Positions 1-64,000 of a stretch of DNA of 64,000 nucleotides are shown here, piece after piece. The DNA comes from a virus. The notes under the pieces are model-generated. The model saw only the letters and a list, made by a program, of their open reading frames with translations. It made no database searches and had not been told where the DNA came from. Positions within the stretch are counted from its first letter, which is position 1. The number at the start of each line of letters is the position of its first letter. The translations under genes and the position numbers were made by a program. The stretch is from positions 1 to 64,000 of the IMG/VR virus record IMGVR_UViG_3300031992_000005. The stretch is one strand, 5' to 3'.

Positions 1-26
1 TTAACAGTAGTAAAAATTGCATAAAA
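1..26. repeat. 26-nt direct repeat, copy 1 (TTAACAGTAGTAAAAATTGCATAAAA)
   Basis: Identical to 78-103. Abuts the window start. Confidence 0.9.
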
Positions 27-77
27 TTATTTTAATCAATATTTTAACCTAAATTTGGAAATTTATATATATAACCA

Positions 78-103
78 TTAACAGTAGTAAAAATTGCATA
101 AAA
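78..103. repeat. 26-nt direct repeat, copy 2
   Basis: Identical to 1-26, 77-nt period. Confidence 0.9.
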
Positions 104-191
104 GGTTTTATCTCCCACTTTAACGCGAAAAACTCTTGTATAAAGTCATAAACCCTTTATTAGAAGAAATTAATATAAATTTACAGATTTT

Positions 192-2300
192 ATGAATAAA
201 AAGATTTTAAAAATCCCAGCAAATATTGAATATATTTCAGATTGGGAAGATTATAAGATAGAGGATTTTCCTCATATCTTAGATAAGCAAGTTCCAGGAT
301 GTGGTTATACAGAGTATTGTATTAGAAATGACCAGAATATAATTCTCTGTTCTCCAAGAAAGATTCTTTTAAAGAATAAGGCAAAGCAACATCCAGGAGA
401 AGTATTCTTAGTTAGGTATCTTTTAGATGAACCCGAAGTTGATATTGATATTAGTAAACTTTCTAAAATTGATGGAAATTTTAGACAGAATATTAATATT
501 ACAAGTAATATTCAATTTTACAAAAAAGAATTTAAACTTAGGGAACAAGAGAAAAAGAACAGAGAAAAATTGGCTGAACAACTTAAACAGGAGCATGAAG
601 AGTTAAGGCAAGGAATTCTTAATTATTGTCAAGAAAGAAAAATGGGTAATAAGCCATATAAGATCTTAGTTACTTATGATTCTTTCAGAAAAGTAAAGGC
701 ATTATTAAAAGATCTTGGTATCTTAGAAGAATTCCATATAGTAGTTGACGAATTTCAGAGCATATTTACGGACTCCTATTTCAAGTCAGAAACAGAGAAT
801 GAATTTCTCACTCAATTACGAGATTTAAAGAAGGTTTGTTATGTATCAGCAACACCTATTATGGAGAATTACTTAGATCAGATTGATGAATTTAAGAATC
901 TCCCGTACTATGAATTTGACTGGATTAGTGAGGATCCTTCAAGATTAATCAGGCCAGTTATTGATATACATACTTTACAATCTATTACTTCAGTAGCTTC
1001 TGATATAATAAGTTCTTATAGAAAAGAAAAGGGGGTTTGTGAATTATCTTATGATCCCGAAACAGGAGAACAGAAATATGTTCAATCTAAGGAAGCTGTA
1101 TTCTATGTTAATTCAGTTGAAAACATTATAAGAATAATCAGAAGTTCTAATCTTCAGCCTGAGGAGGTAAATATCTTATGTGCTGATACTGAGAATAACA
1201 GAAAAAGAATTCAGATGAAATTAGGTAAGGATTTTACTATAGGTGAAGTTCCATTAAGAGCAGAGCCTAGAAAAATGTTTACTTTCTGTACTAGAACTGT
1301 TTACTTAGGAGCTGACTTTTATTCGGATAATGCTAGAAGTTTTGTCTTTAGTGATGCTAATATTAATACCTTAACAGTTGATATTAGATTGGACTTACCT
1401 CAGATCTTGGGTAGACAAAGACTTGCTAGTAACCCTTGGAAAAACAAGATAACGGTTTATGTCAATCCATTATTTAAGAATAACGAAGTACCTAAAGATG
1501 AATTTAATAGAGTTTTGAAAGAGAAAAAGGACTATACAAATTCAATTCTAATGGCTTGTGAAAATATAAATTTGGAAGAGCAAAAGAAAAACTTTACAAA
1601 AGTCATGAAGAAGCTCTGTGAATACAGTAAATATAAGTATTGTTATGTATCTGCAGATAAATTAATATCTCCTAATGATACTAAGTCCGTAGACTTTGAA
1701 TTAAAGTTTAATAACCTAGTATTCTTGTCAGAGAAGAGAGCATTTGAAATACAACAATCGGATTATAAAAATATGTTCTATGTTAAAAATGCTCTTAATA
1801 CTGCTTTTAAATCAGGACTTCAATTCTCTGAGGTTGAGAGGATATCTGAGGAAATCCTGAGTCAGGTTAATAAACTCCCTAGGTTTTACGAAATGATGAA
1901 GTATGTCTGTGAAAGATTAGTAAAAGAATCTCCAGAAGTACGTGAACGAGTTTTAGACCAAGTACCTAGGTATGTAAGAACATTCTACTTAACGGTTGGC
2001 CCTGAGAGATGTAAAGCTCTTAGTTATAACTATGGCAGAATCTATAATGAATTCAATAATATGATCTTAGTTGATCAAGCGAAAGTTGATGATATGATTT
2101 TAGCTTCTTTCAAGGTAGGTGATTTTTATGATGGGAAAGAAATAAAGAAGATTCTGTTAGAAATTTATAATAAAGCAAACCTAAAGAAAACTCCAAAAAT
2201 AAATGACTTAGAGGATACCTTTATTATACTGAGAACTACAATAACGAAGGATGATGGTAGCCATGTACAGGGATATAAAATCATCGCCTTAAAACCTTAA
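192..2300 (+). CDS. SF2 (DEAD/DExH-like) helicase-family protein
   Basis: 702-aa ORF. Motif II VVDEFQ, motif III VSATP, motif VI QILGRQR. The position expected for motif I reads PGCGYT (no Lys). Confidence 0.7.
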   Translation: MNKKILKIPANIEYISDWEDYKIEDFPHILDKQVPGCGYTEYCIRNDQNIILCSPRKILLKNKAKQHPGEVFLVRYLLDEPEVDIDISKLSKIDGNFRQNINITSNIQFYKKEFKLREQEKKNREKLAEQLKQEHEELRQGILNYCQERKMGNKPYKILVTYDSFRKVKALLKDLGILEEFHIVVDEFQSIFTDSYFKSETENEFLTQLRDLKKVCYVSATPIMENYLDQIDEFKNLPYYEFDWISEDPSRLIRPVIDIHTLQSITSVASDIISSYRKEKGVCELSYDPETGEQKYVQSKEAVFYVNSVENIIRIIRSSNLQPEEVNILCADTENNRKRIQMKLGKDFTIGEVPLRAEPRKMFTFCTRTVYLGADFYSDNARSFVFSDANINTLTVDIRLDLPQILGRQRLASNPWKNKITVYVNPLFKNNEVPKDEFNRVLKEKKDYTNSILMACENINLEEQKKNFTKVMKKLCEYSKYKYCYVSADKLISPNDTKSVDFELKFNNLVFLSEKRAFEIQQSDYKNMFYVKNALNTAFKSGLQFSEVERISEEILSQVNKLPRFYEMMKYVCERLVKESPEVRERVLDQVPRYVRTFYLTVGPERCKALSYNYGRIYNEFNNMILVDQAKVDDMILASFKVGDFYDGKEIKKILLEIYNKANLKKTPKINDLEDTFIILRTTITKDDGSHVQGYKIIALKP

Positions 2301-2307
2301 TAATGAA

Positions 2308-2387
2308 GGGAGGATGCCGAACACATTCGCTGCCATATAAGTTGATTAAAGTTATTTGATTTTATTGGCACCCTCCCATTTTTTTTT
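2308..2387 (+). terminator. long-loop hairpin plus T-run after the helicase gene
   Basis: GGGAGGATGCC (2308-2318) pairs with GGCACCCTCCC (2367-2377) with 1 mismatch, followed by T9. The loop is an unusual 48 nt. Confidence 0.5.
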
Positions 2388-2392
2388 GCTCG

Positions 2393-2427
2393 AAAAAAAA
2401 AGAAACTCTCACACTTGGTGGAGTTTC
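2393..2427 (-). terminator. intrinsic terminator
   Basis: GAAACTC/GAGTTTC stem overlapping the stop of 2409-3134, then T9 on the minus strand. Confidence 0.7.
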
Positions 2428-3134
2428 ATAATTAATTTTGGAATATAGTTCAGATCACCTTCCCAACCACTTCTTCTTAGGTCTTCTTCAGATACTAATC
2501 CTCTTATGAGAAGCCAATACGGAACTTCTGAGAAATACTCTTTCAATTGGTTAGTTAGTATCTTAGGATTTTTATTAGGTCTAGAAAATACTGATATAGA
2601 TTTTATATTTTCCAATAGATTATATACAATGTCAAGATCTTCCTTGTAGTTTGTAACCTCTAGTGGTACTTGGGTCCAAAGCTTAGAAGGAGCAACTGGC
2701 ATTTTTATCATAAACCTTTTTACGTTTAAGTCAAAATATACTATTGGATGTGTATAAAGATACGTGAAGTTTTCTGCTTTCCCATGAGTGGCAGATAGTA
2801 ATCTTAATCTATCTATCAATTCAGTTAATAGGGATGCACCCATTGGAACATATTCAATATTCGCTTTTAAGAGATTCTTCAATAGAAGTCTGTGTGCTGG
2901 ATATGATCTAATCTCTGACTTTAGTTTTCTAATATACCAAGATTCATCCCCATCTGAATTTGTTACTCGAAAATATTCTCTCGCACTAGAGGCTTTTTTT
3001 CTGAATATTTTATGCTCTAAGCCCTTGTTGAATTCTAAGCAATACCAATCAGGCTCGAGTTCTTGTACTCCTTCCGTACCTAATAGGCAGGTTGGATCTT
3101 CTAGGTTAAACCCTATATAAGATTTACAGGACAT
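2409..3134 (-). CDS. hypothetical protein
   Basis: 241-aa ORF. A hairpin plus T-run overlaps its stop. No recognisable motif. Confidence 0.6.
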   Translation of the reverse strand: MSCKSYIGFNLEDPTCLLGTEGVQELEPDWYCLEFNKGLEHKIFRKKASSAREYFRVTNSDGDESWYIRKLKSEIRSYPAHRLLLKNLLKANIEYVPMGASLLTELIDRLRLLSATHGKAENFTYLYTHPIVYFDLNVKRFMIKMPVAPSKLWTQVPLEVTNYKEDLDIVYNLLENIKSISVFSRPNKNPKILTNQLKEYFSEVPYWLLIRGLVSEEDLRRSGWEGDLNYIPKLIMKLHQV

Positions 3135-3967
3135 TCTTTATAAATTTTATCATATTCAAGAAAAAACCCTTCCCTTGGTTGATCCATCTGAGCGTAGGCA
3201 AATTGTCTAGTTTTATTAGATAGAATTTCCTCTATAAATGAAATTAAGTAATCTATTTTATTTCTCAGATTAAACAGTACGCGAAGATAGTGTATACTGT
3301 AGAATAAGTTTTCTGTAGCATAGGGAGTAGGTCCGCTGATTAAAGGATCTAATCTAAAATATAGATCTGCTATTGCATGGTAATCTTCGTTATTATCCAA
3401 GCTAGCTCTAAAATTGCCATCCATGATTTTATGTAATGGATATTTCTTATAGCTAGGGTGATCCAATAAACAGAATTCTATGTGTGGTTTTGAAGATTCG
3501 ATAACATAGCCGTCTTTATTTCTCTTTTCAGGTTTTCCGCAGAGTTCTATTATACTACACGTTGAATCTTTTCTTGCAAAATCATATGTTATTGGCGGTT
3601 CATCAGAATGTAGCTCAATTCCATTTATAACCGTATGATGACCCCTTAATTTAAAGGGAGTTATTTTCCTATAACCAATTCCTTCTTCCTCATCTACAAA
3701 TAATTCCCAGATTTTATTTTTCCTAAGAATCAGGTTAAATAAACCAGACGTGATTGTCAGGTTATTGTTGATAAGCTCAAAGATCTTCTCAAGAAATATA
3801 TGTGTTGGAATAATAATCGCACTCAAGTTATCTCCAGGAAAATACCAAGGAATCTTATTGGAATCTAATATAGAAGCTCTCATTCTTAGTGCTTCATAAC
3901 TATCAAGATTCTCAATTAAGAAATAACTTGTTGTTTCTTGATTTTTTGGGAAAAATTTCTTCATCAT
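3113..3967 (-). CDS. hypothetical protein
   Basis: 284-aa ORF packed against its neighbours. No recognisable motif. Confidence 0.6.
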   Translation of the reverse strand: MMKKFFPKNQETTSYFLIENLDSYEALRMRASILDSNKIPWYFPGDNLSAIIIPTHIFLEKIFELINNNLTITSGLFNLILRKNKIWELFVDEEEGIGYRKITPFKLRGHHTVINGIELHSDEPPITYDFARKDSTCSIIELCGKPEKRNKDGYVIESSKPHIEFCLLDHPSYKKYPLHKIMDGNFRASLDNNEDYHAIADLYFRLDPLISGPTPYATENLFYSIHYLRVLFNLRNKIDYLISFIEEILSNKTRQFAYAQMDQPREGFFLEYDKIYKECPVNLI

Positions 3968-4356
3968 AATGTGGGGTCTTTTAATTCAGGTATAATATTG
4001 GTAATGTATTTCCTATATGGAAGAATTAGTTCATAATCCCCATCTTTAAAGTAACCTTTCATGACCTCTAAGCTACTCTTTAAACAGTCACGACGATATT
4101 TCATATCCCTCCTACTAATCTTAAGCTTATCATATTTGAATGCCAGGTATACGTCATTAAACGCCTTCTCTGTCTCAGGTTTAATATTTCTACTAACTCT
4201 TCCGAGAGCAGCAAGGAATTCATCTGTTGCCTTCATGTCATATTCATAGCAGAAGATATAATGTTCATAGAGACTCATTATTGTCTTCGCTGAATTCTTT
4301 CTTCGGTTTAATCTAGCCCAGACTAGGCGAATGGTTTTAATAATATCCTTTAACAT
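3964..4356 (-). CDS. hypothetical protein
   Basis: 130-aa ORF with a 4-nt overlap onto the downstream gene. Confidence 0.55.
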   Translation of the reverse strand: MLKDIIKTIRLVWARLNRRKNSAKTIMSLYEHYIFCYEYDMKATDEFLAALGRVSRNIKPETEKAFNDVYLAFKYDKLKISRRDMKYRRDCLKSSLEVMKGYFKDGDYELILPYRKYITNIIPELKDPTL

Positions 4357-4541
4357 AATATTGAGACGGTTAATGCTGTTAATACTAATGTCGGATTCTT
4401 TGCAATAGCTACGATAGTAGCCGTTAGTAATGCTGTAGTACCGATTACAACTGGTACTATTGGAGTTACAGTAAGAGCTATTCCTATTACTCCTGCTAAT
4501 TTAAAAAATTGTTTCATAATTAATTCTAAATAAGTTTTCAT
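4350..4541 (-). CDS. small membrane protein
   Basis: 63 aa, almost entirely hydrophobic (two predicted TM stretches by eye). Confidence 0.5.
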   Translation of the reverse strand: MKTYLELIMKQFFKLAGVIGIALTVTPIVPVVIGTTALLTATIVAIAKNPTLVLTALTVSILC

Positions 4542-4740
4542 GTTTTATTTGTATAAAAGTGTTAAACTTAATTAGCACTACTAATACCACTACTAATATT
4601 AGTGTGGCTATAATACCGACAATTAGTCTATTCTTCTTTACATTGATTAATATCAAGCCATATATAAAATATGCTAATAAACAAACTATTGTATATATAG
4701 TTGCATATAAGCTATAATGTTCAATTAAGAACTCTATCAT
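4501..4740 (-). CDS. small membrane protein
   Basis: 79 aa with two hydrophobic stretches. Confidence 0.5.
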   Translation of the reverse strand: MIEFLIEHYSLYATIYTIVCLLAYFIYGLILINVKKNRLIVGIIATLILVVVLVVLIKFNTFIQIKHENLFRINYETIF

Positions 4741-4750
4741 ATGGTTTGTT

Positions 4751-5341
4751 TTAATCCTCCGTAACGTTAATCTTGGCTAATACAAAGTATACATCTTTTT
4801 CATCGTCGTCAAGTTTTTCCTCATATTCATCTAAAGCTACTTGCAAGTCCTTTAGATTAGGATTTATTGTCTTACCAACTAAGTTTGATACGTAATTAGC
4901 GGTTTCTTCTATTGTCCTGAACATATGGGAATCGTCAAAGAATTCCAAGTAATATCGTCCAGGAAAATATTGGCCAGAACAATCATTTGTTACGTACCAT
5001 CCACAACCTACTTCAATATCTTGGTAGTAAACCTTGATTGATGGAAATTTCTGTTCAATAAATTTCCTGAATCCCTCCTGTTCACACCAGGCAGTACTTT
5101 GATAGATAGTAAGTTTCTTGGCTCCTTTCTCCATATCGAAGTCGATAATCTCACCTCTACATTTCCAATTTTTCCAGTTACCACCAAGTTGATCAATAAT
5201 ATTACCTATCCAAAGAGTACCGAAGCCATTCTTAATACGACTTGTTTTTCTCTTGTTATTAGTTTTTATTGCATTATTTAATTGGCGAATTTCTTTTGGA
5301 TCGCCTACACAAATATAAGTTGTATCGCACCAATTTGGCAT
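4751..5341 (-). CDS. DUF1281/Api92-like protein (tentative)
   Basis: 196 aa starting MPNWCDTTY, an N-terminal motif I associate with the DUF1281 / Api92-like ferredoxin-fold family. Promoter-like motif at 5365-5378. Confidence 0.45.
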   Translation of the reverse strand: MPNWCDTTYICVGDPKEIRQLNNAIKTNNKRKTSRIKNGFGTLWIGNIIDQLGGNWKNWKCRGEIIDFDMEKGAKKLTIYQSTAWCEQEGFRKFIEQKFPSIKVYYQDIEVGCGWYVTNDCSGQYFPGRYYLEFFDDSHMFRTIEETANYVSNLVGKTINPNLKDLQVALDEYEEKLDDDEKDVYFVLAKINVTED

Positions 5342-5364
5342 AATAAATTTGTTTTAATACATTC

Positions 5365-5378
5365 GTATATAAGGAAAT
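5365..5378 (-). promoter_or_regulatory. phage promoter-like motif (plus-strand GTATATAAGGAAAT)
   Basis: Member of the CCTTATATA family, about 25 nt upstream of the ATG at 5341. Confidence 0.5.
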
Positions 5379-5382
5379 AAAG

Positions 5383-5401
5383 GGTGAGCTAATTGCTCAC
5401 C
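5383..5401 (-). terminator. hairpin overlapping the stop of 5397-6242
   Basis: GGTGAGC/GCTCACC stem followed by a T-rich tract. Confidence 0.5.
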
Positions 5402-6242
5402 TTAACATACTGAGTATTTCTTTCTTATTTTTGATAGATATGAATTCAAATGGTATATAATTAGTTTGATTGTTGGCATAATTAATGTTCACACCAAGAT
5501 CTGTTATGCGAACTTCAGAAATTGTTATATCTTTATTTTGACAAAACATTTTTCTTATTTTCTCAAACGAATCTAGATCCGTTATCGTTATACTTGCAGG
5601 TGTAGCCGCCTTTTTAATTCTTTTGTCCAATGCTCTATTCAGTTCTAAGTATTTGATTAACTTATCTTTGAACTCAGAAGAGAAGACAGAGTTATCCCTT
5701 AGTGGAACTGTACAGAAATATTTTTCATATACACGATCCTTGAGCTTAAGTTTGAGTATTAATCTAAATAAGACTCGTCCGCCTCTTATTTTTGTCAAAT
5801 GAAATTTAGTTACCTTAAGGATCTTTTGTAGTTCAACCTCTTCTAATGGTTGTGATTTTCTCAGACGATCTTTAACTAATTTAAAAAGACCTGGATTTTT
5901 ACATAAATCATTGGATAAGTCTTCATCTACAATTATTCTTTCGAAGTTAATATATTTATGTAACTTCGTTTCGATTGGATCAAGTGTTGCTAATCCAGTC
6001 TCATTACCAAGATAAATATTTATATTTTCAAATCTTGTTAGTAATTCTATAACCTTTGCTTCAAGATCTGTTTCGGTCATACCTAAGATCTCAGCTTTCA
6101 GGCTTAGTTCTGATTGATATGAGTTTAGAATATTTTTCTTAATTCTTGAATAACAACACCGTATATCACTAAATAAAATTACTTCTCTTTTTAAGAGAGC
6201 TAGGTTTTTTAATGCTAAAAATTTTTTTCTTGAATCGTTCAT
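5397..6242 (-). CDS. hypothetical protein
   Basis: 281-aa ORF. A hairpin overlaps the stop. Confidence 0.6.
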   Translation of the reverse strand: MNDSRKKFLALKNLALLKREVILFSDIRCCYSRIKKNILNSYQSELSLKAEILGMTETDLEAKVIELLTRFENINIYLGNETGLATLDPIETKLHKYINFERIIVDEDLSNDLCKNPGLFKLVKDRLRKSQPLEEVELQKILKVTKFHLTKIRGGRVLFRLILKLKLKDRVYEKYFCTVPLRDNSVFSSEFKDKLIKYLELNRALDKRIKKAATPASITITDLDSFEKIRKMFCQNKDITISEVRITDLGVNINYANNQTNYIPFEFISIKNKKEILSMLR

Positions 6243-6292
6243 AGTTACACTTAATTTATATTATACTATATTAGTAAGGATTTTCAGGGAAC

Positions 6293-6326
6293 AAAAAAAA
6301 AGAGGATTCTGTTGCCAAGCTCCTCT
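6293..6326 (-). terminator. intrinsic terminator
   Basis: AGAGGA/TCCTCT stem followed by T8 on the minus strand, downstream of the DUF1874 gene. Confidence 0.7.
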
Positions 6327-6364
6327 TTTATACTCCGTCACCTATTGTGCAGTGGTTTTTGCAC

Positions 6365-6670
6365 TCATCCCTGATGTACGGTTACCTTCACAAATGTGAA
6401 GTGAAATCCATCTGGGAGCGTCGTGGCGCCTTCTGGAAGACGTCCGCCGGTCAGCTGAGCTACAAAGATGCTGTCGCCATCTTCGAGTTTTACATTAACT
6501 CGATTACAAGGCAAACCCAGCACCCTAGCTGTATCTGCATGACCAATAGCGGATACACCATCCTTAGGAAGGCTATCTACAGGCTCTGATGTGATTACCC
6601 ACTTCTTAGTGAGGTCTAACATCTGAAATGAAAATGCATTGCACACGAATGCTTTTACGTTCTTTTCCAT
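6365..6670 (-). CDS. DUF1874 (STIV B116-like) family protein
   Basis: 101 aa. Contains NAFSFQML, SAIGHADTA and VAQLTGGRLPEGATTLP, a pattern typical of DUF1874. It has its own promoter motif and terminator and is visibly more G+C-rich than its flanks. Confidence 0.65.
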   Translation of the reverse strand: MEKNVKAFVCNAFSFQMLDLTKKWVITSEPVDSLPKDGVSAIGHADTARVLGLPCNRVNVKLEDGDSIFVAQLTGGRLPEGATTLPDGFHFTFVKVTVHQG

Positions 6671-6707
6671 AATCTGTTTGGTTTTAGTTAAACATATTAA
6701 TTACTAT

Positions 6708-6727
6708 CTCTATATATAAGGCATTTT
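6708..6727 (-). promoter_or_regulatory. phage promoter-like motif (coding-strand AAAATGCCTTATATATAGAG)
   Basis: About 40 nt upstream of the ATG at 6670. Consensus member. Confidence 0.6.
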
Positions 6728-6742
6728 CCTCCTTCAGGGAAG

Positions 6743-6771
6743 GAAAAAAAAGGCAGTGGGTTTTCACTGCC
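6743..6771 (-). terminator. intrinsic terminator
   Basis: GGCAGTG/CACTGCC stem plus T8, overlapping the micro-ORF stop. Confidence 0.7.
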
Positions 6772-6868
6772 ACCGTAGAATCGCAGCTAAGATGAATCCT
6801 GCGATTCCTATCAATAAGTAAACCGTCTCTAATTTCTCATAGAGACTTATTTCACTTCGCTTTTTCAT
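6764..6868 (-). CDS. 34-aa micro-ORF, hydrophobic peptide
   Basis: MKKRSEISLYEKLETVYLLIGIAGFILAAILRWQ. The ATG lies about 20 nt downstream of promoter motif 6888-6907, and the stop sits inside terminator hairpin 6752-6771. Below the ORF-track threshold. Confidence 0.35.
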   Translation of the reverse strand: MKKRSEISLYEKLETVYLLIGIAGFILAAILRWQ

Positions 6869-6887
6869 AATTTTTTTTGTTTTAGTT

Positions 6888-6907
6888 ATTATATTAATAA
6901 GGCATTT
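6888..6907 (-). promoter_or_regulatory. phage promoter-like motif (variant CCTTATTAATAT)
   Basis: Precedes micro-ORF 6764-6868. Confidence 0.5.
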
Positions 6908-6923
6908 CTTTTACTCCTGGAAG

Positions 6924-6995
6924 GAAAAAAATAAAGAGGTCTATATCTATCTCAGACGTTGACCTCTTGCGAGAATTACAATAGATAAAGTATGT
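6924..6995 (-). ncRNA. candidate short transcript U5 (about 65-70 nt, boundaries approximate)
   Basis: Lies between promoter motif 6998-7022 and an 8-bp hairpin (6934-6968) plus a T-rich run. No ORF. Confidence 0.35.
6934..6968 (-). repeat. hairpin module, copy A (AAGAGGTCTATATCTATCTCAGACGTTGACCTCTT on the plus strand)
   Basis: Near-identical to 7386-7419 and similar to 7281-7313. Confidence 0.85.
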
Positions 6996-6997
6996 TA

Positions 6998-7022
6998 CCA
7001 TTAATAAGGCATTAAGGGGAAG
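6998..7022 (-). promoter_or_regulatory. phage promoter-like motif
   Basis: Coding strand reads CTTCCCCTTAATGCCTTATTAATGG. Confidence 0.5.
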
Positions 7023-7110
7023 AAAAAAAATGGCCAAGGGAACCTTTAGAAATGTTTTGGGGAGTAGTGTCTAGCGTCAATGTTCGTGGTTCCCCGGCCA
7101 TCTATACAAG
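7023..7110 (-). ncRNA. candidate short transcript U4 (about 85 nt, boundaries approximate)
   Basis: A 13-bp interrupted closing stem (ATGGCC-GGGGAACC with GGTTCCC-TT-GGCCAT) encloses about 43 nt and is followed by T8. No ORF. Confidence 0.4.
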
Positions 7111-7113
7111 ATT

Positions 7114-7136
7114 CATTTATAAGGAATTAAGGGGAT
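7114..7136 (-). promoter_or_regulatory. phage promoter-like motif
   Basis: Coding strand reads ATCCCCTTAATTCCTTATAAATG. Confidence 0.5.
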
Positions 7137-7138
7137 AT

Positions 7139-7247
7139 AAAAAAAAAAGGGGTCTACTCTCACAAGCGAACCCCCTTGAATGTTGTGGTGGAAAAATTAT
7201 TTAAAAAACCACCACACTCTAATTGAATAATGAGCTTTACCAACATG
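7139..7247 (-). ncRNA. candidate short transcript U3 (about 100 nt, boundaries approximate)
   Basis: Two hairpins: GTGGTGG/CCACCAC at 7185-7215 and GGGGT/ACCCC at 7149-7174 plus T10. The only ORF is a 30-codon one starting inside the promoter motif. Confidence 0.35.
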
Positions 7248-7249
7248 TT

Positions 7250-7272
7250 CATATATAAGAGTTTAAGGGGAT
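7250..7272 (-). promoter_or_regulatory. phage promoter-like motif
   Basis: Coding strand reads ATCCCCTTAAACTCTTATATATG. Confidence 0.5.
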
Positions 7273-7352
7273 AAAAAAAAAGAGATCTATATCTTCTCAG
7301 ACTTTGACCTCTTTACAAATAAATCATGAATAATACTGAATTCAAACTAAAA
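7273..7352 (-). ncRNA. candidate short transcript U2 (about 70-80 nt, boundaries approximate)
   Basis: Lies between promoter motif 7356-7378 and hairpin module copy C plus T9. No ORF longer than 5 codons. Confidence 0.35.
7281..7313 (-). repeat. hairpin module, copy C (diverged)
   Basis: AGAGATCTATATCTTCTCAGACTTTGACCTCTT: two substitutions and a 1-nt deletion relative to copies A and B. Confidence 0.8.
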
Positions 7353-7355
7353 CTA

Positions 7356-7378
7356 CATATATAAGGAATTAGGGGGAT
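7356..7378 (-). promoter_or_regulatory. phage promoter-like motif
   Basis: Coding strand reads ATCCCCCTAATTCCTTATATATG. Confidence 0.5.
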
Positions 7379-7450
7379 AAAAAAAAGAGGTCTATATCTA
7401 TCTCAGACGTTGACCCCTTAAATACCAAAAAAAGTAGTTAAATATTTTAA
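7379..7450 (-). ncRNA. candidate short transcript U1 (about 60-70 nt, boundaries approximate)
   Basis: Lies between promoter motif 7454-7477 and hairpin module copy B plus T8. No ORF. Confidence 0.35.
7386..7419 (-). repeat. hairpin module, copy B
   Basis: AGAGGTCTATATCTATCTCAGACGTTGACCCCTT, 1 mismatch to copy A. Confidence 0.85.
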
Positions 7451-7453
7451 TAC

Positions 7454-7477
7454 CTATACATAAGGCATTGAGGGGAT
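7454..7477 (-). promoter_or_regulatory. phage promoter-like motif
   Basis: Coding strand reads ATCCCCTCAATGCCTTATGTATAG. Confidence 0.5.
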
Positions 7478-7514
7478 AAAAAAAGAAAGCTCCACCCTCA
7501 CGGGCAAAGCTCTC
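7478..7514 (-). terminator. intrinsic terminator of the Clp ATPase gene
   Basis: GAGAGCT/AGCTTTC stem (one G-U pair) followed by T7 on the minus strand. Confidence 0.6.
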
Positions 7515-7527
7515 AAAGAATAATATG

Positions 7528-10197
7528 CTACTCTTCAACAAGTTCTACTTTTTCTATTGGAGTGACTTTAGTAGTTTCTCCTTCCAGGGTTGCTGAGAAC
7601 TTCGTAACCCCTGGATGTTTTAGCATTACCTCGCTAATAGGAGATATGATATACTTTTCAATATTTCTACTTAAGTCTCTAGCTCCATAGAGAGGATTAC
7701 ACTTACTTATGGTATAATCTCTAAGGGCATTATTTACCTTAATATATACCTTGAATTTGCTCAACTTCTTTTTTATGTCAAGCATCTCGATATTATAGAT
7801 CTTGATTAGATCTTGTGTAGATAATTCATTGAATACTACAATCTTATCAAGTCTATTCAGGAACTCTGGTCTAAACTGTTTTTCTACGGCCTTCATAATG
7901 ACAGCCTTATTTTTCAAAAGCTTATCTTCTCGGTTAGGAGCACCAAAGCCGATGTTCTTATTATTCTTAAGTTCCTTTGTTCCGGTATTTCCTGTAAATA
8001 TAATTACACAGTTGGAGAAATCAACTTCCTCTCCATTTGCCAATTTACATCTACTTGTTTCGAGAATTCCAAGCCAGATGTCATATAGGCTAGGGTGAAT
8101 TTTATCCACTTCGTCAATTAGAATGACGGAGTGCTTTTTTCTTCTCACTTTTTCAAAGATACAATCCTCTCCATATCCTACATAACCTGCAGGACTACCG
8201 ATGAGTTTTGACAATGAATGTTCCTCTTTAAATTCACCTCCATCGATCTTTACAAGATTGTCCAATGAACCGAAGAATATCTTAGCAACTTCTTGTGAAA
8301 TAAGAGTTTTTCCTACACCACTTGGTCCAACAGCCAATATACTGCAAAGAGGCTTTTTCTCATTCCTTAATCCTAAGAAATTTAGCTGTAGTGCTTGAGT
8401 AATTGTATCGATTGCTTCTTGCTGACCAATAACTCTCTTTTCGAGTTCGGCTTTCATGTGAGCAATTTTCTCTCGATCTGTTTGATTTATACTATCAACA
8501 GGTACTCTGGAAATACAACTTACTGCCAGTGCTACATCTGGAATAGTAACCTCTGGCCAAGTTTTCTTTTGATTTCTTTGCTTGTTCAAGGATTTTTCCT
8601 CAGCTTCAATGAGATCTTCGATTTCTGCACATTGATCTTTTAATTCTGTACCCTTATCGAAATCTCTATCTTCTTGAACAGCCTTTATCTTTTCCTTCAC
8701 CAGTTCTTGGAGTTTTTTCTCCAATTCATCCTTCTTTTCAGATACTAGTTCTACTCTTCGTAGGCTAACAATGGCTAGTGATAGATCTAGTACATCTACA
8801 GCTTTGTCTGGAAAGTTCTTATCTGTTATATAACGATCACTCCATCTTACGCAAGCCTCAATGACTTCCTTACTAACCTTTACTCTATGGAACGATTCAT
8901 ATTGACTTTGTATACCTTTCAGAATACGGATTGTTTCTTCCGCAGTTGGAGTAGTTACGTCGACTTGTGTGAATCTTCGATTAAGTGCTGCGTCTTTTTC
9001 GATAAACTTTCTATATTCATCGTTTGTAGTAGCACCAATACACTGGAATTCGCCTCTACTGAGATAAGGTTTAAGGATATTTGCCCCATCACCATTTCCA
9101 CTAGAACCACCATTACCTACTAAGTTATGAAGTTCATCGATGTAAATGATAATATCCTTGTTCTTTATGACCTCCTCAATGATTCTTTGAAGTCTCTCTT
9201 CGTATTCACCTCTATACTTAGTACCTGCTACTAAGTTATTGAGGTTCAGCGAGTAGATCTTCTTATTCTTAAGTCTTTCTGGAACATTACCTTTTACAAT
9301 TTGTTGAGTCAATAGTTCAACAATACTGCTTTTTCCAGTTCCAGCTGCACCTACCAAAGCTACATTAGCTTTCTTTCTCTTTGAGAGAATTTCAATAATG
9401 GACTGTACATAGCCATCTCGTCCAATCACTGGATCATATTTTCCTTCCGCAGCTTCTTTATTCATATTCTGCGCAAATTGATCTAGATATGGAGTTGTGC
9501 TATCCTTATCCATCATGTTTTCCATTATAGGTCTATTATCTCCGTATCTCTCGAAGTCATCTGGATCGTCGTCACTATCTTCTTTATCAGCATCGATGAA
9601 TTCAGCTTTATCATCGTTTTCCGTGACTTTCTTAGCAACGTCTTTAAGAATATTCATCAAGTCACTGAAATTCTTTATGCCTTTATCGTATTTTTTCTCC
9701 TGCCTTTTCTTATTTCCATTAGATTCTTCAAAGGCTGTAAAGAAATCCTGTGGAGTAATTCCTAGTGGAGCAAACATTTCACTCACTAGTTCATCGTGCT
9801 TAAAGATAGCATAGAATATAGTATCTAATTCTACTATTTCTTCTCTATTTTCCAACCCTTTCACAAAATCCATTGCCTCACTAATAACTCCATCCAGTAG
9901 AATACTGCATGGAATAGTATCATCTTCAGTCTTATCTTGGATTTCCTTTGGAATAACTTCAGAGACAGTTTTCTCTCTTTTTTCCAAGTATTCTAAAAGA
10001 CTGTAGACCTTGTTTTCAATTTTGTGAAGAAATCTTCCTACAGCCGGACAATCCCCACCTTCACCTAAGTACTTGTTTATTGCAATATGTACGAAAGTTT
10101 CCGGTATTATCCACTTATAGTGATTTTTCTCCGTGCGTTCTTTACAACGTTTTAATATTTCTTGAACTTCTTCTGAAATAATAATGTGTTTTGACAT
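7528..10197 (-). CDS. ClpC/ClpA/ClpB-family double AAA+ ATPase (unfoldase)
   Basis: 889 aa with a Clp_N-like N-terminus. AAA-1 has GAAGTGKSS plus IIIYIDELH. A short coiled-coil linker follows. AAA-2 has GPSGVGKT plus VILIDEVDK, and GARDLSR lies near the C-terminus. Confidence 0.85.
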   Translation of the reverse strand: MSKHIIISEEVQEILKRCKERTEKNHYKWIIPETFVHIAINKYLGEGGDCPAVGRFLHKIENKVYSLLEYLEKREKTVSEVIPKEIQDKTEDDTIPCSILLDGVISEAMDFVKGLENREEIVELDTIFYAIFKHDELVSEMFAPLGITPQDFFTAFEESNGNKKRQEKKYDKGIKNFSDLMNILKDVAKKVTENDDKAEFIDADKEDSDDDPDDFERYGDNRPIMENMMDKDSTTPYLDQFAQNMNKEAAEGKYDPVIGRDGYVQSIIEILSKRKKANVALVGAAGTGKSSIVELLTQQIVKGNVPERLKNKKIYSLNLNNLVAGTKYRGEYEERLQRIIEEVIKNKDIIIYIDELHNLVGNGGSSGNGDGANILKPYLSRGEFQCIGATTNDEYRKFIEKDAALNRRFTQVDVTTPTAEETIRILKGIQSQYESFHRVKVSKEVIEACVRWSDRYITDKNFPDKAVDVLDLSLAIVSLRRVELVSEKKDELEKKLQELVKEKIKAVQEDRDFDKGTELKDQCAEIEDLIEAEEKSLNKQRNQKKTWPEVTIPDVALAVSCISRVPVDSINQTDREKIAHMKAELEKRVIGQQEAIDTITQALQLNFLGLRNEKKPLCSILAVGPSGVGKTLISQEVAKIFFGSLDNLVKIDGGEFKEEHSLSKLIGSPAGYVGYGEDCIFEKVRRKKHSVILIDEVDKIHPSLYDIWLGILETSRCKLANGEEVDFSNCVIIFTGNTGTKELKNNKNIGFGAPNREDKLLKNKAVIMKAVEKQFRPEFLNRLDKIVVFNELSTQDLIKIYNIEMLDIKKKLSKFKVYIKVNNALRDYTISKCNPLYGARDLSRNIEKYIISPISEVMLKHPGVTKFSATLEGETTKVTPIEKVELVEE

Positions 10198-10248
10198 ATT
10201 AAATAAGTATAAATTTATATTGTTAATACTATATCAATATTAAGAGTC

Positions 10249-11178
10249 TCATGGGTTTGGAAAAGAGAAAACCGTATTGTGATAAAAATTATCAAATATT
10301 ATTATTTGATTATTAATAGGGTTTGTTTCTTTTTCCATTAAAACATCACATAGGTTTCTTAAATCTTCTCGTACAAGTTCATGAAAACAGCCACCGAAAC
10401 CATTCGGGAATATTATCGTAACTGGATTATCCTGATCAGTAGCTTGCAATAGTTTTCCCATTAGGATGGATAGTAATATTCTACCTGCTTGAACACCCGA
10501 TCCCATTTCAAGTTCTGAAAAACTAACTTGTTTTGTATGGAAAAAATAGTAATGATCTTTCCAGGTTGCATTATCTACCTTTCCTCCGCCAGAGTTGATT
10601 ATTCTATTTACCAAGTAATTTCCAACATTTTTCCTCAAATCTACACTAGAGCTAATGAATTTATCTGATAATTTAAGGTTATCAGGGGAAAATAGATTCA
10701 TAGAATCTATGAAATACAAATTCTTGATTGGCTTAAGAAATTTTTGAAGAATCTGTGGAAGAATTGGTATTTTCCAAGGATCACTAGGAACATCTAGTTT
10801 TATTAAGGCCTCATTATCTTCATCATATTCTAAGTAGTCCTTATTAAACCAGTTATTTTTTAGAATTGCATCTTTAGAGCTATAGTCTATCGTTATTAGG
10901 GCATTTACTTTTTTATCTATTTCTTGATATAAAGCTTCCCTAACAATAAGTCCGTCCTCCAAGTAGATACCATATATTATTATTTTTTCTTTTATATTAG
11001 GATCTTGAAAACCTATGGAAAAGTTACCCGTAAATAATTTAATTTTGTCTTTTCCTTCACTAATTCTTTTTAATAGGTTAGTTACTAAAGGAAAAGATCT
11101 TTCAGGTGAACTCCACCATACTGAATTAAGATCAAAAATTACTTCATATTTTTCTACTAATTTTATATCTGTTATCAT
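10249..11178 (-). CDS. hypothetical protein
   Basis: 309-aa ORF. No confident motif. Confidence 0.6.
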   Translation of the reverse strand: MITDIKLVEKYEVIFDLNSVWWSSPERSFPLVTNLLKRISEGKDKIKLFTGNFSIGFQDPNIKEKIIIYGIYLEDGLIVREALYQEIDKKVNALITIDYSSKDAILKNNWFNKDYLEYDEDNEALIKLDVPSDPWKIPILPQILQKFLKPIKNLYFIDSMNLFSPDNLKLSDKFISSSVDLRKNVGNYLVNRIINSGGGKVDNATWKDHYYFFHTKQVSFSELEMGSGVQAGRILLSILMGKLLQATDQDNPVTIIFPNGFGGCFHELVREDLRNLCDVLMEKETNPINNQIIIFDNFYHNTVFSFPNP

Positions 11179-11228
11179 ACAATATATTTATTATCATACA
11201 GTAATAAGGAAAAGAAAGCTCAGGGAAT

Positions 11229-12101
11229 TTACTTTTTCCCTGAGAAAATTTTTAGAAATGCCTTTAGATCAGTTACGTCTTCTTTAAGCTTTTCTGCTTC
11301 CTCTACAAAGATGTCCAGTACTCTATCATAGATAACACTTGGATCTTCTCGATAATTTGACACATCAACCTCAGGCTTTAGTTCAGTAATACTAGTATAA
11401 CCGTCCCTCTGTTTTAGGAGTTCTCTTTTAGTCATCCAGGTTGATATTTTACCTGTATCTTTATCTTTTCTAACCTGAAATATTATACTAATAGATCTCT
11501 GGCCAAATTCACTAGGCTTGACATAAGGAAGAGTAATTGTGCAGCATAAGACACTGAATGACCTATCTACGTCATCAATGATGTATAAGGTATTATTTTT
11601 TCTTTTTTCTGTAGACGATTTACATAATCCAGCTGCCCTAAGTCTCTTTCCATAGCCTGTTGCAACTTTCATAATATTATTCTCAGACGCCGTTAACCAC
11701 TGAGAGAGGTTTGAATGTTCATCCCAAATATCACTATTTTTAGATTTCTTGAATGTATTGTCTAAGTAATTATTTATCCAATCAACTAACTTATCTGGAT
11801 CTCCAAAGACATCAATGAATTTACAGATATTTGTTCTTATTTTTCTACTTACGTGCTTAGGAGTAAATAAGACGCATAATGTATATATTCTGACACCTTC
11901 ATATCCAGAGATAAACCAAGAACTACCTGTAATAACATTTAGTTCTACTAGGTTATTTTCAAGATATCCAATTAGTGTTTCTGGTTTCCCAAATTCATTC
12001 CCATCGCCAGGAGAATATTTAAACTTATTAAATCTCGAAACATGTTCCTTGAGATAATTAATTGTTTCCGTCGTCGACATAATTAGAATAACCTTTATCA
12101 A
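11229..12101 (-). CDS. hypothetical protein
   Basis: 290-aa ORF. Confidence 0.6.
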   Translation of the reverse strand: MIKVILIMSTTETINYLKEHVSRFNKFKYSPGDGNEFGKPETLIGYLENNLVELNVITGSSWFISGYEGVRIYTLCVLFTPKHVSRKIRTNICKFIDVFGDPDKLVDWINNYLDNTFKKSKNSDIWDEHSNLSQWLTASENNIMKVATGYGKRLRAAGLCKSSTEKRKNNTLYIIDDVDRSFSVLCCTITLPYVKPSEFGQRSISIIFQVRKDKDTGKISTWMTKRELLKQRDGYTSITELKPEVDVSNYREDPSVIYDRVLDIFVEEAEKLKEDVTDLKAFLKIFSGKK

Positions 12102-12501
12102 TTAATATATGCTTTAACATTCCCTTACCTTGTTCAGATTTTATTTCCCTTTGTAATTTCTTAATAAAAGTAACTACCTCTGGTGTAGGAGATTTACCTA
12201 GCATTTTCTCTAAGTCACTTAGTAATTCTCTTTCTTTTTGATCAATTGCACTATTTTCTATAGAATTGAGTATACTAAATATGAGTATGTAATCTAGGTA
12301 TCTGGATTTTTTATAAAACTCCGAATAGGATTTAAGAACTATATATATCCAGGTTAATGGAATAATTATTTTCCATAAAGTACCCATTGTTTCCCATAAA
12401 GTAAATTCTAATTTACCCAGTATTAACCCAGATATAATAGAAATTGCATAGAAACATAAACTTTCTAGGATTAGATATTTTTTATAAAGTTGTTTAAACA
12501 T
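12058..12501 (-). CDS. membrane protein
   Basis: 147 aa with three hydrophobic stretches in the N-terminal half. Confidence 0.55.
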   Translation of the reverse strand: MFKQLYKKYLILESLCFYAISIISGLILGKLEFTLWETMGTLWKIIIPLTWIYIVLKSYSEFYKKSRYLDYILIFSILNSIENSAIDQKERELLSDLEKMLGKSPTPEVVTFIKKLQREIKSEQGKGMLKHILIDKGYSNYVDDGNN

Positions 12502-12510
12502 TTTAGTAAA

Positions 12511-12540
12511 AATTTATGGGGAGTACATAACATACTCCCC
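12511..12540 (-). terminator. hairpin downstream of 12558-13235
   Basis: GGGGAGTA/TACTCCCC 8-bp stem. The T-run is weak (ATAAATTTTT). Confidence 0.45.
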
Positions 12541-12557
12541 TGGTTATTTTAATCTTT

Positions 12558-13235
12558 TTACTGTAATATCCTCCATTCCTGAGCTCGGATTGCACGATTC
12601 AATTCCGAGTTCCTAAGCTTACCCGAGAACTTGTCAGTTGGGTAATAAGGATGGAAGTTTTTAATAGGACGTTCCAGATTTACATCTAAGACATTATATG
12701 TATTTACTGGTTCTAGCCATAAAGATTCACCGTCATCATGAATCTTAAATACGGTGAACTTGTTATCATTTTGGAGAATATCTACATATTTTCCATCAAA
12801 GAATTTATACACATTCCATCTTAGACTATCTCTTAGGTTAATGATAATAGACCTAGAGATTAAATCACCAGAATCCATACTAAAAATCGGAAAGTCTGAT
12901 CCATTCTCTTTGACATTAATAGGCTCATCGTCCCCAAGAATCTTTTTAGTACTTGCTGAGATTAGGTCTTTCTTGACATAATCCGACAAACTCTTTCGAT
13001 TCTTCCTCATCAATAGACGAATAATATCCCCACTATTCATACTTAGGGTTTCTTCGTTTGCCTGAAAATCATCTTTTCCTGTCTTTTCACCTACCTTCGT
13101 AAGAGTTAGGGTAGGCTTCAACTTATCATCTAATCCAGGACTAGTTACCTGATAGAGATAAAAGCTACTACCTATTGCTGTGTTGTTGGTGAAAAATGGA
13201 AAATACTTTCCAATTAATGTATTTACATCCTTCAT
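12558..13235 (-). CDS. hypothetical protein
   Basis: 225-aa ORF. Its start overlaps the infA stop (ATGA). Confidence 0.6.
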
Positions 13236-13504
13236 TTCTTTTTGTAATTTGTTGAGTTATTGTTATTATTGTTAGTTCCTTGAAGTCTAAGTCTCGTAGT
13301 TATTCGTCCTTTTGTTAGATCATAAGGGCTCATCTCTACCTTAACTTTATCTCCTGCCATAATTCTAATATAATTCTTTCTGATCTTTCCAGAGATAGTA
13401 CAAATTATCTCTGGGGATCCGTCTAAGTTTAATTGAACTAAGAACATTGAATTCCCTAGTTCTTTCAATACTTCTCCTTCACTTTCTATGTTTCCTTGTT
13501 TCAT
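13232..13504 (-). CDS. infA: translation initiation factor IF-1
   Basis: 90 aa. It aligns by eye with bacterial IF-1 (S1-like OB fold): [17 protein letters not shown]...[33 protein letters not shown]. It carries an extra Asn-rich C-terminal tail. Confidence 0.85.
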
Positions 13505-15111
13505 TTTATCATTTTAGCTGATAGATCAAACTCTAATTCTAGCTCGGTGAATCTTTCTTTAAGTATATTCTTCTTTAGAATTTCCGTAAGTTCATTATTA
13601 TGGGTGGCATATTCTACTACCTTATTTACGTTTATCGTAAGATGAACATACTCTTTTGGTTTAGATTTTGTACCAAGATTAATTACTTCAAATGAAGATA
13701 CTGCCGCAGGATTACCATTTCTAGCATCGTTGACCTGCTTCATTAATATTTCGCCTAATGGAGTTTTTCCAAAAAGCGATTCAATAGTATTCTTAGCTGC
13801 TTTTTGATCTACCTTTCCTTTACCATATCCTCCTACAGCTTTTACTCTTTGACAACTTTTTTTGGTTGAAGTTTGGGTATCATGATATCTATAATATTGT
13901 TCCCACCATTTAATAAAGTTATCAAAAGACTCGGTTATGAAGGATTTATCAAATGTCTTGATCTGTTCAATAATTATGTCATTTATTGGAATATCAAAAT
14001 ATTTGAAGAATTCTTCATAGTAAGAGTAAGACAATGCATTAGGATCCATTATATATTTACAAAATAGCTTGAATGTATTCACTACATTAGCATCCATTGT
14101 CTGTTGTTCTGATATATATAATCCTCTGCCACCAAACAATGAATAATCACTATTGTAGTAGATTATCAGGAGCTCTTTTATAATGACTTCAATGTATTGT
14201 ATTAATGTTTCCTTAAGCATTTCCGGAATTTCTTTTACTCCAGAAATACTTGAGAATGCATAAGGTTCTAGGGCTCGATAGAAATATTGGAAATTTATAT
14301 GAGCACTACCTAATAACGGTTGTCTTGCAATATCACATGCATTTGTAGTCAGGGTTTCCCAAAAATCTTCTATCCTAGGTGAATCATTTTCTAGGATTTT
14401 TCCACTGTCTACCATACTCTGAATGTTCGTCTTATACTTTATAGCATAAGGATCGTTTTCATCAAAGTAACTCAGTTTAAATACATCTGATACTGTTTTT
14501 GCTTCTTTCGGTAGTTTATTTACGAAAAGATATGCAACCTCTACTTTATCTTCACTTAAGAAGTTGGCACAGTATGGTTGTGCTTTTTTGGCAAACACTG
14601 TACCTAAGAAGAAAAGTGTTTCCTTTTCAGAGTCATATCTATGTCCAGGAATGAATTTCTTCGTCTTCTTATAGGACTTACAACTAGCTAGTCTTGTCAT
14701 CTCATCAAAGCAATCATTATATTCAGACATCTCTGGTGAGACAAGCTTAATATCTGTGCAAGCATCATCATCGCTAAATGCGATTTCAAATCTTTCTTGA
14801 AAATGTCCTTTTTCTAAGGTGCATTCTGTCAAAAGATGGCCCATGTTTTCATTATTAACATAATTGCCTACGCCTACCCAGGAATTACCTAGTTTAATTT
14901 CTATATTACGCGAATTGTTAAACCTAGCTTCAAGACTATCTATACTAAAGTTTTCGATTTCACCTAGATCTATCGCTTTAGCAGAAATACCTTGAAGATT
15001 TAGATTAGAAATGAATTTTGAATTCTTTTTGTTTTCTACTGGAACAAAATATACTAAATTTCTTTCATTTTGAAATAGTAAGTCATAGTCTGTAACTAAT
15101 CTCCACTTCAT
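13501..15111 (-). CDS. hypothetical protein
   Basis: 536-aa ORF with a 4-nt overlap onto infA. Confidence 0.65.
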
Positions 15112-15526
15112 ACTTTACTTTAACCTTAACACTATTAAATTTAATAATATTACCACCAAAAAATTTGTAAACATGTTTCAGCTCGTCTTTAAGCTGATCC
15201 GTCGGATTTTCTATCTCAGATTCTTGTACCAATGTTAGGATAGCCAATTTATAACGTTTTTTCATTTCGTCTGGCTCTATCAATTCACATTTAAATACAA
15301 ATCCATCTAAGAGTTCACAAGCTGTTCTTAGTTCTGGTATATCCCAACAGTCTCTATTGAATTTTGCTTCAATAAATTCTTCTAGGGAATTTACCATATT
15401 AACATCAGAGGTTGGAGTTCTTCTACAATCTATCCAGCCACCTTTCTTGTACCAGTATAGACTTTTGTTAACTCCAGCAATTAATCTCCGAATTACTTTT
15501 TCGGTACCATTGGCATCATTTGACAT
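15083..15526 (-). CDS. hypothetical protein
   Basis: 147-aa ORF. Confidence 0.55.
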   Translation of the reverse strand: MSNDANGTEKVIRRLIAGVNKSLYWYKKGGWIDCRRTPTSDVNMVNSLEEFIEAKFNRDCWDIPELRTACELLDGFVFKCELIEPDEMKKRYKLAILTLVQESEIENPTDQLKDELKHVYKFFGGNIIKFNSVKVKVKYEVEISYRL

Positions 15527-16127
15527 TTAGTATACAATTTAGAATCGATCCTAATAGGAGATCCATAGTTACTGCATATCTTGAATTAAAATGTTGTCTT
15601 TTCTTTTCTGGATAACAGGAATAAATACGTATACTCCAGTCATTCTCTTCCACTTTTAGTGTTACTTGAAAAGTATCTTTAGACCAAGAGTCATGGAACT
15701 CATATGTCCCAGATCTAATTGATTTTCTAATATTGTCAATCTTTCTAGAGTACTCTTCATCTAGTTCTCTTGTTGAATTATAATGATAAGTACTTAAATA
15801 CAATATCGAATCTTCTTCTGTTTTATGAAATTCACTACATAGATAAGGAACTTGGTCGTTTATTTTGGCAAAATTCCAGTTTGAGAGGGTAAATTCTGGA
15901 GGATCCTTCTCAAGTTTTTCAATAATATTGAATTTCTTAGGAATAAGTAGCTTTTTGAAGGGTTCTATGTACGCAAATACTTCACCAGTATCTAATTGAT
16001 AGTATGGATAATTTTCTACCTTTACTAAGTCTTTAATGAAGGGTTTATCTTCCAAAGAATATTTAAAATACTCTTGATTATTACCAACTATCTGATGAAA
16101 TGCTTCTTTTCTAATTATACTAATCAT
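15516..16127 (-). CDS. hypothetical protein
   Basis: 203-aa ORF. Confidence 0.6.
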   Translation of the reverse strand: MISIIRKEAFHQIVGNNQEYFKYSLEDKPFIKDLVKVENYPYYQLDTGEVFAYIEPFKKLLIPKKFNIIEKLEKDPPEFTLSNWNFAKINDQVPYLCSEFHKTEEDSILYLSTYHYNSTRELDEEYSRKIDNIRKSIRSGTYEFHDSWSKDTFQVTLKVEENDWSIRIYSCYPEKKRQHFNSRYAVTMDLLLGSILNCILNVK

Positions 16128-17169
16128 TTCTATTGTTCTTAAAATAATCTATAATACCTTTTGTACTAGACCAACTTACTCTTTCACTCAATAGTGATCT
16201 AGACGTTGGGGCAAATGTTTCATTGACCGCATCTACATACATACTACAAGTGAATTCATCGCCAAAATATAACCTATCCCATTCCTCTGAGAGAAGAATA
16301 TCTCTTATTCCCAGCTGTTCTATAGCTAGATTATCAAAACCGATTGTTTTATAGTATTCACTACCTTTTCCACCCTTTCTGAAATCGTAGATAAATTTCT
16401 TTACAACTCTTCTCCATTCATCTAGGTGTTCTGGCGCCATTCCTTCAGCTCTACCAAATTGCTTGAATCCTAAGATTAAAATTTTCTTATAATTCAAGTT
16501 ACCTAGCATTTTCACTAGGTCTTCGATTGGAAATAGTCCAACTATGACATGAAATACTACTTTAGACGACAGTATAAATCCATCTGTTATCTTCACGTTT
16601 GGCTCAAACTTAGAAATACTAACACCTAGGTATTCGGATTTTCTGATGATCGTTTTTATACTAGGACTTATTTCAGTATGCTCATTTTCTTCTGAAAATG
16701 GTCCCATACTTTTCAAGTAGTCTGTGTATGGGAGAAGATGTTCGTAGTTTAAGGTAGTTCTTACACTAAAACCCTTTTCTCTACACCAATTAATTAATTT
16801 TGCTGCATCTTCAGGTATTTCCAGAACATTACCTCCACCAATAGCAATTTCTATTCCGCAAGAAGGTAACTCATCCAACATTGATATAGTTCTATCTAAG
16901 TTAAAAGATTTACCACTTGGACAGCTAGATTCATGACAATATGGACAACCTTTATTACATTTATTGGTTATCTTTAAGTCAATTGAATCTGGAAAATCTG
17001 GAATAAATTTACTATCCGTAGTTCTGAGTAACCTCTTTTCTTTCCCACCGTCTATCAGGTCATGAACGAAATAATTACCATTGATGTAATTACTGCGACT
17101 ATGGGATTTTATATCGGTCTCAATACCATCAATACTTGCTCTATTGTTTGTTACCCAAGTTCTTCTCAT
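16120..17169 (-). CDS. radical SAM enzyme
   Basis: 349 aa. CNKGCPYC (CxxxCxxC cluster) at about residue 70, followed by a GGGN(V)LE SAM-binding-like motif. Confidence 0.75.
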   Translation of the reverse strand: MRRTWVTNNRASIDGIETDIKSHSRSNYINGNYFVHDLIDGGKEKRLLRTTDSKFIPDFPDSIDLKITNKCNKGCPYCHESSCPSGKSFNLDRTISMLDELPSCGIEIAIGGGNVLEIPEDAAKLINWCREKGFSVRTTLNYEHLLPYTDYLKSMGPFSEENEHTEISPSIKTIIRKSEYLGVSISKFEPNVKITDGFILSSKVVFHVIVGLFPIEDLVKMLGNLNYKKILILGFKQFGRAEGMAPEHLDEWRRVVKKFIYDFRKGGKGSEYYKTIGFDNLAIEQLGIRDILLSEEWDRLYFGDEFTCSMYVDAVNETFAPTSRSLLSERVSWSSTKGIIDYFKNNRND

Positions 17170-18215
17170 AATTCTCCAAACTCTTTACTAATTATTTTAA
17201 ACTTTTGAATAATAAAGTTTTCTCCAGGTATAGACTTTTTCTTTATGAAATTTACCTTATCATTTATATAATCATCTATATTCCAAGTCGTTTGTCTAAA
17301 TTTTTCAAACGCCTCTGATTGTAATGTTCGAAAACTTGTAATAAAATTACAAGAAGCCCACACTATGGTATCTATTCCAAAACCTACCGATGCTATTTCT
17401 CCATAATCTGTATAAAGTTCAGAAAATAATATCAAATCATTTGGATTATTTCCCTTCCTTTGACAGATTGGAAGAAATTTCTTCTGGTTATAATCAAAGT
17501 AAATTGATTGTAATATATTTCCTACTTCTTCATCAAGAACTATCCCATCACTAATCTCCTTAAGGTCCGTCAGTTCAAATTCAATTTTTCCGATTGGATC
17601 CCCCAAGTCTATACTAGCTGTAAATTCAGGTTCAGATTCATTAAAGAAGTCGTATTTTTCCTGTGTAAGTACTCTTCCATCAGAGTCTATGAATAGTAAT
17701 GATCTTTCGTTGAAAATAAAATTCTTTAAAGATTCTTTACTTTCCCAAACGAGTTCATCATTATCCATACTTTGATGATCTACGCTAGGTACACTAGGAT
17801 AATTAGGGTAATCATCGTATGAGTCATTAGTTTTACCTTGGAGAATTCTATTATCAACATATTCTTTCACCCAGTCAAATATGACTCCCTTACATCCAGT
17901 AAATTCTACAATGACTTCCTGGAGTTCCTTTAATGATTCCCAACCAGCACAGACTAACCCCGAACTATCCCCATATCCGTGAAGTAATCCACAGGCATAC
18001 TGAATTTTTCGTAGAACGCTGTTATATACTCTGGAGTCTTGTCCAAAATCCATTCCCCCAGGAATATGTATATAACCTTTATCATCTTCATCTAAGTCCC
18101 AATAAGGACTATCTGTTTTTAACAAACTGGTCTCATCCGTATCTATAACAATAGAATGAGAAGAGCTTGAATTTGTTTCTGGTAAATTATACCGATAAAC
18201 TCTTTTTATTTTCAT
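17166..18215 (-). CDS. hypothetical protein
   Basis: 349-aa ORF with a 4-nt overlap onto the radical SAM gene. Confidence 0.6.
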   Translation of the reverse strand: MKIKRVYRYNLPETNSSSSHSIVIDTDETSLLKTDSPYWDLDEDDKGYIHIPGGMDFGQDSRVYNSVLRKIQYACGLLHGYGDSSGLVCAGWESLKELQEVIVEFTGCKGVIFDWVKEYVDNRILQGKTNDSYDDYPNYPSVPSVDHQSMDNDELVWESKESLKNFIFNERSLLFIDSDGRVLTQEKYDFFNESEPEFTASIDLGDPIGKIEFELTDLKEISDGIVLDEEVGNILQSIYFDYNQKKFLPICQRKGNNPNDLILFSELYTDYGEIASVGFGIDTIVWASCNFITSFRTLQSEAFEKFRQTTWNIDDYINDKVNFIKKKSIPGENFIIQKFKIISKEFGEL

Positions 18216-18275
18216 AATACATATTGTATTGTTTCGTACATAATTAAAGAAATAGGGGGAAAAGAAAAGGGCTCA

Positions 18276-18785
18276 TTAGAACCCCTTTTTTGTCTCTTTA
18301 TCCAATGTCTGTAAGATCGTAGGTAAATTTCCTGCTCCCCAAGACATTGACTTGATAATACTTCCTGCAATATTATTACTAATCGGATAACCTTGAATAA
18401 ATAAGTGTGATAACTTACAGTAGCTAATCTCTTTTGTCCTGCAATAGTTAGACTTGGCTACTCCAATAATAGGGGGATGTTTTCCGTTAAGAGCTTTTGA
18501 TAGATGCATACCTAAGCCATCTTTTATATTCCCATCATTATCTTTTAATAAGATATACCCATCTAAGATAATATACTCAATCCCATTTAATGATATCTTC
18601 CTAAGTAAGTCTAGAATTGGTGGTAATTCCCTTTTATAGAACTCACCTGGAATATAAGATGAATATTTATCACTGGGAAGAATACTTTTTATAATATCAT
18701 GTGGGTAGGAGCAACCCAATTCAAAGATCACCCCTACCGTATGAGCTTCTCTTGGAAGATAATAAGTATCAATCGCTAGAACCAC
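18276..18785 (-). CDS. nfi: endonuclease V-like nuclease
   Basis: 169 aa. LAIDT, YIPGEFYKRELPPIL, ILDG and PIIGVAK align by eye with the catalytic D/E/D and IGVAK motifs of E. coli Nfi. It is shorter than Nfi. Confidence 0.65.
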   Translation of the reverse strand: MVLAIDTYYLPREAHTVGVIFELGCSYPHDIIKSILPSDKYSSYIPGEFYKRELPPILDLLRKISLNGIEYIILDGYILLKDNDGNIKDGLGMHLSKALNGKHPPIIGVAKSNYCRTKEISYCKLSHLFIQGYPISNNIAGSIIKSMSWGAGNLPTILQTLDKETKKGF

Positions 18786-19506
18786 CTAAGTCAATGATTT
18801 TAAGATCACCTACCCTATCTTTTAAGAAGAATTCGTAATACTCATCCTCGTCATTGATAAGAATAGTATAGGTGTTTTTCTCTTGATCTGTCAAGGATAA
18901 TATCCATTCATGGCCAAACTTATGTTTTAGACCAAGCTTCGATATTCTGAAGATATAAAGCTGGGATTCATCATTATAAGTTTCACCATTCTCTTCCTTA
19001 ATTGGCCTGATAGCTGCTACCAAGTTAATTGAATAGCCTAAGAGGTTGCTTTGATCTTTGTTCTCTGCAAGAATCTTAAGCCCCTTGAATGGTATAACTT
19101 TTCGATTCTCATCAAAGTATTTACCTACTAAGTTATAGTAGGAAGCAGTCTCGATCATATTCATGTGATGACTGTAAGGGATAAATTTATGCATTATCTT
19201 TGGCTTTCCCTTATCCTTTTCATCAATCATGATAAAGCCCTCTGGAATGATTCTATCTTCTTTAACTTCAGGGTCTTTTCCTACTGTATATTTAATTAGG
19301 TAGGTCATTGTAACTGGTTCATATCCACTAATTTCGTGAATATGCGCTTCCTGATAGTTTTCTTTGATTTCATCATTCTCTAGAGTTTCATAGGTGGCAA
19401 AGATAACTTCGGTTCCAACATATTTTAGTATATTGCCACCACCAACTAACCACTTATAGTCTCCTGGCTGGAAACTATAATCTTTAATAAATTGTTCTTT
19501 AGTCAT
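18769..19506 (-). CDS. hypothetical protein
   Basis: 245-aa ORF. Confidence 0.6.
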   Translation of the reverse strand: MTKEQFIKDYSFQPGDYKWLVGGGNILKYVGTEVIFATYETLENDEIKENYQEAHIHEISGYEPVTMTYLIKYTVGKDPEVKEDRIIPEGFIMIDEKDKGKPKIMHKFIPYSHHMNMIETASYYNLVGKYFDENRKVIPFKGLKILAENKDQSNLLGYSINLVAAIRPIKEENGETYNDESQLYIFRISKLGLKHKFGHEWILSLTDQEKNTYTILINDEDEYYEFFLKDRVGDLKIIDLGGSSD

Positions 19507-20027
19507 AACTTTATTATATCTGTTTTTAAAGGTTTTTCTATTATCCAGGGTTCTATATAACTGCTAGTTGTTATAAACATTGAAAGAAGTATGTTTGTTT
19601 TGAAAAAACCTATTAGTCTACGTTCATCGTAGAACCTAGGGAATACTTCGCCTAGTGAAAAACAAAGGTCATCTGGTAAATGATGTCCTGTCATTAATTT
19701 CACCCTATTTCTCGTACTAGAACTAATTTTTATTGAAGTCGCAGGTATATCATAACATTGTATGTTTGGGGAAGTACATCCTTTAGCCAATTTAGATATA
19801 GTTTTCTTCATATACTCAATCAGTTCTAACTTCCTACCATAGAGTTCGTAGAGTTTAGGGGTATCCTTAATGTCAACTTTATTTAGGTTTTCCTCTATGT
19901 ATAACCACTTTTTCATCCAAATATTTAGATCTAACTCCGTACCCATTATGGATATTGAAGTAGATTCTACTCTATATAAAGTTTTGTTATCTGGGAAATA
20001 ATACCATTTTTCAGCAATCATATCCAA
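19503..20027 (-). CDS. hypothetical protein
   Basis: 174-aa ORF. Confidence 0.55.
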   Translation of the reverse strand: MDMIAEKWYYFPDNKTLYRVESTSISIMGTELDLNIWMKKWLYIEENLNKVDIKDTPKLYELYGRKLELIEYMKKTISKLAKGCTSPNIQCYDIPATSIKISSSTRNRVKLMTGHHLPDDLCFSLGEVFPRFYDERRLIGFFKTNILLSMFITTSSYIEPWIIEKPLKTDIIKL

Positions 20028-20545
20028 ACAAGATCTTTTCGCTTACTACTTAATATTGGATTTTTGTAATAACCCTTATTGACTAACCAAAGATCTATAC
20101 TTTCCCAATCAACAACGGGTTTGTATTCACCATTCTCATTATAGTAATCAATGAGGGGCATCATTGCACCATGATCGTCTATATAAACATCTGCATATAC
20201 TTTCCTACTAGGGGGATATATACTATCATCTATGGGGAATTCATTTACAGCATATAGGTGAATTCCTTGTTCCCTAACAAGATTTATAGCAGGTAGTAGT
20301 GTATCTGGACAACCAGGTACAGCTACATGTTCCCTTTGTGTGTAGAGAATGATTTTGTGACCGTTTCTTTCTAATTCCTTTAGAACTTCAAATGCTCCAG
20401 GTATTATCTTTCCTACCCCTGGCCACTTTTCGTAAACTAATGTATTATCAAAATCTACGGCAATAATTTTGCCTCTGCTATTTTCAGGCATTCTCTTAAT
20501 AAGACCCGAAATAAGCTTTTCAGTAAGTTTTCTTAAGATCTTCAT
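20018..20545 (-). CDS. HAD-superfamily phosphatase
   Basis: 175 aa. Motif I is IIAVDFDNTLV (DxDxT), motif II ILYTQRE, and VYIDDHG is motif IV-like. Confidence 0.7.
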   Translation of the reverse strand: MKILRKLTEKLISGLIKRMPENSRGKIIAVDFDNTLVYEKWPGVGKIIPGAFEVLKELERNGHKIILYTQREHVAVPGCPDTLLPAINLVREQGIHLYAVNEFPIDDSIYPPSRKVYADVYIDDHGAMMPLIDYYNENGEYKPVVDWESIDLWLVNKGYYKNPILSSKRKDLVWI

Positions 20546-20574
20546 ACATTGTTAAGGATTTATGGGGAAGAAAA

Positions 20575-20604
20575 AAGAAAAAAGAAGTCCATAAAGGGCT
20601 TCTT
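20575..20604 (-). terminator. intrinsic terminator
   Basis: AAGAAGTCC...GGGCTTCTT hairpin flanked by A- and T-runs. Same family as 21269-21304 and 22026-22056. Confidence 0.6.
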
Positions 20605-20642
20605 TTCTTATAGGAGTGATTTGATTCTTTATCTAACAACTT

Positions 20643-21227
20643 CTAATTTTTTACCCAATCTTGAAGCTCAAGCATTAGGTTCATACTTTTCAGTGTTTTC
20701 TTCAATTCATCTACGATCATAACAATCAGGTCGATTGAAAGAAATCTCTCTTCTTCGTCCTCAGGTTTTTCGTCGATTCCAACGTACAGTTGAAGACCTC
20801 TCTTCTTATCGTAAGAGAGTTGGGCCGAGTATGTACGAGTAGGGGATTCCTGCTTACGTTCTCTGATATAGATAGTGCTTGACCAAGATACCTTGAATTC
20901 ACTTGAATGGGGTTCTTCTTTTTTCTCAGGATTGAATACATAATTCAATCCTCTGGAAATCAAACTATATTTAATGATAAACTTTGGGGTTATAACATTA
21001 ATCCCCGACTTAGTTACTCTTAGATAAGTACTGTCAAAATCTTTGACTGCACCTAATTTGTCGCCAATTGGAATCATTTCACCATCTTCGTGTTTCATCA
21101 ATTCCGACAGACCTTCATCTAATATGAGTGGCATTGCAGCTGCCTTTTTCATTTCGAGGCCTTCTTCTACTAATGTAATAAATTTTGTTTTTCTCATTTT
21201 TTTTTTGAAATTTAAAAAGTTATACAT
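20643..21227 (-). CDS. hypothetical protein
   Basis: 194-aa ORF flanked by a terminator-promoter cassette. Confidence 0.6.
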   Translation of the reverse strand: MYNFLNFKKKMRKTKFITLVEEGLEMKKAAAMPLILDEGLSELMKHEDGEMIPIGDKLGAVKDFDSTYLRVTKSGINVITPKFIIKYSLISRGLNYVFNPEKKEEPHSSEFKVSWSSTIYIRERKQESPTRTYSAQLSYDKKRGLQLYVGIDEKPEDEEERFLSIDLIVMIVDELKKTLKSMNLMLELQDWVKN

Positions 21228-21240
21228 ATATTTTTATTAT

Positions 21241-21266
21241 CTCTATACATAAGGCATTAATAGGAT
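21241..21266 (-). promoter_or_regulatory. phage promoter-like motif
   Basis: Coding strand reads ATCCTATTAATGCCTTATGTATAGAG, upstream of 20643-21227. Confidence 0.6.
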
Positions 21267-21268
21267 AA

Positions 21269-21304
21269 GAAAAAAAAAGAAGTCTTTGACGGGCTTCTTT
21301 TTTC
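21269..21304. terminator. hairpin flanked by A-run and T-run
   Basis: AAGAAGTCTTTGACGGGCTTCTT, downstream of 21323-21955. Confidence 0.6.
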
Positions 21305-21322
21305 AGTTTATGTATTGTTCTT

Positions 21323-21955
21323 TTATTCTGCTACAGTTTTGAAGAAATCTGCTACAGCTACAGTCATGTTCTTTACCCAAGTGTTAGCATCTGGTAATAG
21401 TTTACTCCCCAGAGGTATCCACTCTGTAATATCCGTTATTCCCATTCGAATATTAAATCCATTGCCACCGAGATGTTTCTCGAGCTGTAAGAGCACATTT
21501 ATAGTTACTTCACCCCTTGCTTCATAGAGAAGCATGAACTCTGACCCTCTTAATCTTATTCCGTTCTTTTTTACGTTGGTGAGTTCATTGTTATACTCTC
21601 GGTGCAGAGGATATAAGGAATACTGTATACTTTTATTTGACTGAGTATCTAGCAGTTCTATGTCAATTCTATATCCGTTCTTCACTGGTACGATTATCTG
21701 GAGGTCTTTGAGTACCAGACGATCCGTTCCAAAGAACTTTTTCAAATAATGCCCCACTATTTTGTTAGGAGCCTTTATCTCACTATATCCGCTTGATATA
21801 ATAAGATCAAGTATTTTCTTCACCATTTTTTCACAAAACTTCTCATCCTCAGAGAAAAATTTCGTGAACATCTCATCTGCTAAGAATGGGATGTTTCTTT
21901 TTTCTTTCAACTCTATAGAGAGCTGGTGATTAATTAATCCTTTAAATTCTGCCAT
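21323..21955 (-). CDS. hypothetical protein, tandem paralogue 1
   Basis: 210 aa, similar in length and in motifs (IPF.A, LLQ.EK...GF.IR.G) to 22079-22714. It has its own promoter motif and terminator. Confidence 0.65.
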   Translation of the reverse strand: MAEFKGLINHQLSIELKEKRNIPFLADEMFTKFFSEDEKFCEKMVKKILDLIISSGYSEIKAPNKIVGHYLKKFFGTDRLVLKDLQIIVPVKNGYRIDIELLDTQSNKSIQYSLYPLHREYNNELTNVKKNGIRLRGSEFMLLYEARGEVTINVLLQLEKHLGGNGFNIRMGITDITEWIPLGSKLLPDANTWVKNMTVAVADFFKTVAE

Positions 21956-21995
21956 TTCTTATTTTTTTTTTGTGTTAAACAAATAATAAAATTAT

Positions 21996-22021
21996 CTCTA
22001 TGTATAAGGCATTAATAGGAT
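21996..22021 (-). promoter_or_regulatory. phage promoter-like motif
   Basis: Differs from 21241-21266 at two positions. Upstream of 21323-21955. Confidence 0.6.
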
Positions 22022-22025
22022 AAGT

Positions 22026-22056
22026 AAAAAAAAGAAGTCTTTGACAGGCTTCTTTT
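22026..22056. terminator. hairpin flanked by A-run and T-run
   Basis: AAGAAGTCTTTGACAGGCTTCTT, a near-copy of 21269-21304. Confidence 0.6.
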
Positions 22057-22078
22057 TATTAATTAGATGAGTAGAAAA

Positions 22079-22714
22079 TTAAGAATTTTCTTCTACGGAA
22101 ATTTCAGCTATTCTTTTAAATAACTTCACTAAACTATTAGTTACGTGATGAATTCCGGCCTTTATTGCTAATTTAGTCGCTAGTCCGATACCTTCAAGCT
22201 CTTTCTTTGAAAGACCGAATCTAATATCAAATCCAGTTTTCTTTTTTTCGATCTGAAGAAGTGACATTACTTTTGTAGTTTCAATTCCAAATTCTACGAC
22301 GAGAATAAATTCACTCTTTCTACTACCATCATTTGTTCTTGAATAATCAAACTCCTTAAAGCAAGGATAAACTTCAAGTTTCACTTCTTTATCCGGATTT
22401 TTAACTGCCGAAAGTCCAATTGCAAGGTAATTCCCATTCTTTTCTAGGGTTCTAATTCTTAGATTTTTCAACTTATCTATTTCTAGATCAATGAGAGAAA
22501 ATACTCCCATTAGGTTAGATTCAACTACCTTAAATGCTTCACTCTGACAAGTTTTTTCAATATATGAGAAAAATTTATCAATGAATTGATCTATTTGGTC
22601 TTTATCTTTCCCAAAAAATTGATTTAACTTTTGTTCTGCGTAGAATGGGATAATATTTCCACCCTCTACTTTTACTTTTCTAAAACTAGTAATAAAATCT
22701 TTTTCTAAATCCAT
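22079..22714 (-). CDS. hypothetical protein, tandem paralogue 2
   Basis: 211 aa, paralogous to 21323-21955. It has a near-identical flanking regulatory cassette. Confidence 0.65.
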   Translation of the reverse strand: MDLEKDFITSFRKVKVEGGNIIPFYAEQKLNQFFGKDKDQIDQFIDKFFSYIEKTCQSEAFKVVESNLMGVFSLIDLEIDKLKNLRIRTLEKNGNYLAIGLSAVKNPDKEVKLEVYPCFKEFDYSRTNDGSRKSEFILVVEFGIETTKVMSLLQIEKKKTGFDIRFGLSKKELEGIGLATKLAIKAGIHHVTNSLVKLFKRIAEISVEENS

Positions 22715-22752
22715 TTGATTTTTTTTTATTAATTAATAATAAATTTAATTAT

Positions 22753-22776
22753 CTCTATGTATAAGGCATTCACTGG
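22753..22776 (-). promoter_or_regulatory. phage promoter-like motif
   Basis: Plus strand reads CTCTATGTATAAGGCATTCACTGG. Upstream of 22079-22714. Confidence 0.6.
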
Positions 22777-22780
22777 AAAT

Positions 22781-22805
22781 AAAAAAGTCCGCCATAATAG
22801 CGGAC
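22781..22805 (-). terminator. intrinsic terminator
   Basis: GTCCGC/GCGGAC stem plus T6 on the minus strand. Confidence 0.7.
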
Positions 22806-22812
22806 AATGCTT

Positions 22813-23289
22813 TTACTTGACATTATCATTATATCTCAGGTTATATTGATACTTGACGAGTCTCCACCAAGTTTCAAATATATCATATACCTGATCTCTA
22901 TCTAGACCTAGTTGATAATGATCAGGTCCCATTCTGAGAATAGTTTCTTTTATATCTGCCCATTCAGGACTACCTAAGTAGTCTGACATTGCTTCTAGGC
23001 AATATTTCAAGTAACCTTCCCCTGGTCCCTCTTTTATCAATCTTTCGGTCCATCCCCAGACAAGCTTTTCCATGCTCTTATCTTCTCTCCTGGTTTTACT
23101 AAGAAAACCTTCAAGTGAACCTAATAGTTTGAATGTCTTAAAGTACTTAGAATTTCCTGCAGGACATCCAATAGTTCTTGGAATTCTACAGCTATTTCCA
23201 ACGCGAAGATCGCAGTACTTACACTTGTCTACGCCCTCTGGTGCTCTCAGTTTTTCTTTACCTTTTGTGAAAATGTCAACAATATTCAT
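22813..23289 (-). CDS. hypothetical Cys-containing protein
   Basis: 158 aa with an N-terminal CKYCDLRVGNSCRIPRTIGC cluster. Confidence 0.55.
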   Translation of the reverse strand: MNIVDIFTKGKEKLRAPEGVDKCKYCDLRVGNSCRIPRTIGCPAGNSKYFKTFKLLGSLEGFLSKTRREDKSMEKLVWGWTERLIKEGPGEGYLKYCLEAMSDYLGSPEWADIKETILRMGPDHYQLGLDRDQVYDIFETWWRLVKYQYNLRYNDNVK

Positions 23290-23346
23290 AGGACTAAAAT
23301 AAATTTACAATACATATTTAAGGATTTAACTTCCCCAAATATTCTC

Positions 23347-23913
23347 CTAACAAGTAAATTCTCCAGAATCTACTATTTCACCCCAATTACTGCACTTTTC
23401 TACGTAAAAGTCAAAGTATTCCTTTTTCATTAATTGTGGTAAAGCTTCATTAAATTCAACACTGTTTGCATCTAAAGCATAAAAAGGAGAAATACACTTG
23501 TAGTTATAAAATCCAAGAAATAACCTTTTACAGTGTCTTCCCGTCAACGGCTTTATACTAGAGTATTTCAGATCTCTCCATCCATAATTTAATACAAATC
23601 CTGAATGATAAATAAAGTCTATAGATAGCCCTATAGTATATATTCCATGTGTTTTTCCAAAAGATAATATTCCACGTCTCGCTCCCGTGCAATTAAAGAT
23701 CATACTCTTTAATCGAAAGTCGCTGGAGGTTATTAATTTTTTTAAAGTCAACTCATCAGTTTCTGGTGGTAAGTTACTGAGAGTCTCCATATATTGTGTA
23801 TATTTTCGCGTATTAGTCCATTTAGTGGGACAGATAACTGAATTTGGTGTAAGAAAATGAAGTTCTTTAAGCCTAAGATCATTTTTAAATGTAATATACC
23901 ACTTGACATTCAT
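23347..23913 (-). CDS. hypothetical protein
   Basis: 188-aa ORF. Confidence 0.55.
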   Translation of the reverse strand: MNVKWYITFKNDLRLKELHFLTPNSVICPTKWTNTRKYTQYMETLSNLPPETDELTLKKLITSSDFRLKSMIFNCTGARRGILSFGKTHGIYTIGLSIDFIYHSGFVLNYGWRDLKYSSIKPLTGRHCKRLFLGFYNYKCISPFYALDANSVEFNEALPQLMKKEYFDFYVEKCSNWGEIVDSGEFTC

Positions 23914-24356
23914 ATTTGTATTAATTTACTTTCAAAAATTATAGTTTTTTGTTGATAATCTTTGAAAAGACGAAAAATTTCAGAGAATGAGATTTCTTCT
24001 ACTCCTTGTGGGAAAGGAAATGAATCACAAAAAATTTTAAACTTAGCAGAGTAGTAAAGATTCGTTGCTTGCTTGTTGGAGAATTTAATTAGGGGATTTT
24101 CAATATTTATCAAAGAAGCTCTCCAATACGGAATAACTATAGGAGTAAAATTTAAATTAATATAGTTTAGTCGTTGTGCTTCCGTTAGGCCATTAAAGAA
24201 TTTGACATAATCTTTGTCTACCCTATAACAGTTACTTAAATTAATGTAAACTGGATTATTAATTGTCCACCAAGCTTTTTTCAGGAAAATTATATATTCT
24301 TGTTGGAGTCTTTTATTTCCGAGTATGATCCATCTAAATTCTGCCATCTTATCCAC
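23910..24356 (-). CDS. hypothetical protein
   Basis: 148-aa ORF. It overlaps the upstream ORF by 67 nt, so the start is uncertain. Confidence 0.5.
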   Translation of the reverse strand: MDKMAEFRWIILGNKRLQQEYIIFLKKAWWTINNPVYINLSNCYRVDKDYVKFFNGLTEAQRLNYINLNFTPIVIPYWRASLINIENPLIKFSNKQATNLYYSAKFKIFCDSFPFPQGVEEISFSEIFRLFKDYQQKTIIFESKLIQI

Positions 24357-24832
24357 TTATAAGTATTAGTCCAATTAGTATATTTAAAGAAATCCCACAG
24401 TTTTTTATCACTGAGATAATCTAATCTAGGAAATACCCGCTTATCTAATACAGATCCCTCCCGTTCTCTTACACAAGTTTTTATTAAGTAGGGGGATAAT
24501 AATTTTATTGTAGTTCTATTAACAAAAGCGTACGTATATTTTCTAAATACAGGTAACTCTAGTTCAGAAGTTATAGTAGCAAATACAGGATTTCTTATAT
24601 CTAAATTTTCTGAACAAAATTTATCCCAATCCTGTACTATACCTGTCCTGCTATTTCCTACATAGTAGTTATTATAGTACCTCAAAAGTCTATTTTGATC
24701 TACTACATAAAATTTCATCATTTCTTTTCTAAATACCTCAATAACAGGAATAAGCCTAGCTTCAATTCGCTTATTTCCTAAGAAATGTGCATATTCTTCT
24801 GTATATGCTACTAGTACGGCTTCATCTTTCAT
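24290..24832 (-). CDS. hypothetical protein
   Basis: 180-aa ORF, first gene left of the divergent promoter region. Confidence 0.55.
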   Translation of the reverse strand: MKDEAVLVAYTEEYAHFLGNKRIEARLIPVIEVFRKEMMKFYVVDQNRLLRYYNNYYVGNSRTGIVQDWDKFCSENLDIRNPVFATITSELELPVFRKYTYAFVNRTTIKLLSPYLIKTCVREREGSVLDKRVFPRLDYLSDKKLWDFFKYTNWTNTYKWIRWQNLDGSYSEIKDSNKNI

Positions 24833-24900
24833 ATTGTATTTTTATTACAGTATTAAGGAAACGAAAGCCTGCTTAATGCAGAGTCCAGTTTGGGAAAAGT

Positions 24901-24919
24901 TTAAAGCCTTATATGTGAG
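24901..24919 (+). promoter_or_regulatory. phage promoter-like motif (TTAAAGCCTTATATGTGAG)
   Basis: First of two tandem plus-strand motifs in the divergent region 24833-25014. Confidence 0.5.
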
Positions 24920-24955
24920 TATATAATTTAATGCGGGGCAAAAATCTCAAAACCC

Positions 24956-24980
24956 GTTAAACCCTTATATATAGAGATAA
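24956..24980 (+). promoter_or_regulatory. phage promoter-like motif (GTTAAACCCTTATATATAGAGATAA)
   Basis: About 44 nt upstream of the ATG at 25015. Confidence 0.6.
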
Positions 24981-25014
24981 TTAACATTAATTAATTTTTA
25001 AAACATTCAGCAAT

Positions 25015-25293
25015 ATGAAGAACAACACAGAAGATACTTCTTCACAGCAGGAAGTAAAGAACGAAAACGAGAACGTGAACGCGAACAACAACAAGAAAAG
25101 TGGAAAACGCATCGTAAGGGATATACTGTGGTTTGTTACAGGAGCAGCCGTAGGTTGCAGTGGCACGCTGCTGTACAACAAGTCTCGTAGCGGCAAAGGA
25201 ACAGAAGAACCAAAGCCGCAGACTCAGTCACAGCAGTACAACAACAACACTGGAAACAACCGCCCATTCAATGGCAACAACGGTCAGCGATAG
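25015..25293 (+). CDS. small membrane protein, YtxH-like (tentative)
   Basis: 92 aa. WFVTGAAVGCSGTLLYNKSRSGKG resembles the YtxH motif. Termini are N/Q-rich. Promoter motif upstream, terminator at 25325-25353. Confidence 0.5.
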   Translation: MKNNTEDTSSQQEVKNENENVNANNNKKSGKRIVRDILWFVTGAAVGCSGTLLYNKSRSGKGTEEPKPQTQSQQYNNNTGNNRPFNGNNGQR

Positions 25294-25324
25294 ATAATAT
25301 TCCGACGAGAGCGAATCCATGTAG

Positions 25325-25353
25325 AGCGATCTTTAGGGATCGCTTTTTTTTTT
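25325..25353 (+). terminator. intrinsic terminator
   Basis: AGCGATC/GATCGCT stem plus T10. Confidence 0.75.
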
Positions 25354-25364
25354 CTTTCACATAA

Positions 25365-25387
25365 CCCCTCAAAGCCTTATATATAAG
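25365..25387 (+). promoter_or_regulatory. phage promoter-like motif (CCCCTCAAAGCCTTATATATAAG)
   Basis: Immediately follows the terminator and precedes micro-ORF 25408. Confidence 0.55.
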
Positions 25388-25407
25388 AATAATTAAATTA
25401 TAATAAT

Positions 25408-25509
25408 ATGGAAGAAGAAGAGAAAAAAGAATTCAGCGAGAATCTAATTTATTTTATTGCATTTTTAATCTCAATTGCAACTATAAGTTATTATGGAAGA
25501 AAAAAATAA
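25408..25509 (+). CDS. 33-aa micro-ORF, one TM
   Basis: MEEEEKKEFSENLIYFIAFLISIATISYYGRKK. It lies about 25 nt downstream of promoter motif 25365-25387. Confidence 0.3.
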   Translation: MEEEEKKEFSENLIYFIAFLISIATISYYGRKK

Positions 25510-25648
25510 AGATTTCTCGGATTATGTAGTGGACGGTTTGGATTACCTCACAGAGGAATTATTCCCTACAGTTTTTAGAATTTTGAAAAAAGCAACGCCC
25601 GTTTTAGTAGGAATCGCTATTGGAGCTTGGGCATCATCGGAAAAGTAA
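25493..25648 (+). CDS. 51-aa small protein, C-terminal TM
   Basis: MEEKNKDFSDYVVDGLDY...PVLVGIAIGAWASSEK. It overlaps the previous micro-ORF and is followed by terminator 25645-25669. Confidence 0.35.
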   Translation: MEEKNKDFSDYVVDGLDYLTEELFPTVFRILKKATPVLVGIAIGAWASSEK

Positions 25649-25669
25649 CCAGAAATGGTTACTTTTTTT
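25645..25669 (+). terminator. intrinsic terminator
   Basis: GTAACC/GGTTAC stem plus T7, followed by an ATCCTTTTAAAACCTTAC cassette variant. Confidence 0.7.
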
Positions 25670-25745
25670 ATCCTTTTAAAACCTTACTCGTGTAATTGAA
25701 AAAGAAAATTTATTTATTTATTAACAATTTATATATTATTATTTT

Positions 25746-25946
25746 ATGAATCAACATTTTAATGGTAGGCGCAACAGATTTTATGGCGCAAACGACAGTA
25801 GAGGTGGTGGAGGCTTAAAAATGCTTTATCAGTGGGCCTTCAAAGTTGGAGAAGGATTAACCGATGTAGGGTTAATTGTGATGGTAGCTACAGTTATAGT
25901 AGCTATTTGTGACAGTTTTATTAATTCAATCTTAAATAAGAAATGA
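25746..25946 (+). CDS. small membrane protein
   Basis: 66 aa with a C-terminal hydrophobic helix. Confidence 0.45.
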   Translation: MNQHFNGRRNRFYGANDSRGGGGLKMLYQWAFKVGEGLTDVGLIVMVATVIVAICDSFINSILNKK

Positions 25947-26131
25947 AAATGGACTTTAAACTTTTTACAAACGAGTGGGCATCTCGTCCTTTATTTGGAA
26001 AGGATAGACAACTCGAACAGCTAATAAAGCACGCTGGTGGTAAGTTAACAATAGTTCTTGTGATATTCACAGCATTGATATCTATCATCCGGCTTTCTGC
26101 AATGAATAGTGATAGCTGCGATAGATCATAG
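25943..26131 (+). CDS. small membrane protein
   Basis: 62 aa with one hydrophobic helix and a 4-nt overlap onto the previous ORF. Confidence 0.45.
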   Translation: MKMDFKLFTNEWASRPLFGKDRQLEQLIKHAGGKLTIVLVIFTALISIIRLSAMNSDSCDRS

Positions 26132-26208
26132 CTCCTTGAAGATAATATATAATATATAGGAGGTATGATCTGTTTTATTTCGTTTTCATAAATCTAAGAT
26201 AAATAAAA

Positions 26209-27432
26209 ATGAAAAACCAAAAACAGATTTTAAGGACATTAACTTTGTTAATTACCTTATTAGTCATATTGATTGTAGGGTATTTTTCTTGGAGAAAATT
26301 AAAAAAGCTTTCCCAAAAGAAAACTACATACAAGGAAGATGAAAATTTCTTTAGAAAGAGTCACCTAGACCTAATAAATGAGAAAAAAAACAAAGAGGAA
26401 AATAAGGAAAAGGTAGATGAAGTTTCTGAAGAAGATAATAAAAAAACAACCGAAACAAAGAAGAAAAGAGCGGAATTAATTGATAACTTAAGTTTGGATA
26501 TAGCTGAAGCAGTTCTGGACGAAGGATTCGTGAGTCTAAACGTTCATACAAAGCCTAAAGATCCAGAGACTTCTCTGAGATGGGCTTTCGTAAGACTCGA
26601 GGTTGCAGAATATGAAGGCTATGGAAGTGATCCAGGAGGAATTCAGGTTCTCTTGGATTTCAGAATCCCAAAAGGAGCATATCCACGGTTTAATAAATTT
26701 AGTCGAGGAATTACTCCGATACCAAACGAATTTGATTTTATAAAAACATTATTGGGCGAAAGAAAGAAGTCAGAAAACGGAGAAATAGTCGAAGTCAGTG
26801 GCGGTTGGAAAGAGCGCTTTGAAGAAAGACTGAAATCCTTCGTTAGTGATGATTTGAAGTTGATTTATAATCCTGGTAAGAGTCCTAAGAAGGTACTTCT
26901 TCTTGAGGTAACATTTACAGAACAGTGTAATGGTAAATCAATTAAAAGATCTGAAACGATAGAATGCCCAAGACCACTTTGGGAAAATAATATATTTGCA
27001 GATAGACAGGTAACTGATAAGGATGTAAATCCTAATTCGGAAAAAGGTTTGTATTTCAACATTATGAGAATCTTAGAAAAAGATCGTAATAATGAAGGAA
27101 TACTTATTGATGATGTTTATCTTTCAAATAGAAACATTAAAAATCTTAGAATTGTTGGTGCATACTTTTCTATTAGATTCACGTATTTCTGGCAAAGATC
27201 AGAACGGAATATTTCCGGAATAAATATGGAGCAGCTAATGGATTTATTGCATGCAATATTTACAGATGAAAGCTATGCAGTATCGGTAGGTGAATATAAG
27301 TTCCGGTGGACAAAACTGGCATTGATCGACCCGTATACAAATTGGACTGATGAAGAGTGTAAAGAATGTGCATTCAGGGAGTCAGTTGAGGGCGATGATG
27401 AAGATTACTTAAATTCAAAACCATACTTCTAA
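26209..27432 (+). CDS. membrane-anchored hypothetical protein
   Basis: 407 aa with an N-terminal TM (LTLLITLLVILIVGYF) followed by a charged K/E-rich linker. Confidence 0.65.
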   Translation: MKNQKQILRTLTLLITLLVILIVGYFSWRKLKKLSQKKTTYKEDENFFRKSHLDLINEKKNKEENKEKVDEVSEEDNKKTTETKKKRAELIDNLSLDIAEAVLDEGFVSLNVHTKPKDPETSLRWAFVRLEVAEYEGYGSDPGGIQVLLDFRIPKGAYPRFNKFSRGITPIPNEFDFIKTLLGERKKSENGEIVEVSGGWKERFEERLKSFVSDDLKLIYNPGKSPKKVLLLEVTFTEQCNGKSIKRSETIECPRPLWENNIFADRQVTDKDVNPNSEKGLYFNIMRILEKDRNNEGILIDDVYLSNRNIKNLRIVGAYFSIRFTYFWQRSERNISGINMEQLMDLLHAIFTDESYAVSVGEYKFRWTKLALIDPYTNWTDEECKECAFRESVEGDDEDYLNSKPYF

Positions 27433-27477
27433 AAAAAAGAATGAGGGCTAGGTAAAAACCTAGTCCCTTTTCTTTTT
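27432..27477. terminator. bidirectional terminator between convergent genes
   Basis: GGGCTAGG/CCTAG(T)CCC stem flanked by A8 and a T-rich run. Confidence 0.65.
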
Positions 27478-27667
27478 ACACCTTGATCTTTAATACTTTT
27501 TTGCCCAATCTTCCTTTATAGACTACGACTTCATACTTTTCAAGATCTTTTGCCACAAAGCCCACATTAGCTAACCTAATATCATCTAATGTTACTTGGC
27601 TTCGATCTTTTCTACAATCGATATCATTATCGTCCACAATAAGGGCATTTAATGTCTTTCTATCCAT
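27476..27667 (-). CDS. hypothetical small protein
   Basis: 63-aa ORF downstream of 27673-28299. Confidence 0.45.
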   Translation of the reverse strand: MDRKTLNALIVDDNDIDCRKDRSQVTLDDIRLANVGFVAKDLEKYEVVVYKGRLGKKVLKIKV

Positions 27668-27672
27668 AATTA

Positions 27673-28299
27673 TTACATATCAATTTCAACTACATTACCT
27701 AGACTTAATCTAGTATTACTTCCTTGTAGTTCTGATTTAGGTTGAGGAGTTTCTGTATCTATAATGGAGAAAGTATCTAGGTTATGCTTCCCAATTAATC
27801 CTTTGTCCATATAAGTTCTAATTGTGTTTGCCATTATGTAGAGAGAGTCTTCTTTTGCTCTATTTCTAATATTATCATAGAGTTTTGTGATTACTTTCTT
27901 TACTGTCATAGCTTCTCTCAATTTAGAAAAACTTTCAGTTTCCTCTAATATAAGTAATATTTTTCTAATGATACAAATATCAGCATCAGCAGGACTAAGT
28001 CCTCTTGATACTAATCTTGTAAAATTTTTCTTTAGGAGAGGTTTATAAAGATATAGGATTTTCCCATAAACTTCTAAATCCTCTTCACATACGTCCTCAT
28101 TGGCTTTATGGAACGCTCCTCTAATACTATTGATATAAGACTTTACTATACCAAATTTTCTATTCTCTTGGGCAAGTAAGTCTTCAAGATCAATACATAA
28201 ATATTCTACCACATCTAATAGGCCGGAGAGATATAGGTTCAATTCTATAGGTTCTTCTGACCCAACTCTTTGTGATAGATCAAATTCTTTTTTATTCAT
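27673..28299 (-). CDS. hypothetical protein
   Basis: 208-aa ORF. Confidence 0.6.
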   Translation of the reverse strand: MNKKEFDLSQRVGSEEPIELNLYLSGLLDVVEYLCIDLEDLLAQENRKFGIVKSYINSIRGAFHKANEDVCEEDLEVYGKILYLYKPLLKKNFTRLVSRGLSPADADICIIRKILLILEETESFSKLREAMTVKKVITKLYDNIRNRAKEDSLYIMANTIRTYMDKGLIGKHNLDTFSIIDTETPQPKSELQGSNTRLSLGNVVEIDM

Positions 28300-28389
28300 A
28301 TTCTTAAGTTGTTTTTCTTATTCTTAAGGTATTTCTGGCAGGAAAGATCCATTTATTCCCTTACAAATGTAATTTAAATTTCAGATTAT

Positions 28390-28971
28390 ATGTTAAACAT
28401 TAAGATTAGAAGTACAATACTGAAGAATTGGCTGAAAAATGCAGAACTTCCTCAGCAGTATTTAAAAACAAAAACAGAGATTGAAAATTATCTCAAAGAC
28501 TTAAGTTATTTTATATTATCTGATAGTGCTAAGGAATATATTAGGTTATATCCAAATAAGTATCGCCTGCAAGATGTTATCTACTACCGTCCTTTATACG
28601 AGGTCTTATCCGAACTTGGATATGATTGTAATAAAGAAAAATGGGATGTAGATTATATCTCCGCTTATAGGTTTACTGATAACTTTAATTTTCAACTAAT
28701 TGATGTCGGATTTAGTTATACTGCAGGGTTTGAATTCCCCACAAATCCTCCGTACCTCTGGGAAAATGATAAAACATCTATTCTAAATTTAAAAAAGATT
28801 TTATCAAAAGAGATTTTTGATGAGTTGATAGAAAAGTTTCTAGTTGCTGAAAAGACAATTTATCAGTTTGCAGAAGCATTAGATCTTCTACGGGGGATAT
28901 TACTTGATGAAGAATTATCTTTGACAAAATTAAAATTCTTAAACGAAAAATTAATTCAATATTATGTTTAA
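28390..28971 (+). CDS. hypothetical protein
   Basis: 193-aa ORF. Confidence 0.6.
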   Translation: MLNIKIRSTILKNWLKNAELPQQYLKTKTEIENYLKDLSYFILSDSAKEYIRLYPNKYRLQDVIYYRPLYEVLSELGYDCNKEKWDVDYISAYRFTDNFNFQLIDVGFSYTAGFEFPTNPPYLWENDKTSILNLKKILSKEIFDELIEKFLVAEKTIYQFAEALDLLRGILLDEELSLTKLKFLNEKLIQYYV

Positions 28972-29809
28972 TGTAGAGAAACTAAAGAGGTATGAATTAT
29001 GTCGTAGTTTTCCAGAAGATATATACTTAAAATATACCTCTCCTTATTACAATTACCTAAAACGGGTTTTAAGTAATAAGACAAAGTACCTAGGAGTAAT
29101 TGCATTAAAACTCATAAAAAAGTATGTCCTAGATATTGATTCACTGGCCAAATACCTAGATGATCCGGAATGTAATAGAATAATACAGGGTTTTAATAAT
29201 AGCGCAGACTTGAGTATAGTATCTATCTGGATAACTGACGATGATAGACTTAATATACGTAGACTCAGTTTCTTAGATATAGATCAACTTGGAAAAGAGG
29301 TGTCTTCGTTACCTTATCTTCATAAATTCCAATATTATCCGGGAAGGCCAACTTTTCACTATAATGAATTAGGTATACCAGATCAAGTCGCATCAATTAT
29401 TGGGAGTGTTGATCTAGACCAAAGAACTCTAAAAATACCAGATGAAGAATGGTCTGAATTGATGAGTGTCTTTTGGGAATACGTAAAGTGTCTATTTAAT
29501 AGAGAGGTTATGGAAATTAGGTGTAGGGAAAAGTTAAGTAGCCTTGAACTTATTACAGATTCTGAAAATAACAATCTGTATAGATTTTATGTAGAATTAG
29601 GTGAAAATGCAATTCTTGATTACCTGAACCTTATGGGACGTGATCCTGCAGAACTATTCGATACTCCAGATTATAAGACCGCAGGTGATAGATTAAGGGA
29701 ATATATAAAATGTTTTGATGAACCATCAGGTATTCTTGATAATCCTAGAGCAATAAATAACTTTTCGGATAATCTGAGAAATAAACTTGATAAGTTTTAT
29801 AAATTTTAG
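28964..29809 (+). CDS. hypothetical protein
   Basis: 281-aa ORF. A strong terminator hairpin starts at its stop. Confidence 0.6.
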   Translation: MFNVEKLKRYELCRSFPEDIYLKYTSPYYNYLKRVLSNKTKYLGVIALKLIKKYVLDIDSLAKYLDDPECNRIIQGFNNSADLSIVSIWITDDDRLNIRRLSFLDIDQLGKEVSSLPYLHKFQYYPGRPTFHYNELGIPDQVASIIGSVDLDQRTLKIPDEEWSELMSVFWEYVKCLFNREVMEIRCREKLSSLELITDSENNNLYRFYVELGENAILDYLNLMGRDPAELFDTPDYKTAGDRLREYIKCFDEPSGILDNPRAINNFSDNLRNKLDKFYKF

Positions 29810-29842
29810 GGATAAGATTTAATATCTTATCCCCTTTTTTTT
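29809..29842. terminator. terminator between convergent genes
   Basis: GGGATAAGAT/ATCTTATCCC 10-bp stem plus T8. Confidence 0.8.
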
Positions 29843-31037
29843 ATCTTAATACCGTTAGTCTGGCTCTTATATTACCGACTGCATCTGAGTCAGTCATATT
29901 GTTAATACAAAAACCTCCTTGTCCATAAACACTGTTAGATTCTCCGCCAACTAGGGCGATACCAATAATATCTGGATTCTCTTTCATGCAGGCACCCACA
30001 CCAAAGCCAGTACTACTAGAACCACCAAATTCAGTTGGAATACCTAGGGTATCAATGTTCGAAATGTACGTAGCTCCAAAAGTAATCTTACCAGAAACAT
30101 CAGGATAAACATAGGCTGAATTAAGATCTTCAGTCATATGTTCTTCCTTAAACTTAACTCTATAAGAATCTCCCTTACTATTCCAACCTGTTACCCAAAG
30201 ATTTTTATATCCGTGGATAGCATTTTCAATATTCATGAAACGATAAGGTTGATCCCCATCATTACGAAAACCATTAGCTACTCCAAGAGAATCTGTAGTT
30301 CCATTGGTGAAATTATTCCATGTATTAATTCCCTCGAAGATTTCATGGTGTAGGAAAGTTTTATAATAAGCTGAGAATAAATATGTCAGAACGATATGTT
30401 CCCAGTAAGTTTCTTCAACTAAGTTAGGATTAGTGGCCTTCATTAGGTCATTAATCATTTTTGCACTCCAAGGATCAGAGCAATTCTTCCCAGAGGTACA
30501 AACTATCCTAGTTCCATCTTCGCTAACAGTACTATCATACCTACCGAAGAGCTTTGTATAGCATTTTCTAGTATTATTCCAAGTTCCGTTAAACCATTTT
30601 CTGAATTTTTGTGGACAGCCATTATTAAAATTAAATCTAACTTCAATAGTCTGGTTAATAGTGTCCTTAAAAATACCAATATTAACTCTAGGAATTTCTA
30701 CTAGTTGTAAGTAATCCTCATCTCCAAGATGGCTAGGGGAACCATTCTGTAGTTTAGTCAGGTCTTCCTGTTTTAGGTAATTAAATTCTGTTCCATCATA
30801 CTTCATTTCACAGGGAAGAGCTTCTGTTTCTACCCACGTCTTAAAAGTATCATGTGACATTGTCCCTAGAATTCTAGGAGTTTTGATAAGATCCTTTTCT
30901 GACCATCTCATAATTAGTTCATCACAATAATGAATCTTACCACCTACTAAACAAATGCTTGGATATCCCCAACCATCTTCCGATAGGTATCTTTTATAAT
31001 CTTGTTCAGTTCTAAATTTTTTTACATTACTTGACAT
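29841..31037 (-). CDS. hypothetical protein
   Basis: 398-aa ORF with a G/S-rich C-terminus. It lies in the same block as the LRR protein. Any tail or host-recognition role is only a guess. Confidence 0.65.
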   Translation of the reverse strand: MSSNVKKFRTEQDYKRYLSEDGWGYPSICLVGGKIHYCDELIMRWSEKDLIKTPRILGTMSHDTFKTWVETEALPCEMKYDGTEFNYLKQEDLTKLQNGSPSHLGDEDYLQLVEIPRVNIGIFKDTINQTIEVRFNFNNGCPQKFRKWFNGTWNNTRKCYTKLFGRYDSTVSEDGTRIVCTSGKNCSDPWSAKMINDLMKATNPNLVEETYWEHIVLTYLFSAYYKTFLHHEIFEGINTWNNFTNGTTDSLGVANGFRNDGDQPYRFMNIENAIHGYKNLWVTGWNSKGDSYRVKFKEEHMTEDLNSAYVYPDVSGKITFGATYISNIDTLGIPTEFGGSSSTGFGVGACMKENPDIIGIALVGGESNSVYGQGGFCINNMTDSDAVGNIRARLTVLR

Positions 31038-31046
31038 AATCTAACC

Positions 31047-31691
31047 TTATTTTCTACATCCACAATTACATTCTGGAGTTCTACTACCAACTCTCCATCC
31101 GGCGGTTGTAGTATTAGCAACGTCATATCTATCGTATTCTTCATCCTCCGGATAAACGCCGCTTGTATATTTCTCCCAATCTTTGTAAGTTTCACCCTTA
31201 CCACAGCAGCAAGGACAACCTTGAGATACAGGATCAACGAGGAGGCTAGCATACATGATCTTAAGTCTAGTAATAAGACAGCTCATGACATTAGTCCAGG
31301 TAAAAATGAATCTATCTTGATCGTAAGAGCAAGTACAATCTTCTTCACTATTTTCATCAAGTTCAGTTACTTCCGATGAATCAACTGGAGAAGTATCAAT
31401 GCCAATTTGTTCGGCCAATATTTTTCCATTATCATCCACAATTAAGTCTGCACCATCTTTAAATATATCAAAGACTTCCTGCAATTTATCTCTAATGTCA
31501 GCATCTTCACCGAGATCTACTAGTCTTTGTACTAAGTATTTTATTGTGTAAGTTAGATAGGGAGCTAGTTCTGGCCTAATTTCCCAATCTGCTACACCAA
31601 TTCCAAGTAATCCGAATAAAGAGTTAACTGCACTCTTATATTCATAATAGCCGGTTTTAGGATTCCACTTCATCTCCCCATTCTCCTCCAT
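31047..31691 (-). CDS. hypothetical Cys-rich protein
   Basis: 214 aa. The C-terminal half has CPCCCGKG and CNCGC clusters. Confidence 0.6.
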   Translation of the reverse strand: MEENGEMKWNPKTGYYEYKSAVNSLFGLLGIGVADWEIRPELAPYLTYTIKYLVQRLVDLGEDADIRDKLQEVFDIFKDGADLIVDDNGKILAEQIGIDTSPVDSSEVTELDENSEEDCTCSYDQDRFIFTWTNVMSCLITRLKIMYASLLVDPVSQGCPCCCGKGETYKDWEKYTSGVYPEDEEYDRYDVANTTTAGWRVGSRTPECNCGCRK

Positions 31692-32034
31692 CTATTACAT
31701 AATTTACCATAGCCCAATTCTCTCTATCAACCCACTCAATCTCGTCTGTACTTTGACCGTTAAATGTATATTCAACCCAGTCTCCGTCGGTATCAATAAA
31801 TTGAATTGTTGTTCCTATGGATCTTCTTTCTTCTGGTATACTGAGTACTGCATTATTCCAGGTAAAAGGCTCAGTAGAATTTTCTTCAAAGTTTATATTA
31901 ATTTTCCCTTTTAAGAATGAATTTACTGTTCTAACTAGTCGATTTATAGTATCATTCATTACATTTAAATCTTGACTAGATAGCCTTTGTCCTACAGTAA
32001 AAGATACACCAGTTTCTCTTAATAGCCCGTTCAT
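31657..32034 (-). CDS. hypothetical protein
   Basis: 125-aa ORF. Confidence 0.55.
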   Translation of the reverse strand: MNGLLRETGVSFTVGQRLSSQDLNVMNDTINRLVRTVNSFLKGKININFEENSTEPFTWNNAVLSIPEERRSIGTTIQFIDTDGDWVEYTFNGQSTDEIEWVDRENWAMVNYVIDGGEWGDEVES

Positions 32035-32039
32035 ATAAA

Positions 32040-32228
32040 TTAATCAAGCTTTAATACATCCAAGTATCCGCTATTTTCATTAAGAGTGGCATCTGATGTC
32101 TTACCCTCAATAGCTTTTTTATACATTTTTGCAGCAGAACCATCATCATAGATTTCTGTTCTTTGATATGGCTTAGATTTACGATTCTGCCTACTTGGAA
32201 GTTTCATAGATTTAACTGATTTAACCAT
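32040..32228 (-). CDS. hypothetical small protein
   Basis: 62-aa basic ORF. Confidence 0.4.
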   Translation of the reverse strand: MVKSVKSMKLPSRQNRKSKPYQRTEIYDDGSAAKMYKKAIEGKTSDATLNENSGYLDVLKLD

Positions 32229-32547
32229 TGCTCAGCTCAACAAATTCTAAATCTCTTAAAGTAAATGTCCTATTACAAATTTCTTCTAATTCAATAATAG
32301 TATGACATTTGCCATCCACTGTTATCCTGAAGCCTATTTTTTTTATTGTAAAAAGCTCATTCTTTTTTCCATGCCAAAGATGATTATTCTGCATAGTCAA
32401 GGATACTACTTTTACTTTGGCTCCAATGATATTTTCATAAGCAGCAACTCCGGATTGTTCATCCCTTGAAATAAGTCGCTGATCATCTATACAAAATCCT
32501 TTCATTCTTTCTCTCCTTTTGCTAAAGAATCTACATAAGAATTCCAA
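32221..32547 (-). CDS. hypothetical protein
   Basis: 108-aa ORF. Confidence 0.5.
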   Translation of the reverse strand: MEFLCRFFSKRRERMKGFCIDDQRLISRDEQSGVAAYENIIGAKVKVVSLTMQNNHLWHGKKNELFTIKKIGFRITVDGKCHTIIELEEICNRTFTLRDLEFVELSNG

Positions 32548-32981
32548 TAAGCATCTCTTTGGAGAACGCTTTTCTTTTGATGTCCCTTAACCCAAGCAAA
32601 AGTAATATTTATTTTCTTAGTCTGAATTATTTTATCAATATCATCCTTTATAATCTTGATATAGCGCTCCTTTATTCTCCAAGAACCATTCATCCAATCT
32701 CTAACACCCTGATAATCGGCATAAAGAGTAACATGTGCTCCCCCGGGTATATTGAATGATTGAAGAGCAACCAAGACTCCTAGCATTTCTGCTGTTGGAT
32801 TACTTACTTCAGAAGTTCCTAGGTATCCTTTTAACCAATCCTGTGCTAATTCTTTGGAGAATTTATCCAAGATTGTACCAAATCCACTTCCAGAGGGATC
32901 TACTAGGATACCGCCACAACCAAGTCTTTTACTTGTATGCTTTAAGTGAGATCCATCTGTATATATTTCAAGTTCTTTCAT
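32502..32981 (-). CDS. rnhA: ribonuclease HI
   Basis: 159 aa. IYTDGS, AEMLGVLVAL, LYADYQ, WVKGH and NSYVDSLAKG match the RNase H DEDD pattern. Confidence 0.8.
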   Translation of the reverse strand: MKELEIYTDGSHLKHTSKRLGCGGILVDPSGSGFGTILDKFSKELAQDWLKGYLGTSEVSNPTAEMLGVLVALQSFNIPGGAHVTLYADYQGVRDWMNGSWRIKERYIKIIKDDIDKIIQTKKINITFAWVKGHQKKSVLQRDAYWNSYVDSLAKGEKE

Positions 32982-33433
32982 ATTGTTATTATTCCTTTCT
33001 CGGATTTAAATTCAAACGGCTCTAGGTTTAGGTTAAAATCTTTTTTACAAAAGTCCCTAAACTCGGTCGTGCCTATGTCACAGAGATCTCCTAAGTTAAG
33101 TAAAAATTCTTCTAGGTTCTTCTGCTTTAAGTTACTGTGAGTCTTTACAAAAAGATATGTAAATTTATCAAGATTATCAATTAAGGTATCGGGATCTTCT
33201 TCTAATATAAAGGCTCCACTATATACATATAATGAATCTATTAGGTCTATCCAGTCCCAAGATATAGAAAGAGAATTTCCTTTACTTAAGTAATATAAAA
33301 TACTTCTTGTTGGCTTTTCTCGTAGGATTATATATTCATTCCTAGATATAACAATATCTTTTAACCTGGTGGGACTTTTACCTTTACTGTAATCAAGAGA
33401 AAGAAAATTCTTTAAAATTTCTCTATTCGTCAT
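32978..33433 (-). CDS. hypothetical protein
   Basis: 151-aa ORF. Confidence 0.55.
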   Translation of the reverse strand: MTNREILKNFLSLDYSKGKSPTRLKDIVISRNEYIILREKPTRSILYYLSKGNSLSISWDWIDLIDSLYVYSGAFILEEDPDTLIDNLDKFTYLFVKTHSNLKQKNLEEFLLNLGDLCDIGTTEFRDFCKKDFNLNLEPFEFKSEKGIITI

Positions 33434-33695
33434 CTTTCAAATTACTAATTAAAGTTTCCATTGGCCAACCACTTCTCACTAGAATGGTTTTTGTATCCCA
33501 AAATAATTGAAAACCTGCACTATCACATATATGTACAATACCTAGGCGGTCATATAGCTCTTGTAGGTCTTCTTCATTATAGAAAGTTATTCCAAGAACT
33601 CCTCCAAGCTGATACGTAAAAATCACACTCCTAGGAAATAATTCAGCTTCAACAAGAAGATCTTCAACTTGTTCTTGTATTTTTTCTTCTAACAT
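33423..33695 (-). CDS. hypothetical protein
   Basis: 90-aa ORF. Confidence 0.5.
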   Translation of the reverse strand: MLEEKIQEQVEDLLVEAELFPRSVIFTYQLGGVLGITFYNEEDLQELYDRLGIVHICDSAGFQLFWDTKTILVRSGWPMETLISNLKDDE

Positions 33696-33714
33696 AAATC
33701 ATATGTTTTTTATT

Positions 33715-34926
33715 TTATTCAATTGGATAAATATCCGATGCGTAAGTACTCCAACCTTCGGCTGCTTTATATACATCTAGACTTTCAGATGGGACGTAGA
33801 ATTTACGACCAGAGGCGTTACCTTCGAATACAGTAATACCCAATTCTGGTGGAGTTGTTGCTAGAATTGTTACGCTAGAAAGATTATTATTATTGTAAAA
33901 TGCATTTTTTTTAATGCTAGTAACTGAGCTTGGTATAGTAACTGCAGTCAAACTATTAGCTGCAAATGCACTTTCGTCAATAATTTTAATACTATCGGAA
34001 AAAGTGATATCTGTTAATGAACAAGCAGCAAAAGCCGAATTACCTATTGACTGTACCCCATATAAAAATTCAACATTTTTTAGATTACTGCAACTTACGA
34101 ATGCTTGTTCAGCTATATTAATGATTGAGCCCGGTATTGTAACCGAGGTTAAACTACTGCAAGTACCAAATGCCATATAGTCAATGCTGGTTACTGAGTC
34201 AGGTATCGTAATAGAAGTTAAGGCAGAACATCCTTGAAATGCCTGATTACCAATACTTGTAACTGAATCTGGAATTGTAATGGAAGTTAAAGAAGAGCAA
34301 CCACTAAATGCTCTACTACCTATACCAGTAACTCCGTCACCTAAAGTAATACATGTTACCTTTCTACAGCCTGAAACGAGGTCATTAGGAACATCAATCT
34401 TCGCATTAAATATTAATTTACTAAACACTTCACTATTATAAATTCCCTGAAGAATTGCAGTTCCTATATAAGTGACTGAACTAGGTATCGTTAGTTCAGT
34501 TAATTCAAAACATCCACCAAATGCGCTATCACCTATACTAGTAACTGAATCTGGAATATTTATGGTTACTATTCCACTACCACCAAAAGCACCCTGACCA
34601 ATACTAGTAACTGAATTTGGAATCATTACTTCGATATTTCCACAACCAACAAATGCACTGTTACCAATACTAGTAACGGAGTTCGGAATTATTACTTTTG
34701 TTAAATTATGGAGTCCACTAAACATGCTTGGAGGAACGATAGTACTGTCTACTAAACTATACTTCACTGTATGTTCCCCCAGTGAATCAAAGGTATATGT
34801 CTTAGTAATTTCAGTTAATTCGATCCCATCGACCTCAACGTTAATGAAATCACCTAGGGATACAGAATTGACACTACTAATTATCTGTGTTGCCTCTTCT
34901 GTACTAGTAACATTAAACTTAGCCAC
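33715..34926 (-). CDS. BspA-type leucine-rich-repeat (LRR_5) protein
   Basis: 403 aa with about 10 repeats of the IP.SVTSIG..AF.GC..L type. The only start in the ORF track is GTG. The frame stays open upstream to 34974 (see the G10 tract). Confidence 0.8.
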   Translation of the reverse strand: MAKFNVTSTEEATQIISSVNSVSLGDFINVEVDGIELTEITKTYTFDSLGEHTVKYSLVDSTIVPPSMFSGLHNLTKVIIPNSVTSIGNSAFVGCGNIEVMIPNSVTSIGQGAFGGSGIVTINIPDSVTSIGDSAFGGCFELTELTIPSSVTYIGTAILQGIYNSEVFSKLIFNAKIDVPNDLVSGCRKVTCITLGDGVTGIGSRAFSGCSSLTSITIPDSVTSIGNQAFQGCSALTSITIPDSVTSIDYMAFGTCSSLTSVTIPGSIINIAEQAFVSCSNLKNVEFLYGVQSIGNSAFAACSLTDITFSDSIKIIDESAFAANSLTAVTIPSSVTSIKKNAFYNNNNLSSVTILATTPPELGITVFEGNASGRKFYVPSESLDVYKAAEGWSTYASDIYPIE

Positions 34927-34937
34927 GATTCGAGTTT

Positions 34938-35093
34938 CTACGGGTTCAGATTCTCCCCCCCCCCTATGAGGTCCTCACTATTGAGAGATGGAAAGTAATC
35001 GCTCTTAACCCTTTTCTTTACATTCGCATAAATATATTCGCTCAATGTATCTCCTCCTAATTCATGGGAGAAACAGTCATTTACGTTGCTCAT
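34938..35093 (-). CDS. 51-aa leader ORF ending just past a G10 tract (possible N-terminus of the LRR protein)
   Basis: Its ATG overlaps the TGA of the DUF488 gene (ATGA). It reads MSNVNDCFSHELGGDTLSEYIYANVKKRVKSDYFPSLNSEDLIGGGENLNP. One extra G, or a -1 slip, fuses it to 33715-34926. Confidence 0.4.
   Translation of the reverse strand: MSNVNDCFSHELGGDTLSEYIYANVKKRVKSDYFPSLNSEDLIGGGENLNP
34955..34964 (-). repeat. G10 homopolymer on the coding strand (C10 on the plus strand)
   Basis: The only long G/C homopolymer I found in this AT-rich window. It sits at the junction of leader ORF 34938-35093 and the LRR frame. Confidence 0.95.
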
Positions 35094-35515
35094 ATTATTA
35101 TCTCATTTATCCTATTAGTTAATAAGCCAGAATTATTTAGTATATCAGCTAGGACGTGTCTGTGACAATTTTCATAGCTGCTACCATATCCTAAGAGAAC
35201 AATTGCTTTTGCTCCACAGCATTCCACAAGTTGTTCAAAAGTCCTAATTACTTTTTCCAAATTGACCTGGCTTATTTCAATTGCGTATCTTTTCTCAAAT
35301 TCTTCCTGTGTAATTAGGTTATCTCTCTTTGCCCTGAATAATTCATTACTAGGGGCAAGATCTTTCATATGTATTGGAGTATCTGAATATCCTCCAATTA
35401 ACGTAGAATTCTTTATGTTTCTGATTATAAAAATTGGTAAGAATTCTTTTTCAATATAATCCTTTAGTGTTAATGGTGACACGAAGGATGTATAAATTTT
35501 CAAATCTGTTTTCAT
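35090..35515 (-). CDS. DUF488-family protein
   Basis: 141 aa. DLAPSNELFRAK...FEKRY...IVLLGYGSSYENCHRHVLADIL matches the DUF488 pattern (APS..L, F...Y, LLC....CHR). Confidence 0.55.
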   Translation of the reverse strand: MKTDLKIYTSFVSPLTLKDYIEKEFLPIFIIRNIKNSTLIGGYSDTPIHMKDLAPSNELFRAKRDNLITQEEFEKRYAIEISQVNLEKVIRTFEQLVECCGAKAIVLLGYGSSYENCHRHVLADILNNSGLLTNRINEIII

Positions 35516-35524
35516 TTACTCGTT

Positions 35525-35950
35525 CTAAAGTTTAGACCCACCAAACTTCCTATACGAGCTTCTAAATCCTGTTGCACTAGCAAATCCTCCTCCAGTTTTC
35601 TGTTTCCCTTTACTAGGGGTGGTGTTAGATTGCTGGTTACTATTGCTGTTATTATTCCCGCTTCCGAACTTTTGGCCGCTAAGCATAAAGCCTGAGGGAG
35701 CGGTATTTAATCTTTTTATTAGTTTCATATTTCCTTCAATAATAGCTCTCATCGTGGCAGAGTCTACGTGATAGGAAATGTCAGGACAATCTAGGAGATC
35801 TACCTTTGACATTCCCGATGTTTGAAGGAAATTATTTAACATAACTAATGCTTCCGTTAGATTAGAAGCTACCATAAGTGAGTCTGTAGTAGGTTCATAG
35901 ACTGCATAGTTGTTCTTTGTTTTATCAAATTTAATAACAACTTCAACCAT
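35525..35950 (-). CDS. hypothetical protein
   Basis: 141 aa with an N/S/G-rich basic C-terminal tail. Confidence 0.55.
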   Translation of the reverse strand: MVEVVIKFDKTKNNYAVYEPTTDSLMVASNLTEALVMLNNFLQTSGMSKVDLLDCPDISYHVDSATMRAIIEGNMKLIKRLNTAPSGFMLSGQKFGSGNNNSNSNQQSNTTPSKGKQKTGGGFASATGFRSSYRKFGGSKL

Positions 35951-35954
35951 TTAG

Positions 35955-36356
35955 TTAAATAATTATTGCTAATAAGATGCCCAATACAAATCCTCCTCCT
36001 GCACCTAAGACAGTTTTGAAGAAAGATTTTTTCTTAAGCTTTTCATTTTCTTGATATAATCTCTTAGACTGATCTAAGTAATATTCTTCTTTAATTCTCT
36101 CTCTTTCCTGGATCTCTACGATAATAGAGTCCTTTATTCCAAGCTGTTCATCTTTTATAGTTAAGAGGGAGTCCATTATAACACTTTCTCTCATTCTATA
36201 CTCCCAATCTGCAATAATACCATTAATTGTTTTTAATTCTTGTGGTGTTATTGTAATAAGAGTATCTATGCCGATGACAACTTTTTTCTGTGAATATAAA
36301 GAAGAAGGGATAAAAAGAAAAGCTAAGAGAATAGTAATCATCCTAATAGTTTTCAT
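35955..36356 (-). CDS. secreted or membrane coiled-coil protein
   Basis: 133 aa with an N-terminal signal-like segment, a coiled-coil-like middle and a C-terminal TM. Confidence 0.55.
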   Translation of the reverse strand: MKTIRMITILLAFLFIPSSLYSQKKVVIGIDTLITITPQELKTINGIIADWEYRMRESVIMDSLLTIKDEQLGIKDSIIVEIQERERIKEEYYLDQSKRLYQENEKLKKKSFFKTVLGAGGGFVLGILLAIII

Positions 36357-36666
36357 ACTCTCTTAGTTTTTTCCCGAGATATTTTACTGCATCATCGGTA
36401 GATAGGTTTTTCACTTGTTCTATTTCTACCCCTCTTTGGCTCTCGAGTATCCAAAGGGCTTCTTTCAATGCATTGTTCATTAATTCTAGGCTATCTCCTC
36501 TCCTACTGAGAGAATCAATTCTATCATTCTCCTTTTGTACCAGGGAGTCAGGTATAATTATATCCCCTGGCATTACTGGTTTAGGTTGGTAGATTCCTTT
36601 ACCAAGGAGGAATCCACCAATCATACCCAATATGAAGGAACTTATAATTTTAAGATACTTCTTCAT
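36343..36666 (-). CDS. membrane-anchored coiled-coil protein
   Basis: 107 aa with an N-terminal TM (IISSFILGMIGGFLLG). Confidence 0.55.
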   Translation of the reverse strand: MKKYLKIISSFILGMIGGFLLGKGIYQPKPVMPGDIIIPDSLVQKENDRIDSLSRRGDSLELMNNALKEALWILESQRGVEIEQVKNLSTDDAVKYLGKKLREYENY

Positions 36667-37237
36667 TAGCTTCAGTCACATATATTCCTATTCTATATTC
36701 GATCCCATCTTTCTTGAGGTAATTTACATAGTTATGAAATATTCTATAGTCTTTTTCTCCATCTCTTTGGATCATATGTGAATCCCAGCCATTAGATTCT
36801 GTTAATCTGGTTGCCAGGTATTCCAACTTATGAACCTTAGGACCATACTCAGTGAGAAGTTCTAGGCTAGAATTAGGATTCATTTTATCCTTCATTTCTT
36901 CAAGTTCCTTATAAACTTCTTCCTTAGTCATAATATTAGATGGAAATTCCTCCAACTTATATTGTTTTGGATCCGTCTGATTAGTAACAGTATTAATAAA
37001 TTGATCTCCTACTTTCTTACTGCTAATCTCCGCCAGGACTGCATTATAGTTTTTATTACCATTAATGAAATCCTTTATGTCAGTTAGAGTTTTCAGACTA
37101 GTTGTCATTCCAAGGCTAACAAATACGCCTAGGGGTCTTGTTAAATCTTTTCCATCTTCACTATTAACGTAAAAAGTTTTATACGTGGGCTGGTAAAATA
37201 ACTTTACCAGCTCATGTACCTTATCTCTATTAATCAT
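36650..37237 (-). CDS. hypothetical protein
   Basis: 195-aa ORF. Confidence 0.6.
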   Translation of the reverse strand: MINRDKVHELVKLFYQPTYKTFYVNSEDGKDLTRPLGVFVSLGMTTSLKTLTDIKDFINGNKNYNAVLAEISSKKVGDQFINTVTNQTDPKQYKLEEFPSNIMTKEEVYKELEEMKDKMNPNSSLELLTEYGPKVHKLEYLATRLTESNGWDSHMIQRDGEKDYRIFHNYVNYLKKDGIEYRIGIYVTEANEEVS

Positions 37238-37249
37238 TTTTCTATAGTT

Positions 37250-39040
37250 TTAATCCGCATATGAGCGATTGAAATTCTTTACAATGAAATTCGGCGCCCA
37301 TGTAAAGTTGTTATTGTAGTTAGACCTTCCATAATTGAAGCCATACACTGTATACTTAGGCATGTTCTTCAATACGTCGTTCCATTCTTCCAGATAATCT
37401 TCAAAGTCACTAACTACGATCAGTATAGAATCGGGTCTGTAGTTTTCCTTGAAGTACTGAATACCACGAGCTAGTCTTGTTCCACCACCAGAATGAATCT
37501 TTTCTACTCTTTCACCAGCTTTGATATTTCTGATATGTTCACCCATCCTAGTATTCCAAGTGATGATATCATATAGAAGACCCCTATTGATTGATCGCAT
37601 CTTTCTTGAAATGGTAGCTAAGATTCTGTCAATCAGAACAGTATCCATAGAGCCTGAGATATCAATAAGATATACAATCTTTGGTTTCGTATTGATACTG
37701 AACTTTGGTGTAATGGATGGAACTATAGCCGATCGAATCTTTCCGAGGTTATAGTTTCTCATAACGCTTCTCTCGAAACTGATCTTAAGAACTCTTGATC
37801 GAGTCTTATTAATCACTTCCTCAATAGCATCGTCAACTGGATCTTGCTTAGTAGTTATTCTTACACCGTCAGATCCACCTGAGCTTCCACAACCTGCTCC
37901 TCCACCGGCAGTAATTTGACCTAGTTCACGTGATTTATCTGCAGCGTCACGTTCTGTAGTTCTATGATCCTTATGAGTTCCTCCAGAAAGTTCCATGAAG
38001 TTCGAATCTCTCTTTCCAATGTACTTACTTAGTGCGTCTTTTCCGTTTTCCTTAAAACCACCAGAATTGCTGGTATCATTACCACTAGCACCTCCATTAG
38101 AACCAGAGTTTTGATCTCCCTGTTGATCCTGACCAGATTGTCCTTGACCATCCTGACCATCTTCGATCATACCAAGCTGTCTCATCATATCAGTCAAGCT
38201 TGTCATGCCATTTCCAAGTGCTTGAGCCAATTCATCATCTGTAACGCTGCTAGTATCTCCATTACCGCCGGAGCTAATACTAACCAACATCTTCACAAAC
38301 TGACTTATGTTCTTGATAATCAGAATCAGGTATTCAGGATAAGTTAAGCCAATTGGGAATGGACTACCATCCGAAAGATGATAGAAACTAGGGTGCATAA
38401 ACTTGATCTTAGCTTCTTTGGCCATCTTATCCAGGAGTTCATCAATCTTTTTCTTAATATGATCTGGAACGTTTTCTTGATCTCTAATTCCCTTTAATAC
38501 CTCTTCCTCCACTTTTGGTAGGGTTGAAGTTACTCCATTCTGCATAGTTTCAATACAGTCTAAGTCAAGAATCACTGAGTTAACTTCAAAATCCATTGCA
38601 ATATTATGGAGGGAGTGATTGAGAACTGGATCATCTATGATTCGATTAATCAGATCTTCCGCAAAATCAATCTTACATTCATTATTAATTCGATCGATTA
38701 ATTCTCCTCTATAGATTTTCAGAACACTTGCTACTTTTCTATCAAGCTCTTCATAAATACCATCAAGATGTGCAAGATAGATGTGACCATACTCATGCAT
38801 CTTAATGAAGTATTCAGTAGTTTGAAGAAGCTTATCATTGCCATCTTTATCCAACTTGGCTACAACCACATTATACAATGTTTTTCCTCCACTTGCATCT
38901 GCAAATTTCCAGGAGTAACCAAGTTCTGGATTATAAGGATCAAACGGCTTATTTAAGTTTTCTATTAACCGATACTGACCCCTATTGTAAGCTCTTTTAA
39001 CCAGGTTTTCAATAGGTCTGAGCTCATTAACAGTTTTCAT
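37250..39040 (-). CDS. VWA-domain protein with N-terminal HExxH metallopeptidase-like domain (DUF2201-like)
   Basis: 596 aa. HEYGHIYLAH (HExxH), a central G/Q/S/D low-complexity linker, and a C-terminal IVYLIDISGSMD MIDAS (DxSxS) motif. Confidence 0.8.
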   Translation of the reverse strand: MKTVNELRPIENLVKRAYNRGQYRLIENLNKPFDPYNPELGYSWKFADASGGKTLYNVVVAKLDKDGNDKLLQTTEYFIKMHEYGHIYLAHLDGIYEELDRKVASVLKIYRGELIDRINNECKIDFAEDLINRIIDDPVLNHSLHNIAMDFEVNSVILDLDCIETMQNGVTSTLPKVEEEVLKGIRDQENVPDHIKKKIDELLDKMAKEAKIKFMHPSFYHLSDGSPFPIGLTYPEYLILIIKNISQFVKMLVSISSGGNGDTSSVTDDELAQALGNGMTSLTDMMRQLGMIEDGQDGQGQSGQDQQGDQNSGSNGGASGNDTSNSGGFKENGKDALSKYIGKRDSNFMELSGGTHKDHRTTERDAADKSRELGQITAGGGAGCGSSGGSDGVRITTKQDPVDDAIEEVINKTRSRVLKISFERSVMRNYNLGKIRSAIVPSITPKFSINTKPKIVYLIDISGSMDTVLIDRILATISRKMRSINRGLLYDIITWNTRMGEHIRNIKAGERVEKIHSGGGTRLARGIQYFKENYRPDSILIVVSDFEDYLEEWNDVLKNMPKYTVYGFNYGRSNYNNNFTWAPNFIVKNFNRSYAD

Positions 39041-39102
39041 AATTTTTCTATGTATTTAAAGAATTAACCCCAAGAGTTAATACCCCTGGGGTTCAAATGT
39101 TT

Positions 39103-40881
39103 TTACATAATGTCAGGGAATGTTGCTACCAAGTCTGGGCAACTTCTCTGAAGGCCTTTTTTAGTCATCTTAAGATGAGTACTGCACTGTCTACAATCAG
39201 AACGAAGATCGTTCAATGTAGTCTTAACTGTTGCAGGATACTTCTTCGACGGATCTGTAATCAAAGCACCAATCTCAGTAACAAGAGCATTCAAGTTATT
39301 CCAAGCATGGATCTTGCCAATATAGTCCTCTGGATTTGCCTTGATTTCATCAATCAAGTTACCACCGTTAGAACTACTGATCTTATTGGAAATGGACTTC
39401 GTAATCGTGCTCTTGATACTGCTGCAGATCTTTGAAATGATATCTTCGTCGAGTGGACGATCAATCGTATCAATTTCCTTGTCTGCACGAAGCTCCTTAA
39501 TCTTATTGGTGAGAATATTCATATCACCAATCGAGAATACCGTTCTTGTCTCATTCCCGATGAATGAGCGGAAGAATTCCTGATATTCTGGAAGCTTATT
39601 GCTCGTCATCTTTTCGATATCGTTCGAAGTATCACAGATGTTCATAAAGAATCGATCTGTCAGGATATTTCTTACAACCTCCCTAGTCTTAGGATCTCTT
39701 GTCAATCCAAGACCAATAGTACCGTTGATAATATTCTTAAAATTATCAGACATCAAACCTTCCTTTCCGAAGCAAGCATAACATGCTACAGCTGCATCAA
39801 GGAGATAGTTGAGCGTACGATACGTTGTGAGATTGCTAAGTGGCTCATCCACCTCATTTGTATCGGAATAAATATCCTTCATACTTGTGACATTGAAGTC
39901 AAGCAAACCTTCCTTCTGGAGAGCTTTTGCTTCTGTATTCAGGTTATTCTCGATATATTCACCCGCCTTATGAAGGAAATCTTCATCCAATGGCTTTTCT
40001 TGTGCCATAAGAGCACTCATAGATTTCTTGATCTCTTCAAATAGATCAATTCTCTTACCTGCAAGTGATCCCTGATACTTGCACAGATAATGATCAAGAT
40101 CATTAGCCTTTGGCTGGATATTGAATATGATGAAGCGGTTCAACATTGGAGCCAGAACTGTCATTTCATCTGACAGGTTTTCCGCATAATTACCGGCAGC
40201 TACAATTAATGTATCATCTGGCAATAACTCATCATGACATTTTCTATCGAACACTAGGTTTAGGGCTGCACCTTGAGTCTGTGGATTTGCTGTAGTCAAC
40301 TCATCAAGGAAGAGGAGAGTTTTCTTACCCTGCTCTTTGTTCTTGAGAATCTTCTGAAACCAAGATGGTCTGATATGCTTAGCTGAAGCATGATCATCGT
40401 TGGTCAACGCCTGTACGTTCGCAGACCCCTTCTTCGTAAGATCTTCAACCATCTTGTGGAATTCAGCGGTTGCAAATTCATTGAACTTTGCCTTGAACTC
40501 CTCAGGAATATTGTAATCTGAGCAAGAATCATCGATAAACTTCAAAAAACTGCCTTTTAAGGATTTCAATGAATGGGCAAACTGTTCTGTTGTTTTACAA
40601 ACTGCCTTATTGATTTCCTCTCCGCTAGTTTCAGATTTTACAGTGTCATAACCCGTAATAGTGTCTGGAGTTTCATTACTGATTCGAAGCAATACTAGCT
40701 CGTAATCATTAATTTCGGCAAAGAGCTTGACAGCAGTACTTTTTCCTACACCAATATTGCTAATAAGCAGGATGTTAGGAATGTCTATTGATCGGTCCTT
40801 TGCTCTCATCTCCATACATTTACGTGTGATTTGTAACGCGTAAAAGATGTTCGTGTCGATTGAATTGTTAAAATTAACCAT
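39103..40881 (-). CDS. MoxR/AAA_5-like AAA+ ATPase
   Basis: 592 aa. Walker A NIGVGKSTA, Walker B TLLFLDELT, sensor VAAGN and MLNRF, plus a long C-terminal extension. Confidence 0.8.
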   Translation of the reverse strand: MVNFNNSIDTNIFYALQITRKCMEMRAKDRSIDIPNILLISNIGVGKSTAVKLFAEINDYELVLLRISNETPDTITGYDTVKSETSGEEINKAVCKTTEQFAHSLKSLKGSFLKFIDDSCSDYNIPEEFKAKFNEFATAEFHKMVEDLTKKGSANVQALTNDDHASAKHIRPSWFQKILKNKEQGKKTLLFLDELTTANPQTQGAALNLVFDRKCHDELLPDDTLIVAAGNYAENLSDEMTVLAPMLNRFIIFNIQPKANDLDHYLCKYQGSLAGKRIDLFEEIKKSMSALMAQEKPLDEDFLHKAGEYIENNLNTEAKALQKEGLLDFNVTSMKDIYSDTNEVDEPLSNLTTYRTLNYLLDAAVACYACFGKEGLMSDNFKNIINGTIGLGLTRDPKTREVVRNILTDRFFMNICDTSNDIEKMTSNKLPEYQEFFRSFIGNETRTVFSIGDMNILTNKIKELRADKEIDTIDRPLDEDIISKICSSIKSTITKSISNKISSSNGGNLIDEIKANPEDYIGKIHAWNNLNALVTEIGALITDPSKKYPATVKTTLNDLRSDCRQCSTHLKMTKKGLQRSCPDLVATFPDIM

Positions 40882-40923
40882 TTTTCTTACAACTTGAATT
40901 TTTTAATTTAAAATTAAACATGA

Positions 40924-40950
40924 GTTATCATATATAAGATTTTAACGGGG
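40924..40950 (-). promoter_or_regulatory. phage promoter-like motif
   Basis: Coding strand reads CCCCGTTAAAATCTTATATATGATAAC, upstream of the AAA+ ATPase gene. Confidence 0.55.
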
Positions 40951-40968
40951 TTATATATGCAAAAATGC

Positions 40969-40993
40969 AAATAAAAAGGGGGAATATCCCCCT
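40969..40993 (-). terminator. intrinsic terminator
   Basis: GGGGG/CCCCC stem within AGGGGGAATATCCCCCT, followed by TTTTTATTT on the minus strand. Confidence 0.65.
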
Positions 40994-40996
40994 ATT

Positions 40997-41890
40997 TTAC
41001 TCTAATACGTACTTTCCGTCTCTGAGATTATATACATCGATATAATCCATTCCTGCTTCTCTGGCGGAACAGATATCTCGATTGCTTAATCCCCATCTAC
41101 CAGTACAGATACCTATGAAAATTGTATTTTGTTGTGGAATCTTTAAGTTATCCAATACTTTCATTAGGATATCTGCTCTTGGAGAAGTTTCATCTGTATA
41201 TCTTATGAAAAGTACATTTTCTTTCGGAATACGCAGATAAGAACTAAGACATAATGATACATAATTGAGTAGTACGGTAGAAGATGTACTATCTTCCACT
41301 AGTCTCTTTAAATCCTTGTCGCTGACTAATATACCAAGTGTCGTTAATCCAAAGCTTCCAATTCTACTCCAGATATCAAGCTTGGGAATTAGGTCATAGA
41401 TTCCTCTCGGGAATATTCTTGGTCTTCCTCTACTATCAGATGATTCATATAAGCAGTCCAAAAAATTTGTTACAACAAAGGATTTTATTGGTACTGTACC
41501 TTCTACTTTTACTGTAGTATTATCTGTAGTTGAACTAACATTACTACTACTACTGTAGTAGCCATTAGGAGAGGCGTTCTTCCAATTTTTATAGGAATTT
41601 GTAGATCCTTCCATCTCCCAAGGGCCAGGATCATTAGGATTATTCCCGCCGGGAGATCCTACTCCAAAATTAGGTCCTCTTCCTTTATTACCTTCTACAA
41701 AAATATTATTTGTCATTGACGAATCTTTTTTCGTTTCCTCATATTCCAGACGATCTAGTTCTCGTTCAATAGCGATTTCGTCTTCGTCCATCAACTCCTC
41801 TAGACCATCACTTCCATCTTCCGTTGGATGTAAGCTTTCTGCCATTATCCCTGTATAATCTGGAGGTAAATACTTTAGAGGCTCGCTCAT
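40997..41890 (-). CDS. hypothetical protein
   Basis: 297 aa with an acidic N-terminus and a G/N/S-rich middle. The C-terminal approx. 150 aa is faintly HAD-like but lacks a clear DxDxT. Confidence 0.6.
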   Translation of the reverse strand: MSEPLKYLPPDYTGIMAESLHPTEDGSDGLEELMDEDEIAIERELDRLEYEETKKDSSMTNNIFVEGNKGRGPNFGVGSPGGNNPNDPGPWEMEGSTNSYKNWKNASPNGYYSSSSNVSSTTDNTTVKVEGTVPIKSFVVTNFLDCLYESSDSRGRPRIFPRGIYDLIPKLDIWSRIGSFGLTTLGILVSDKDLKRLVEDSTSSTVLLNYVSLCLSSYLRIPKENVLFIRYTDETSPRADILMKVLDNLKIPQQNTIFIGICTGRWGLSNRDICSAREAGMDYIDVYNLRDGKYVLE

Positions 41891-41892
41891 TC

Positions 41893-42474
41893 TTAGTTAG
41901 AATTAGATTCGACTTTAAGCTGCTCTTCACTACTTGGTGAATCTGCCATTGGATTTTTATCCTTCTTGATCAGCTTATTAGCCAGTTCAATATCATAGTC
42001 TTCATTTTCAAAGACTTGAGCTAACCAGCAGAATTCATTAGTGGATTTACACTCCGATTTATCTTCCCTATAAGATGCGCATGTACCCGGACATAATTTA
42101 TCAATTATCTCAGGGATACTAACGAGCATTTTCTCTTTAATGGCCTTCTGATAAAGGTCTGGAATAATATCGGGGTAAGCCTTTTCAATGGACATTGGTG
42201 CAGGTACAAAGTGATTTAATTCCACATCCCTTTCCGATACGTTGTCCACATTTCCCAGATCGCTACATAAATCCATATAACTTCTTTCTGGGTCGCTTGG
42301 ATCTCTTGGATCTGGGTAAGTCCTGCACTTCTTTTCTCCGTAAGGGCAAACGGCTGTACAAGCTGCACATTTCATTTCGTTTAGCTTGTCAGTATCAACT
42401 CCAATAAATTCTTGATAACGATCTCCAAACGGAGTACTAACCTTAACCATTCTAGGTTTCATCAACTTCGACAT
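41893..42474 (-). CDS. hypothetical Cys-rich protein
   Basis: 193 aa. Contains CAACTAVCPYGEKKC and CPGTCASYREDKSEC clusters. Confidence 0.6.
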   Translation of the reverse strand: MSKLMKPRMVKVSTPFGDRYQEFIGVDTDKLNEMKCAACTAVCPYGEKKCRTYPDPRDPSDPERSYMDLCSDLGNVDNVSERDVELNHFVPAPMSIEKAYPDIIPDLYQKAIKEKMLVSIPEIIDKLCPGTCASYREDKSECKSTNEFCWLAQVFENEDYDIELANKLIKKDKNPMADSPSSEEQLKVESNSN

Positions 42475-42492
42475 ATATTTTAAATTTTAAAA

Positions 42493-42513
42493 GTACATTT
42501 ATAAGGATTTCGG
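42493..42513 (-). promoter_or_regulatory. phage promoter-like motif
   Basis: Coding strand reads CCGAAATCCTTATAAATGTAC, directly after the stop of 42515-44047 with no terminator in between. Confidence 0.45.
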
Positions 42514-42514
42514 C

Positions 42515-44047
42515 TTATTGAATATTTACTTCTCTAAGCTTCCACTTAACTGTAGCCATGTAAGAGGAATCTCCGAGGATAGGGACTTTACATTCGATAT
42601 CTTCAATGTAAGGCGAATGGTGATCCTTCTTGAAATTCACTGTTTTGGAGATGATCATTCTGAGAGTTAGGTACTTCAGAGAATCACTGCATGCGCGAAG
42701 CTTCTTTGACCAAAATTCCAAATCCTTACCTTGTTCATTAACCTTATCAAGAATCCACTTGAGTTGACTTGACTTATTCTTTGACAAGAAATTGCCTACT
42801 TCCCCAGTCTTGATATAACTTACTATGGCCTCCTGGATTTTTGCTGTATCCGAAGGAACGTTGTTAATATAAGTTATCAATGCCGTGGAGAATTTCTTTG
42901 GTAATTCTGCATCAACTGAAACTGCGTTTGATGGATAGAACTTCTTGCCATAGATACCAAGGCTTTCTAGGAACTGTATCTGAGGATCAATCTTCTTTTC
43001 GCCTTTATTCATATCCTCAATAGTCTCGTAGTATTGTACAGCAATCTTAGAGACATATTCGCTTACCTTAGCCATAGCTAACTGATTAGCATAAAGCTTT
43101 CCAATCTTAGTCTTTTCTATGATAGGAAGCTTTGTCAGATCAACTGTATCTCCTACAAGAACCTTCATACTATGAAGTTTTTTCTTGAGAGAAGGATCAC
43201 TGAGTCTTACTTTCAGCTTATTGATGTTCAATACACCATCGCTGACAACGTTGATTGTTCTGATACAAGTCAAACCCTTTCCAGCTTCTTTACTGATGCC
43301 AAGGTTGTTGTCTGGAACATCAACGTCGACAAATGTTCTGTAGGAAAGCGAGAGATTAGCCCTTTGCTTATTGCCCATGACACTTATTACAGTTTTCCAA
43401 GGACAATTGTCAAACTTTACATTATCTGGAAGTTTAACTTTGCTATCCGTAACACGCACAAATCCTTCAATAGAAACTTCTGCATGATCCTTTGCCAGGT
43501 CTTGGAGAAGTGAGAATACACTATACTTACTATTACAACTTCCGTAAGTCACTGGGTACTTTACTTTCTCAGCCAAGATGTTCAGTTTAAGATTCTCTTG
43601 ATTATTTTGAATATAGAGAGCCAACCCTTCCTTTAGCAACTGGAATTGTTTTTCTCCATACGCTCTATTGAAAGATGTAATAAGGTCATCGTCTTTCGTA
43701 GACAAGAACAGTGATTCCATCAAGCTCAAGTACTTAATAGGTAATCCTATGATTGTTCGCAGAATAACCAATAATTCTGCATTGTTGTGGAGATTCTGTC
43801 TTTTAGGTTCTCCTGCTTTTATCTCTGTGATAAGATAAAAAACAGATACATTAGCTAAAGGCAGCATCTCCCCTTTCAGGGGAACAAATCGAATATTATT
43901 ACCCCCTTCGCCAACAGTAATGGCGAATTTGTACATAAGACTACCTCTATTTTCCACTCGATAGAGGCCATTCTCGTTAACTACATGGTAAACTGATAGC
44001 TTAATTTTACTATCTCTTACCTTAAATTCATTCGTTTTTGTTACCAT
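42515..44047 (-). CDS. hypothetical protein
   Basis: 510-aa ORF. It shares its first 8 codons (MVTKTNEF), leader and promoter with gltX upstream. Confidence 0.7.
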   Translation of the reverse strand: MVTKTNEFKVRDSKIKLSVYHVVNENGLYRVENRGSLMYKFAITVGEGGNNIRFVPLKGEMLPLANVSVFYLITEIKAGEPKRQNLHNNAELLVILRTIIGLPIKYLSLMESLFLSTKDDDLITSFNRAYGEKQFQLLKEGLALYIQNNQENLKLNILAEKVKYPVTYGSCNSKYSVFSLLQDLAKDHAEVSIEGFVRVTDSKVKLPDNVKFDNCPWKTVISVMGNKQRANLSLSYRTFVDVDVPDNNLGISKEAGKGLTCIRTINVVSDGVLNINKLKVRLSDPSLKKKLHSMKVLVGDTVDLTKLPIIEKTKIGKLYANQLAMAKVSEYVSKIAVQYYETIEDMNKGEKKIDPQIQFLESLGIYGKKFYPSNAVSVDAELPKKFSTALITYINNVPSDTAKIQEAIVSYIKTGEVGNFLSKNKSSQLKWILDKVNEQGKDLEFWSKKLRACSDSLKYLTLRMIISKTVNFKKDHHSPYIEDIECKVPILGDSSYMATVKWKLREVNIQ

Positions 44048-44108
44048 TTTTCTAGTAATTATTATGAATTAAACAATATAACATTCAAATATAAAGAGTT
44101 TAAGGCTT
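44014..44108 (-). repeat. duplicated promoter / leader / first-codons cassette, copy A
   Basis: Matches 45691-45779: a 29-nt block with 1 mismatch, a short variable segment, then a 39-nt block with 2 mismatches. Includes MVTKTNEF(-)KVR codons and an AGTTTAAGGC...TATAAAGAG promoter-like motif. Confidence 0.9.
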
Positions 44109-44146
44109 AGATACTGCAGCTCTTTCTATCGTATTTTCATTGCAAC

Positions 44147-45727
44147 TTATCTCAGTTGCGCAATAGCATTTTTCATGCGCTTAATGGTTTCTTCCTTGCC
44201 AAGAAAAGCTGCCAACTCATACATATCAGGTCCCTGTCCTGTTCCCACCAAGCAAACACGCCAAGCGTTCCAAGGCTTGAATCCATGTGCCTCCGTCCAT
44301 GCTTCAATCATTTTCTTCAGACTTTCAACAGAGAAGTCATCAAGTGATTCGAGCACACCAATAAGCTCATCCATCTCCATAGCAGTTGTTTCTTTCCAGT
44401 TCTTGCGGACAAACTTATCTTCCTTGTTGTATATTTCAGGAGTTACAAAGAAGAACTTAGTCAGCGGCCAAAGGTCACTGATGAAGCTTACATTCCTCTT
44501 CTTCTTGTTGCCGTCGTTGTCAACATATTCAATCACTTTCTGTTTCATCATCTCCACGACTTGCGCTTCCTGCTGAGGCGTGGATTCAATGCCATTAGCA
44601 CGAAGAATCTTATTAAATTCAGGAACCCACTCCTCCGCTGGCTTTTTGAGTATATACTGGTGATTGAACCAAATGCTCTTCATGTAGTCAAAATGCGCAC
44701 CACACTTTGAGCACTTACTGAGATCGAACCTCTCAATAAGTTCATCCATCGACATTAATTCCTGGTCGTTACCTGGATTCCAACCAAAGAGAGCCAAGAA
44801 ATTGACTAATGCCTCTGGCAGGTAGCCTTTTTCACGATAGCCTGGACTAACCTCTCCCGACTTAGGGTCGTGCCATTCAAGAGGGAACACAGGAAATCCC
44901 AGTTTATCGCCATCGCGCTTTGAGAGTTTTCCATTACCCATACCCACTGGCTTGAGAATCAATGGTAAATGAGCAAAGCGTGGCATTGTGTTCTGCCAAC
45001 CAAATGCTTCATAGAGCAGCACGTGAAGTGGAGCCGAAGGCAACCATTCCTCACCACGAATAACGTGGGAAATCTTCATTAAGTGGTCATCCACAATGTT
45101 TGCCAAGTGATAAGTAGGCAATTCATCAGCACTCTTGTAGAGTACCTTGTCGTCGAGGATACTGCTGTTAATGCTTACATCGCCACGAATCAAGTCATCC
45201 ACATGCACATCACGTCCTGGCTCAATCTTAAAACGAACCACATACTGTTTGCCGTCAGCAATCAGTGCATCCACTTCTTCCTTACTGAGAGTGAGAGAAT
45301 TACGCATCATCATGCGGGTTTTGGCATCGTATTGGAAGTTCTCTATTTCCTGACGCTTAGCATCAAGTTCCTCGGGTGTGTCGAAAGCAAGATAAGCTTT
45401 GCCATCGTCAAGCAACTGCTGTACATATTTCTTATAGATGTCACGGCGTTCACTTTGGCGATATGGGCCATAGTTGCCACCAAAGGAAACACCTTCATCG
45501 AATTTGATTCCTAACCAATTGAACGACTCAATGATATACTCTTCAGCTCCTGGAACAAAACGATTGGAATCGGTGTCTTCGATACGGAAAATCAAGTCAC
45601 CACCATGTTGTTTTGCGAACAAGTAATTGTAGAGAGCTGTGCGAACCCCACCAATGTGCAGAGGTCCTGTTGGGCTGGGTGCAAAACGCACTCTTACCTT
45701 ATTAAATTCATTTGTTTTTGTTACCAT
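44147..45727 (-). CDS. gltX: glutamate--tRNA ligase (GluRS)
   Basis: 526 aa. [16 protein letters not shown] (HIGH motif), FRIEDTD and GKLSKRDG (KMSKS). It is full length including the anticodon-binding region. The N-terminal approx. 130 aa closely resembles Bacteroides GltX as I remember it. Visibly more G+C-rich than the phage background. Confidence 0.93.
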
Positions 45728-45779
45728 TTTTATTATTAATTAAACAATATAACATTCAAGTATAAAGAGTTTAAAGCTT
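45691..45779 (-). repeat. duplicated promoter / leader / first-codons cassette, copy B (drives gltX)
   Basis: See copy A. It has one extra codon (Asn) after MVTKTNEF. Confidence 0.9.
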
Positions 45780-45832
45780 CAGGACCTCAAGCCCTTACAG
45801 GTGTATATAATTAATATTAAAAAGATTAGACT

Positions 45833-46423
45833 ATGAAATGGGAATGGTATGAAGTAACAACTGAAGTCTTAAAAGAAGCTTTGGAGTTTTATAGCAAGCC
45901 TGAAGAAGACTGGATCAAAGATGTAGTTATTGAAGTCCAAAATCCAGCTAGCTTAATAAATTCAAGAGTATATCTTACTGCAGTGCCACCAGATAAGATG
46001 GATAAAAAATTGGCAGAAGTAGCAAAAATGATTTCAGTTATTGTTGTTAACCCAGGAGAAAAGTTTGCCAGAGTTACATTAACGCCAATGAATCAATTTT
46101 TTGGTAGTAGTTGCTTAGAGAAACTTTTCGGAAATGTGTATAAGCCACATGAACGTAGCTATCTAAATTTTCTCAAACAGAAAAAGATAGAAGGTGAATC
46201 TTTTGAGAAATATCTCAATAGGATGTGGTATATATTCTGTAACGATGAACGAGTACGGGTCGGAATCGGAGAAGAGGATATTTATAACCCTAATGAGAAA
46301 TTCGTTAGAATTAGGCCTATATACTACGACACTTGGTTAGACTTGATGAAATTATATACAGAAACAGGAAACATTAAATACCTTATACCTGAACAAGATA
46401 TTAAAATTTTTAAAGTTAAATGA
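45833..46423 (+). CDS. hypothetical protein
   Basis: 196-aa ORF. Confidence 0.6.
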   Translation: MKWEWYEVTTEVLKEALEFYSKPEEDWIKDVVIEVQNPASLINSRVYLTAVPPDKMDKKLAEVAKMISVIVVNPGEKFARVTLTPMNQFFGSSCLEKLFGNVYKPHERSYLNFLKQKKIEGESFEKYLNRMWYIFCNDERVRVGIGEEDIYNPNEKFVRIRPIYYDTWLDLMKLYTETGNIKYLIPEQDIKIFKVK

Positions 46424-46887
46424 GTAAACATTTCAGAGGTATATTTTTAAATGTATACTTACTAGAAGCAGATATAGTCCGATATTTAGAGGGTAAAGGC
46501 TATAAAATTATTACATTAAATACCGCGATAAAGACTTTTTGCAACTTAAAGGATACCATTGATGTAAGACCTTTCTTAAGTTCTTCTACTAGGTATATGA
46601 AACTCTGTTATAAAACAGAAGAGGATTATCTTCACTTAAGAGATATGGTAGAACTACTCTTTAGTGGAGTAATAGGAGAGGTTAAAACGTGGTTAGATAT
46701 TAAAGAACCTAAACCAAATTTAACTATTAATATCAACTATATCAGTACTGGATTTCTATTTACTGAAGAAAATGGCAGTTTCTATGACCACGTTGCCCTT
46801 AAGGTAGGTAAAAAGTTATTGAAAGAAAATTTAAAAAAGATATTAACATATGAAAAAGGCGAAAACGGCAATAATATTTTTTCATAG
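46420..46887 (+). CDS. hypothetical protein
   Basis: 155-aa ORF with a 4-nt overlap onto the previous ORF. Confidence 0.55.
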   Translation: MSKHFRGIFLNVYLLEADIVRYLEGKGYKIITLNTAIKTFCNLKDTIDVRPFLSSSTRYMKLCYKTEEDYLHLRDMVELLFSGVIGEVKTWLDIKEPKPNLTININYISTGFLFTEENGSFYDHVALKVGKKLLKENLKKILTYEKGENGNNIFS

Positions 46888-47782
46888 ATCAGACTACGAT
46901 GGCCTATTTTCAGGCTTTATCGCAAAGTCTAAGTTACAAGAAGACGGATACCTAGTTACATCAATAGGCTGGACTTATGGAATGCCTATTCCAAAAGAAT
47001 TAAAACAACGGACATGGGATGTTGTAGTAGTAGTTGACTTGAGTTTTCCACCAGAAATAATGGATAGTATTGAAAACCTGGTTTGGATAGATCACCATGA
47101 TACTTCCATTAAAGATAGTAAACCTTTCAAATACTTCTTCTCTCCCGGAAAAAGAGTATTAGGTAAAGGTGCTTGTGAATTAGCTTGGGAATATTTCTAC
47201 CCAGAGATTGAAGTGCCATTATCTATACAATATCTGAGTGCATATGATGTACATGATATGAAAAGATTTGACTGGCAAGAAAAATCTCTACCACTACAGT
47301 ATGCATTGAAGGCGATGTACGGTAACTCTAAGGATCCGTTGTTTGAAGAATTTGTAAATCTAACCAACCCAGGTAATCTTAATAGGGTGGATGAGTTAAT
47401 AGAAACCGGAAAAATAGTTTTGCAATATGCAAGACGAATGGCTGAGATAGCTGTAAAGAATTACGGTTTCGTAGTAACTGTAAATGAAAAATATAGCGGA
47501 TTATGTATAATCACTACTGATTTCAAGGCGTCTTTGTATACTGAGCTAATGATTGATAAATATGATATCTTAGTTCTAGTTAACAGAAAAAGATCCTCAC
47601 CAGAAGATATATTTATAGTGGGCTTTTATTCTGAGGAAGGAAAACTTGACTTCTCTTTAGGTGATTATGCAAAAGAAATTGTTAAAGGAACTGGAAGAAA
47701 CGGAGGTGGTCATAAGTGTGCCTCTGGTTGTGAAATAGATAAGGAACAGTTCCTAAAACTAATTAGTAGTAAAAAAATATAA
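46850..47782 (+). CDS. DHH/DHHA1-family phosphoesterase (NrnA/RecJ-like)
   Basis: 310 aa. FHRSDYDG, VVVDLS, WIDHHDT (DHH motif) and GGGHKCASG (DHHA1 GGGH motif). Confidence 0.75.
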   Translation: MKKAKTAIIFFHRSDYDGLFSGFIAKSKLQEDGYLVTSIGWTYGMPIPKELKQRTWDVVVVVDLSFPPEIMDSIENLVWIDHHDTSIKDSKPFKYFFSPGKRVLGKGACELAWEYFYPEIEVPLSIQYLSAYDVHDMKRFDWQEKSLPLQYALKAMYGNSKDPLFEEFVNLTNPGNLNRVDELIETGKIVLQYARRMAEIAVKNYGFVVTVNEKYSGLCIITTDFKASLYTELMIDKYDILVLVNRKRSSPEDIFIVGFYSEEGKLDFSLGDYAKEIVKGTGRNGGGHKCASGCEIDKEQFLKLISSKKI

Positions 47783-47816
47783 AAAAATTCAGTGGGATTC
47801 GTCCCACTGTTTTTAT
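47783..47816. terminator. bidirectional terminator between convergent genes
   Basis: CAGTGGGA/TCCCACTG 8-bp stem flanked by A7 and a T-run. Confidence 0.8.
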
Positions 47817-47817
47817 T

Positions 47818-48237
47818 TTAAAATAATTTTTCTAAAAATCTAACAAGTTCACTTAATAATTCTTCGTGTGGTTTAATACAAATCCACTCCCAAATCATAA
47901 AGTAATAGATAACACACGTTAATATGCAATCTATTACAATAAAAATATACTTATCAGGTCTTTTTATAATAGATAAAACTAGGATCAGTAAGAATCCAAA
48001 CTTAAAACTACTAAAAAATAATCCCCCAATAAGAAAAACCCAGTATATAATATCAATAAGAATAAAACAAATATACCTAGACTTTAATTTTTCTTCATCG
48101 TGGTCTAGGTTTTCTTCTTTCAATATTACATCTCTTCCTTTATCAAGCCCCTCCTTGAAAAAAGTAATGTTTGATAATTTCCATAATTCCCATACGAAAA
48201 ATATCAAAGCTCCAAAAATAATAATCGAATCAAACAT
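47818..48237 (-). CDS. membrane protein
   Basis: 139 aa with about four hydrophobic helices. Confidence 0.55.
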   Translation of the reverse strand: MFDSIIIFGALIFFVWELWKLSNITFFKEGLDKGRDVILKEENLDHDEEKLKSRYICFILIDIIYWVFLIGGLFFSSFKFGFLLILVLSIIKRPDKYIFIVIDCILTCVIYYFMIWEWICIKPHEELLSELVRFLEKLF

Positions 48238-48257
48238 AGCATAAATAGTATATTATA

Positions 48258-48278
48258 TCTAATATAAGGCTTTTAAAC
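48258..48278 (-). promoter_or_regulatory. phage promoter-like motif
   Basis: Plus strand reads TCTAATATAAGGCTTTTAAAC. A divergent plus-strand variant, AAACTCTTACTTATG, is adjacent. Confidence 0.45.
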
Positions 48279-48331
48279 TCTTACTTATGTAAAAACTTTA
48301 TTTAGTATTAATTTTTAAATAAAAAAAAAGC

Positions 48332-49501
48332 ATGGAACAAGAAAAAGAAAAATTAGTTGGTTTATCAAAAACGAGTTGGCATTATAAGCTCGTTAGATTT
48401 TGCTGGAATATTGAGCCAGACAAAGTCTTTAAGAACCTATGTCCTTATTTCTGGCTATCTATTGCTTCAATCCTAGTAGTTATTCCGATAGGAATCTATC
48501 GAGGAATTATCAGCCTAGCCAAGGAGTGGGGTAAGTATATCTCAAAAACCCTTGACAAGGTTAACTTATCTAGGGTTGATTCAATTCTCGATTCGTTCGA
48601 TAAGATGGATTTGTTCTTCTTTTTGATGAACGAAGCACCTTCTAAGCTTGGAATAGAATTTGATGAGCCTGATTATGACGATTATCGTTTCTTAAGAGAT
48701 TCCGGATCAAGGGAATATAAAGCCCTAGATCGAAAAGTAGAAATAATCAGAGATGCTTCAGAAGATTACTATGTAACCTATAGCGACTTGCTTGAGAAGA
48801 TTAAGACTAGAAGAAATCTCAGCAATGAGGATATTTACTCTTATAAGAAGATCTTTCATAATAGAGTGGAAGAGATTAGGAAAAGAGTAGAGAAAGAAAG
48901 AGCTGAGCGGGCTGAGGAAATGATGAAAAAAGATATCCGAGAGAAAAAGATGAAGGAAAGACTGTATGTCATTGGAAACTATACAAAGAGCTTCTTGACC
49001 GGTGTTTTCATCGCCATTCTGATAGCTTTTGGATTCATAATACAACACCCATTTATTCAGTTGGTTCTGACAGCCGACGGAGAAGATGTGCTTGGATTCC
49101 TAAAATTCGTGCTCATTGTTTGTGCAGCCTTAGCTTTTCTTCTGTGTTGCGTATTTCTTGGAATTCAGTCAGCAGAACTCCTGAATTCTTATAAGGACGT
49201 AGGTAAAGACGCATTGAAAGGATTAAATAAGTTTGAAAAAGTATCTGTTATTATATTACTTGGTCTGGCAAAAACAGCCGTAGTAATTAAGGACGTACTT
49301 GTATTCTTGTACAAATATCTCATATACTATCCATTGTATAAATTCCTATACTGTACAATTCTAGGAGGAATTGGAAGAGGATTTGTAGAAGGAATTCAGG
49401 AGTTTGGAGGTATATTTTCAGACTACTTCAATGCCTCTTATTCAGATTATTGCCCAAGTATTGATTGGGACAACGAAGAAAAAGAAAAAGAAAATAATTA
49501 A
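48332..49501 (+). CDS. membrane protein
   Basis: 389 aa with several TM helices and a charged K/E-rich middle segment. Confidence 0.6.
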   Translation: MEQEKEKLVGLSKTSWHYKLVRFCWNIEPDKVFKNLCPYFWLSIASILVVIPIGIYRGIISLAKEWGKYISKTLDKVNLSRVDSILDSFDKMDLFFFLMNEAPSKLGIEFDEPDYDDYRFLRDSGSREYKALDRKVEIIRDASEDYYVTYSDLLEKIKTRRNLSNEDIYSYKKIFHNRVEEIRKRVEKERAERAEEMMKKDIREKKMKERLYVIGNYTKSFLTGVFIAILIAFGFIIQHPFIQLVLTADGEDVLGFLKFVLIVCAALAFLLCCVFLGIQSAELLNSYKDVGKDALKGLNKFEKVSVIILLGLAKTAVVIKDVLVFLYKYLIYYPLYKFLYCTILGGIGRGFVEGIQEFGGIFSDYFNASYSDYCPSIDWDNEEKEKENN

Positions 49502-49516
49502 AATTAGAAAAATATT

Positions 49517-50053
49517 ATGTACTACTTTATTATATTAGCAATTATTGTATTAATTTCAATAACTTGCTTGAAAAACAGCGTAGCAAAAAAAGGTATCTTG
49601 GTTGTAGTATTTATTGCTGCAATTATAGGAGGCATACTTGGTGGTATTATCGAAGGTGCTATTATTCGAACCTCTGGAATTAAGGCAGAGAATATCACAA
49701 CTACCTCAAAATTTGAACCTTATGTAACAGACTCAGTTATGACAGAGGATTGTATCATTCGTGAGGGCAAGGGTGGAATATTTGAAGACAAGTATTCACT
49801 GAGTGATATTAGAGGTGGAGAAGGTCTAGAACATAAGATTATTATTGTGAATGATTCTCTTCAGCCCGGTATCTTGACAGTTAAGAAAACTCTAGCTCAT
49901 AGAGTACTTCCGGGGATACCAAGTTTCAAAATGACACTTGAGAGTAAAAATTATGTAGTATTACCAAAGAAGCAGTATGAAGTATTCAAGACTATTGAAA
50001 ATCATGCTAGAGAAAGAGAAGATTCATTGGCGAAGGCTAAAGAATCTGTTTAA
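49517..50053 (+). CDS. membrane-anchored hypothetical protein
   Basis: 178 aa with two N-terminal hydrophobic helices. Confidence 0.55.
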   Translation: MYYFIILAIIVLISITCLKNSVAKKGILVVVFIAAIIGGILGGIIEGAIIRTSGIKAENITTTSKFEPYVTDSVMTEDCIIREGKGGIFEDKYSLSDIRGGEGLEHKIIIVNDSLQPGILTVKKTLAHRVLPGIPSFKMTLESKNYVVLPKKQYEVFKTIENHAREREDSLAKAKESV

Positions 50054-50228
50054 AGCAATTGACTCTATCTCTGGAAAATTGGTATCTTGGCCGATAATAG
50101 TAGTGCTAGTATCTATTGCGCACTATTGTTTTGCGGCAATGCATTTCCTATTTGAAACTTATCTTTATCTCTTCAATAGAGATCAGTTTGAATTAAATAT
50201 GGTATCCTTAAGCAAGAGGTTAGCATGA
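49977..50228 (+). CDS. small membrane protein (start uncertain)
   Basis: 83-aa ORF with one TM. Its stop overlaps the next ATG (ATGA). It overlaps the previous ORF by 77 nt. Confidence 0.4.
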   Translation: MKYSRLLKIMLEKEKIHWRRLKNLFKAIDSISGKLVSWPIIVVLVSIAHYCFAAMHFLFETYLYLFNRDQFELNMVSLSKRLA

Positions 50229-50380
50229 AAAAGACTAGTTTCTGGCATAACCTTCTTAGGGGAATGATATACCTCCTGGTATGCAAAGGCATATTTTGGT
50301 TAATGCCTTTTCAAGATGCCATAGTACTTATCTCTGCGATAGTAATATGTAATTTGGATCTCATAAATGAGAAAAAATAA
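50225..50380 (+). CDS. 51-aa small membrane protein
   Basis: MKKTSFWHNLLRGMIYLLVCKGIFWLMPFQDAIVLISAIVICNLDLINEKK. Followed by terminator 50389-50420. Confidence 0.4.
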   Translation: MKKTSFWHNLLRGMIYLLVCKGIFWLMPFQDAIVLISAIVICNLDLINEKK

Positions 50381-50388
50381 AAAAGAAA

Positions 50389-50420
50389 GAATAGAGCCCG
50401 AAAGGACTCTATTTTTTTTT
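50389..50420 (+). terminator. intrinsic terminator
   Basis: ATAGAG/CTCTAT stem plus T9. Confidence 0.65.
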
Positions 50421-50480
50421 GTCTCCAAAGATTAAACGTTTATTTTAAAAGCTTTAGTTCTAATTCACCGTTTCCGCCTG

Positions 50481-50512
50481 AGGTTCTATACATACATATG
50501 TATAGATTACCT
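50481..50512. other. strong isolated hairpin
   Basis: AGGTTCTATACAT, loop ACAT, then ATGTATAGA-TT-ACCT: 13 bp with a 2-nt bulge. It lies in the 170-nt spacer between two terminators that face each other. Confidence 0.7.
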
Positions 50513-50590
50513 GGCATCTTCAGTACGAGCTTCACCCGTATACGATTTATCAGACCTAAAGTGTTAAAATTGTTTCTATAAAGGTTACAA

Positions 50591-50640
50591 ATAAGAAAAG
50601 AGAACCTTAACTGAAATTGTTGTGTGTGTTAAAGTTCTCT
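50591..50640 (-). terminator. intrinsic terminator of the 58-aa ORF
   Basis: AGAACCTTAA/TTAAAGTTCT stem (1 mismatch) followed by a T-rich run on the minus strand. Confidence 0.55.
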
Positions 50641-50648
50641 TCTCTCCA

Positions 50649-50825
50649 TTAGAGTTTGTCTGTCACCGTTTTCAGGTGAAACAAACAGTACGTTGTCATC
50701 AAGAACCAGATACCAATTGAAATCTGGTTCTCACAGAATGGCCGGTAATCGGCCAAAAGAAGTGCTAATCCAAAAAACATTCCTATGAAGGAAATAATTC
50801 GGATTATTTTAACTAATTTTTTCAT
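50649..50825 (-). CDS. 58-aa small membrane protein
   Basis: MKKLVKIIRIISFIGMFFGLALLLADYRPFCENQISIGIWFLMTTYCLFHLKTVTDKL. Promoter-like motif upstream (about 50877-50890), terminator at 50591-50640. Confidence 0.45.
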   Translation of the reverse strand: MKKLVKIIRIISFIGMFFGLALLLADYRPFCENQISIGIWFLMTTYCLFHLKTVTDKL

Positions 50826-51055
50826 GTCGCTAATTTTTTTTTGTTATAATTTCTATAAATAGGTTACCTATATCTTCTCTATATAGGATTTATGATCTCC
50901 GATTATAGTTCACTGTGAGTATTTTTCTATTTATACTCTGACCTCTTCGGTCTTTAGATTCCTATAATAGTCAGGCTGTAACCTAACCACCGGATATCAC
51001 GCTCTATTACTTCAATGATTTGGATTTACAGATCCTCCTCATCTTTTCATAGTTC

Positions 51056-51071
51056 CTCAGGACGTCCTGAG
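51056..51071. repeat. 16-nt perfect palindrome CTCAGGACGTCCTGAG
   Basis: Read directly from the sequence. It contains an AatII-like GACGTC core. Confidence 0.9.
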
Positions 51072-51178
51072 TACTGCGCTTTGATCGAGACCCTGCCAAA
51101 GATTCTTCATCTTCAGGTTTCTCGTCCCGTAGATAATCTCTTCGATTATCCAAAATTTTGTATAAAAATTATTTTAAA

Positions 51179-51221
51179 ATACCCCAAACGTACCTCAATA
51201 TTTGTGGGTACTGCGGGGTAT
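51179..51221. other. two-tier hairpin
   Basis: ATACCCC/GGGGTAT (7 bp) enclosing GTACC/GGTAC (5 bp). Confidence 0.7.
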
Positions 51222-51497
51222 GTGTCTATAAATAATAGTGTTATTGTCTTCTTTAACACTTTAACCTTTTATACGCTCTGAGCCAATACATCAATCGGGT
51301 ATAACAACTTCCCTTTTTCCCAATCTCCTGGTAAGATTGATGCGCTATGCTATTTTCTGTTCGCTCAGACGAACCCAAGTACTATCTATCTTGGCTGTCC
51401 TTATATAGGTCCCCCATAGCCACCTTCAGTATGCCTATATAAGTTAGTAGTATACGTTTCAACTACATAGTATCGGTATATATTTATTCATATATAA

Positions 51498-51511
51498 CCT
51501 TATATATAAGG
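51498..51511. promoter_or_regulatory. palindromic (potentially bidirectional) promoter motif CCTTATATATAAGG
   Basis: The motif reads the same on both strands. Two further plus-oriented variants lie at 51399-51409 and 51431-51443. Confidence 0.5.
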
Positions 51512-51574
51512 CTTTCACCAGATAACAAAAAGGAAAAAAATTTCGGTCTATTTCCTTAAGAATGTACTAAAATT

Positions 51575-51697
51575 ATGAATATTATGAGAAAATTAGTGAA
51601 TTTTAACATGGGAACGCTATTATTAATAAATTTTTTAGTAATGGCAGTTATTACATTAGTGAGACTTGGTTATCGGATCGCTGAAAATGGATATTAA
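51575..51697 (+). CDS. 40-aa micro-ORF, one TM
   Basis: MNIMRKLVNFNMGTLLLINFLVMAVITLVRLGYRIAENGY. It lies downstream of the palindromic promoter at 51498-51511 and overlaps the next ATG. Confidence 0.35.
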   Translation: MNIMRKLVNFNMGTLLLINFLVMAVITLVRLGYRIAENGY

Positions 51698-52271
51698 AAT
51701 TTGGGATGGAGGCTATTTTTATAGTTTTGTGGGGAAATACTATCCCCAACTAGACTATAAAACTGAGTTTGAACAATCTACAGATCCTATTGGTACGGAT
51801 CCAAATCTCCCTATTCTTGATTTCAAAGAACGTATCCTATTAGTTGCGCCTGATGTTAAAACGGGTGACATAATGAAGTTTAGTTCTACTAGAATTCTAC
51901 TTAGTAAATGTAGGAAGAAGTATAATGTGGTCGAGCAGGTGCATATTGTACATGAGTATTTTTACCCTTTTAATAAGATAATAGCTAAACTTCCACTCTA
52001 CATGAGGTATTGCTATATCTTCGGAGATAAGAATCAAGTCCTGGAAGAATATAAAGATATTCTAAAAAGAAGCTACCAAAAAACCTTATCACAACAAGTA
52101 GTGAAAACTACGGTACTAGAAGCGATTAAAAGTACCATCGAAGAGTATTCTAAAGTGGGTACGAGAATTGTTATAATAAGTGCAGAAAGAGATCAAGAGC
52201 ATTCTTTTAAGAGTGTTCTAGTGAATTCTTTGAGAGAGAATGGAATAATTGTGGAAAAATTATGGGATTAG
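51687..52271 (+). CDS. hypothetical protein
   Basis: The ORF track starts at a TTG (51666). I prefer the ATG at 51687 (MDIKIWDGG...). Confidence 0.6.
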   Translation: MDIKIWDGGYFYSFVGKYYPQLDYKTEFEQSTDPIGTDPNLPILDFKERILLVAPDVKTGDIMKFSSTRILLSKCRKKYNVVEQVHIVHEYFYPFNKIIAKLPLYMRYCYIFGDKNQVLEEYKDILKRSYQKTLSQQVVKTTVLEAIKSTIEEYSKVGTRIVIISAERDQEHSFKSVLVNSLRENGIIVEKLWD

Positions 52272-52756
52272 TATTAGCATGTAGCAGGTTTAGCTTTCCT
52301 AAGTATGTTGAAGAATTTGGCGGACCTAATTCAAAGGATTCCGCTTACATATCTATATCAGCAACCAAGGAATGCGCAGAATATTATCTACAATATAATC
52401 TAAGTAGAGATTGGGAAAGTGAATGTTCTCATTATCTCTTAGATTCTGATAATGTTTGTAATGTAAATTTCGATGACCTAGAGAAAGATATTGTTTTTAC
52501 GGATAACATAGTATTCAGAACAATATCAGAAGAACAGGCGAAGAAAATTGTTCTTTTTATTGAGAAGAACTTAGGAAAAAATTTCCTAATTCATTGTAGA
52601 GCTGGCATGAGTAGAAGTCAAGGAGTAGTTAGGTTTATCTTAGATACCTACCCCGATTATAAGGAACACCCTGATAATCATTGCATTACTCCTAACATGG
52701 AAGTTGTAAGAAAGCTTAAGAATGAATATTGCAAAATAAAAAAAGAAAGGGATTAA
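52262..52756 (+). CDS. CX5R protein-tyrosine / dual-specificity phosphatase-like protein
   Basis: 164 aa. The LIHCRAGMSRSQG signature (HCxxGxxRS) lies in the expected C-terminal third. Confidence 0.7.
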   Translation: MGLVLACSRFSFPKYVEEFGGPNSKDSAYISISATKECAEYYLQYNLSRDWESECSHYLLDSDNVCNVNFDDLEKDIVFTDNIVFRTISEEQAKKIVLFIEKNLGKNFLIHCRAGMSRSQGVVRFILDTYPDYKEHPDNHCITPNMEVVRKLKNEYCKIKKERD

Positions 52757-52781
52757 TTTCCCTCTCTTTTTTTTTCATTCC

Positions 52782-52991
52782 TTACGTATCTCTTGTAAGT
52801 ATTGTCCAGAATATGGCTACTATTAATACGATCATTACTATAGGCCATAGCCATAGCATGAAAAACTTCAAGATACGCTCTAAGAGTTTATTCTTGAAAG
52901 TAATTCTCCTAGTAAGATTATATTCCTGTAGGGTCATAAATCCTACTATCAAGTAGCAAATTACTATAAATGTAATTTCAATGTAACCCAT
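52782..52991 (-). CDS. small membrane protein
   Basis: 69 aa with two hydrophobic helices. Confidence 0.5.
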   Translation of the reverse strand: MGYIEITFIVICYLIVGFMTLQEYNLTRRITFKNKLLERILKFFMLWLWPIVMIVLIVAIFWTILTRDT

Positions 52992-54471
52992 AAAACGCCT
53001 TTCTAATTTTTATTAATATATCATCTACTACAGATTTGTCAATTTCATCAGGGAGAGATGAATTAGCCATAGCCTGTTTCATCTCCTCGTCTTTACTTTC
53101 TAAGAATTTCATAAGATCATCATATACGACATTACCTTCTCGAATATTCATCAAGAATTCTCTATCGATATTTCTTCGATCTAATTTCATGCCTTCTCCT
53201 TTGGCGATCTCAATTCCCATTGTTAAGAGTCTAGCACTATGACAAGCATTTTTCAGGTCATAATGTCCTTTCTTTGCGAGATTAAATCTCTCTTCATTAT
53301 GATGCTTATTCCAGTCATTGTATTCATGATACTGCTTACAATAGTTCGAGTAGCCATCTTTATTATAAGATACATCAATGAGAGGCAACTCACCTTTCGG
53401 AATGGAGCTTAGTCTTACTTGATTACTAGTATCAGCCAAGTTAACTAATCCCTTATAGCCAAAAGGCTTTTTATATCTCTCCCAAGTGAGATGAATGAAA
53501 TCTCCTTCATCATATGCCCCGAATAATGTAAAAGCATTTACGAATAGTAATTTCCAGAATGGATCAATATCTTGGAAATTCTCCGTGAACGTATTGGAGA
53601 ATTTTGGCAAATGTTCTGCAAATTCTTCTTCTGTTGTAATACCAATATCCTTAAGATGTGCTCCCCAGTCATAGTACATGCTATACATGCAGTTCATTCC
53701 GTCCAGGTTAACTAATCCACAGAATTCCTGCTTCAATTTATTGAAACCTAGGTAATCGACAACCTTCTTAACATCACCGTCAACTGCATATAAGATATAC
53801 TCTAGACAGCTCTTAAGTGGACCTGTCATAGGTTGAGTAATTTTCTTCTTTAGATCCCTAGCTCTTTCAATCTGAGTCTTAGCATATCCTAAGAATGAAT
53901 GGAAGCATTTCTTAGTGATAAACCTATCTCTTTCCTGTAAGATAATATCCATTAATGGATGTTTATAAAGAATTTTATCTTCAGGAACAAATAAAGACTC
54001 TAAGACATTTGGATTTGATTTAAGCAAGAGGAGAAGAAATTTTTTGAGACTAAACCAAGACTCATTATTATCCCGAGTATTAATATCCTCTGGAAAATCC
54101 AGTCCTGTTCCAAAACAGATTTCCATAGGTTCAATGAATACTCCGCCATGATCTTCATCGCTTTCTGGCCTATCTAAGCCATATAAACGACTACCACGTA
54201 TATATTCATATAACAAGAACCCATTTTTTCTAATGTAATCAAATTCAAAATGATCTAATGAATAGTCATCCTGAATAGCTACATTAGTAGTACAGAATTC
54301 ACTATTAATTTCTATTGTATAAACTTTACCAACTTCTACTATGAAAGTTTTTTCAAGTAAGTCGATAACAGTTCCTACCATTCTCCAACACCATCTATGC
54401 TGAAGAATTATTAAGGTTGACCCTTTTTCAATAGTCTTTCCATAAAAGTCTACAAATTTCATTTTTTCCAT
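52978..54471 (-). CDS. Pol-beta-fold nucleotidyltransferase, RlaP-like (PF10127-type)
   Basis: 497 aa. GSRLYGLDRPESDEDHGGVF matches the GS..YG....SD.D..GV nucleotidyltransferase motif. It has an approx. 85-aa N-terminal extension. Confidence 0.7.
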   Translation of the reverse strand: MEKMKFVDFYGKTIEKGSTLIILQHRWCWRMVGTVIDLLEKTFIVEVGKVYTIEINSEFCTTNVAIQDDYSLDHFEFDYIRKNGFLLYEYIRGSRLYGLDRPESDEDHGGVFIEPMEICFGTGLDFPEDINTRDNNESWFSLKKFLLLLLKSNPNVLESLFVPEDKILYKHPLMDIILQERDRFITKKCFHSFLGYAKTQIERARDLKKKITQPMTGPLKSCLEYILYAVDGDVKKVVDYLGFNKLKQEFCGLVNLDGMNCMYSMYYDWGAHLKDIGITTEEEFAEHLPKFSNTFTENFQDIDPFWKLLFVNAFTLFGAYDEGDFIHLTWERYKKPFGYKGLVNLADTSNQVRLSSIPKGELPLIDVSYNKDGYSNYCKQYHEYNDWNKHHNEERFNLAKKGHYDLKNACHSARLLTMGIEIAKGEGMKLDRRNIDREFLMNIREGNVVYDDLMKFLESKDEEMKQAMANSSLPDEIDKSVVDDILIKIRKAFYGLH

Positions 54472-54510
54472 AAAAATATATTTATTAAATACATATTTAA
54501 GGGAATAATG

Positions 54511-54541
54511 TCCCCTTAAATTCTTATTTATATATGATAAC
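54511..54541 (+). promoter_or_regulatory. plus-strand phage promoter-like motif inside a minus-strand gene block
   Basis: TCCCCTTAAATTCTTATTTATATATGATAAC. It forms an inverted repeat (TTAAGGG/CCCTTAA) with the minus-direction motif serving 52978-54471. Confidence 0.5.
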
Positions 54542-54633
54542 GAATTTAATTGTCAGTTTCAGTTTCGTTTGCTTAATTTTAGTGGTGGCTTATTATCTAT
54601 CCAAGAATGGAAGGTAATAAGCCTTTCTTTTTT
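54542..54633 (+). ncRNA. candidate approx. 90-nt antisense-oriented small transcript (or 27-aa hydrophobic peptide mRNA)
   Basis: It runs from the promoter motif at 54511-54541 to a 9-bp hairpin (GGCTTATTA/TAATAAGCC, 54587-54623) plus TTTCTTTTTT. Confidence 0.4.
54587..54633 (+). terminator. intrinsic terminator on the plus strand
   Basis: 9-bp stem, 19-nt loop, T-rich tail. Confidence 0.65.
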
Positions 54634-54698
54634 GTTCAAAAAAAAAATAAGAAGGGAACAACCTAATCTCTAGGTCCCTCCCCTCCTTACTATAAACT

Positions 54699-55964
54699 TT
54701 AGGAAAATATCTTATTTTCTAACTGGATGCTTGATCCGATATTGTCTCCATTCCTACTCTGAATGAAAGTCAATAGGCCGAGCTTCTTTAATCCAAGCAA
54801 AACTACTGCTGCAAAATCCTTTGGATATACACTTTGAATTACTGAAGCAAGTCCCCCAGACAGTTCTGCATCTAAAACTCTCAGAGACAAATTGGCTGTC
54901 TTTTCTGCAAATAACAGTATTGCATTCATTATACCTAACCAAGCCACAATCTTATTGAAGTTAAAGGTTGGACTCAAGAATCTAAATTCTACAGTCTTAT
55001 TAATCCTATAACACAATAAGTTGACTAAGTTCATCCAGTAATATCTGGTAGGTATTCTCCATTTTGCCTCACGAGTAATATCACGTGGATGTGGTTGTGT
55101 GAAACTACCCATGTAATTCTTACCCACCAGGTATGCATATAGTGCATTGAAATTTGGCAGAGAATCTATACTAGGCAATTTCTTACAGTAATCCTTGCCA
55201 GTAGCCTTATACTCTGAACTTCTAAATGCCAGAGGTGGAAGAATAGTCGATAATTCGCATTCTAGCTTCTTACAAACTCGATAGAGATTATAGACTACTT
55301 CTGGTACCATAGGGTAACCCCCCAGGTGAACATGCAGAGAACATTCCTTATTAAAGATGGTATATTCATTCAGGGTATCTACTTGTTGACGAAGGAGATT
55401 AATTCCCTCATTTCCAGAAAGAACCACGGTTGAATATTCCAATCCACCGATAGATCCATCTCTTAGTGGAATAAGACCGTCTCTGAAACAGAGGTGTTCT
55501 GGAATATATCCACCACTTGTCTCAAACTCAAGACCAAAGGTATACTTGAGATATTTAGACAGTTCATAGAAGTCTATCTTTAATAGCTTCTGCTTATCCT
55601 TGAAAATGTCAAAGCTTTCTACAGCCTCATATTTTCTGACGAATCTCTGATAAGGATATCTACCATTTCCATAAGTGAATCTCTCACGAAGATAACCTTC
55701 CTGCGAAAAATCTACAAATTTACTGAAATAAACACCTTGTAAGTTACTGTAGAAAATCTTATCCTTCACCAGCTCATAGCAAGCATTTACTGTTCTGAGA
55801 GAATGTGGGTCTTTGTCGTAATCAATCAACATTAATTGAATGATAGATGCTCTATCCGCTACATATCCGTATATTATGTGGCCATCTTTTAAGAGATCAA
55901 CCACCACTGACATACATCTTCCTTTATTCTCTAGATTTCCAGTATAACTATCTACTACTTTCAT
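54699..55964 (-). CDS. amidoligase (Amidoligase_2 / GCS2-like COOH-NH2 ligase)
   Basis: 421 aa. Contains FGLEFETSGG, GGLEYSTVV and CSLHVHLGG. Confidence 0.7.
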   Translation of the reverse strand: MKVVDSYTGNLENKGRCMSVVVDLLKDGHIIYGYVADRASIIQLMLIDYDKDPHSLRTVNACYELVKDKIFYSNLQGVYFSKFVDFSQEGYLRERFTYGNGRYPYQRFVRKYEAVESFDIFKDKQKLLKIDFYELSKYLKYTFGLEFETSGGYIPEHLCFRDGLIPLRDGSIGGLEYSTVVLSGNEGINLLRQQVDTLNEYTIFNKECSLHVHLGGYPMVPEVVYNLYRVCKKLECELSTILPPLAFRSSEYKATGKDYCKKLPSIDSLPNFNALYAYLVGKNYMGSFTQPHPRDITREAKWRIPTRYYWMNLVNLLCYRINKTVEFRFLSPTFNFNKIVAWLGIMNAILLFAEKTANLSLRVLDAELSGGLASVIQSVYPKDFAAVVLLGLKKLGLLTFIQSRNGDNIGSSIQLENKIFS

Positions 55965-55970
55965 GTTACT

Positions 55971-57392
55971 TTAACCTTTAAATAAGCGAGCAACAAGCGT
56001 TGCTATCTCTGATTTCGTAAATTGTTGATTTGCTTCAACGGCTTTAAATGGTTTACTATACTGTTGACCATAACAAGTCGTTACCAAAGAGCCGTCCCTA
56101 TAGGACTTGGAAAATCCTTCACCCAATCTCTGAATGTGCCCTGTAAAAGGTACCGTCTTAGATCCTTCAACAACTTGGTGAACAATATTCTTGTCATCTA
56201 TGTAGAAAGGCTCTAAGCTGAGATATCTAATCAAGTAGCAATTCTTGATTAAGAAATCCTTGACAGAGGCACAGGTCTTTTTTCTTTGCACGGAAACTTC
56301 TTCCTCGTGTGTTATATATTTCCAGCACCTCTTATTTAAGAGTGGAATTCCGTTATAAAACCAAACTGAATGGGTTGTACAGTTTTTATCTTTTCCAAGA
56401 TCTGCCTCAGGAATTACTCTACCATAAATTGTGAGGTTATACTTACCATTCATAGGTACACCCCTCAATTGATAGGTGAAGTTCTCCATTGCTCTTATGT
56501 AATTAGACTGATGATATACACCATCACTATCATAATAGCCATTATAGACATGAGTATTTCCAAAGGCAGTGGTACCAACACCATTAAAACCAACGGTAGG
56601 TACTCCTCCCCCACTATAATATGTGGCTTTATATGGTTTCGTTTGGATAGCTTTATCTCTACTATAAACTCCAAGATCCACTAATCCATCCTCAGCTGTA
56701 TAAGACATTAAGTGATTTCCGTCAATGGTATATACCTTTTGTCCTCTTCTAAGGGCATCGAGATATTTACCTATTGATGAGAATACAATCTCATCTTCCG
56801 AATCATCAAAAGTCATATACAAAGGTCTTTCTTCCTCAGGCTTTACCGAATATTCTGTTCTCTTAGATATTCCCTTGAAGAACAGACACTTAGGGCTATC
56901 TACTCGATAGTCAATGATTACAAATACACTACCGCCATTATATTCTGACAGTACGTCATATCCCTTGTAATAGAAGATCCTGGCCATGACTTGTGAATCA
57001 GTCATGTCATCTATCTTAATGTTTGGGATATACTTTTGAGCAAGTTCTTTGTAATTATAGATTGTACCGTTATGAAGAACTACAAATCTGATTCTTCCAG
57101 ACTTATCCTTCAAAACAACAGGCTGAGCAGTTCTTTCATTGATGGCACCAACAGATGCTTTTCTACAATGTCCAACTGCTATCGTAGACTCTTTTTTATT
57201 TTTCAGAATCTTACTTTCAGTGAAGAAGTCTTGAAACAGCTTATTATCTCTAACGCCGTATTCATATTCTCCATCGATGAAGATTCCACACGAATCTCCG
57301 CCTCGGGAATCATTGTTGACCCCGAGTACAGAGAATGTAGAATAGTCGAATGCCCGTTTTTTCCTATTTATTATTCCGAAAAGTCCGCACAT
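55971..57392 (-). CDS. class-II (Ntn) glutamine amidotransferase domain protein with unknown C-terminal domain
   Basis: 473 aa. MCGLFGII (Cys2 nucleophile), VGHCRKASVG and VLHNGTIYN. The C-terminal approx. 230 aa is unassigned. Confidence 0.8.
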   Translation of the reverse strand: MCGLFGIINRKKRAFDYSTFSVLGVNNDSRGGDSCGIFIDGEYEYGVRDNKLFQDFFTESKILKNKKESTIAVGHCRKASVGAINERTAQPVVLKDKSGRIRFVVLHNGTIYNYKELAQKYIPNIKIDDMTDSQVMARIFYYKGYDVLSEYNGGSVFVIIDYRVDSPKCLFFKGISKRTEYSVKPEEERPLYMTFDDSEDEIVFSSIGKYLDALRRGQKVYTIDGNHLMSYTAEDGLVDLGVYSRDKAIQTKPYKATYYSGGGVPTVGFNGVGTTAFGNTHVYNGYYDSDGVYHQSNYIRAMENFTYQLRGVPMNGKYNLTIYGRVIPEADLGKDKNCTTHSVWFYNGIPLLNKRCWKYITHEEEVSVQRKKTCASVKDFLIKNCYLIRYLSLEPFYIDDKNIVHQVVEGSKTVPFTGHIQRLGEGFSKSYRDGSLVTTCYGQQYSKPFKAVEANQQFTKSEIATLVARLFKG

Positions 57393-58198
57393 GTTATTTC
57401 TTCTTCTAAGATATAGAACTTTCTAATTAATTCTTTTGCTTTTTCTGCATCACTATTATTAATAGCGACGATAGTATCCTCATACAAAGGAATATTCGAG
57501 CAACTATTATAAGCATTGATTGCTCTCATAACCTGATGGAACACAAACTTAATTGTTTTACTGTTCTTCATCATAGCGCTGGATAATACTCGATACTCAA
57601 CGCCATAATCGGTTAATCTGAAAGCTCCTGCCTTACCATACAGCGATCTTCTCCGAGTATCGGTATCAATAATCACTGATGGTAGTCCTACGAATGCATC
57701 CAGGTACTTTACAAGACACACTGAATCCTCGATATTAGGATTTTCATATCCAATATGCACATGGAATCCTGCTGATCTTAAGCAGGTATTCGTTCCCTTT
57801 GGCTTTGGATTTTCATTCTCAGTGTATGCATTGTAGTCAGGAGAGCACCCAAATAGTTTTGCCAATGGGTGTCTCAGCTGCGTCTTTGGTACCATTTCAC
57901 TTGCAGAACATTTGATTTCCAAATTTGGATCAATGTTCTTGATGTAAGTTGTAATATACTTTTTCATGTAATTGATGTTGTTAAGGAAAGCCAGTTCGCT
58001 AGTAACTGGTGGGATATTGAATTCGGCTAAGATATTATCTATCTCCAATCCAAATCCTTTTGGCATGTCCTCACCAACCCAAGGATTTCCTTTTTCTCCT
58101 GGAATAATACCGATAGCTGATACTACTGGCTTATCGGTTTTTGCACCGTTTACCAGGAACAACTCGGGATCTGCCCCAATTGTAACTTGACTAATCAT
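57371..58198 (-). CDS. phiEco32-type COOH-NH2 ligase (GCS-superfamily amidoligase)
   Basis: 275 aa. Contains TIGADPELFL, GLEIDNILAEFNIPP, AGFHVHIGY and GVEYRVLS. Confidence 0.65.
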   Translation of the reverse strand: MISQVTIGADPELFLVNGAKTDKPVVSAIGIIPGEKGNPWVGEDMPKGFGLEIDNILAEFNIPPVTSELAFLNNINYMKKYITTYIKNIDPNLEIKCSASEMVPKTQLRHPLAKLFGCSPDYNAYTENENPKPKGTNTCLRSAGFHVHIGYENPNIEDSVCLVKYLDAFVGLPSVIIDTDTRRRSLYGKAGAFRLTDYGVEYRVLSSAMMKNSKTIKFVFHQVMRAINAYNSCSNIPLYEDTIVAINNSDAEKAKELIRKFYILEEEITCADFSE

Positions 58199-58850
58199 TG
58201 TTCTTTTCCTCCTTTAATTTGATTTGTACAAGCTGACTTTCGATCAATTCGTTCAACATCTTCACCACTGGCTCAGTATCTCTCATAATCTCTGGATGAC
58301 CTTGAATTGCAAGGCATCTTGGATTTCCAGGCTTGGTATAAAGCACTACTTCAGGCTCCACCTTGATTGAATGAACATCAATCTTATCGCCTGCATAATA
58401 ACTGCTAATAGCATTTGCCCAATAGAGGATCTTGTATTCGTTACCAGGTAGATCAAATGGATACTGCATCTGATGATGAGTCGATGTGATCTGATAAGCA
58501 ACACTGCCATTTGTGATCTCATGTGTTCCGTATCTTGCATGACGATCACAATCCTGAATCAACTTACCTCCGTTCATAACGCAGAGGAACTGAGATCCAC
58601 GGCAAATACCAACTGCCAACTGACTTGGTTTGATCGAATCGAACACCTTCTTTTCTGCAGAGTCTCTACCCGCACTGTAATGCGTAGTCGAATGTGCCTG
58701 ACAGCCATAGAGAGATGGATTTACGTCTTCTCCACCAGTGAAAAGCACTACATCTGCATTCTTGATGTCCTTCACCAATTCATGATTGTTAATGAAATTC
58801 GCATAATAGGTTGAACCACCTACTACAAAAACTTTAATCTTCTTTTCCAT
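58191..58850 (-). CDS. class-I glutamine amidotransferase / peptidase C26 (gamma-glutamyl hydrolase-like)
   Basis: 219 aa. FTGGEDVNPSLYG, GICRGSQFL (nucleophile elbow), HHQM and IQGHPE. Confidence 0.75.
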   Translation of the reverse strand: MEKKIKVFVVGGSTYYANFINNHELVKDIKNADVVLFTGGEDVNPSLYGCQAHSTTHYSAGRDSAEKKVFDSIKPSQLAVGICRGSQFLCVMNGGKLIQDCDRHARYGTHEITNGSVAYQITSTHHQMQYPFDLPGNEYKILYWANAISSYYAGDKIDVHSIKVEPEVVLYTKPGNPRCLAIQGHPEIMRDTEPVVKMLNELIESQLVQIKLKEEKNND

Positions 58851-58855
58851 AAAGT

Positions 58856-59695
58856 TTACTTTGATTTAAGAAATTTTTTTGAAATTTTATCTAATATTTC
58901 TCTGTAAACAGAGAATCGTACTTCTCTTTCTTCGCGATTTTCCAGGAATTCTTGTAAATCTCCAGGAAACGCGACAGATGATTTTTTTATTTCACTCAAC
59001 ATTACAAAATCACTTTTTGATAAAGCATGATTTGATGTATATGTTGTAAAAACATTGTTTAATCTACAATTGTCGTATTCGTTTATAAGGTATTCAAGGC
59101 TTGTCTTAATACACCTATTGTTACGATAAATTGGACTATTCGATGAGGGATCAATAAGACTATGTAATTCAAATTCACAAGTACGTCTCGATCCAACATC
59201 AGACACTGTTCTATTCAACAGTGATATCATATTGATTAAACTGACAAACGAATACTTGGGATTATTCTTATGAGCTTTTATAAACTCATGAGCCTCAAAT
59301 AGTAAGAGGTTGTATGGGAATTCATACAGTAGCCTAGTCCAGGCTAGTATGAACTTGTGGTATAATTTTCTACCACCTACATGAAATGCAATTCTAACAT
59401 ATTTATGATTTTGCCATGTATAATCCCCTACCAGTACTTTTGACTCTTTACCTATCAGCTTGAGCCCAAGTTTTACATAGTTCCTAATGAAAGTCTTATC
59501 AAATGGGGCAAAATTGCTATAATGATTTTTCTTTATAGATTCATTTGTCGTATCGACAAGAATTCTATATGTAGAATCAAGCTCACTCTCCGGACTATTA
59601 AAGATGGTTCCGAAGCATGCATGACTATGAAAATTCTTATCTTCTTCTCCTATACAATAAATTGTACGATAACTAATGCATCTCCAATAACTCAT
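58856..59695 (-). CDS. hypothetical protein, tandem paralogue A
   Basis: 279 aa. It shares HK[YF].L...R..YEFP[FY]N..L and NPK motifs with 59702-60664. Confidence 0.6.
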   Translation of the reverse strand: MSYWRCISYRTIYCIGEEDKNFHSHACFGTIFNSPESELDSTYRILVDTTNESIKKNHYSNFAPFDKTFIRNYVKLGLKLIGKESKVLVGDYTWQNHKYVRIAFHVGGRKLYHKFILAWTRLLYEFPYNLLLFEAHEFIKAHKNNPKYSFVSLINMISLLNRTVSDVGSRRTCEFELHSLIDPSSNSPIYRNNRCIKTSLEYLINEYDNCRLNNVFTTYTSNHALSKSDFVMLSEIKKSSVAFPGDLQEFLENREEREVRFSVYREILDKISKKFLKSK

Positions 59696-59701
59696 ATAGC
59701 A

Positions 59702-60664
59702 TTATTTTCTAAAATGTTGTCTAACTATATCGTAAATTTCTAGGTATCGATTATTTTTTGCCTCAATTATTTGAGGCTTTAACCAATTTTCTAGGTTACC
59801 TTCTATATCTGTCCCTAAAAGACTTTCTTTTACTAACCTTGTCGAATTATTTGAGAAATATTTCCTAGCAGTTTCCTCTGTAGAAATTGATTTCAAAAAG
59901 TCCTTTGATTTTTGATAACTAACCCAAGACTTTATTTCATCTGTTCCCGTCAGATAATCTAGCCTGTTAGATCTTCCTCCAAAATCAAAATTATCCAATA
60001 AGTTACGAATTTCTTTGTTACTGAACATAAAGCTTCTTGGACCAAAGTTTATATCATGTCCAGAAACAGGAGTAGCAAAAGCTAGTTGATATATTGAATA
60101 TAAGGTCTGCAAAGGTATTCTCCATAACTTAGGATTATTTCGTCTAATCCGATATACATCCATTAATATCATATTAAATGGAAATTCATAAGCTCTTCTT
60201 AAATAGAAGAGAGCATACTTGTGAGCTATAGGTCTACTGTTTATCGTAAAAGATACCTCAAACGCTGGATAACGCTGTATAAAAATATCTTCTATTCTAA
60301 TATCAGATATATCTACTATCTTCACTAACGTCTTGATATACTGTAATAACTGTCTCTTATTAAAGAAACACTTATTATTTATTGAAGAACTGAGTAATTC
60401 TTCTTTATGAGCATCAAGAAATACAAGACTATATCTCAATTCAACTCTCTGATAGCTAGTTATCTTATTTTCTGCTATCTTAGCATCGAAAGCTGAGAAT
60501 ATGGTATTGAAACAAGCACTGTTAGCTACATACCCAACTCCTGTGCTATGAAGGAGCTTTCCTTTATACTTATATAAAGTCTTGAAATTCAAAAACCTAA
60601 ATTCGTTCATATTGAATTTAAATAAAAAAGTAGAGTACCCCCACAGAAGGTACTCTACATACAA
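59702..60664 (-). CDS. hypothetical protein, tandem paralogue B
   Basis: 320 aa, paralogous to 58856-59695. Confidence 0.6.
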   Translation of the reverse strand: MYVEYLLWGYSTFLFKFNMNEFRFLNFKTLYKYKGKLLHSTGVGYVANSACFNTIFSAFDAKIAENKITSYQRVELRYSLVFLDAHKEELLSSSINNKCFFNKRQLLQYIKTLVKIVDISDIRIEDIFIQRYPAFEVSFTINSRPIAHKYALFYLRRAYEFPFNMILMDVYRIRRNNPKLWRIPLQTLYSIYQLAFATPVSGHDINFGPRSFMFSNKEIRNLLDNFDFGGRSNRLDYLTGTDEIKSWVSYQKSKDFLKSISTEETARKYFSNNSTRLVKESLLGTDIEGNLENWLKPQIIEAKNNRYLEIYDIVRQHFRK

Positions 60665-60678
60665 ACGGTTACTTAATC

Positions 60679-61806
60679 TTAGTCTTCGTCGTCTTCAGCT
60701 TCCTTTTCCTTTTCTGGCTGCTTTGCCTCTTCTGGAGCTGGCTGTGGTTGAGGCTGAGCCTGACCACCGAACAGACCACCAAAGAGTCCGCCACCGTTAC
60801 CATTTCCACCGAAAGCGCCGAACGCCTGCATCATCAACAAATCCTTGAAGCTAGACTCGTCACCGTCCTTGTCACCCAAGAAGGCCAACATTGCCAAGTT
60901 ATTTGGAGCCACCTGACCATTGTTCTGGCTGAGGAGCATGAGTGGAAGGAGCTTTGAGAACTTTCCTTCACCTTCACCTTCATCGTCGTTGAGCGCCAAA
61001 AGCATCATAGGGTTGATACCACCACCGAAATTACCTGCGAGCGGAGAAACTACTACACGAACGTAGCTCTCGTTGAACAGGAAGTCCTTAATGGTGTGGA
61101 TAGTCTTGCCCGAACCGGTATAGCTGATCGCCTTGATCTTACCGAATTCGCCGATCTTAATGATCTTAGCAAAACTTCTGTCAAGAGCGATAACGTCACC
61201 CACCTGCAGCTGAGCCTTAGGCTTGCTGATTGTGTAAACTGGAACTGGAAGCGTAAACTCTTTTGGATAAGAGATAAGCTCGTTGTTCTGATTGATTGTG
61301 ACGTAACCTTCGTCGGTTTCTACACAGATGTTACCATCCTGTGCTACTCGTACACCCTTCACCTCTCTTGGCATCAATGTGTCCTTGAGGCGAGCCATGC
61401 AACCTGAAATAGAAGAATTTTTCTTCATGCTGTTTTCCTCCTTGCTTGAATTGTTTGTTTTATTGAATACTGGGATTGCTTCCTTACACCAGGTCTCGTA
61501 ACGAACTCTGTTAGCTACACTGGTGATATTTACTTTCTTAAGACCATAAGATCTCTGGAGTTCGTCAATGTACTCCTGATCTTCCGCAGAGAGCTCATCA
61601 ATAGACTTATCGAAAGTCTTAATGATGTAGAGCGAGTTACCTTTCTTCGTAATGATATTGTCGCCGGCATTTACACCTGTAAGGTGAGCATTGAGTTCTA
61701 CGTTTGCAATGTAAAACTTGCTGTTCTGCTGAGCGAACTTGATTACATCCTTGATGTTCTTAGGAACGAATCCTAGATTAGATGTATAGACAACAAATTT
61801 GTTCAT
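60679..61806 (-). CDS. hypothetical protein with G/F-rich and acidic C-terminal tail
   Basis: 375 aa. The C-terminus reads GGNGNGGGLFGGLFGGQAQPQPQPAPEEAKQPEKEKEAEDDED. The 3' two-thirds of the gene is visibly G+C-rich. Confidence 0.65.
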   Translation of the reverse strand: MNKFVVYTSNLGFVPKNIKDVIKFAQQNSKFYIANVELNAHLTGVNAGDNIITKKGNSLYIIKTFDKSIDELSAEDQEYIDELQRSYGLKKVNITSVANRVRYETWCKEAIPVFNKTNNSSKEENSMKKNSSISGCMARLKDTLMPREVKGVRVAQDGNICVETDEGYVTINQNNELISYPKEFTLPVPVYTISKPKAQLQVGDVIALDRSFAKIIKIGEFGKIKAISYTGSGKTIHTIKDFLFNESYVRVVVSPLAGNFGGGINPMMLLALNDDEGEGEGKFSKLLPLMLLSQNNGQVAPNNLAMLAFLGDKDGDESSFKDLLMMQAFGAFGGNGNGGGLFGGLFGGQAQPQPQPAPEEAKQPEKEKEAEDDED

Positions 61807-62010
61807 TTTTTCTAAGATTTAAAATTTCGAAATTTATCTTGCTGTGGTCAAGAACCGTTTTAGCTATGCCTAATACATCTAATCTCAAAACTAATCGAAT
61901 AATATCTTTCATATTCAATTTTGTTTTAAAACTAATCTTAATCATACATATGTAAGATTTTAACGGCTTCTCATTTTCCTCTTATTTTCACCTTACTTCT
62001 TTAATAATGT

Positions 62011-62832
62011 ATGATTGACTTTAAACTTAGAGAATGTGTATTTAAAAAAAGCACTAGAAAAAGAAAAAAGTTTTCAAAAAGAAGAAACTTTCTAGAGAAG
62101 TATGAAGGTTCACACATCGGTCATAAGAAGCTTCAAAAGCTTGCTGGATACTGGGGTAAAGGTAGAAAAATGATTCCGTACCTGACAACGATGGATGAAT
62201 TCTTTGCTTCTTATGAGGGGAAGGATTTCCAAGAGGCTTGTGAAGAATTTATTAGGAGATATAAGAAAAGTAGAACTAAGTATAAACTAAGATATCCATT
62301 ATCTGCTATATATACTCAATACCTATACGGTCATACATCTTACAGGTTTAAATTCTTTAAAGATAATTTTGGAATAATGCTCTTGAGTGCATCAGGTAGA
62401 ATAGGTATATTAAAGGACGGTACAATTAAGAGCTTTGATTTATACGATGCAAAAGAAACTTCAGACCAATATTACTCCTTTGTTAAGCTAAGAAGACAAA
62501 AAGAAGATTATGTATCTTATAATAAAAGATTCTTAAATACTTACTTGAATAGAATCAATCCAGACTCTAATTGGATTCAACCGCTCGGTAAATTATTTGT
62601 AGTAGATCTTGTGACAAAGAAAGTCATTCCTGAACCTAGGATGACCTATGTCATTAGAGTCCGTATGTATTCAGGGCGTTATATCGAATCCCTACCAAAA
62701 CTGAGTGTAGTTTTATCAACGTACACTAGGGTTGGTATAGCAGGAGAAAAAACAATCGGTATAATGGCAAGAGAAAGAAAAAATAATTATTATGTTTATT
62801 ATACATTAATAAAAAAGCCATATGTTAGGTAA
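62011..62832 (+). CDS. hypothetical basic protein
   Basis: 273-aa ORF, K/R-rich. Confidence 0.6.
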   Translation: MIDFKLRECVFKKSTRKRKKFSKRRNFLEKYEGSHIGHKKLQKLAGYWGKGRKMIPYLTTMDEFFASYEGKDFQEACEEFIRRYKKSRTKYKLRYPLSAIYTQYLYGHTSYRFKFFKDNFGIMLLSASGRIGILKDGTIKSFDLYDAKETSDQYYSFVKLRRQKEDYVSYNKRFLNTYLNRINPDSNWIQPLGKLFVVDLVTKKVIPEPRMTYVIRVRMYSGRYIESLPKLSVVLSTYTRVGIAGEKTIGIMARERKNNYYVYYTLIKKPYVR

Positions 62833-63361
62833 AATATATTTCTTAGTTAAGTCTAAGTTCGAAGAAATGGAAATATACCATAAAAAGATGACTGCACTTA
62901 GAGCAAAGATGGCTGTAGTTTATAAAAATTGTGGTAAATATAAACTACTGGTTATCTGGTCAGCAGTACCAATAAAAGAATTCTTCAGAAATTATGACGA
63001 TTATATAATAAAACCCATTGTAACTATTACATTTGCTTGTAGTATGTTACGTACTCCTGATAAAGTCTACGTAGAAGAATTCGATAGCGAGGAAGAATCG
63101 TTAGAAGCTTTGAATAAACTTTACACAAAAGAACAAGACGGCTGGAGAAGAATCGGATTTAAAGCGAGAAATGAGGAGGGTACACTCTACAGAGGACAAG
63201 ATATTCTTAGTCGTTCTGAATTTCTTACTAATATATTACTTGGTAGTGTGAGGGGAGATAGAATTAGGTTTGGGCGCTTTAACCTAATAGAAAAATGCCT
63301 GAATAGCTTAGCAGTTTTTTATAAGAAACAAGCCATTTTAAGAAAAAAGGAAGGGAATTAA
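62822..63361 (+). CDS. hypothetical protein
   Basis: 179-aa ORF. Confidence 0.55.
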   Translation: MLGKIYFLVKSKFEEMEIYHKKMTALRAKMAVVYKNCGKYKLLVIWSAVPIKEFFRNYDDYIIKPIVTITFACSMLRTPDKVYVEEFDSEEESLEALNKLYTKEQDGWRRIGFKARNEEGTLYRGQDILSRSEFLTNILLGSVRGDRIRFGRFNLIEKCLNSLAVFYKKQAILRKKEGN

Positions 63362-63936
63362 TCCCTTCTTTTTTTATCGAAATCATTTTCTATTTCTTCA
63401 TATAATAAGTCTTCTTCAATTTCAACAGGATCTTCTACTGAAGGTTGAGGAAATTTTTTATTCTTTTTCTCTATGGCATTTTTTCCATTTCCCCACCTAA
63501 AGTTGAGCCAACCGTAGTATTCACCTTCATCCCACTTATAATTTTCAGGAACTTCTCCAGGTTTTCTGAATACACTGTCCATGAATAAAAGATTTCCTGT
63601 CTTATGAGGATAAGAGTAATTTTCTAAACCAACTCCTCCCACTTCAACCGGTTTATTTAGCTTAAAGTCTAGGACTAAATATCCCCACCAGTAATGATCC
63701 TTGTCATAAATATAGTTTTTATTGTATATATTATCACATATACAGTACAATCCAGTATTAGAAGACCTTGCCGTTTTCTCCCGATACCCATCTTTATTAA
63801 CTTTGTTAAGAACAGATATATTCTCATCAGGGCGTCTTACATCTTGATAAATTTCTTTTATCATTTCAATATCAGGCTTAAGCTCTTCTAGGGTATCTGC
63901 CTCAAACCTAGATTCCTTGATCCAACGAGAAGGCAT
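63358..63936 (-). CDS. hypothetical protein
   Basis: 192-aa ORF, convergent with and overlapping the stop of 62822-63361 by 4 nt. Confidence 0.6.
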   Translation of the reverse strand: MPSRWIKESRFEADTLEELKPDIEMIKEIYQDVRRPDENISVLNKVNKDGYREKTARSSNTGLYCICDNIYNKNYIYDKDHYWWGYLVLDFKLNKPVEVGGVGLENYSYPHKTGNLLFMDSVFRKPGEVPENYKWDEGEYYGWLNFRWGNGKNAIEKKNKKFPQPSVEDPVEIEEDLLYEEIENDFDKKRRD

Positions 63937-64000
63937 CTTAAATATGTCTACTCCCCATTCTTGGGCTATTAAGACATATCTTTTAGTGTGTTCAAATGCT

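Follow-up and report, generated by a model that had tools for sequence, protein, structure and literature searches.

What might a phage build with two carboxylate-amine ligases and two amidohydrolases encoded end to end? The question is raised by a locus in the 64-kb stretch of viral DNA analyzed here (the window), whose operon core consists of four minus-strand genes in the same orientation, 58850..54699. GAT1 and LIG1 overlap by 8 nt (58191-58198), LIG1 and GAT2 overlap by 22 nt (57371-57392), and a 6-nt gap (55965-55970) lies between GAT2 and LIG2; these junctions agree exactly with those recorded in the first-pass annotation. The tight string of genes extends upstream, with X2 5 nt from GAT1 and X1 6 nt from X2, giving the translationally packed order X1-X2-GAT1-LIG1-GAT2-LIG2. 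The overlapping stop/start codons are consistent with translational coupling. The earlier description of a four-gene operon therefore stands as to coupling but not as to extent, the unit comprising at least six genes and including a paralogous pair of a new family, X. The features are:

60679..61806, minus strand: P375, conserved upstream neighbor, 375 aa (recurs in relatives)
60630..60658, minus strand: terminator-like hairpin between P375 and X1 (stem/loop sequence)
59702..60610, minus strand: X1, paralogue of X2, 302 aa from the ATG at 60610, pI 9.6 (BLASTP, gene callers)
58856..59695, minus strand: X2, unannotated family, 279 aa, pI 9.1 (paralogue of X1)
58191..58850, minus strand: GAT1, class-I glutamine amidotransferase/peptidase C26-like, 219 aa (Pfam, PHROGs)
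57371..58198, minus strand: LIG1, phiEco32-type COOH-NH2 ligase (GS/GCL-fold carboxylate-amine ligase), 275 aa (Pfam, PHROGs)
55971..57392, minus strand: GAT2, Ntn-type GAT-II, whole ORF, 473 aa (Pfam, model)
56643..57392, minus strand: GAT2 N-terminal domain, Ntn-type class-II glutaminase, residues 1-250 (GATase_6/GATase_7, Foldseek)
55971..56537, minus strand: GAT2 C-terminal orphan domain, residues 286-473 (AF2 model; no Pfam match)
54699..55964, minus strand: LIG2, Amidoligase_2-type carboxylate-amine ligase, 421 aa (Pfam, PHROGs)

All four enzyme families named in the first pass were upheld by HMM searches, with scores well above those expected by chance, the GAT-II by structure as well, and the motifs quoted for them are found in the translations (GICRGSQFL, HHQM, and GHPE in GAT1; IGADPELF, FHVHIGY, and EYR in LIG1; MCGLFG and HNGTIYN in GAT2; GLEFETSGG and SLHVHLGG in LIG2). 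The catalytic residues of all four are at least 95% conserved (74-81 relatives). GAT1 matches Peptidase_C26 (PF07722; E 3.9e-15, 56.6 bits against a cut-off of 20.5) and phrog_7218 (9.6e-33), its nearest solved chain is 3fij, Lin1909 (8e-7), and the triad C83/H185/E187 is kept, together with H125-H126-Q127, in at least 95% of 74 unique relatives. LIG1 belongs to COOH-NH2_lig (PF14395; 5.4e-12, 45.9 bits against 25) and phrog_3815 (1.9e-65), with D10, E12, E59, R141, H146, H148, E201, and R203 either invariant or kept at 95% or more; a tblastn search recovered relatives from 314 phage records, and no sequence relative was found in the PDB, profile search included. LIG2 is assigned to Amidoligase_2 (PF12224; 2.8e-6, 27.8 bits against 22) and phrog_2443 (5.3e-14), and keeps E146/E148, H211/H213, and E326/R328, as well as D169, E176, K253, K257, and R307, in at least 95% of 79 relatives.

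GAT2 matches GATase_6 (1.3e-13, 51.5 bits against 27) and GATase_7 (6.3e-10) in Pfam, and its AF2 model (pLDDT 88.6) matches the glutaminase domains of GlmS, PurF, and AsnB in Foldseek at E about 1e-10, over residues 1-250 only. The agreement with their N-terminal Ntn glutaminase (Cys2, Arg, Asn-Gly, Asp) covers sequence and fold, and C2, R77, N108, G109, and D132 are kept in at least 95% of 76 relatives. Unlike these enzymes, GAT2 has no synthase in cis, be it of the SIS, PRTase, or PP-loop type, and in NCBIfam it falls far short of all equivalog cut-offs (e.g., 50.6 vs. 381). A C-terminal part of about 230 aa had been left unassigned; it stays so, but its size resolves into a disordered Gly/Tyr-rich linker (residues 259-285) followed by a domain of 188 aa (286-473). 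Structure prediction, as the first pass had proposed, gave a confident model of this domain alone (pLDDT 91.3, pTM 0.85) but no relative in the PDB (top match E=1.0, probability 0.06), and Pfam has no match. In BFVD its only matches are the GAT2 counterparts in cr108_1 (6e-7, TMq 0.63) and phi14:2 (3.4e-5), and residues conserved at 95% or more are Gly, Phe, and Ser only. Because there is neither a PDB match nor a conserved polar residue, the domain is probably a non-catalytic, module-specific docking or adaptor domain, and a synthase was rejected on the same grounds.

X1 and X2 are paralogous (BLASTP 2e-13), and cr108_1 bears an equivalent pair (4e-11). With 275 representative clusters at E<=1e-3, invariant residues C27, R121, and E125, no consistent Pfam or PHROG match, and no PDB match, X is, judged by sequence, a new, unannotated family. 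It lies directly 5' of GAT1 in nearly all architectures. Although the ORF listing takes X1 back to a TTG at 60664, placed inside the hairpin, gene callers prefer the 302-aa start on four independent contigs. The hairpin has a 13-bp stem with 6 GC pairs and a 3-nt loop, followed by TTTTTTATTT; its position between P375 and X1 suggests that X1 is the first gene of the six-gene string, with P375 transcribed separately or attenuated. In P375, a globular N-terminal part is accompanied by a low-complexity region rich in Met, Gly, and Asn, and the acidic tail is variable; the protein has no match in Pfam, PHROG, NCBIfam, or PADLOC.

Co-occurrence was assessed in 80 IMG/VR loci retrieved through LIG1 alone. 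GAT1 is present in 79, GAT2 in 78, LIG2 in 77, and X in 75, in fixed order, so that the co-occurrence check called for earlier finds the four genes together at very high frequency. P375 occupies its position in 29 of the 80 loci and an ATP-grasp gene does so in 49, never both together; P375 as an ATP-grasp was ruled out by hhalign (probability 3%). Its membership in the module is uncertain, and its distribution may be a lineage effect, since all P375 loci fall in one clade. GAT2 and LIG2 are neighbors in all architectures seen, even where the order is reversed (PaP3, Bas86, L084/L085, Rembedalsseter). GAT1 and LIG1 are not neighbors in at least 6 of the 80 loci, and GAT1 is not universal, because it is undetectable in the versions of the module from Pseudomonas and E. 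coli podophages. One locus (L008) has interruptions in GAT1, LIG1, and LIG2, and the ORF that separates the two parts of LIG1 is a faint LAGLIDADG match; LIG1 of Bas86 has an annotated HNH insertion.

The six-gene operon is a phage-restricted variant of the phiEco32/PaP3-type amidoligase module, which bears out the earlier remark that phages combine these families in one neighborhood. The phiEco32/PaP3/LUZ24-type neighborhood was reportedly described by Iyer, Abhiman, Burroughs, and Aravind in 2009. It likewise has COOH-NH2_lig, Amidoligase_2, and Ntn GAT-II on one strand, with GAT-II next to Amidoligase_2, and a phage-restricted distribution is common to both. The window variant differs in its detectable C26/GAT-I, its pair of X paralogues, and its GAT-II C-terminal domain; podophage versions have three unrelated unknown proteins at the X, X, and GAT-I positions and the reversed pair order. 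The closest sequenced relatives are the crAss-like Steigviridae (cr108_1 and Cellulophaga phi14:2; LIG1 48%, GAT2 35%, and LIG2 41% identity). In cr108_1 the order X-X-GAT1-LIG1-GAT2-LIG2 is identical and the GAT-II C-terminal fold matches. The Steigviridae have an ATP-grasp upstream (plus GGCT, gamma-glutamyl cyclotransferase, in phi14:2) and UDG directly downstream, whereas P375 lies upstream and an RlaP-type nucleotidyltransferase downstream here, in a huge-phage genome of ~354 kb as against ~100 kb.

A substrate or product determined for the module was not found in the full-text literature searched, in agreement with the first pass, and a later paper still calls its function unexplored (PMC10580990). 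Our overall reading, to which we give even chances, is that two ligase/amidohydrolase pairs form Glu/Gln-derived amide bonds on an acceptor, the pairing being drawn from gene order, its sole basis. LIG2 would spend ATP to turn an acceptor carboxylate into an acyl-phosphate; the N-terminal Cys of GAT2, docked onto LIG2 by the orphan domain, would split glutamine and hand over the ammonia, converting the carboxylate to a carboxamide. LIG1 and GAT1 would perform either a second glutamine-dependent amidation or a gamma-glutamyl ligation and cleavage. In MurT/GatD and GatCAB, a stand-alone glutaminase subunit likewise serves a separate ATP-using carboxylate activator in forming a carboxamide. The likeness would be one of logic only, as the activator folds differ (Mur-ligase, GatB) and no sequence or structural relation of LIG1 or LIG2 to those subunits was found.

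We counted in favor of this reading the family membership and intact active sites, the absence of a cis synthase from GAT2, the constancy of the GAT2/LIG2 pair even when reversed, the LIG1-anchored co-occurrence, and the overlapping stop/start codons. The interrupted enzyme genes of L008 and Bas86 were counted likewise, as were the missense SNPs found in both amidoligase and GAT-II in both evolved lines of a Bruynoghevirus directed-evolution experiment (PMC11450229), and the RimK/GshB-like ATP-grasp and gamma-glutamyl cyclotransferase that accompany the module in relatives. Counted against it were the broken GAT1-LIG1 adjacency, the podophages without GAT1, and the scores of GAT1, which as a peptidase C26 (gamma-glutamyl hydrolase type) reaches 56.6 bits vs. 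17.4 as a canonical GATase, so that GAT1 and LIG1 may together be something other than an amidotransferase.

That score leads to the best-surviving alternative, possible though unlikely: a Puu/Pau-like route in which LIG1 or LIG2 links glutamate, through its gamma-carboxylate, to an amine such as a polyamine or an amino compound, and, once this intermediate has been processed, GAT1 (in relatives also GGCT) takes the gamma-glutamyl group off again, with GAT2 giving ammonia for one amidation. GS-fold ligases include gamma-glutamyl-polyamine synthetases, and PuuA/PuuD (PauA/PauD) also combine a GS-fold ATP-dependent ligase with a C26 gamma-glutamyl hydrolase. The top matches of GAT1 are peptidase C26, Lin1909, and, weakly (3.1e-5), gamma-glutamyl-CDP-amidate hydrolase. 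Relatives add a RimK/GshB-like ATP-grasp and GGCT (18/80 loci, plus PaP3, phi14:2, Bas86, and Lbo-JY46), the enzyme set of gamma-glutamyl/peptide chemistry, but neither gene occurs anywhere in the window. Nor does the operon encode an oxidase, an aminotransferase, or any other enzyme for the processing step; it goes beyond PuuA/PuuD in having one more ligase as well as a GAT-II, and it scores far under every specific NCBIfam cut-off, so that similarity at the PuuA/PuuD level is not seen. The earlier idea of adding, amidating, and trimming a Glu/Gln-derived tag is one of two mechanistic readings still in play.

Modification of the cell envelope is distinctly improbable. Here the pairs would amidate peptidoglycan-precursor carboxylates (cf. 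MurT/GatD on D-iGlu, AsnB/LtsA on mDAP), altering lysis timing or excluding superinfecting phages. Two ligase/glutamine-amidohydrolase pairs would parallel the two amidable carboxylates of the stem peptide, and the module's hosts include many Gram-negative genera. Yet the proteins have no Mur-ligase fold, Asn-synthetase fold, or membrane or envelope-targeting feature, the module sits amid early or replication genes rather than lysis genes, and experimental muropeptide data were not found in the literature. The suggestion is ascribed to Iyer et al. 2009 by a later paper (PMC10580990).

We regard hypermodification of DNA as very doubtful. Through the ligases, a phage DNA base or a nucleotide precursor would receive an amino-acid-type substituent or have one amidated. 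Such a role would suit the location of the module inside the replication blocks of podophages and crAss-like phages, the UDG immediately after LIG2 in 20 loci, and the basic X proteins and GAT2 C-terminal domain (pI 9.1-9.6). Amidoligase and glutaminotransferase genes also adjoin thymidine-hypermodification genes elsewhere (Lee et al. 2021, PMC8989533). In the window, however, the module does not adjoin replication genes, and no hydroxymethylase, 5-HMUDK, or aGPT-Pplase was found among 60 ORFs. Nanopore comparison of native and amplified DNA of Pseudomonas phage Rembedalsseter, which carries the module, revealed nicks only and no base modification (PMC11780129); these data argue against bulk DNA hypermodification and weaken the nucleobase option raised in the first pass.

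Protein tagging in the manner of Pup/PafA/Dop or RimK, with a GS-fold ligase placing a Glu/Gln-derived group on a host or phage protein and X or P375 as target or carrier, has an equally slim prospect. PafA (the Pup ligase) and Dop (a deamidase) do count among the GS-fold ligases, the ATP-grasp of relatives is annotated RimK-like, X has its invariant Cys, Arg, and Glu, and the tail of P375 is disordered; against this, neither X nor P375 shows a conserved motif at its C terminus, podophage versions lack X, and the literature searched yielded no proteomic adduct. Generic auxiliary metabolic genes boosting host nitrogen/glutamine metabolism, as proposed for ZRK32 on growth data only (PMC10945688), are barely credible, as no host homologue is being duplicated, the fixed multi-gene order and orphan domain point to a dedicated pathway, and both ligase families are essentially phage-specific, with only 7 matches when representative genomes of 185,579 species were searched by one restrictive pattern, all of them on metagenome-bin contigs (4 titled MAG) that may be mis-binned phage DNA.

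Under the reading of two ligase/amidohydrolase pairs, the product would be a Glu/Gln-derived, amide-linked compound or tag formed in the cytoplasm of the infected cell, on an acceptor that is less likely to be phage DNA than a small metabolite, a peptide, or a precursor of the envelope, and the basic X pair may supply specificity, carrier, or scaffold parts of this variant. The phage amidoligase module itself was known, having been predicted in 2009; what is new here is a variant with a pair of X-family proteins and an extent of six genes.

The four co-oriented genes described in the first-pass annotation are minus-strand ORFs that agree with it to the nucleotide, both in their ends and in their junctions (GAT1/LIG1, 8-nt overlap; LIG1/GAT2, 22-nt overlap; GAT2/LIG2, 6-nt gap), and all of the motifs it quoted are found in the translations. 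The four genes therefore stand, but the extent of the unit does not, since X1 and X2, directly upstream, also belong to it. The features of the operon, in the order in which they lie on the coding strand, are:

60658..60630, minus strand, strong terminator-like hairpin (13-bp stem and T-run) between X1 and P375, a 375-aa neighbor upstream
60610..59702, minus strand, X1, one of a paralogous pair belonging to a new unannotated family (X); 6-nt gap to X2
59695..58856, minus strand, X2, the other member of the pair; 5-nt gap to GAT1
58850..58191, minus strand, GAT1, class-I GATase/peptidase C26 protein, 219 aa
58198..57371, minus strand, LIG1, COOH-NH2 ligase, 275 aa
57392..55971, minus strand, GAT2, Ntn-type GAT-II, 473 aa
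55964..54699, minus strand, LIG2, Amidoligase_2 ligase, 421 aa

Because the TTG-extended form of the X1 ORF crosses the hairpin, the true start of X1 is the ATG at 60610. P375, beyond the hairpin, combines a low-complexity region rich in Met and Gly with a tail that is acidic. The window is AT-rich (~33% GC), and a sigma-70 promoter scan returned 34 sites, with 36.3 expected. An identical copy of the GAT2 protein is present on a 353,905-bp contig and LIG1 is present on contigs of the 0.2-1 Mb class, which makes the window part of a huge-phage genome. Among deposited sequences, the module proteins are most closely related to those of the crAss-like Steigviridae cr108_1 and Cellulophaga phage phi14:2, and megablast of the operon region against phages gave no match.

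Two neighboring genes lie near the downstream end of the operon:

52978..54471, minus strand, RlaP-family nucleotidyltransferase (PF10127, 4.8e-21; phrog_388, 7.6e-50), 227 nt beyond LIG2
52262..52756, plus strand, small protein weakly resembling dual-specificity phosphatases (PF00782, 1.8e-4, sub-threshold; phrog_5614, 3.8e-15), converging on the operon end

The nucleotidyltransferase gene is missing from the otherwise identical JGI contig L005, which points to a recent insertion or deletion rather than to a module member, and it is absent from all 80 of the IMG/VR loci considered below. Cargo ORFs, typical of huge phages, occupy 1..52000 (e.g., 7528..10197 and 16120..17169). Among the 60 window ORFs, the Pfam scan recorded IF-1 (1.2e-21), a ClpB-like double-AAA protein of 889 aa, BspA-type LRR_5 (3.5e-74), DUF488, RNase H, a radical-SAM protein with CxxxCxxC, a VWA CoxE-like protein together with AAA_5, and a STIV_B116-like protein.

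All four enzymes exceed the Pfam gathering thresholds of the families first proposed for them, and PHROGs concurs, its matches being the corresponding phage families (E down to 1.9e-65). GAT1 falls in Peptidase_C26 (PF07722; 56.6 bits, threshold 20.5), which by score it fits far better than canonical GATase, and its NCBIfam matches, to a gamma-glutamyl hydrolase and to subunits of GMP synthase, are weak and sub-threshold. LIG1 belongs to the phiEco32-like COOH-NH2_lig family (PF14395; 45.9 bits, threshold 25), LIG2 to Amidoligase_2 (PF12224; 27.8 bits, threshold 22), and GAT2 to GATase_6/7. GAT2 begins MCGLFG, with the catalytic Cys right after the Met, and its Ntn fold matches the glutaminase domains of GlmS, PurF, and AsnB (Foldseek E ~1e-10).

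In alignments of 74-81 unique relatives, conservation is at least 95% for the GAT1 triad (C83, H185, and E187; 74 relatives), the acidic/His/Arg set of the GS/GCL fold in LIG1 (D10, E12, E59, H146, H148, E201, and R203), the ExE, HxH, and ExR motifs of LIG2 (E146/E148, H211/H213, and E326/R328), and C2, R77, N108, G109, and D132 of GAT2. With these catalytic residues kept, all four enzymes look active; as judged from sequence, the operon encodes two ATP-dependent carboxylate-amine ligases and two Cys-nucleophile glutamine/gamma-glutamyl amidohydrolases with intact active sites. LIG1 and LIG2 show no signal of relatedness to each other at the profile level, sequence and profile searches of LIG1, LIG2, and X against the PDB gave no match, and none of eight proteins matched the PADLOC defense models.

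The C-terminal region of GAT2 could not be assigned at first reading and resists assignment here as well. In the full-length AF2 model (pLDDT 88.6), only the first ~250 residues match the GlmS, PurF, and AsnB glutaminase domains; residues 259-285 are disordered, and residues 283-473, when modeled separately, reach a pLDDT of 91.3 and a pTM of 0.85. Residues 286-473 match nothing in Pfam and no PDB fold (best E=1.0, probability 0.06), and in a viral structure library they match only their orthologs in cr108_1 and phi14:2. As the strongly conserved residues are, in addition, just Gly, Phe, and Ser, we infer that this is a non-catalytic docking domain and not a synthase. The cis synthase domain of the named class-II amidotransferases (SIS, PRTase, or PP-loop) is absent from GAT2, which scores ~50 bits in NCBIfam against cut-offs of 350-420. 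GAT2 thus shares the Ntn glutaminase domain with GlmS, PurF, and AsnB but differs in having no fused synthase, so the common phage annotation "glucosamine-6-phosphate aminotransferase" (glucosamine-6-phosphate synthase) is unjustified.

X1 and X2 are paralogs (BLASTP 2e-13), and the corresponding position in cr108_1 is likewise occupied by a pair of paralogs (4e-11). A word-indexed homolog search for X recovers near-identical proteins only; an exhaustive profile search is required, and this yields 275 representative clusters at E<=1e-3. Members are typically ~250 aa long, with invariant Cys27, Arg121, and Glu125 lying in an ACF...R..YE.PYN pattern, and both X1 and X2 are basic (pI 9.6 and 9.1, respectively). 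No Pfam or PHROG entry matches the family consistently, the PDB yields none, and profile comparison with the GAT2 C-terminal domain, LIG1, LIG2, and P375 gave no signal. X-bearing relatives include crAss-like and huge phages, and the Pseudomonas and E. coli phage versions of the module are without detectable X.

Co-occurrence of the four genes beyond this genome was assessed in 80 IMG/VR loci fetched with LIG1 as the sole bait, the six-frame ORFs of which were scanned with HMMs built from seed sequences. GAT1 was found in 79 of the 80, the GAT2 N-terminal domain in 78, LIG2 in 77, X in 75, the GAT2 C-terminal domain in 51, ATP-grasp in 49, P375 in 29, and GGCT in 18. The commonest order is [GGCT]-[ATP-grasp or P375]-X(1-2)-GAT1-LIG1-GAT2-LIG2. 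LIG1, LIG2, and GAT2 form a core that is invariant across all lineages, in which LIG2 always adjoins GAT2, either one coming first. No locus carries both ATP-grasp and P375 and two carry neither, one of which (L082) begins 826 nt upstream of LIG1. This exclusion may be a lineage effect, as the loci with P375 are, without exception, those most closely related to the window; the idea that P375 might be a divergent ATP-grasp was rejected (hhalign probability 3%, no Pfam match).

Some related loci have interrupted genes. GAT1, LIG1, and LIG2 are each split in two in L008 (5244-10842), where an ORF with a faint LAGLIDADG match separates the two parts of LIG1; L014 (8361-13805) has both GAT1 and LIG2 split in two; and the annotation of Bas86 (L002, 6478-7786) joins LIG1 across an HNH endonuclease. 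In Leptolyngbya phage Lbo-JY46 (L003, 1748-6582), the module directly follows PncB (nicotinate phosphoribosyltransferase), PRPP synthetase, and a SNO-type GATase, an arrangement that possibly hints at pyridine-nucleotide chemistry.

Of 50,697 deposited phage genomes, 314 carry the module, which is also present in at least 426 IMG/VR stretches. When representative genomes from 185,579 species of bacteria and archaea were scanned with one restrictive peptide pattern, only seven relatives emerged, all on contigs of metagenome-derived assemblies (some reaching 100-160 kb), so the subfamily looks phage-restricted; these seven may be mis-binned phage DNA.

Prediction of the phage amidoligase module is reportedly due to Iyer et al. 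in 2009, and the window likewise co-encodes COOH-NH2_lig, Amidoligase_2, and GAT-II. The podophage versions examined (PaP3, UFV-P2, Rembedalsseter, and the phiEco32-like Bas86) differ in having the order LIG1, ~190-aa protein, LIG2, GAT2, ATP-grasp, and GGCT, with two ~300-aa proteins of no recognized family before LIG1. Neither the ~300-aa nor the ~190-aa proteins have a detectable relation to X or GAT1: X shows no detectable homology to the pair that precedes the ligase gene of PaP3, Rembedalsseter, and Bas86, a CFG tripeptide near the N-terminus being all that they share, and the ~190-aa protein is not detectable as a GAT-I. The ATP-grasp and AIG2/GGCT proteins of the known module were not found in the 64-kb window (seed HMMs, E<=1e-3; the genome is ~354 kb).

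The operon is, therefore, a new variant of a known, biochemically uncharacterized phage module, marked by the X-paralog pair, a detectable GAT-I, the orphan GAT-II domain, and the absence of ATP-grasp and GGCT within the 64 kb. The initial observation was real and its overall interpretation essentially right; the present analysis adds how far the unit really extends, the GAT-II/Amidoligase_2 core, the X family, and evidence against DNA modification. No experimentally determined substrate or product of the module emerged from full-text literature searches, in line with the earlier statement that none had been determined. In its treatment of the module, PMC10580990 credits Iyer et al. 2009 with suggesting a role in the cell wall or in superinfection exclusion and leaves the function to be explored, and PMC10945688 speculates on nitrogen metabolism.

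In the mechanism that we propose, LIG2 would form an acyl-phosphate to which GAT2 would deliver glutamine-derived ammonia, giving a carboxamide. This pairing is suggested by the invariant adjacency of the two genes and by the parallel missense mutations that arose in the amidoligase and GAT-II genes during directed evolution of a Bruynoghevirus (PMC11450229). GAT1 and LIG1 might repeat the same ammonia-transfer logic, or carry out gamma-glutamyl ligation and cleavage; in many relatives, the module comes together with GGCT and an ATP-grasp of RimK/GshB-like type. A bolder and rather doubtful reading is that the six genes, including X and the GAT2 C-terminal domain, constitute a complete unrecognized pathway placing a glutamine-derived amide on a macromolecule or signaling metabolite (for example, a host protein, tRNA, envelope precursor, or defense-related small molecule), with X as a new enzyme or carrier fold.

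Bulk DNA hypermodification, one of the options initially raised, is unlikely. The listed Pfam hits of the 60 window ORFs include no 5-HMUDK, aGPT-Pplase, or hydroxymethylase (nine families, all with E above 6.5e-5, fall outside that list), and Rembedalsseter, which carries the module, showed nicks only when native DNA was compared with an amplified control (PMC11780129). This explanation nevertheless keeps some weight because several lineages have the module inside a replication block, because Lee et al. describe genes for amidoligases and amidotransferases close to those for thymidine hypermodification (PMC8989533), and because uracil-DNA glycosylase (UDG) lies directly 3' of LIG2 in 20 IMG/VR loci out of the 80, all crAss-like (within L034-L076; 19 of ATP-grasp type plus L064). 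UDG also follows LIG2 in cr108_1 and phi14:2 (L001 11753-12391 and L011 12367-13077), overlapping it by 10 nt in phi14:2, and never directly follows it in the P375-type huge-phage loci.

The window also contains one aminoacyl-tRNA synthetase gene, 9 kb from the operon in a stretch that is locally GC-richer (41%, compared with ~33%):

44147..45727, minus strand, glutamate--tRNA ligase, 526 aa, complete, bacterial-type (TIGR00464, 1.9e-131; 439 bits, cut-off 290)

GatCAB-like, tRNA-dependent amidation linked to this enzyme was set aside, as no aminoacyl-tRNA synthetase appears in the annotated module regions of small podophages and tRNA genes are lacking from the window.

The module is widespread, its carriers including Pseudomonas phages under study for therapy, model phages of E. 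coli (BASEL Bas86-88), ~350-kb phages, and crAss-like phages from human feces. What the variant offers is six genes in a compact unit whose boundaries are defined and, in the GAT-II/Amidoligase_2 pair, an invariant core, which together provide a minimal construct for heterologous expression and 15N-glutamine labeling. If the product were a new modification or an anti-defense metabolite, the module would represent a broadly distributed piece of phage biochemistry.
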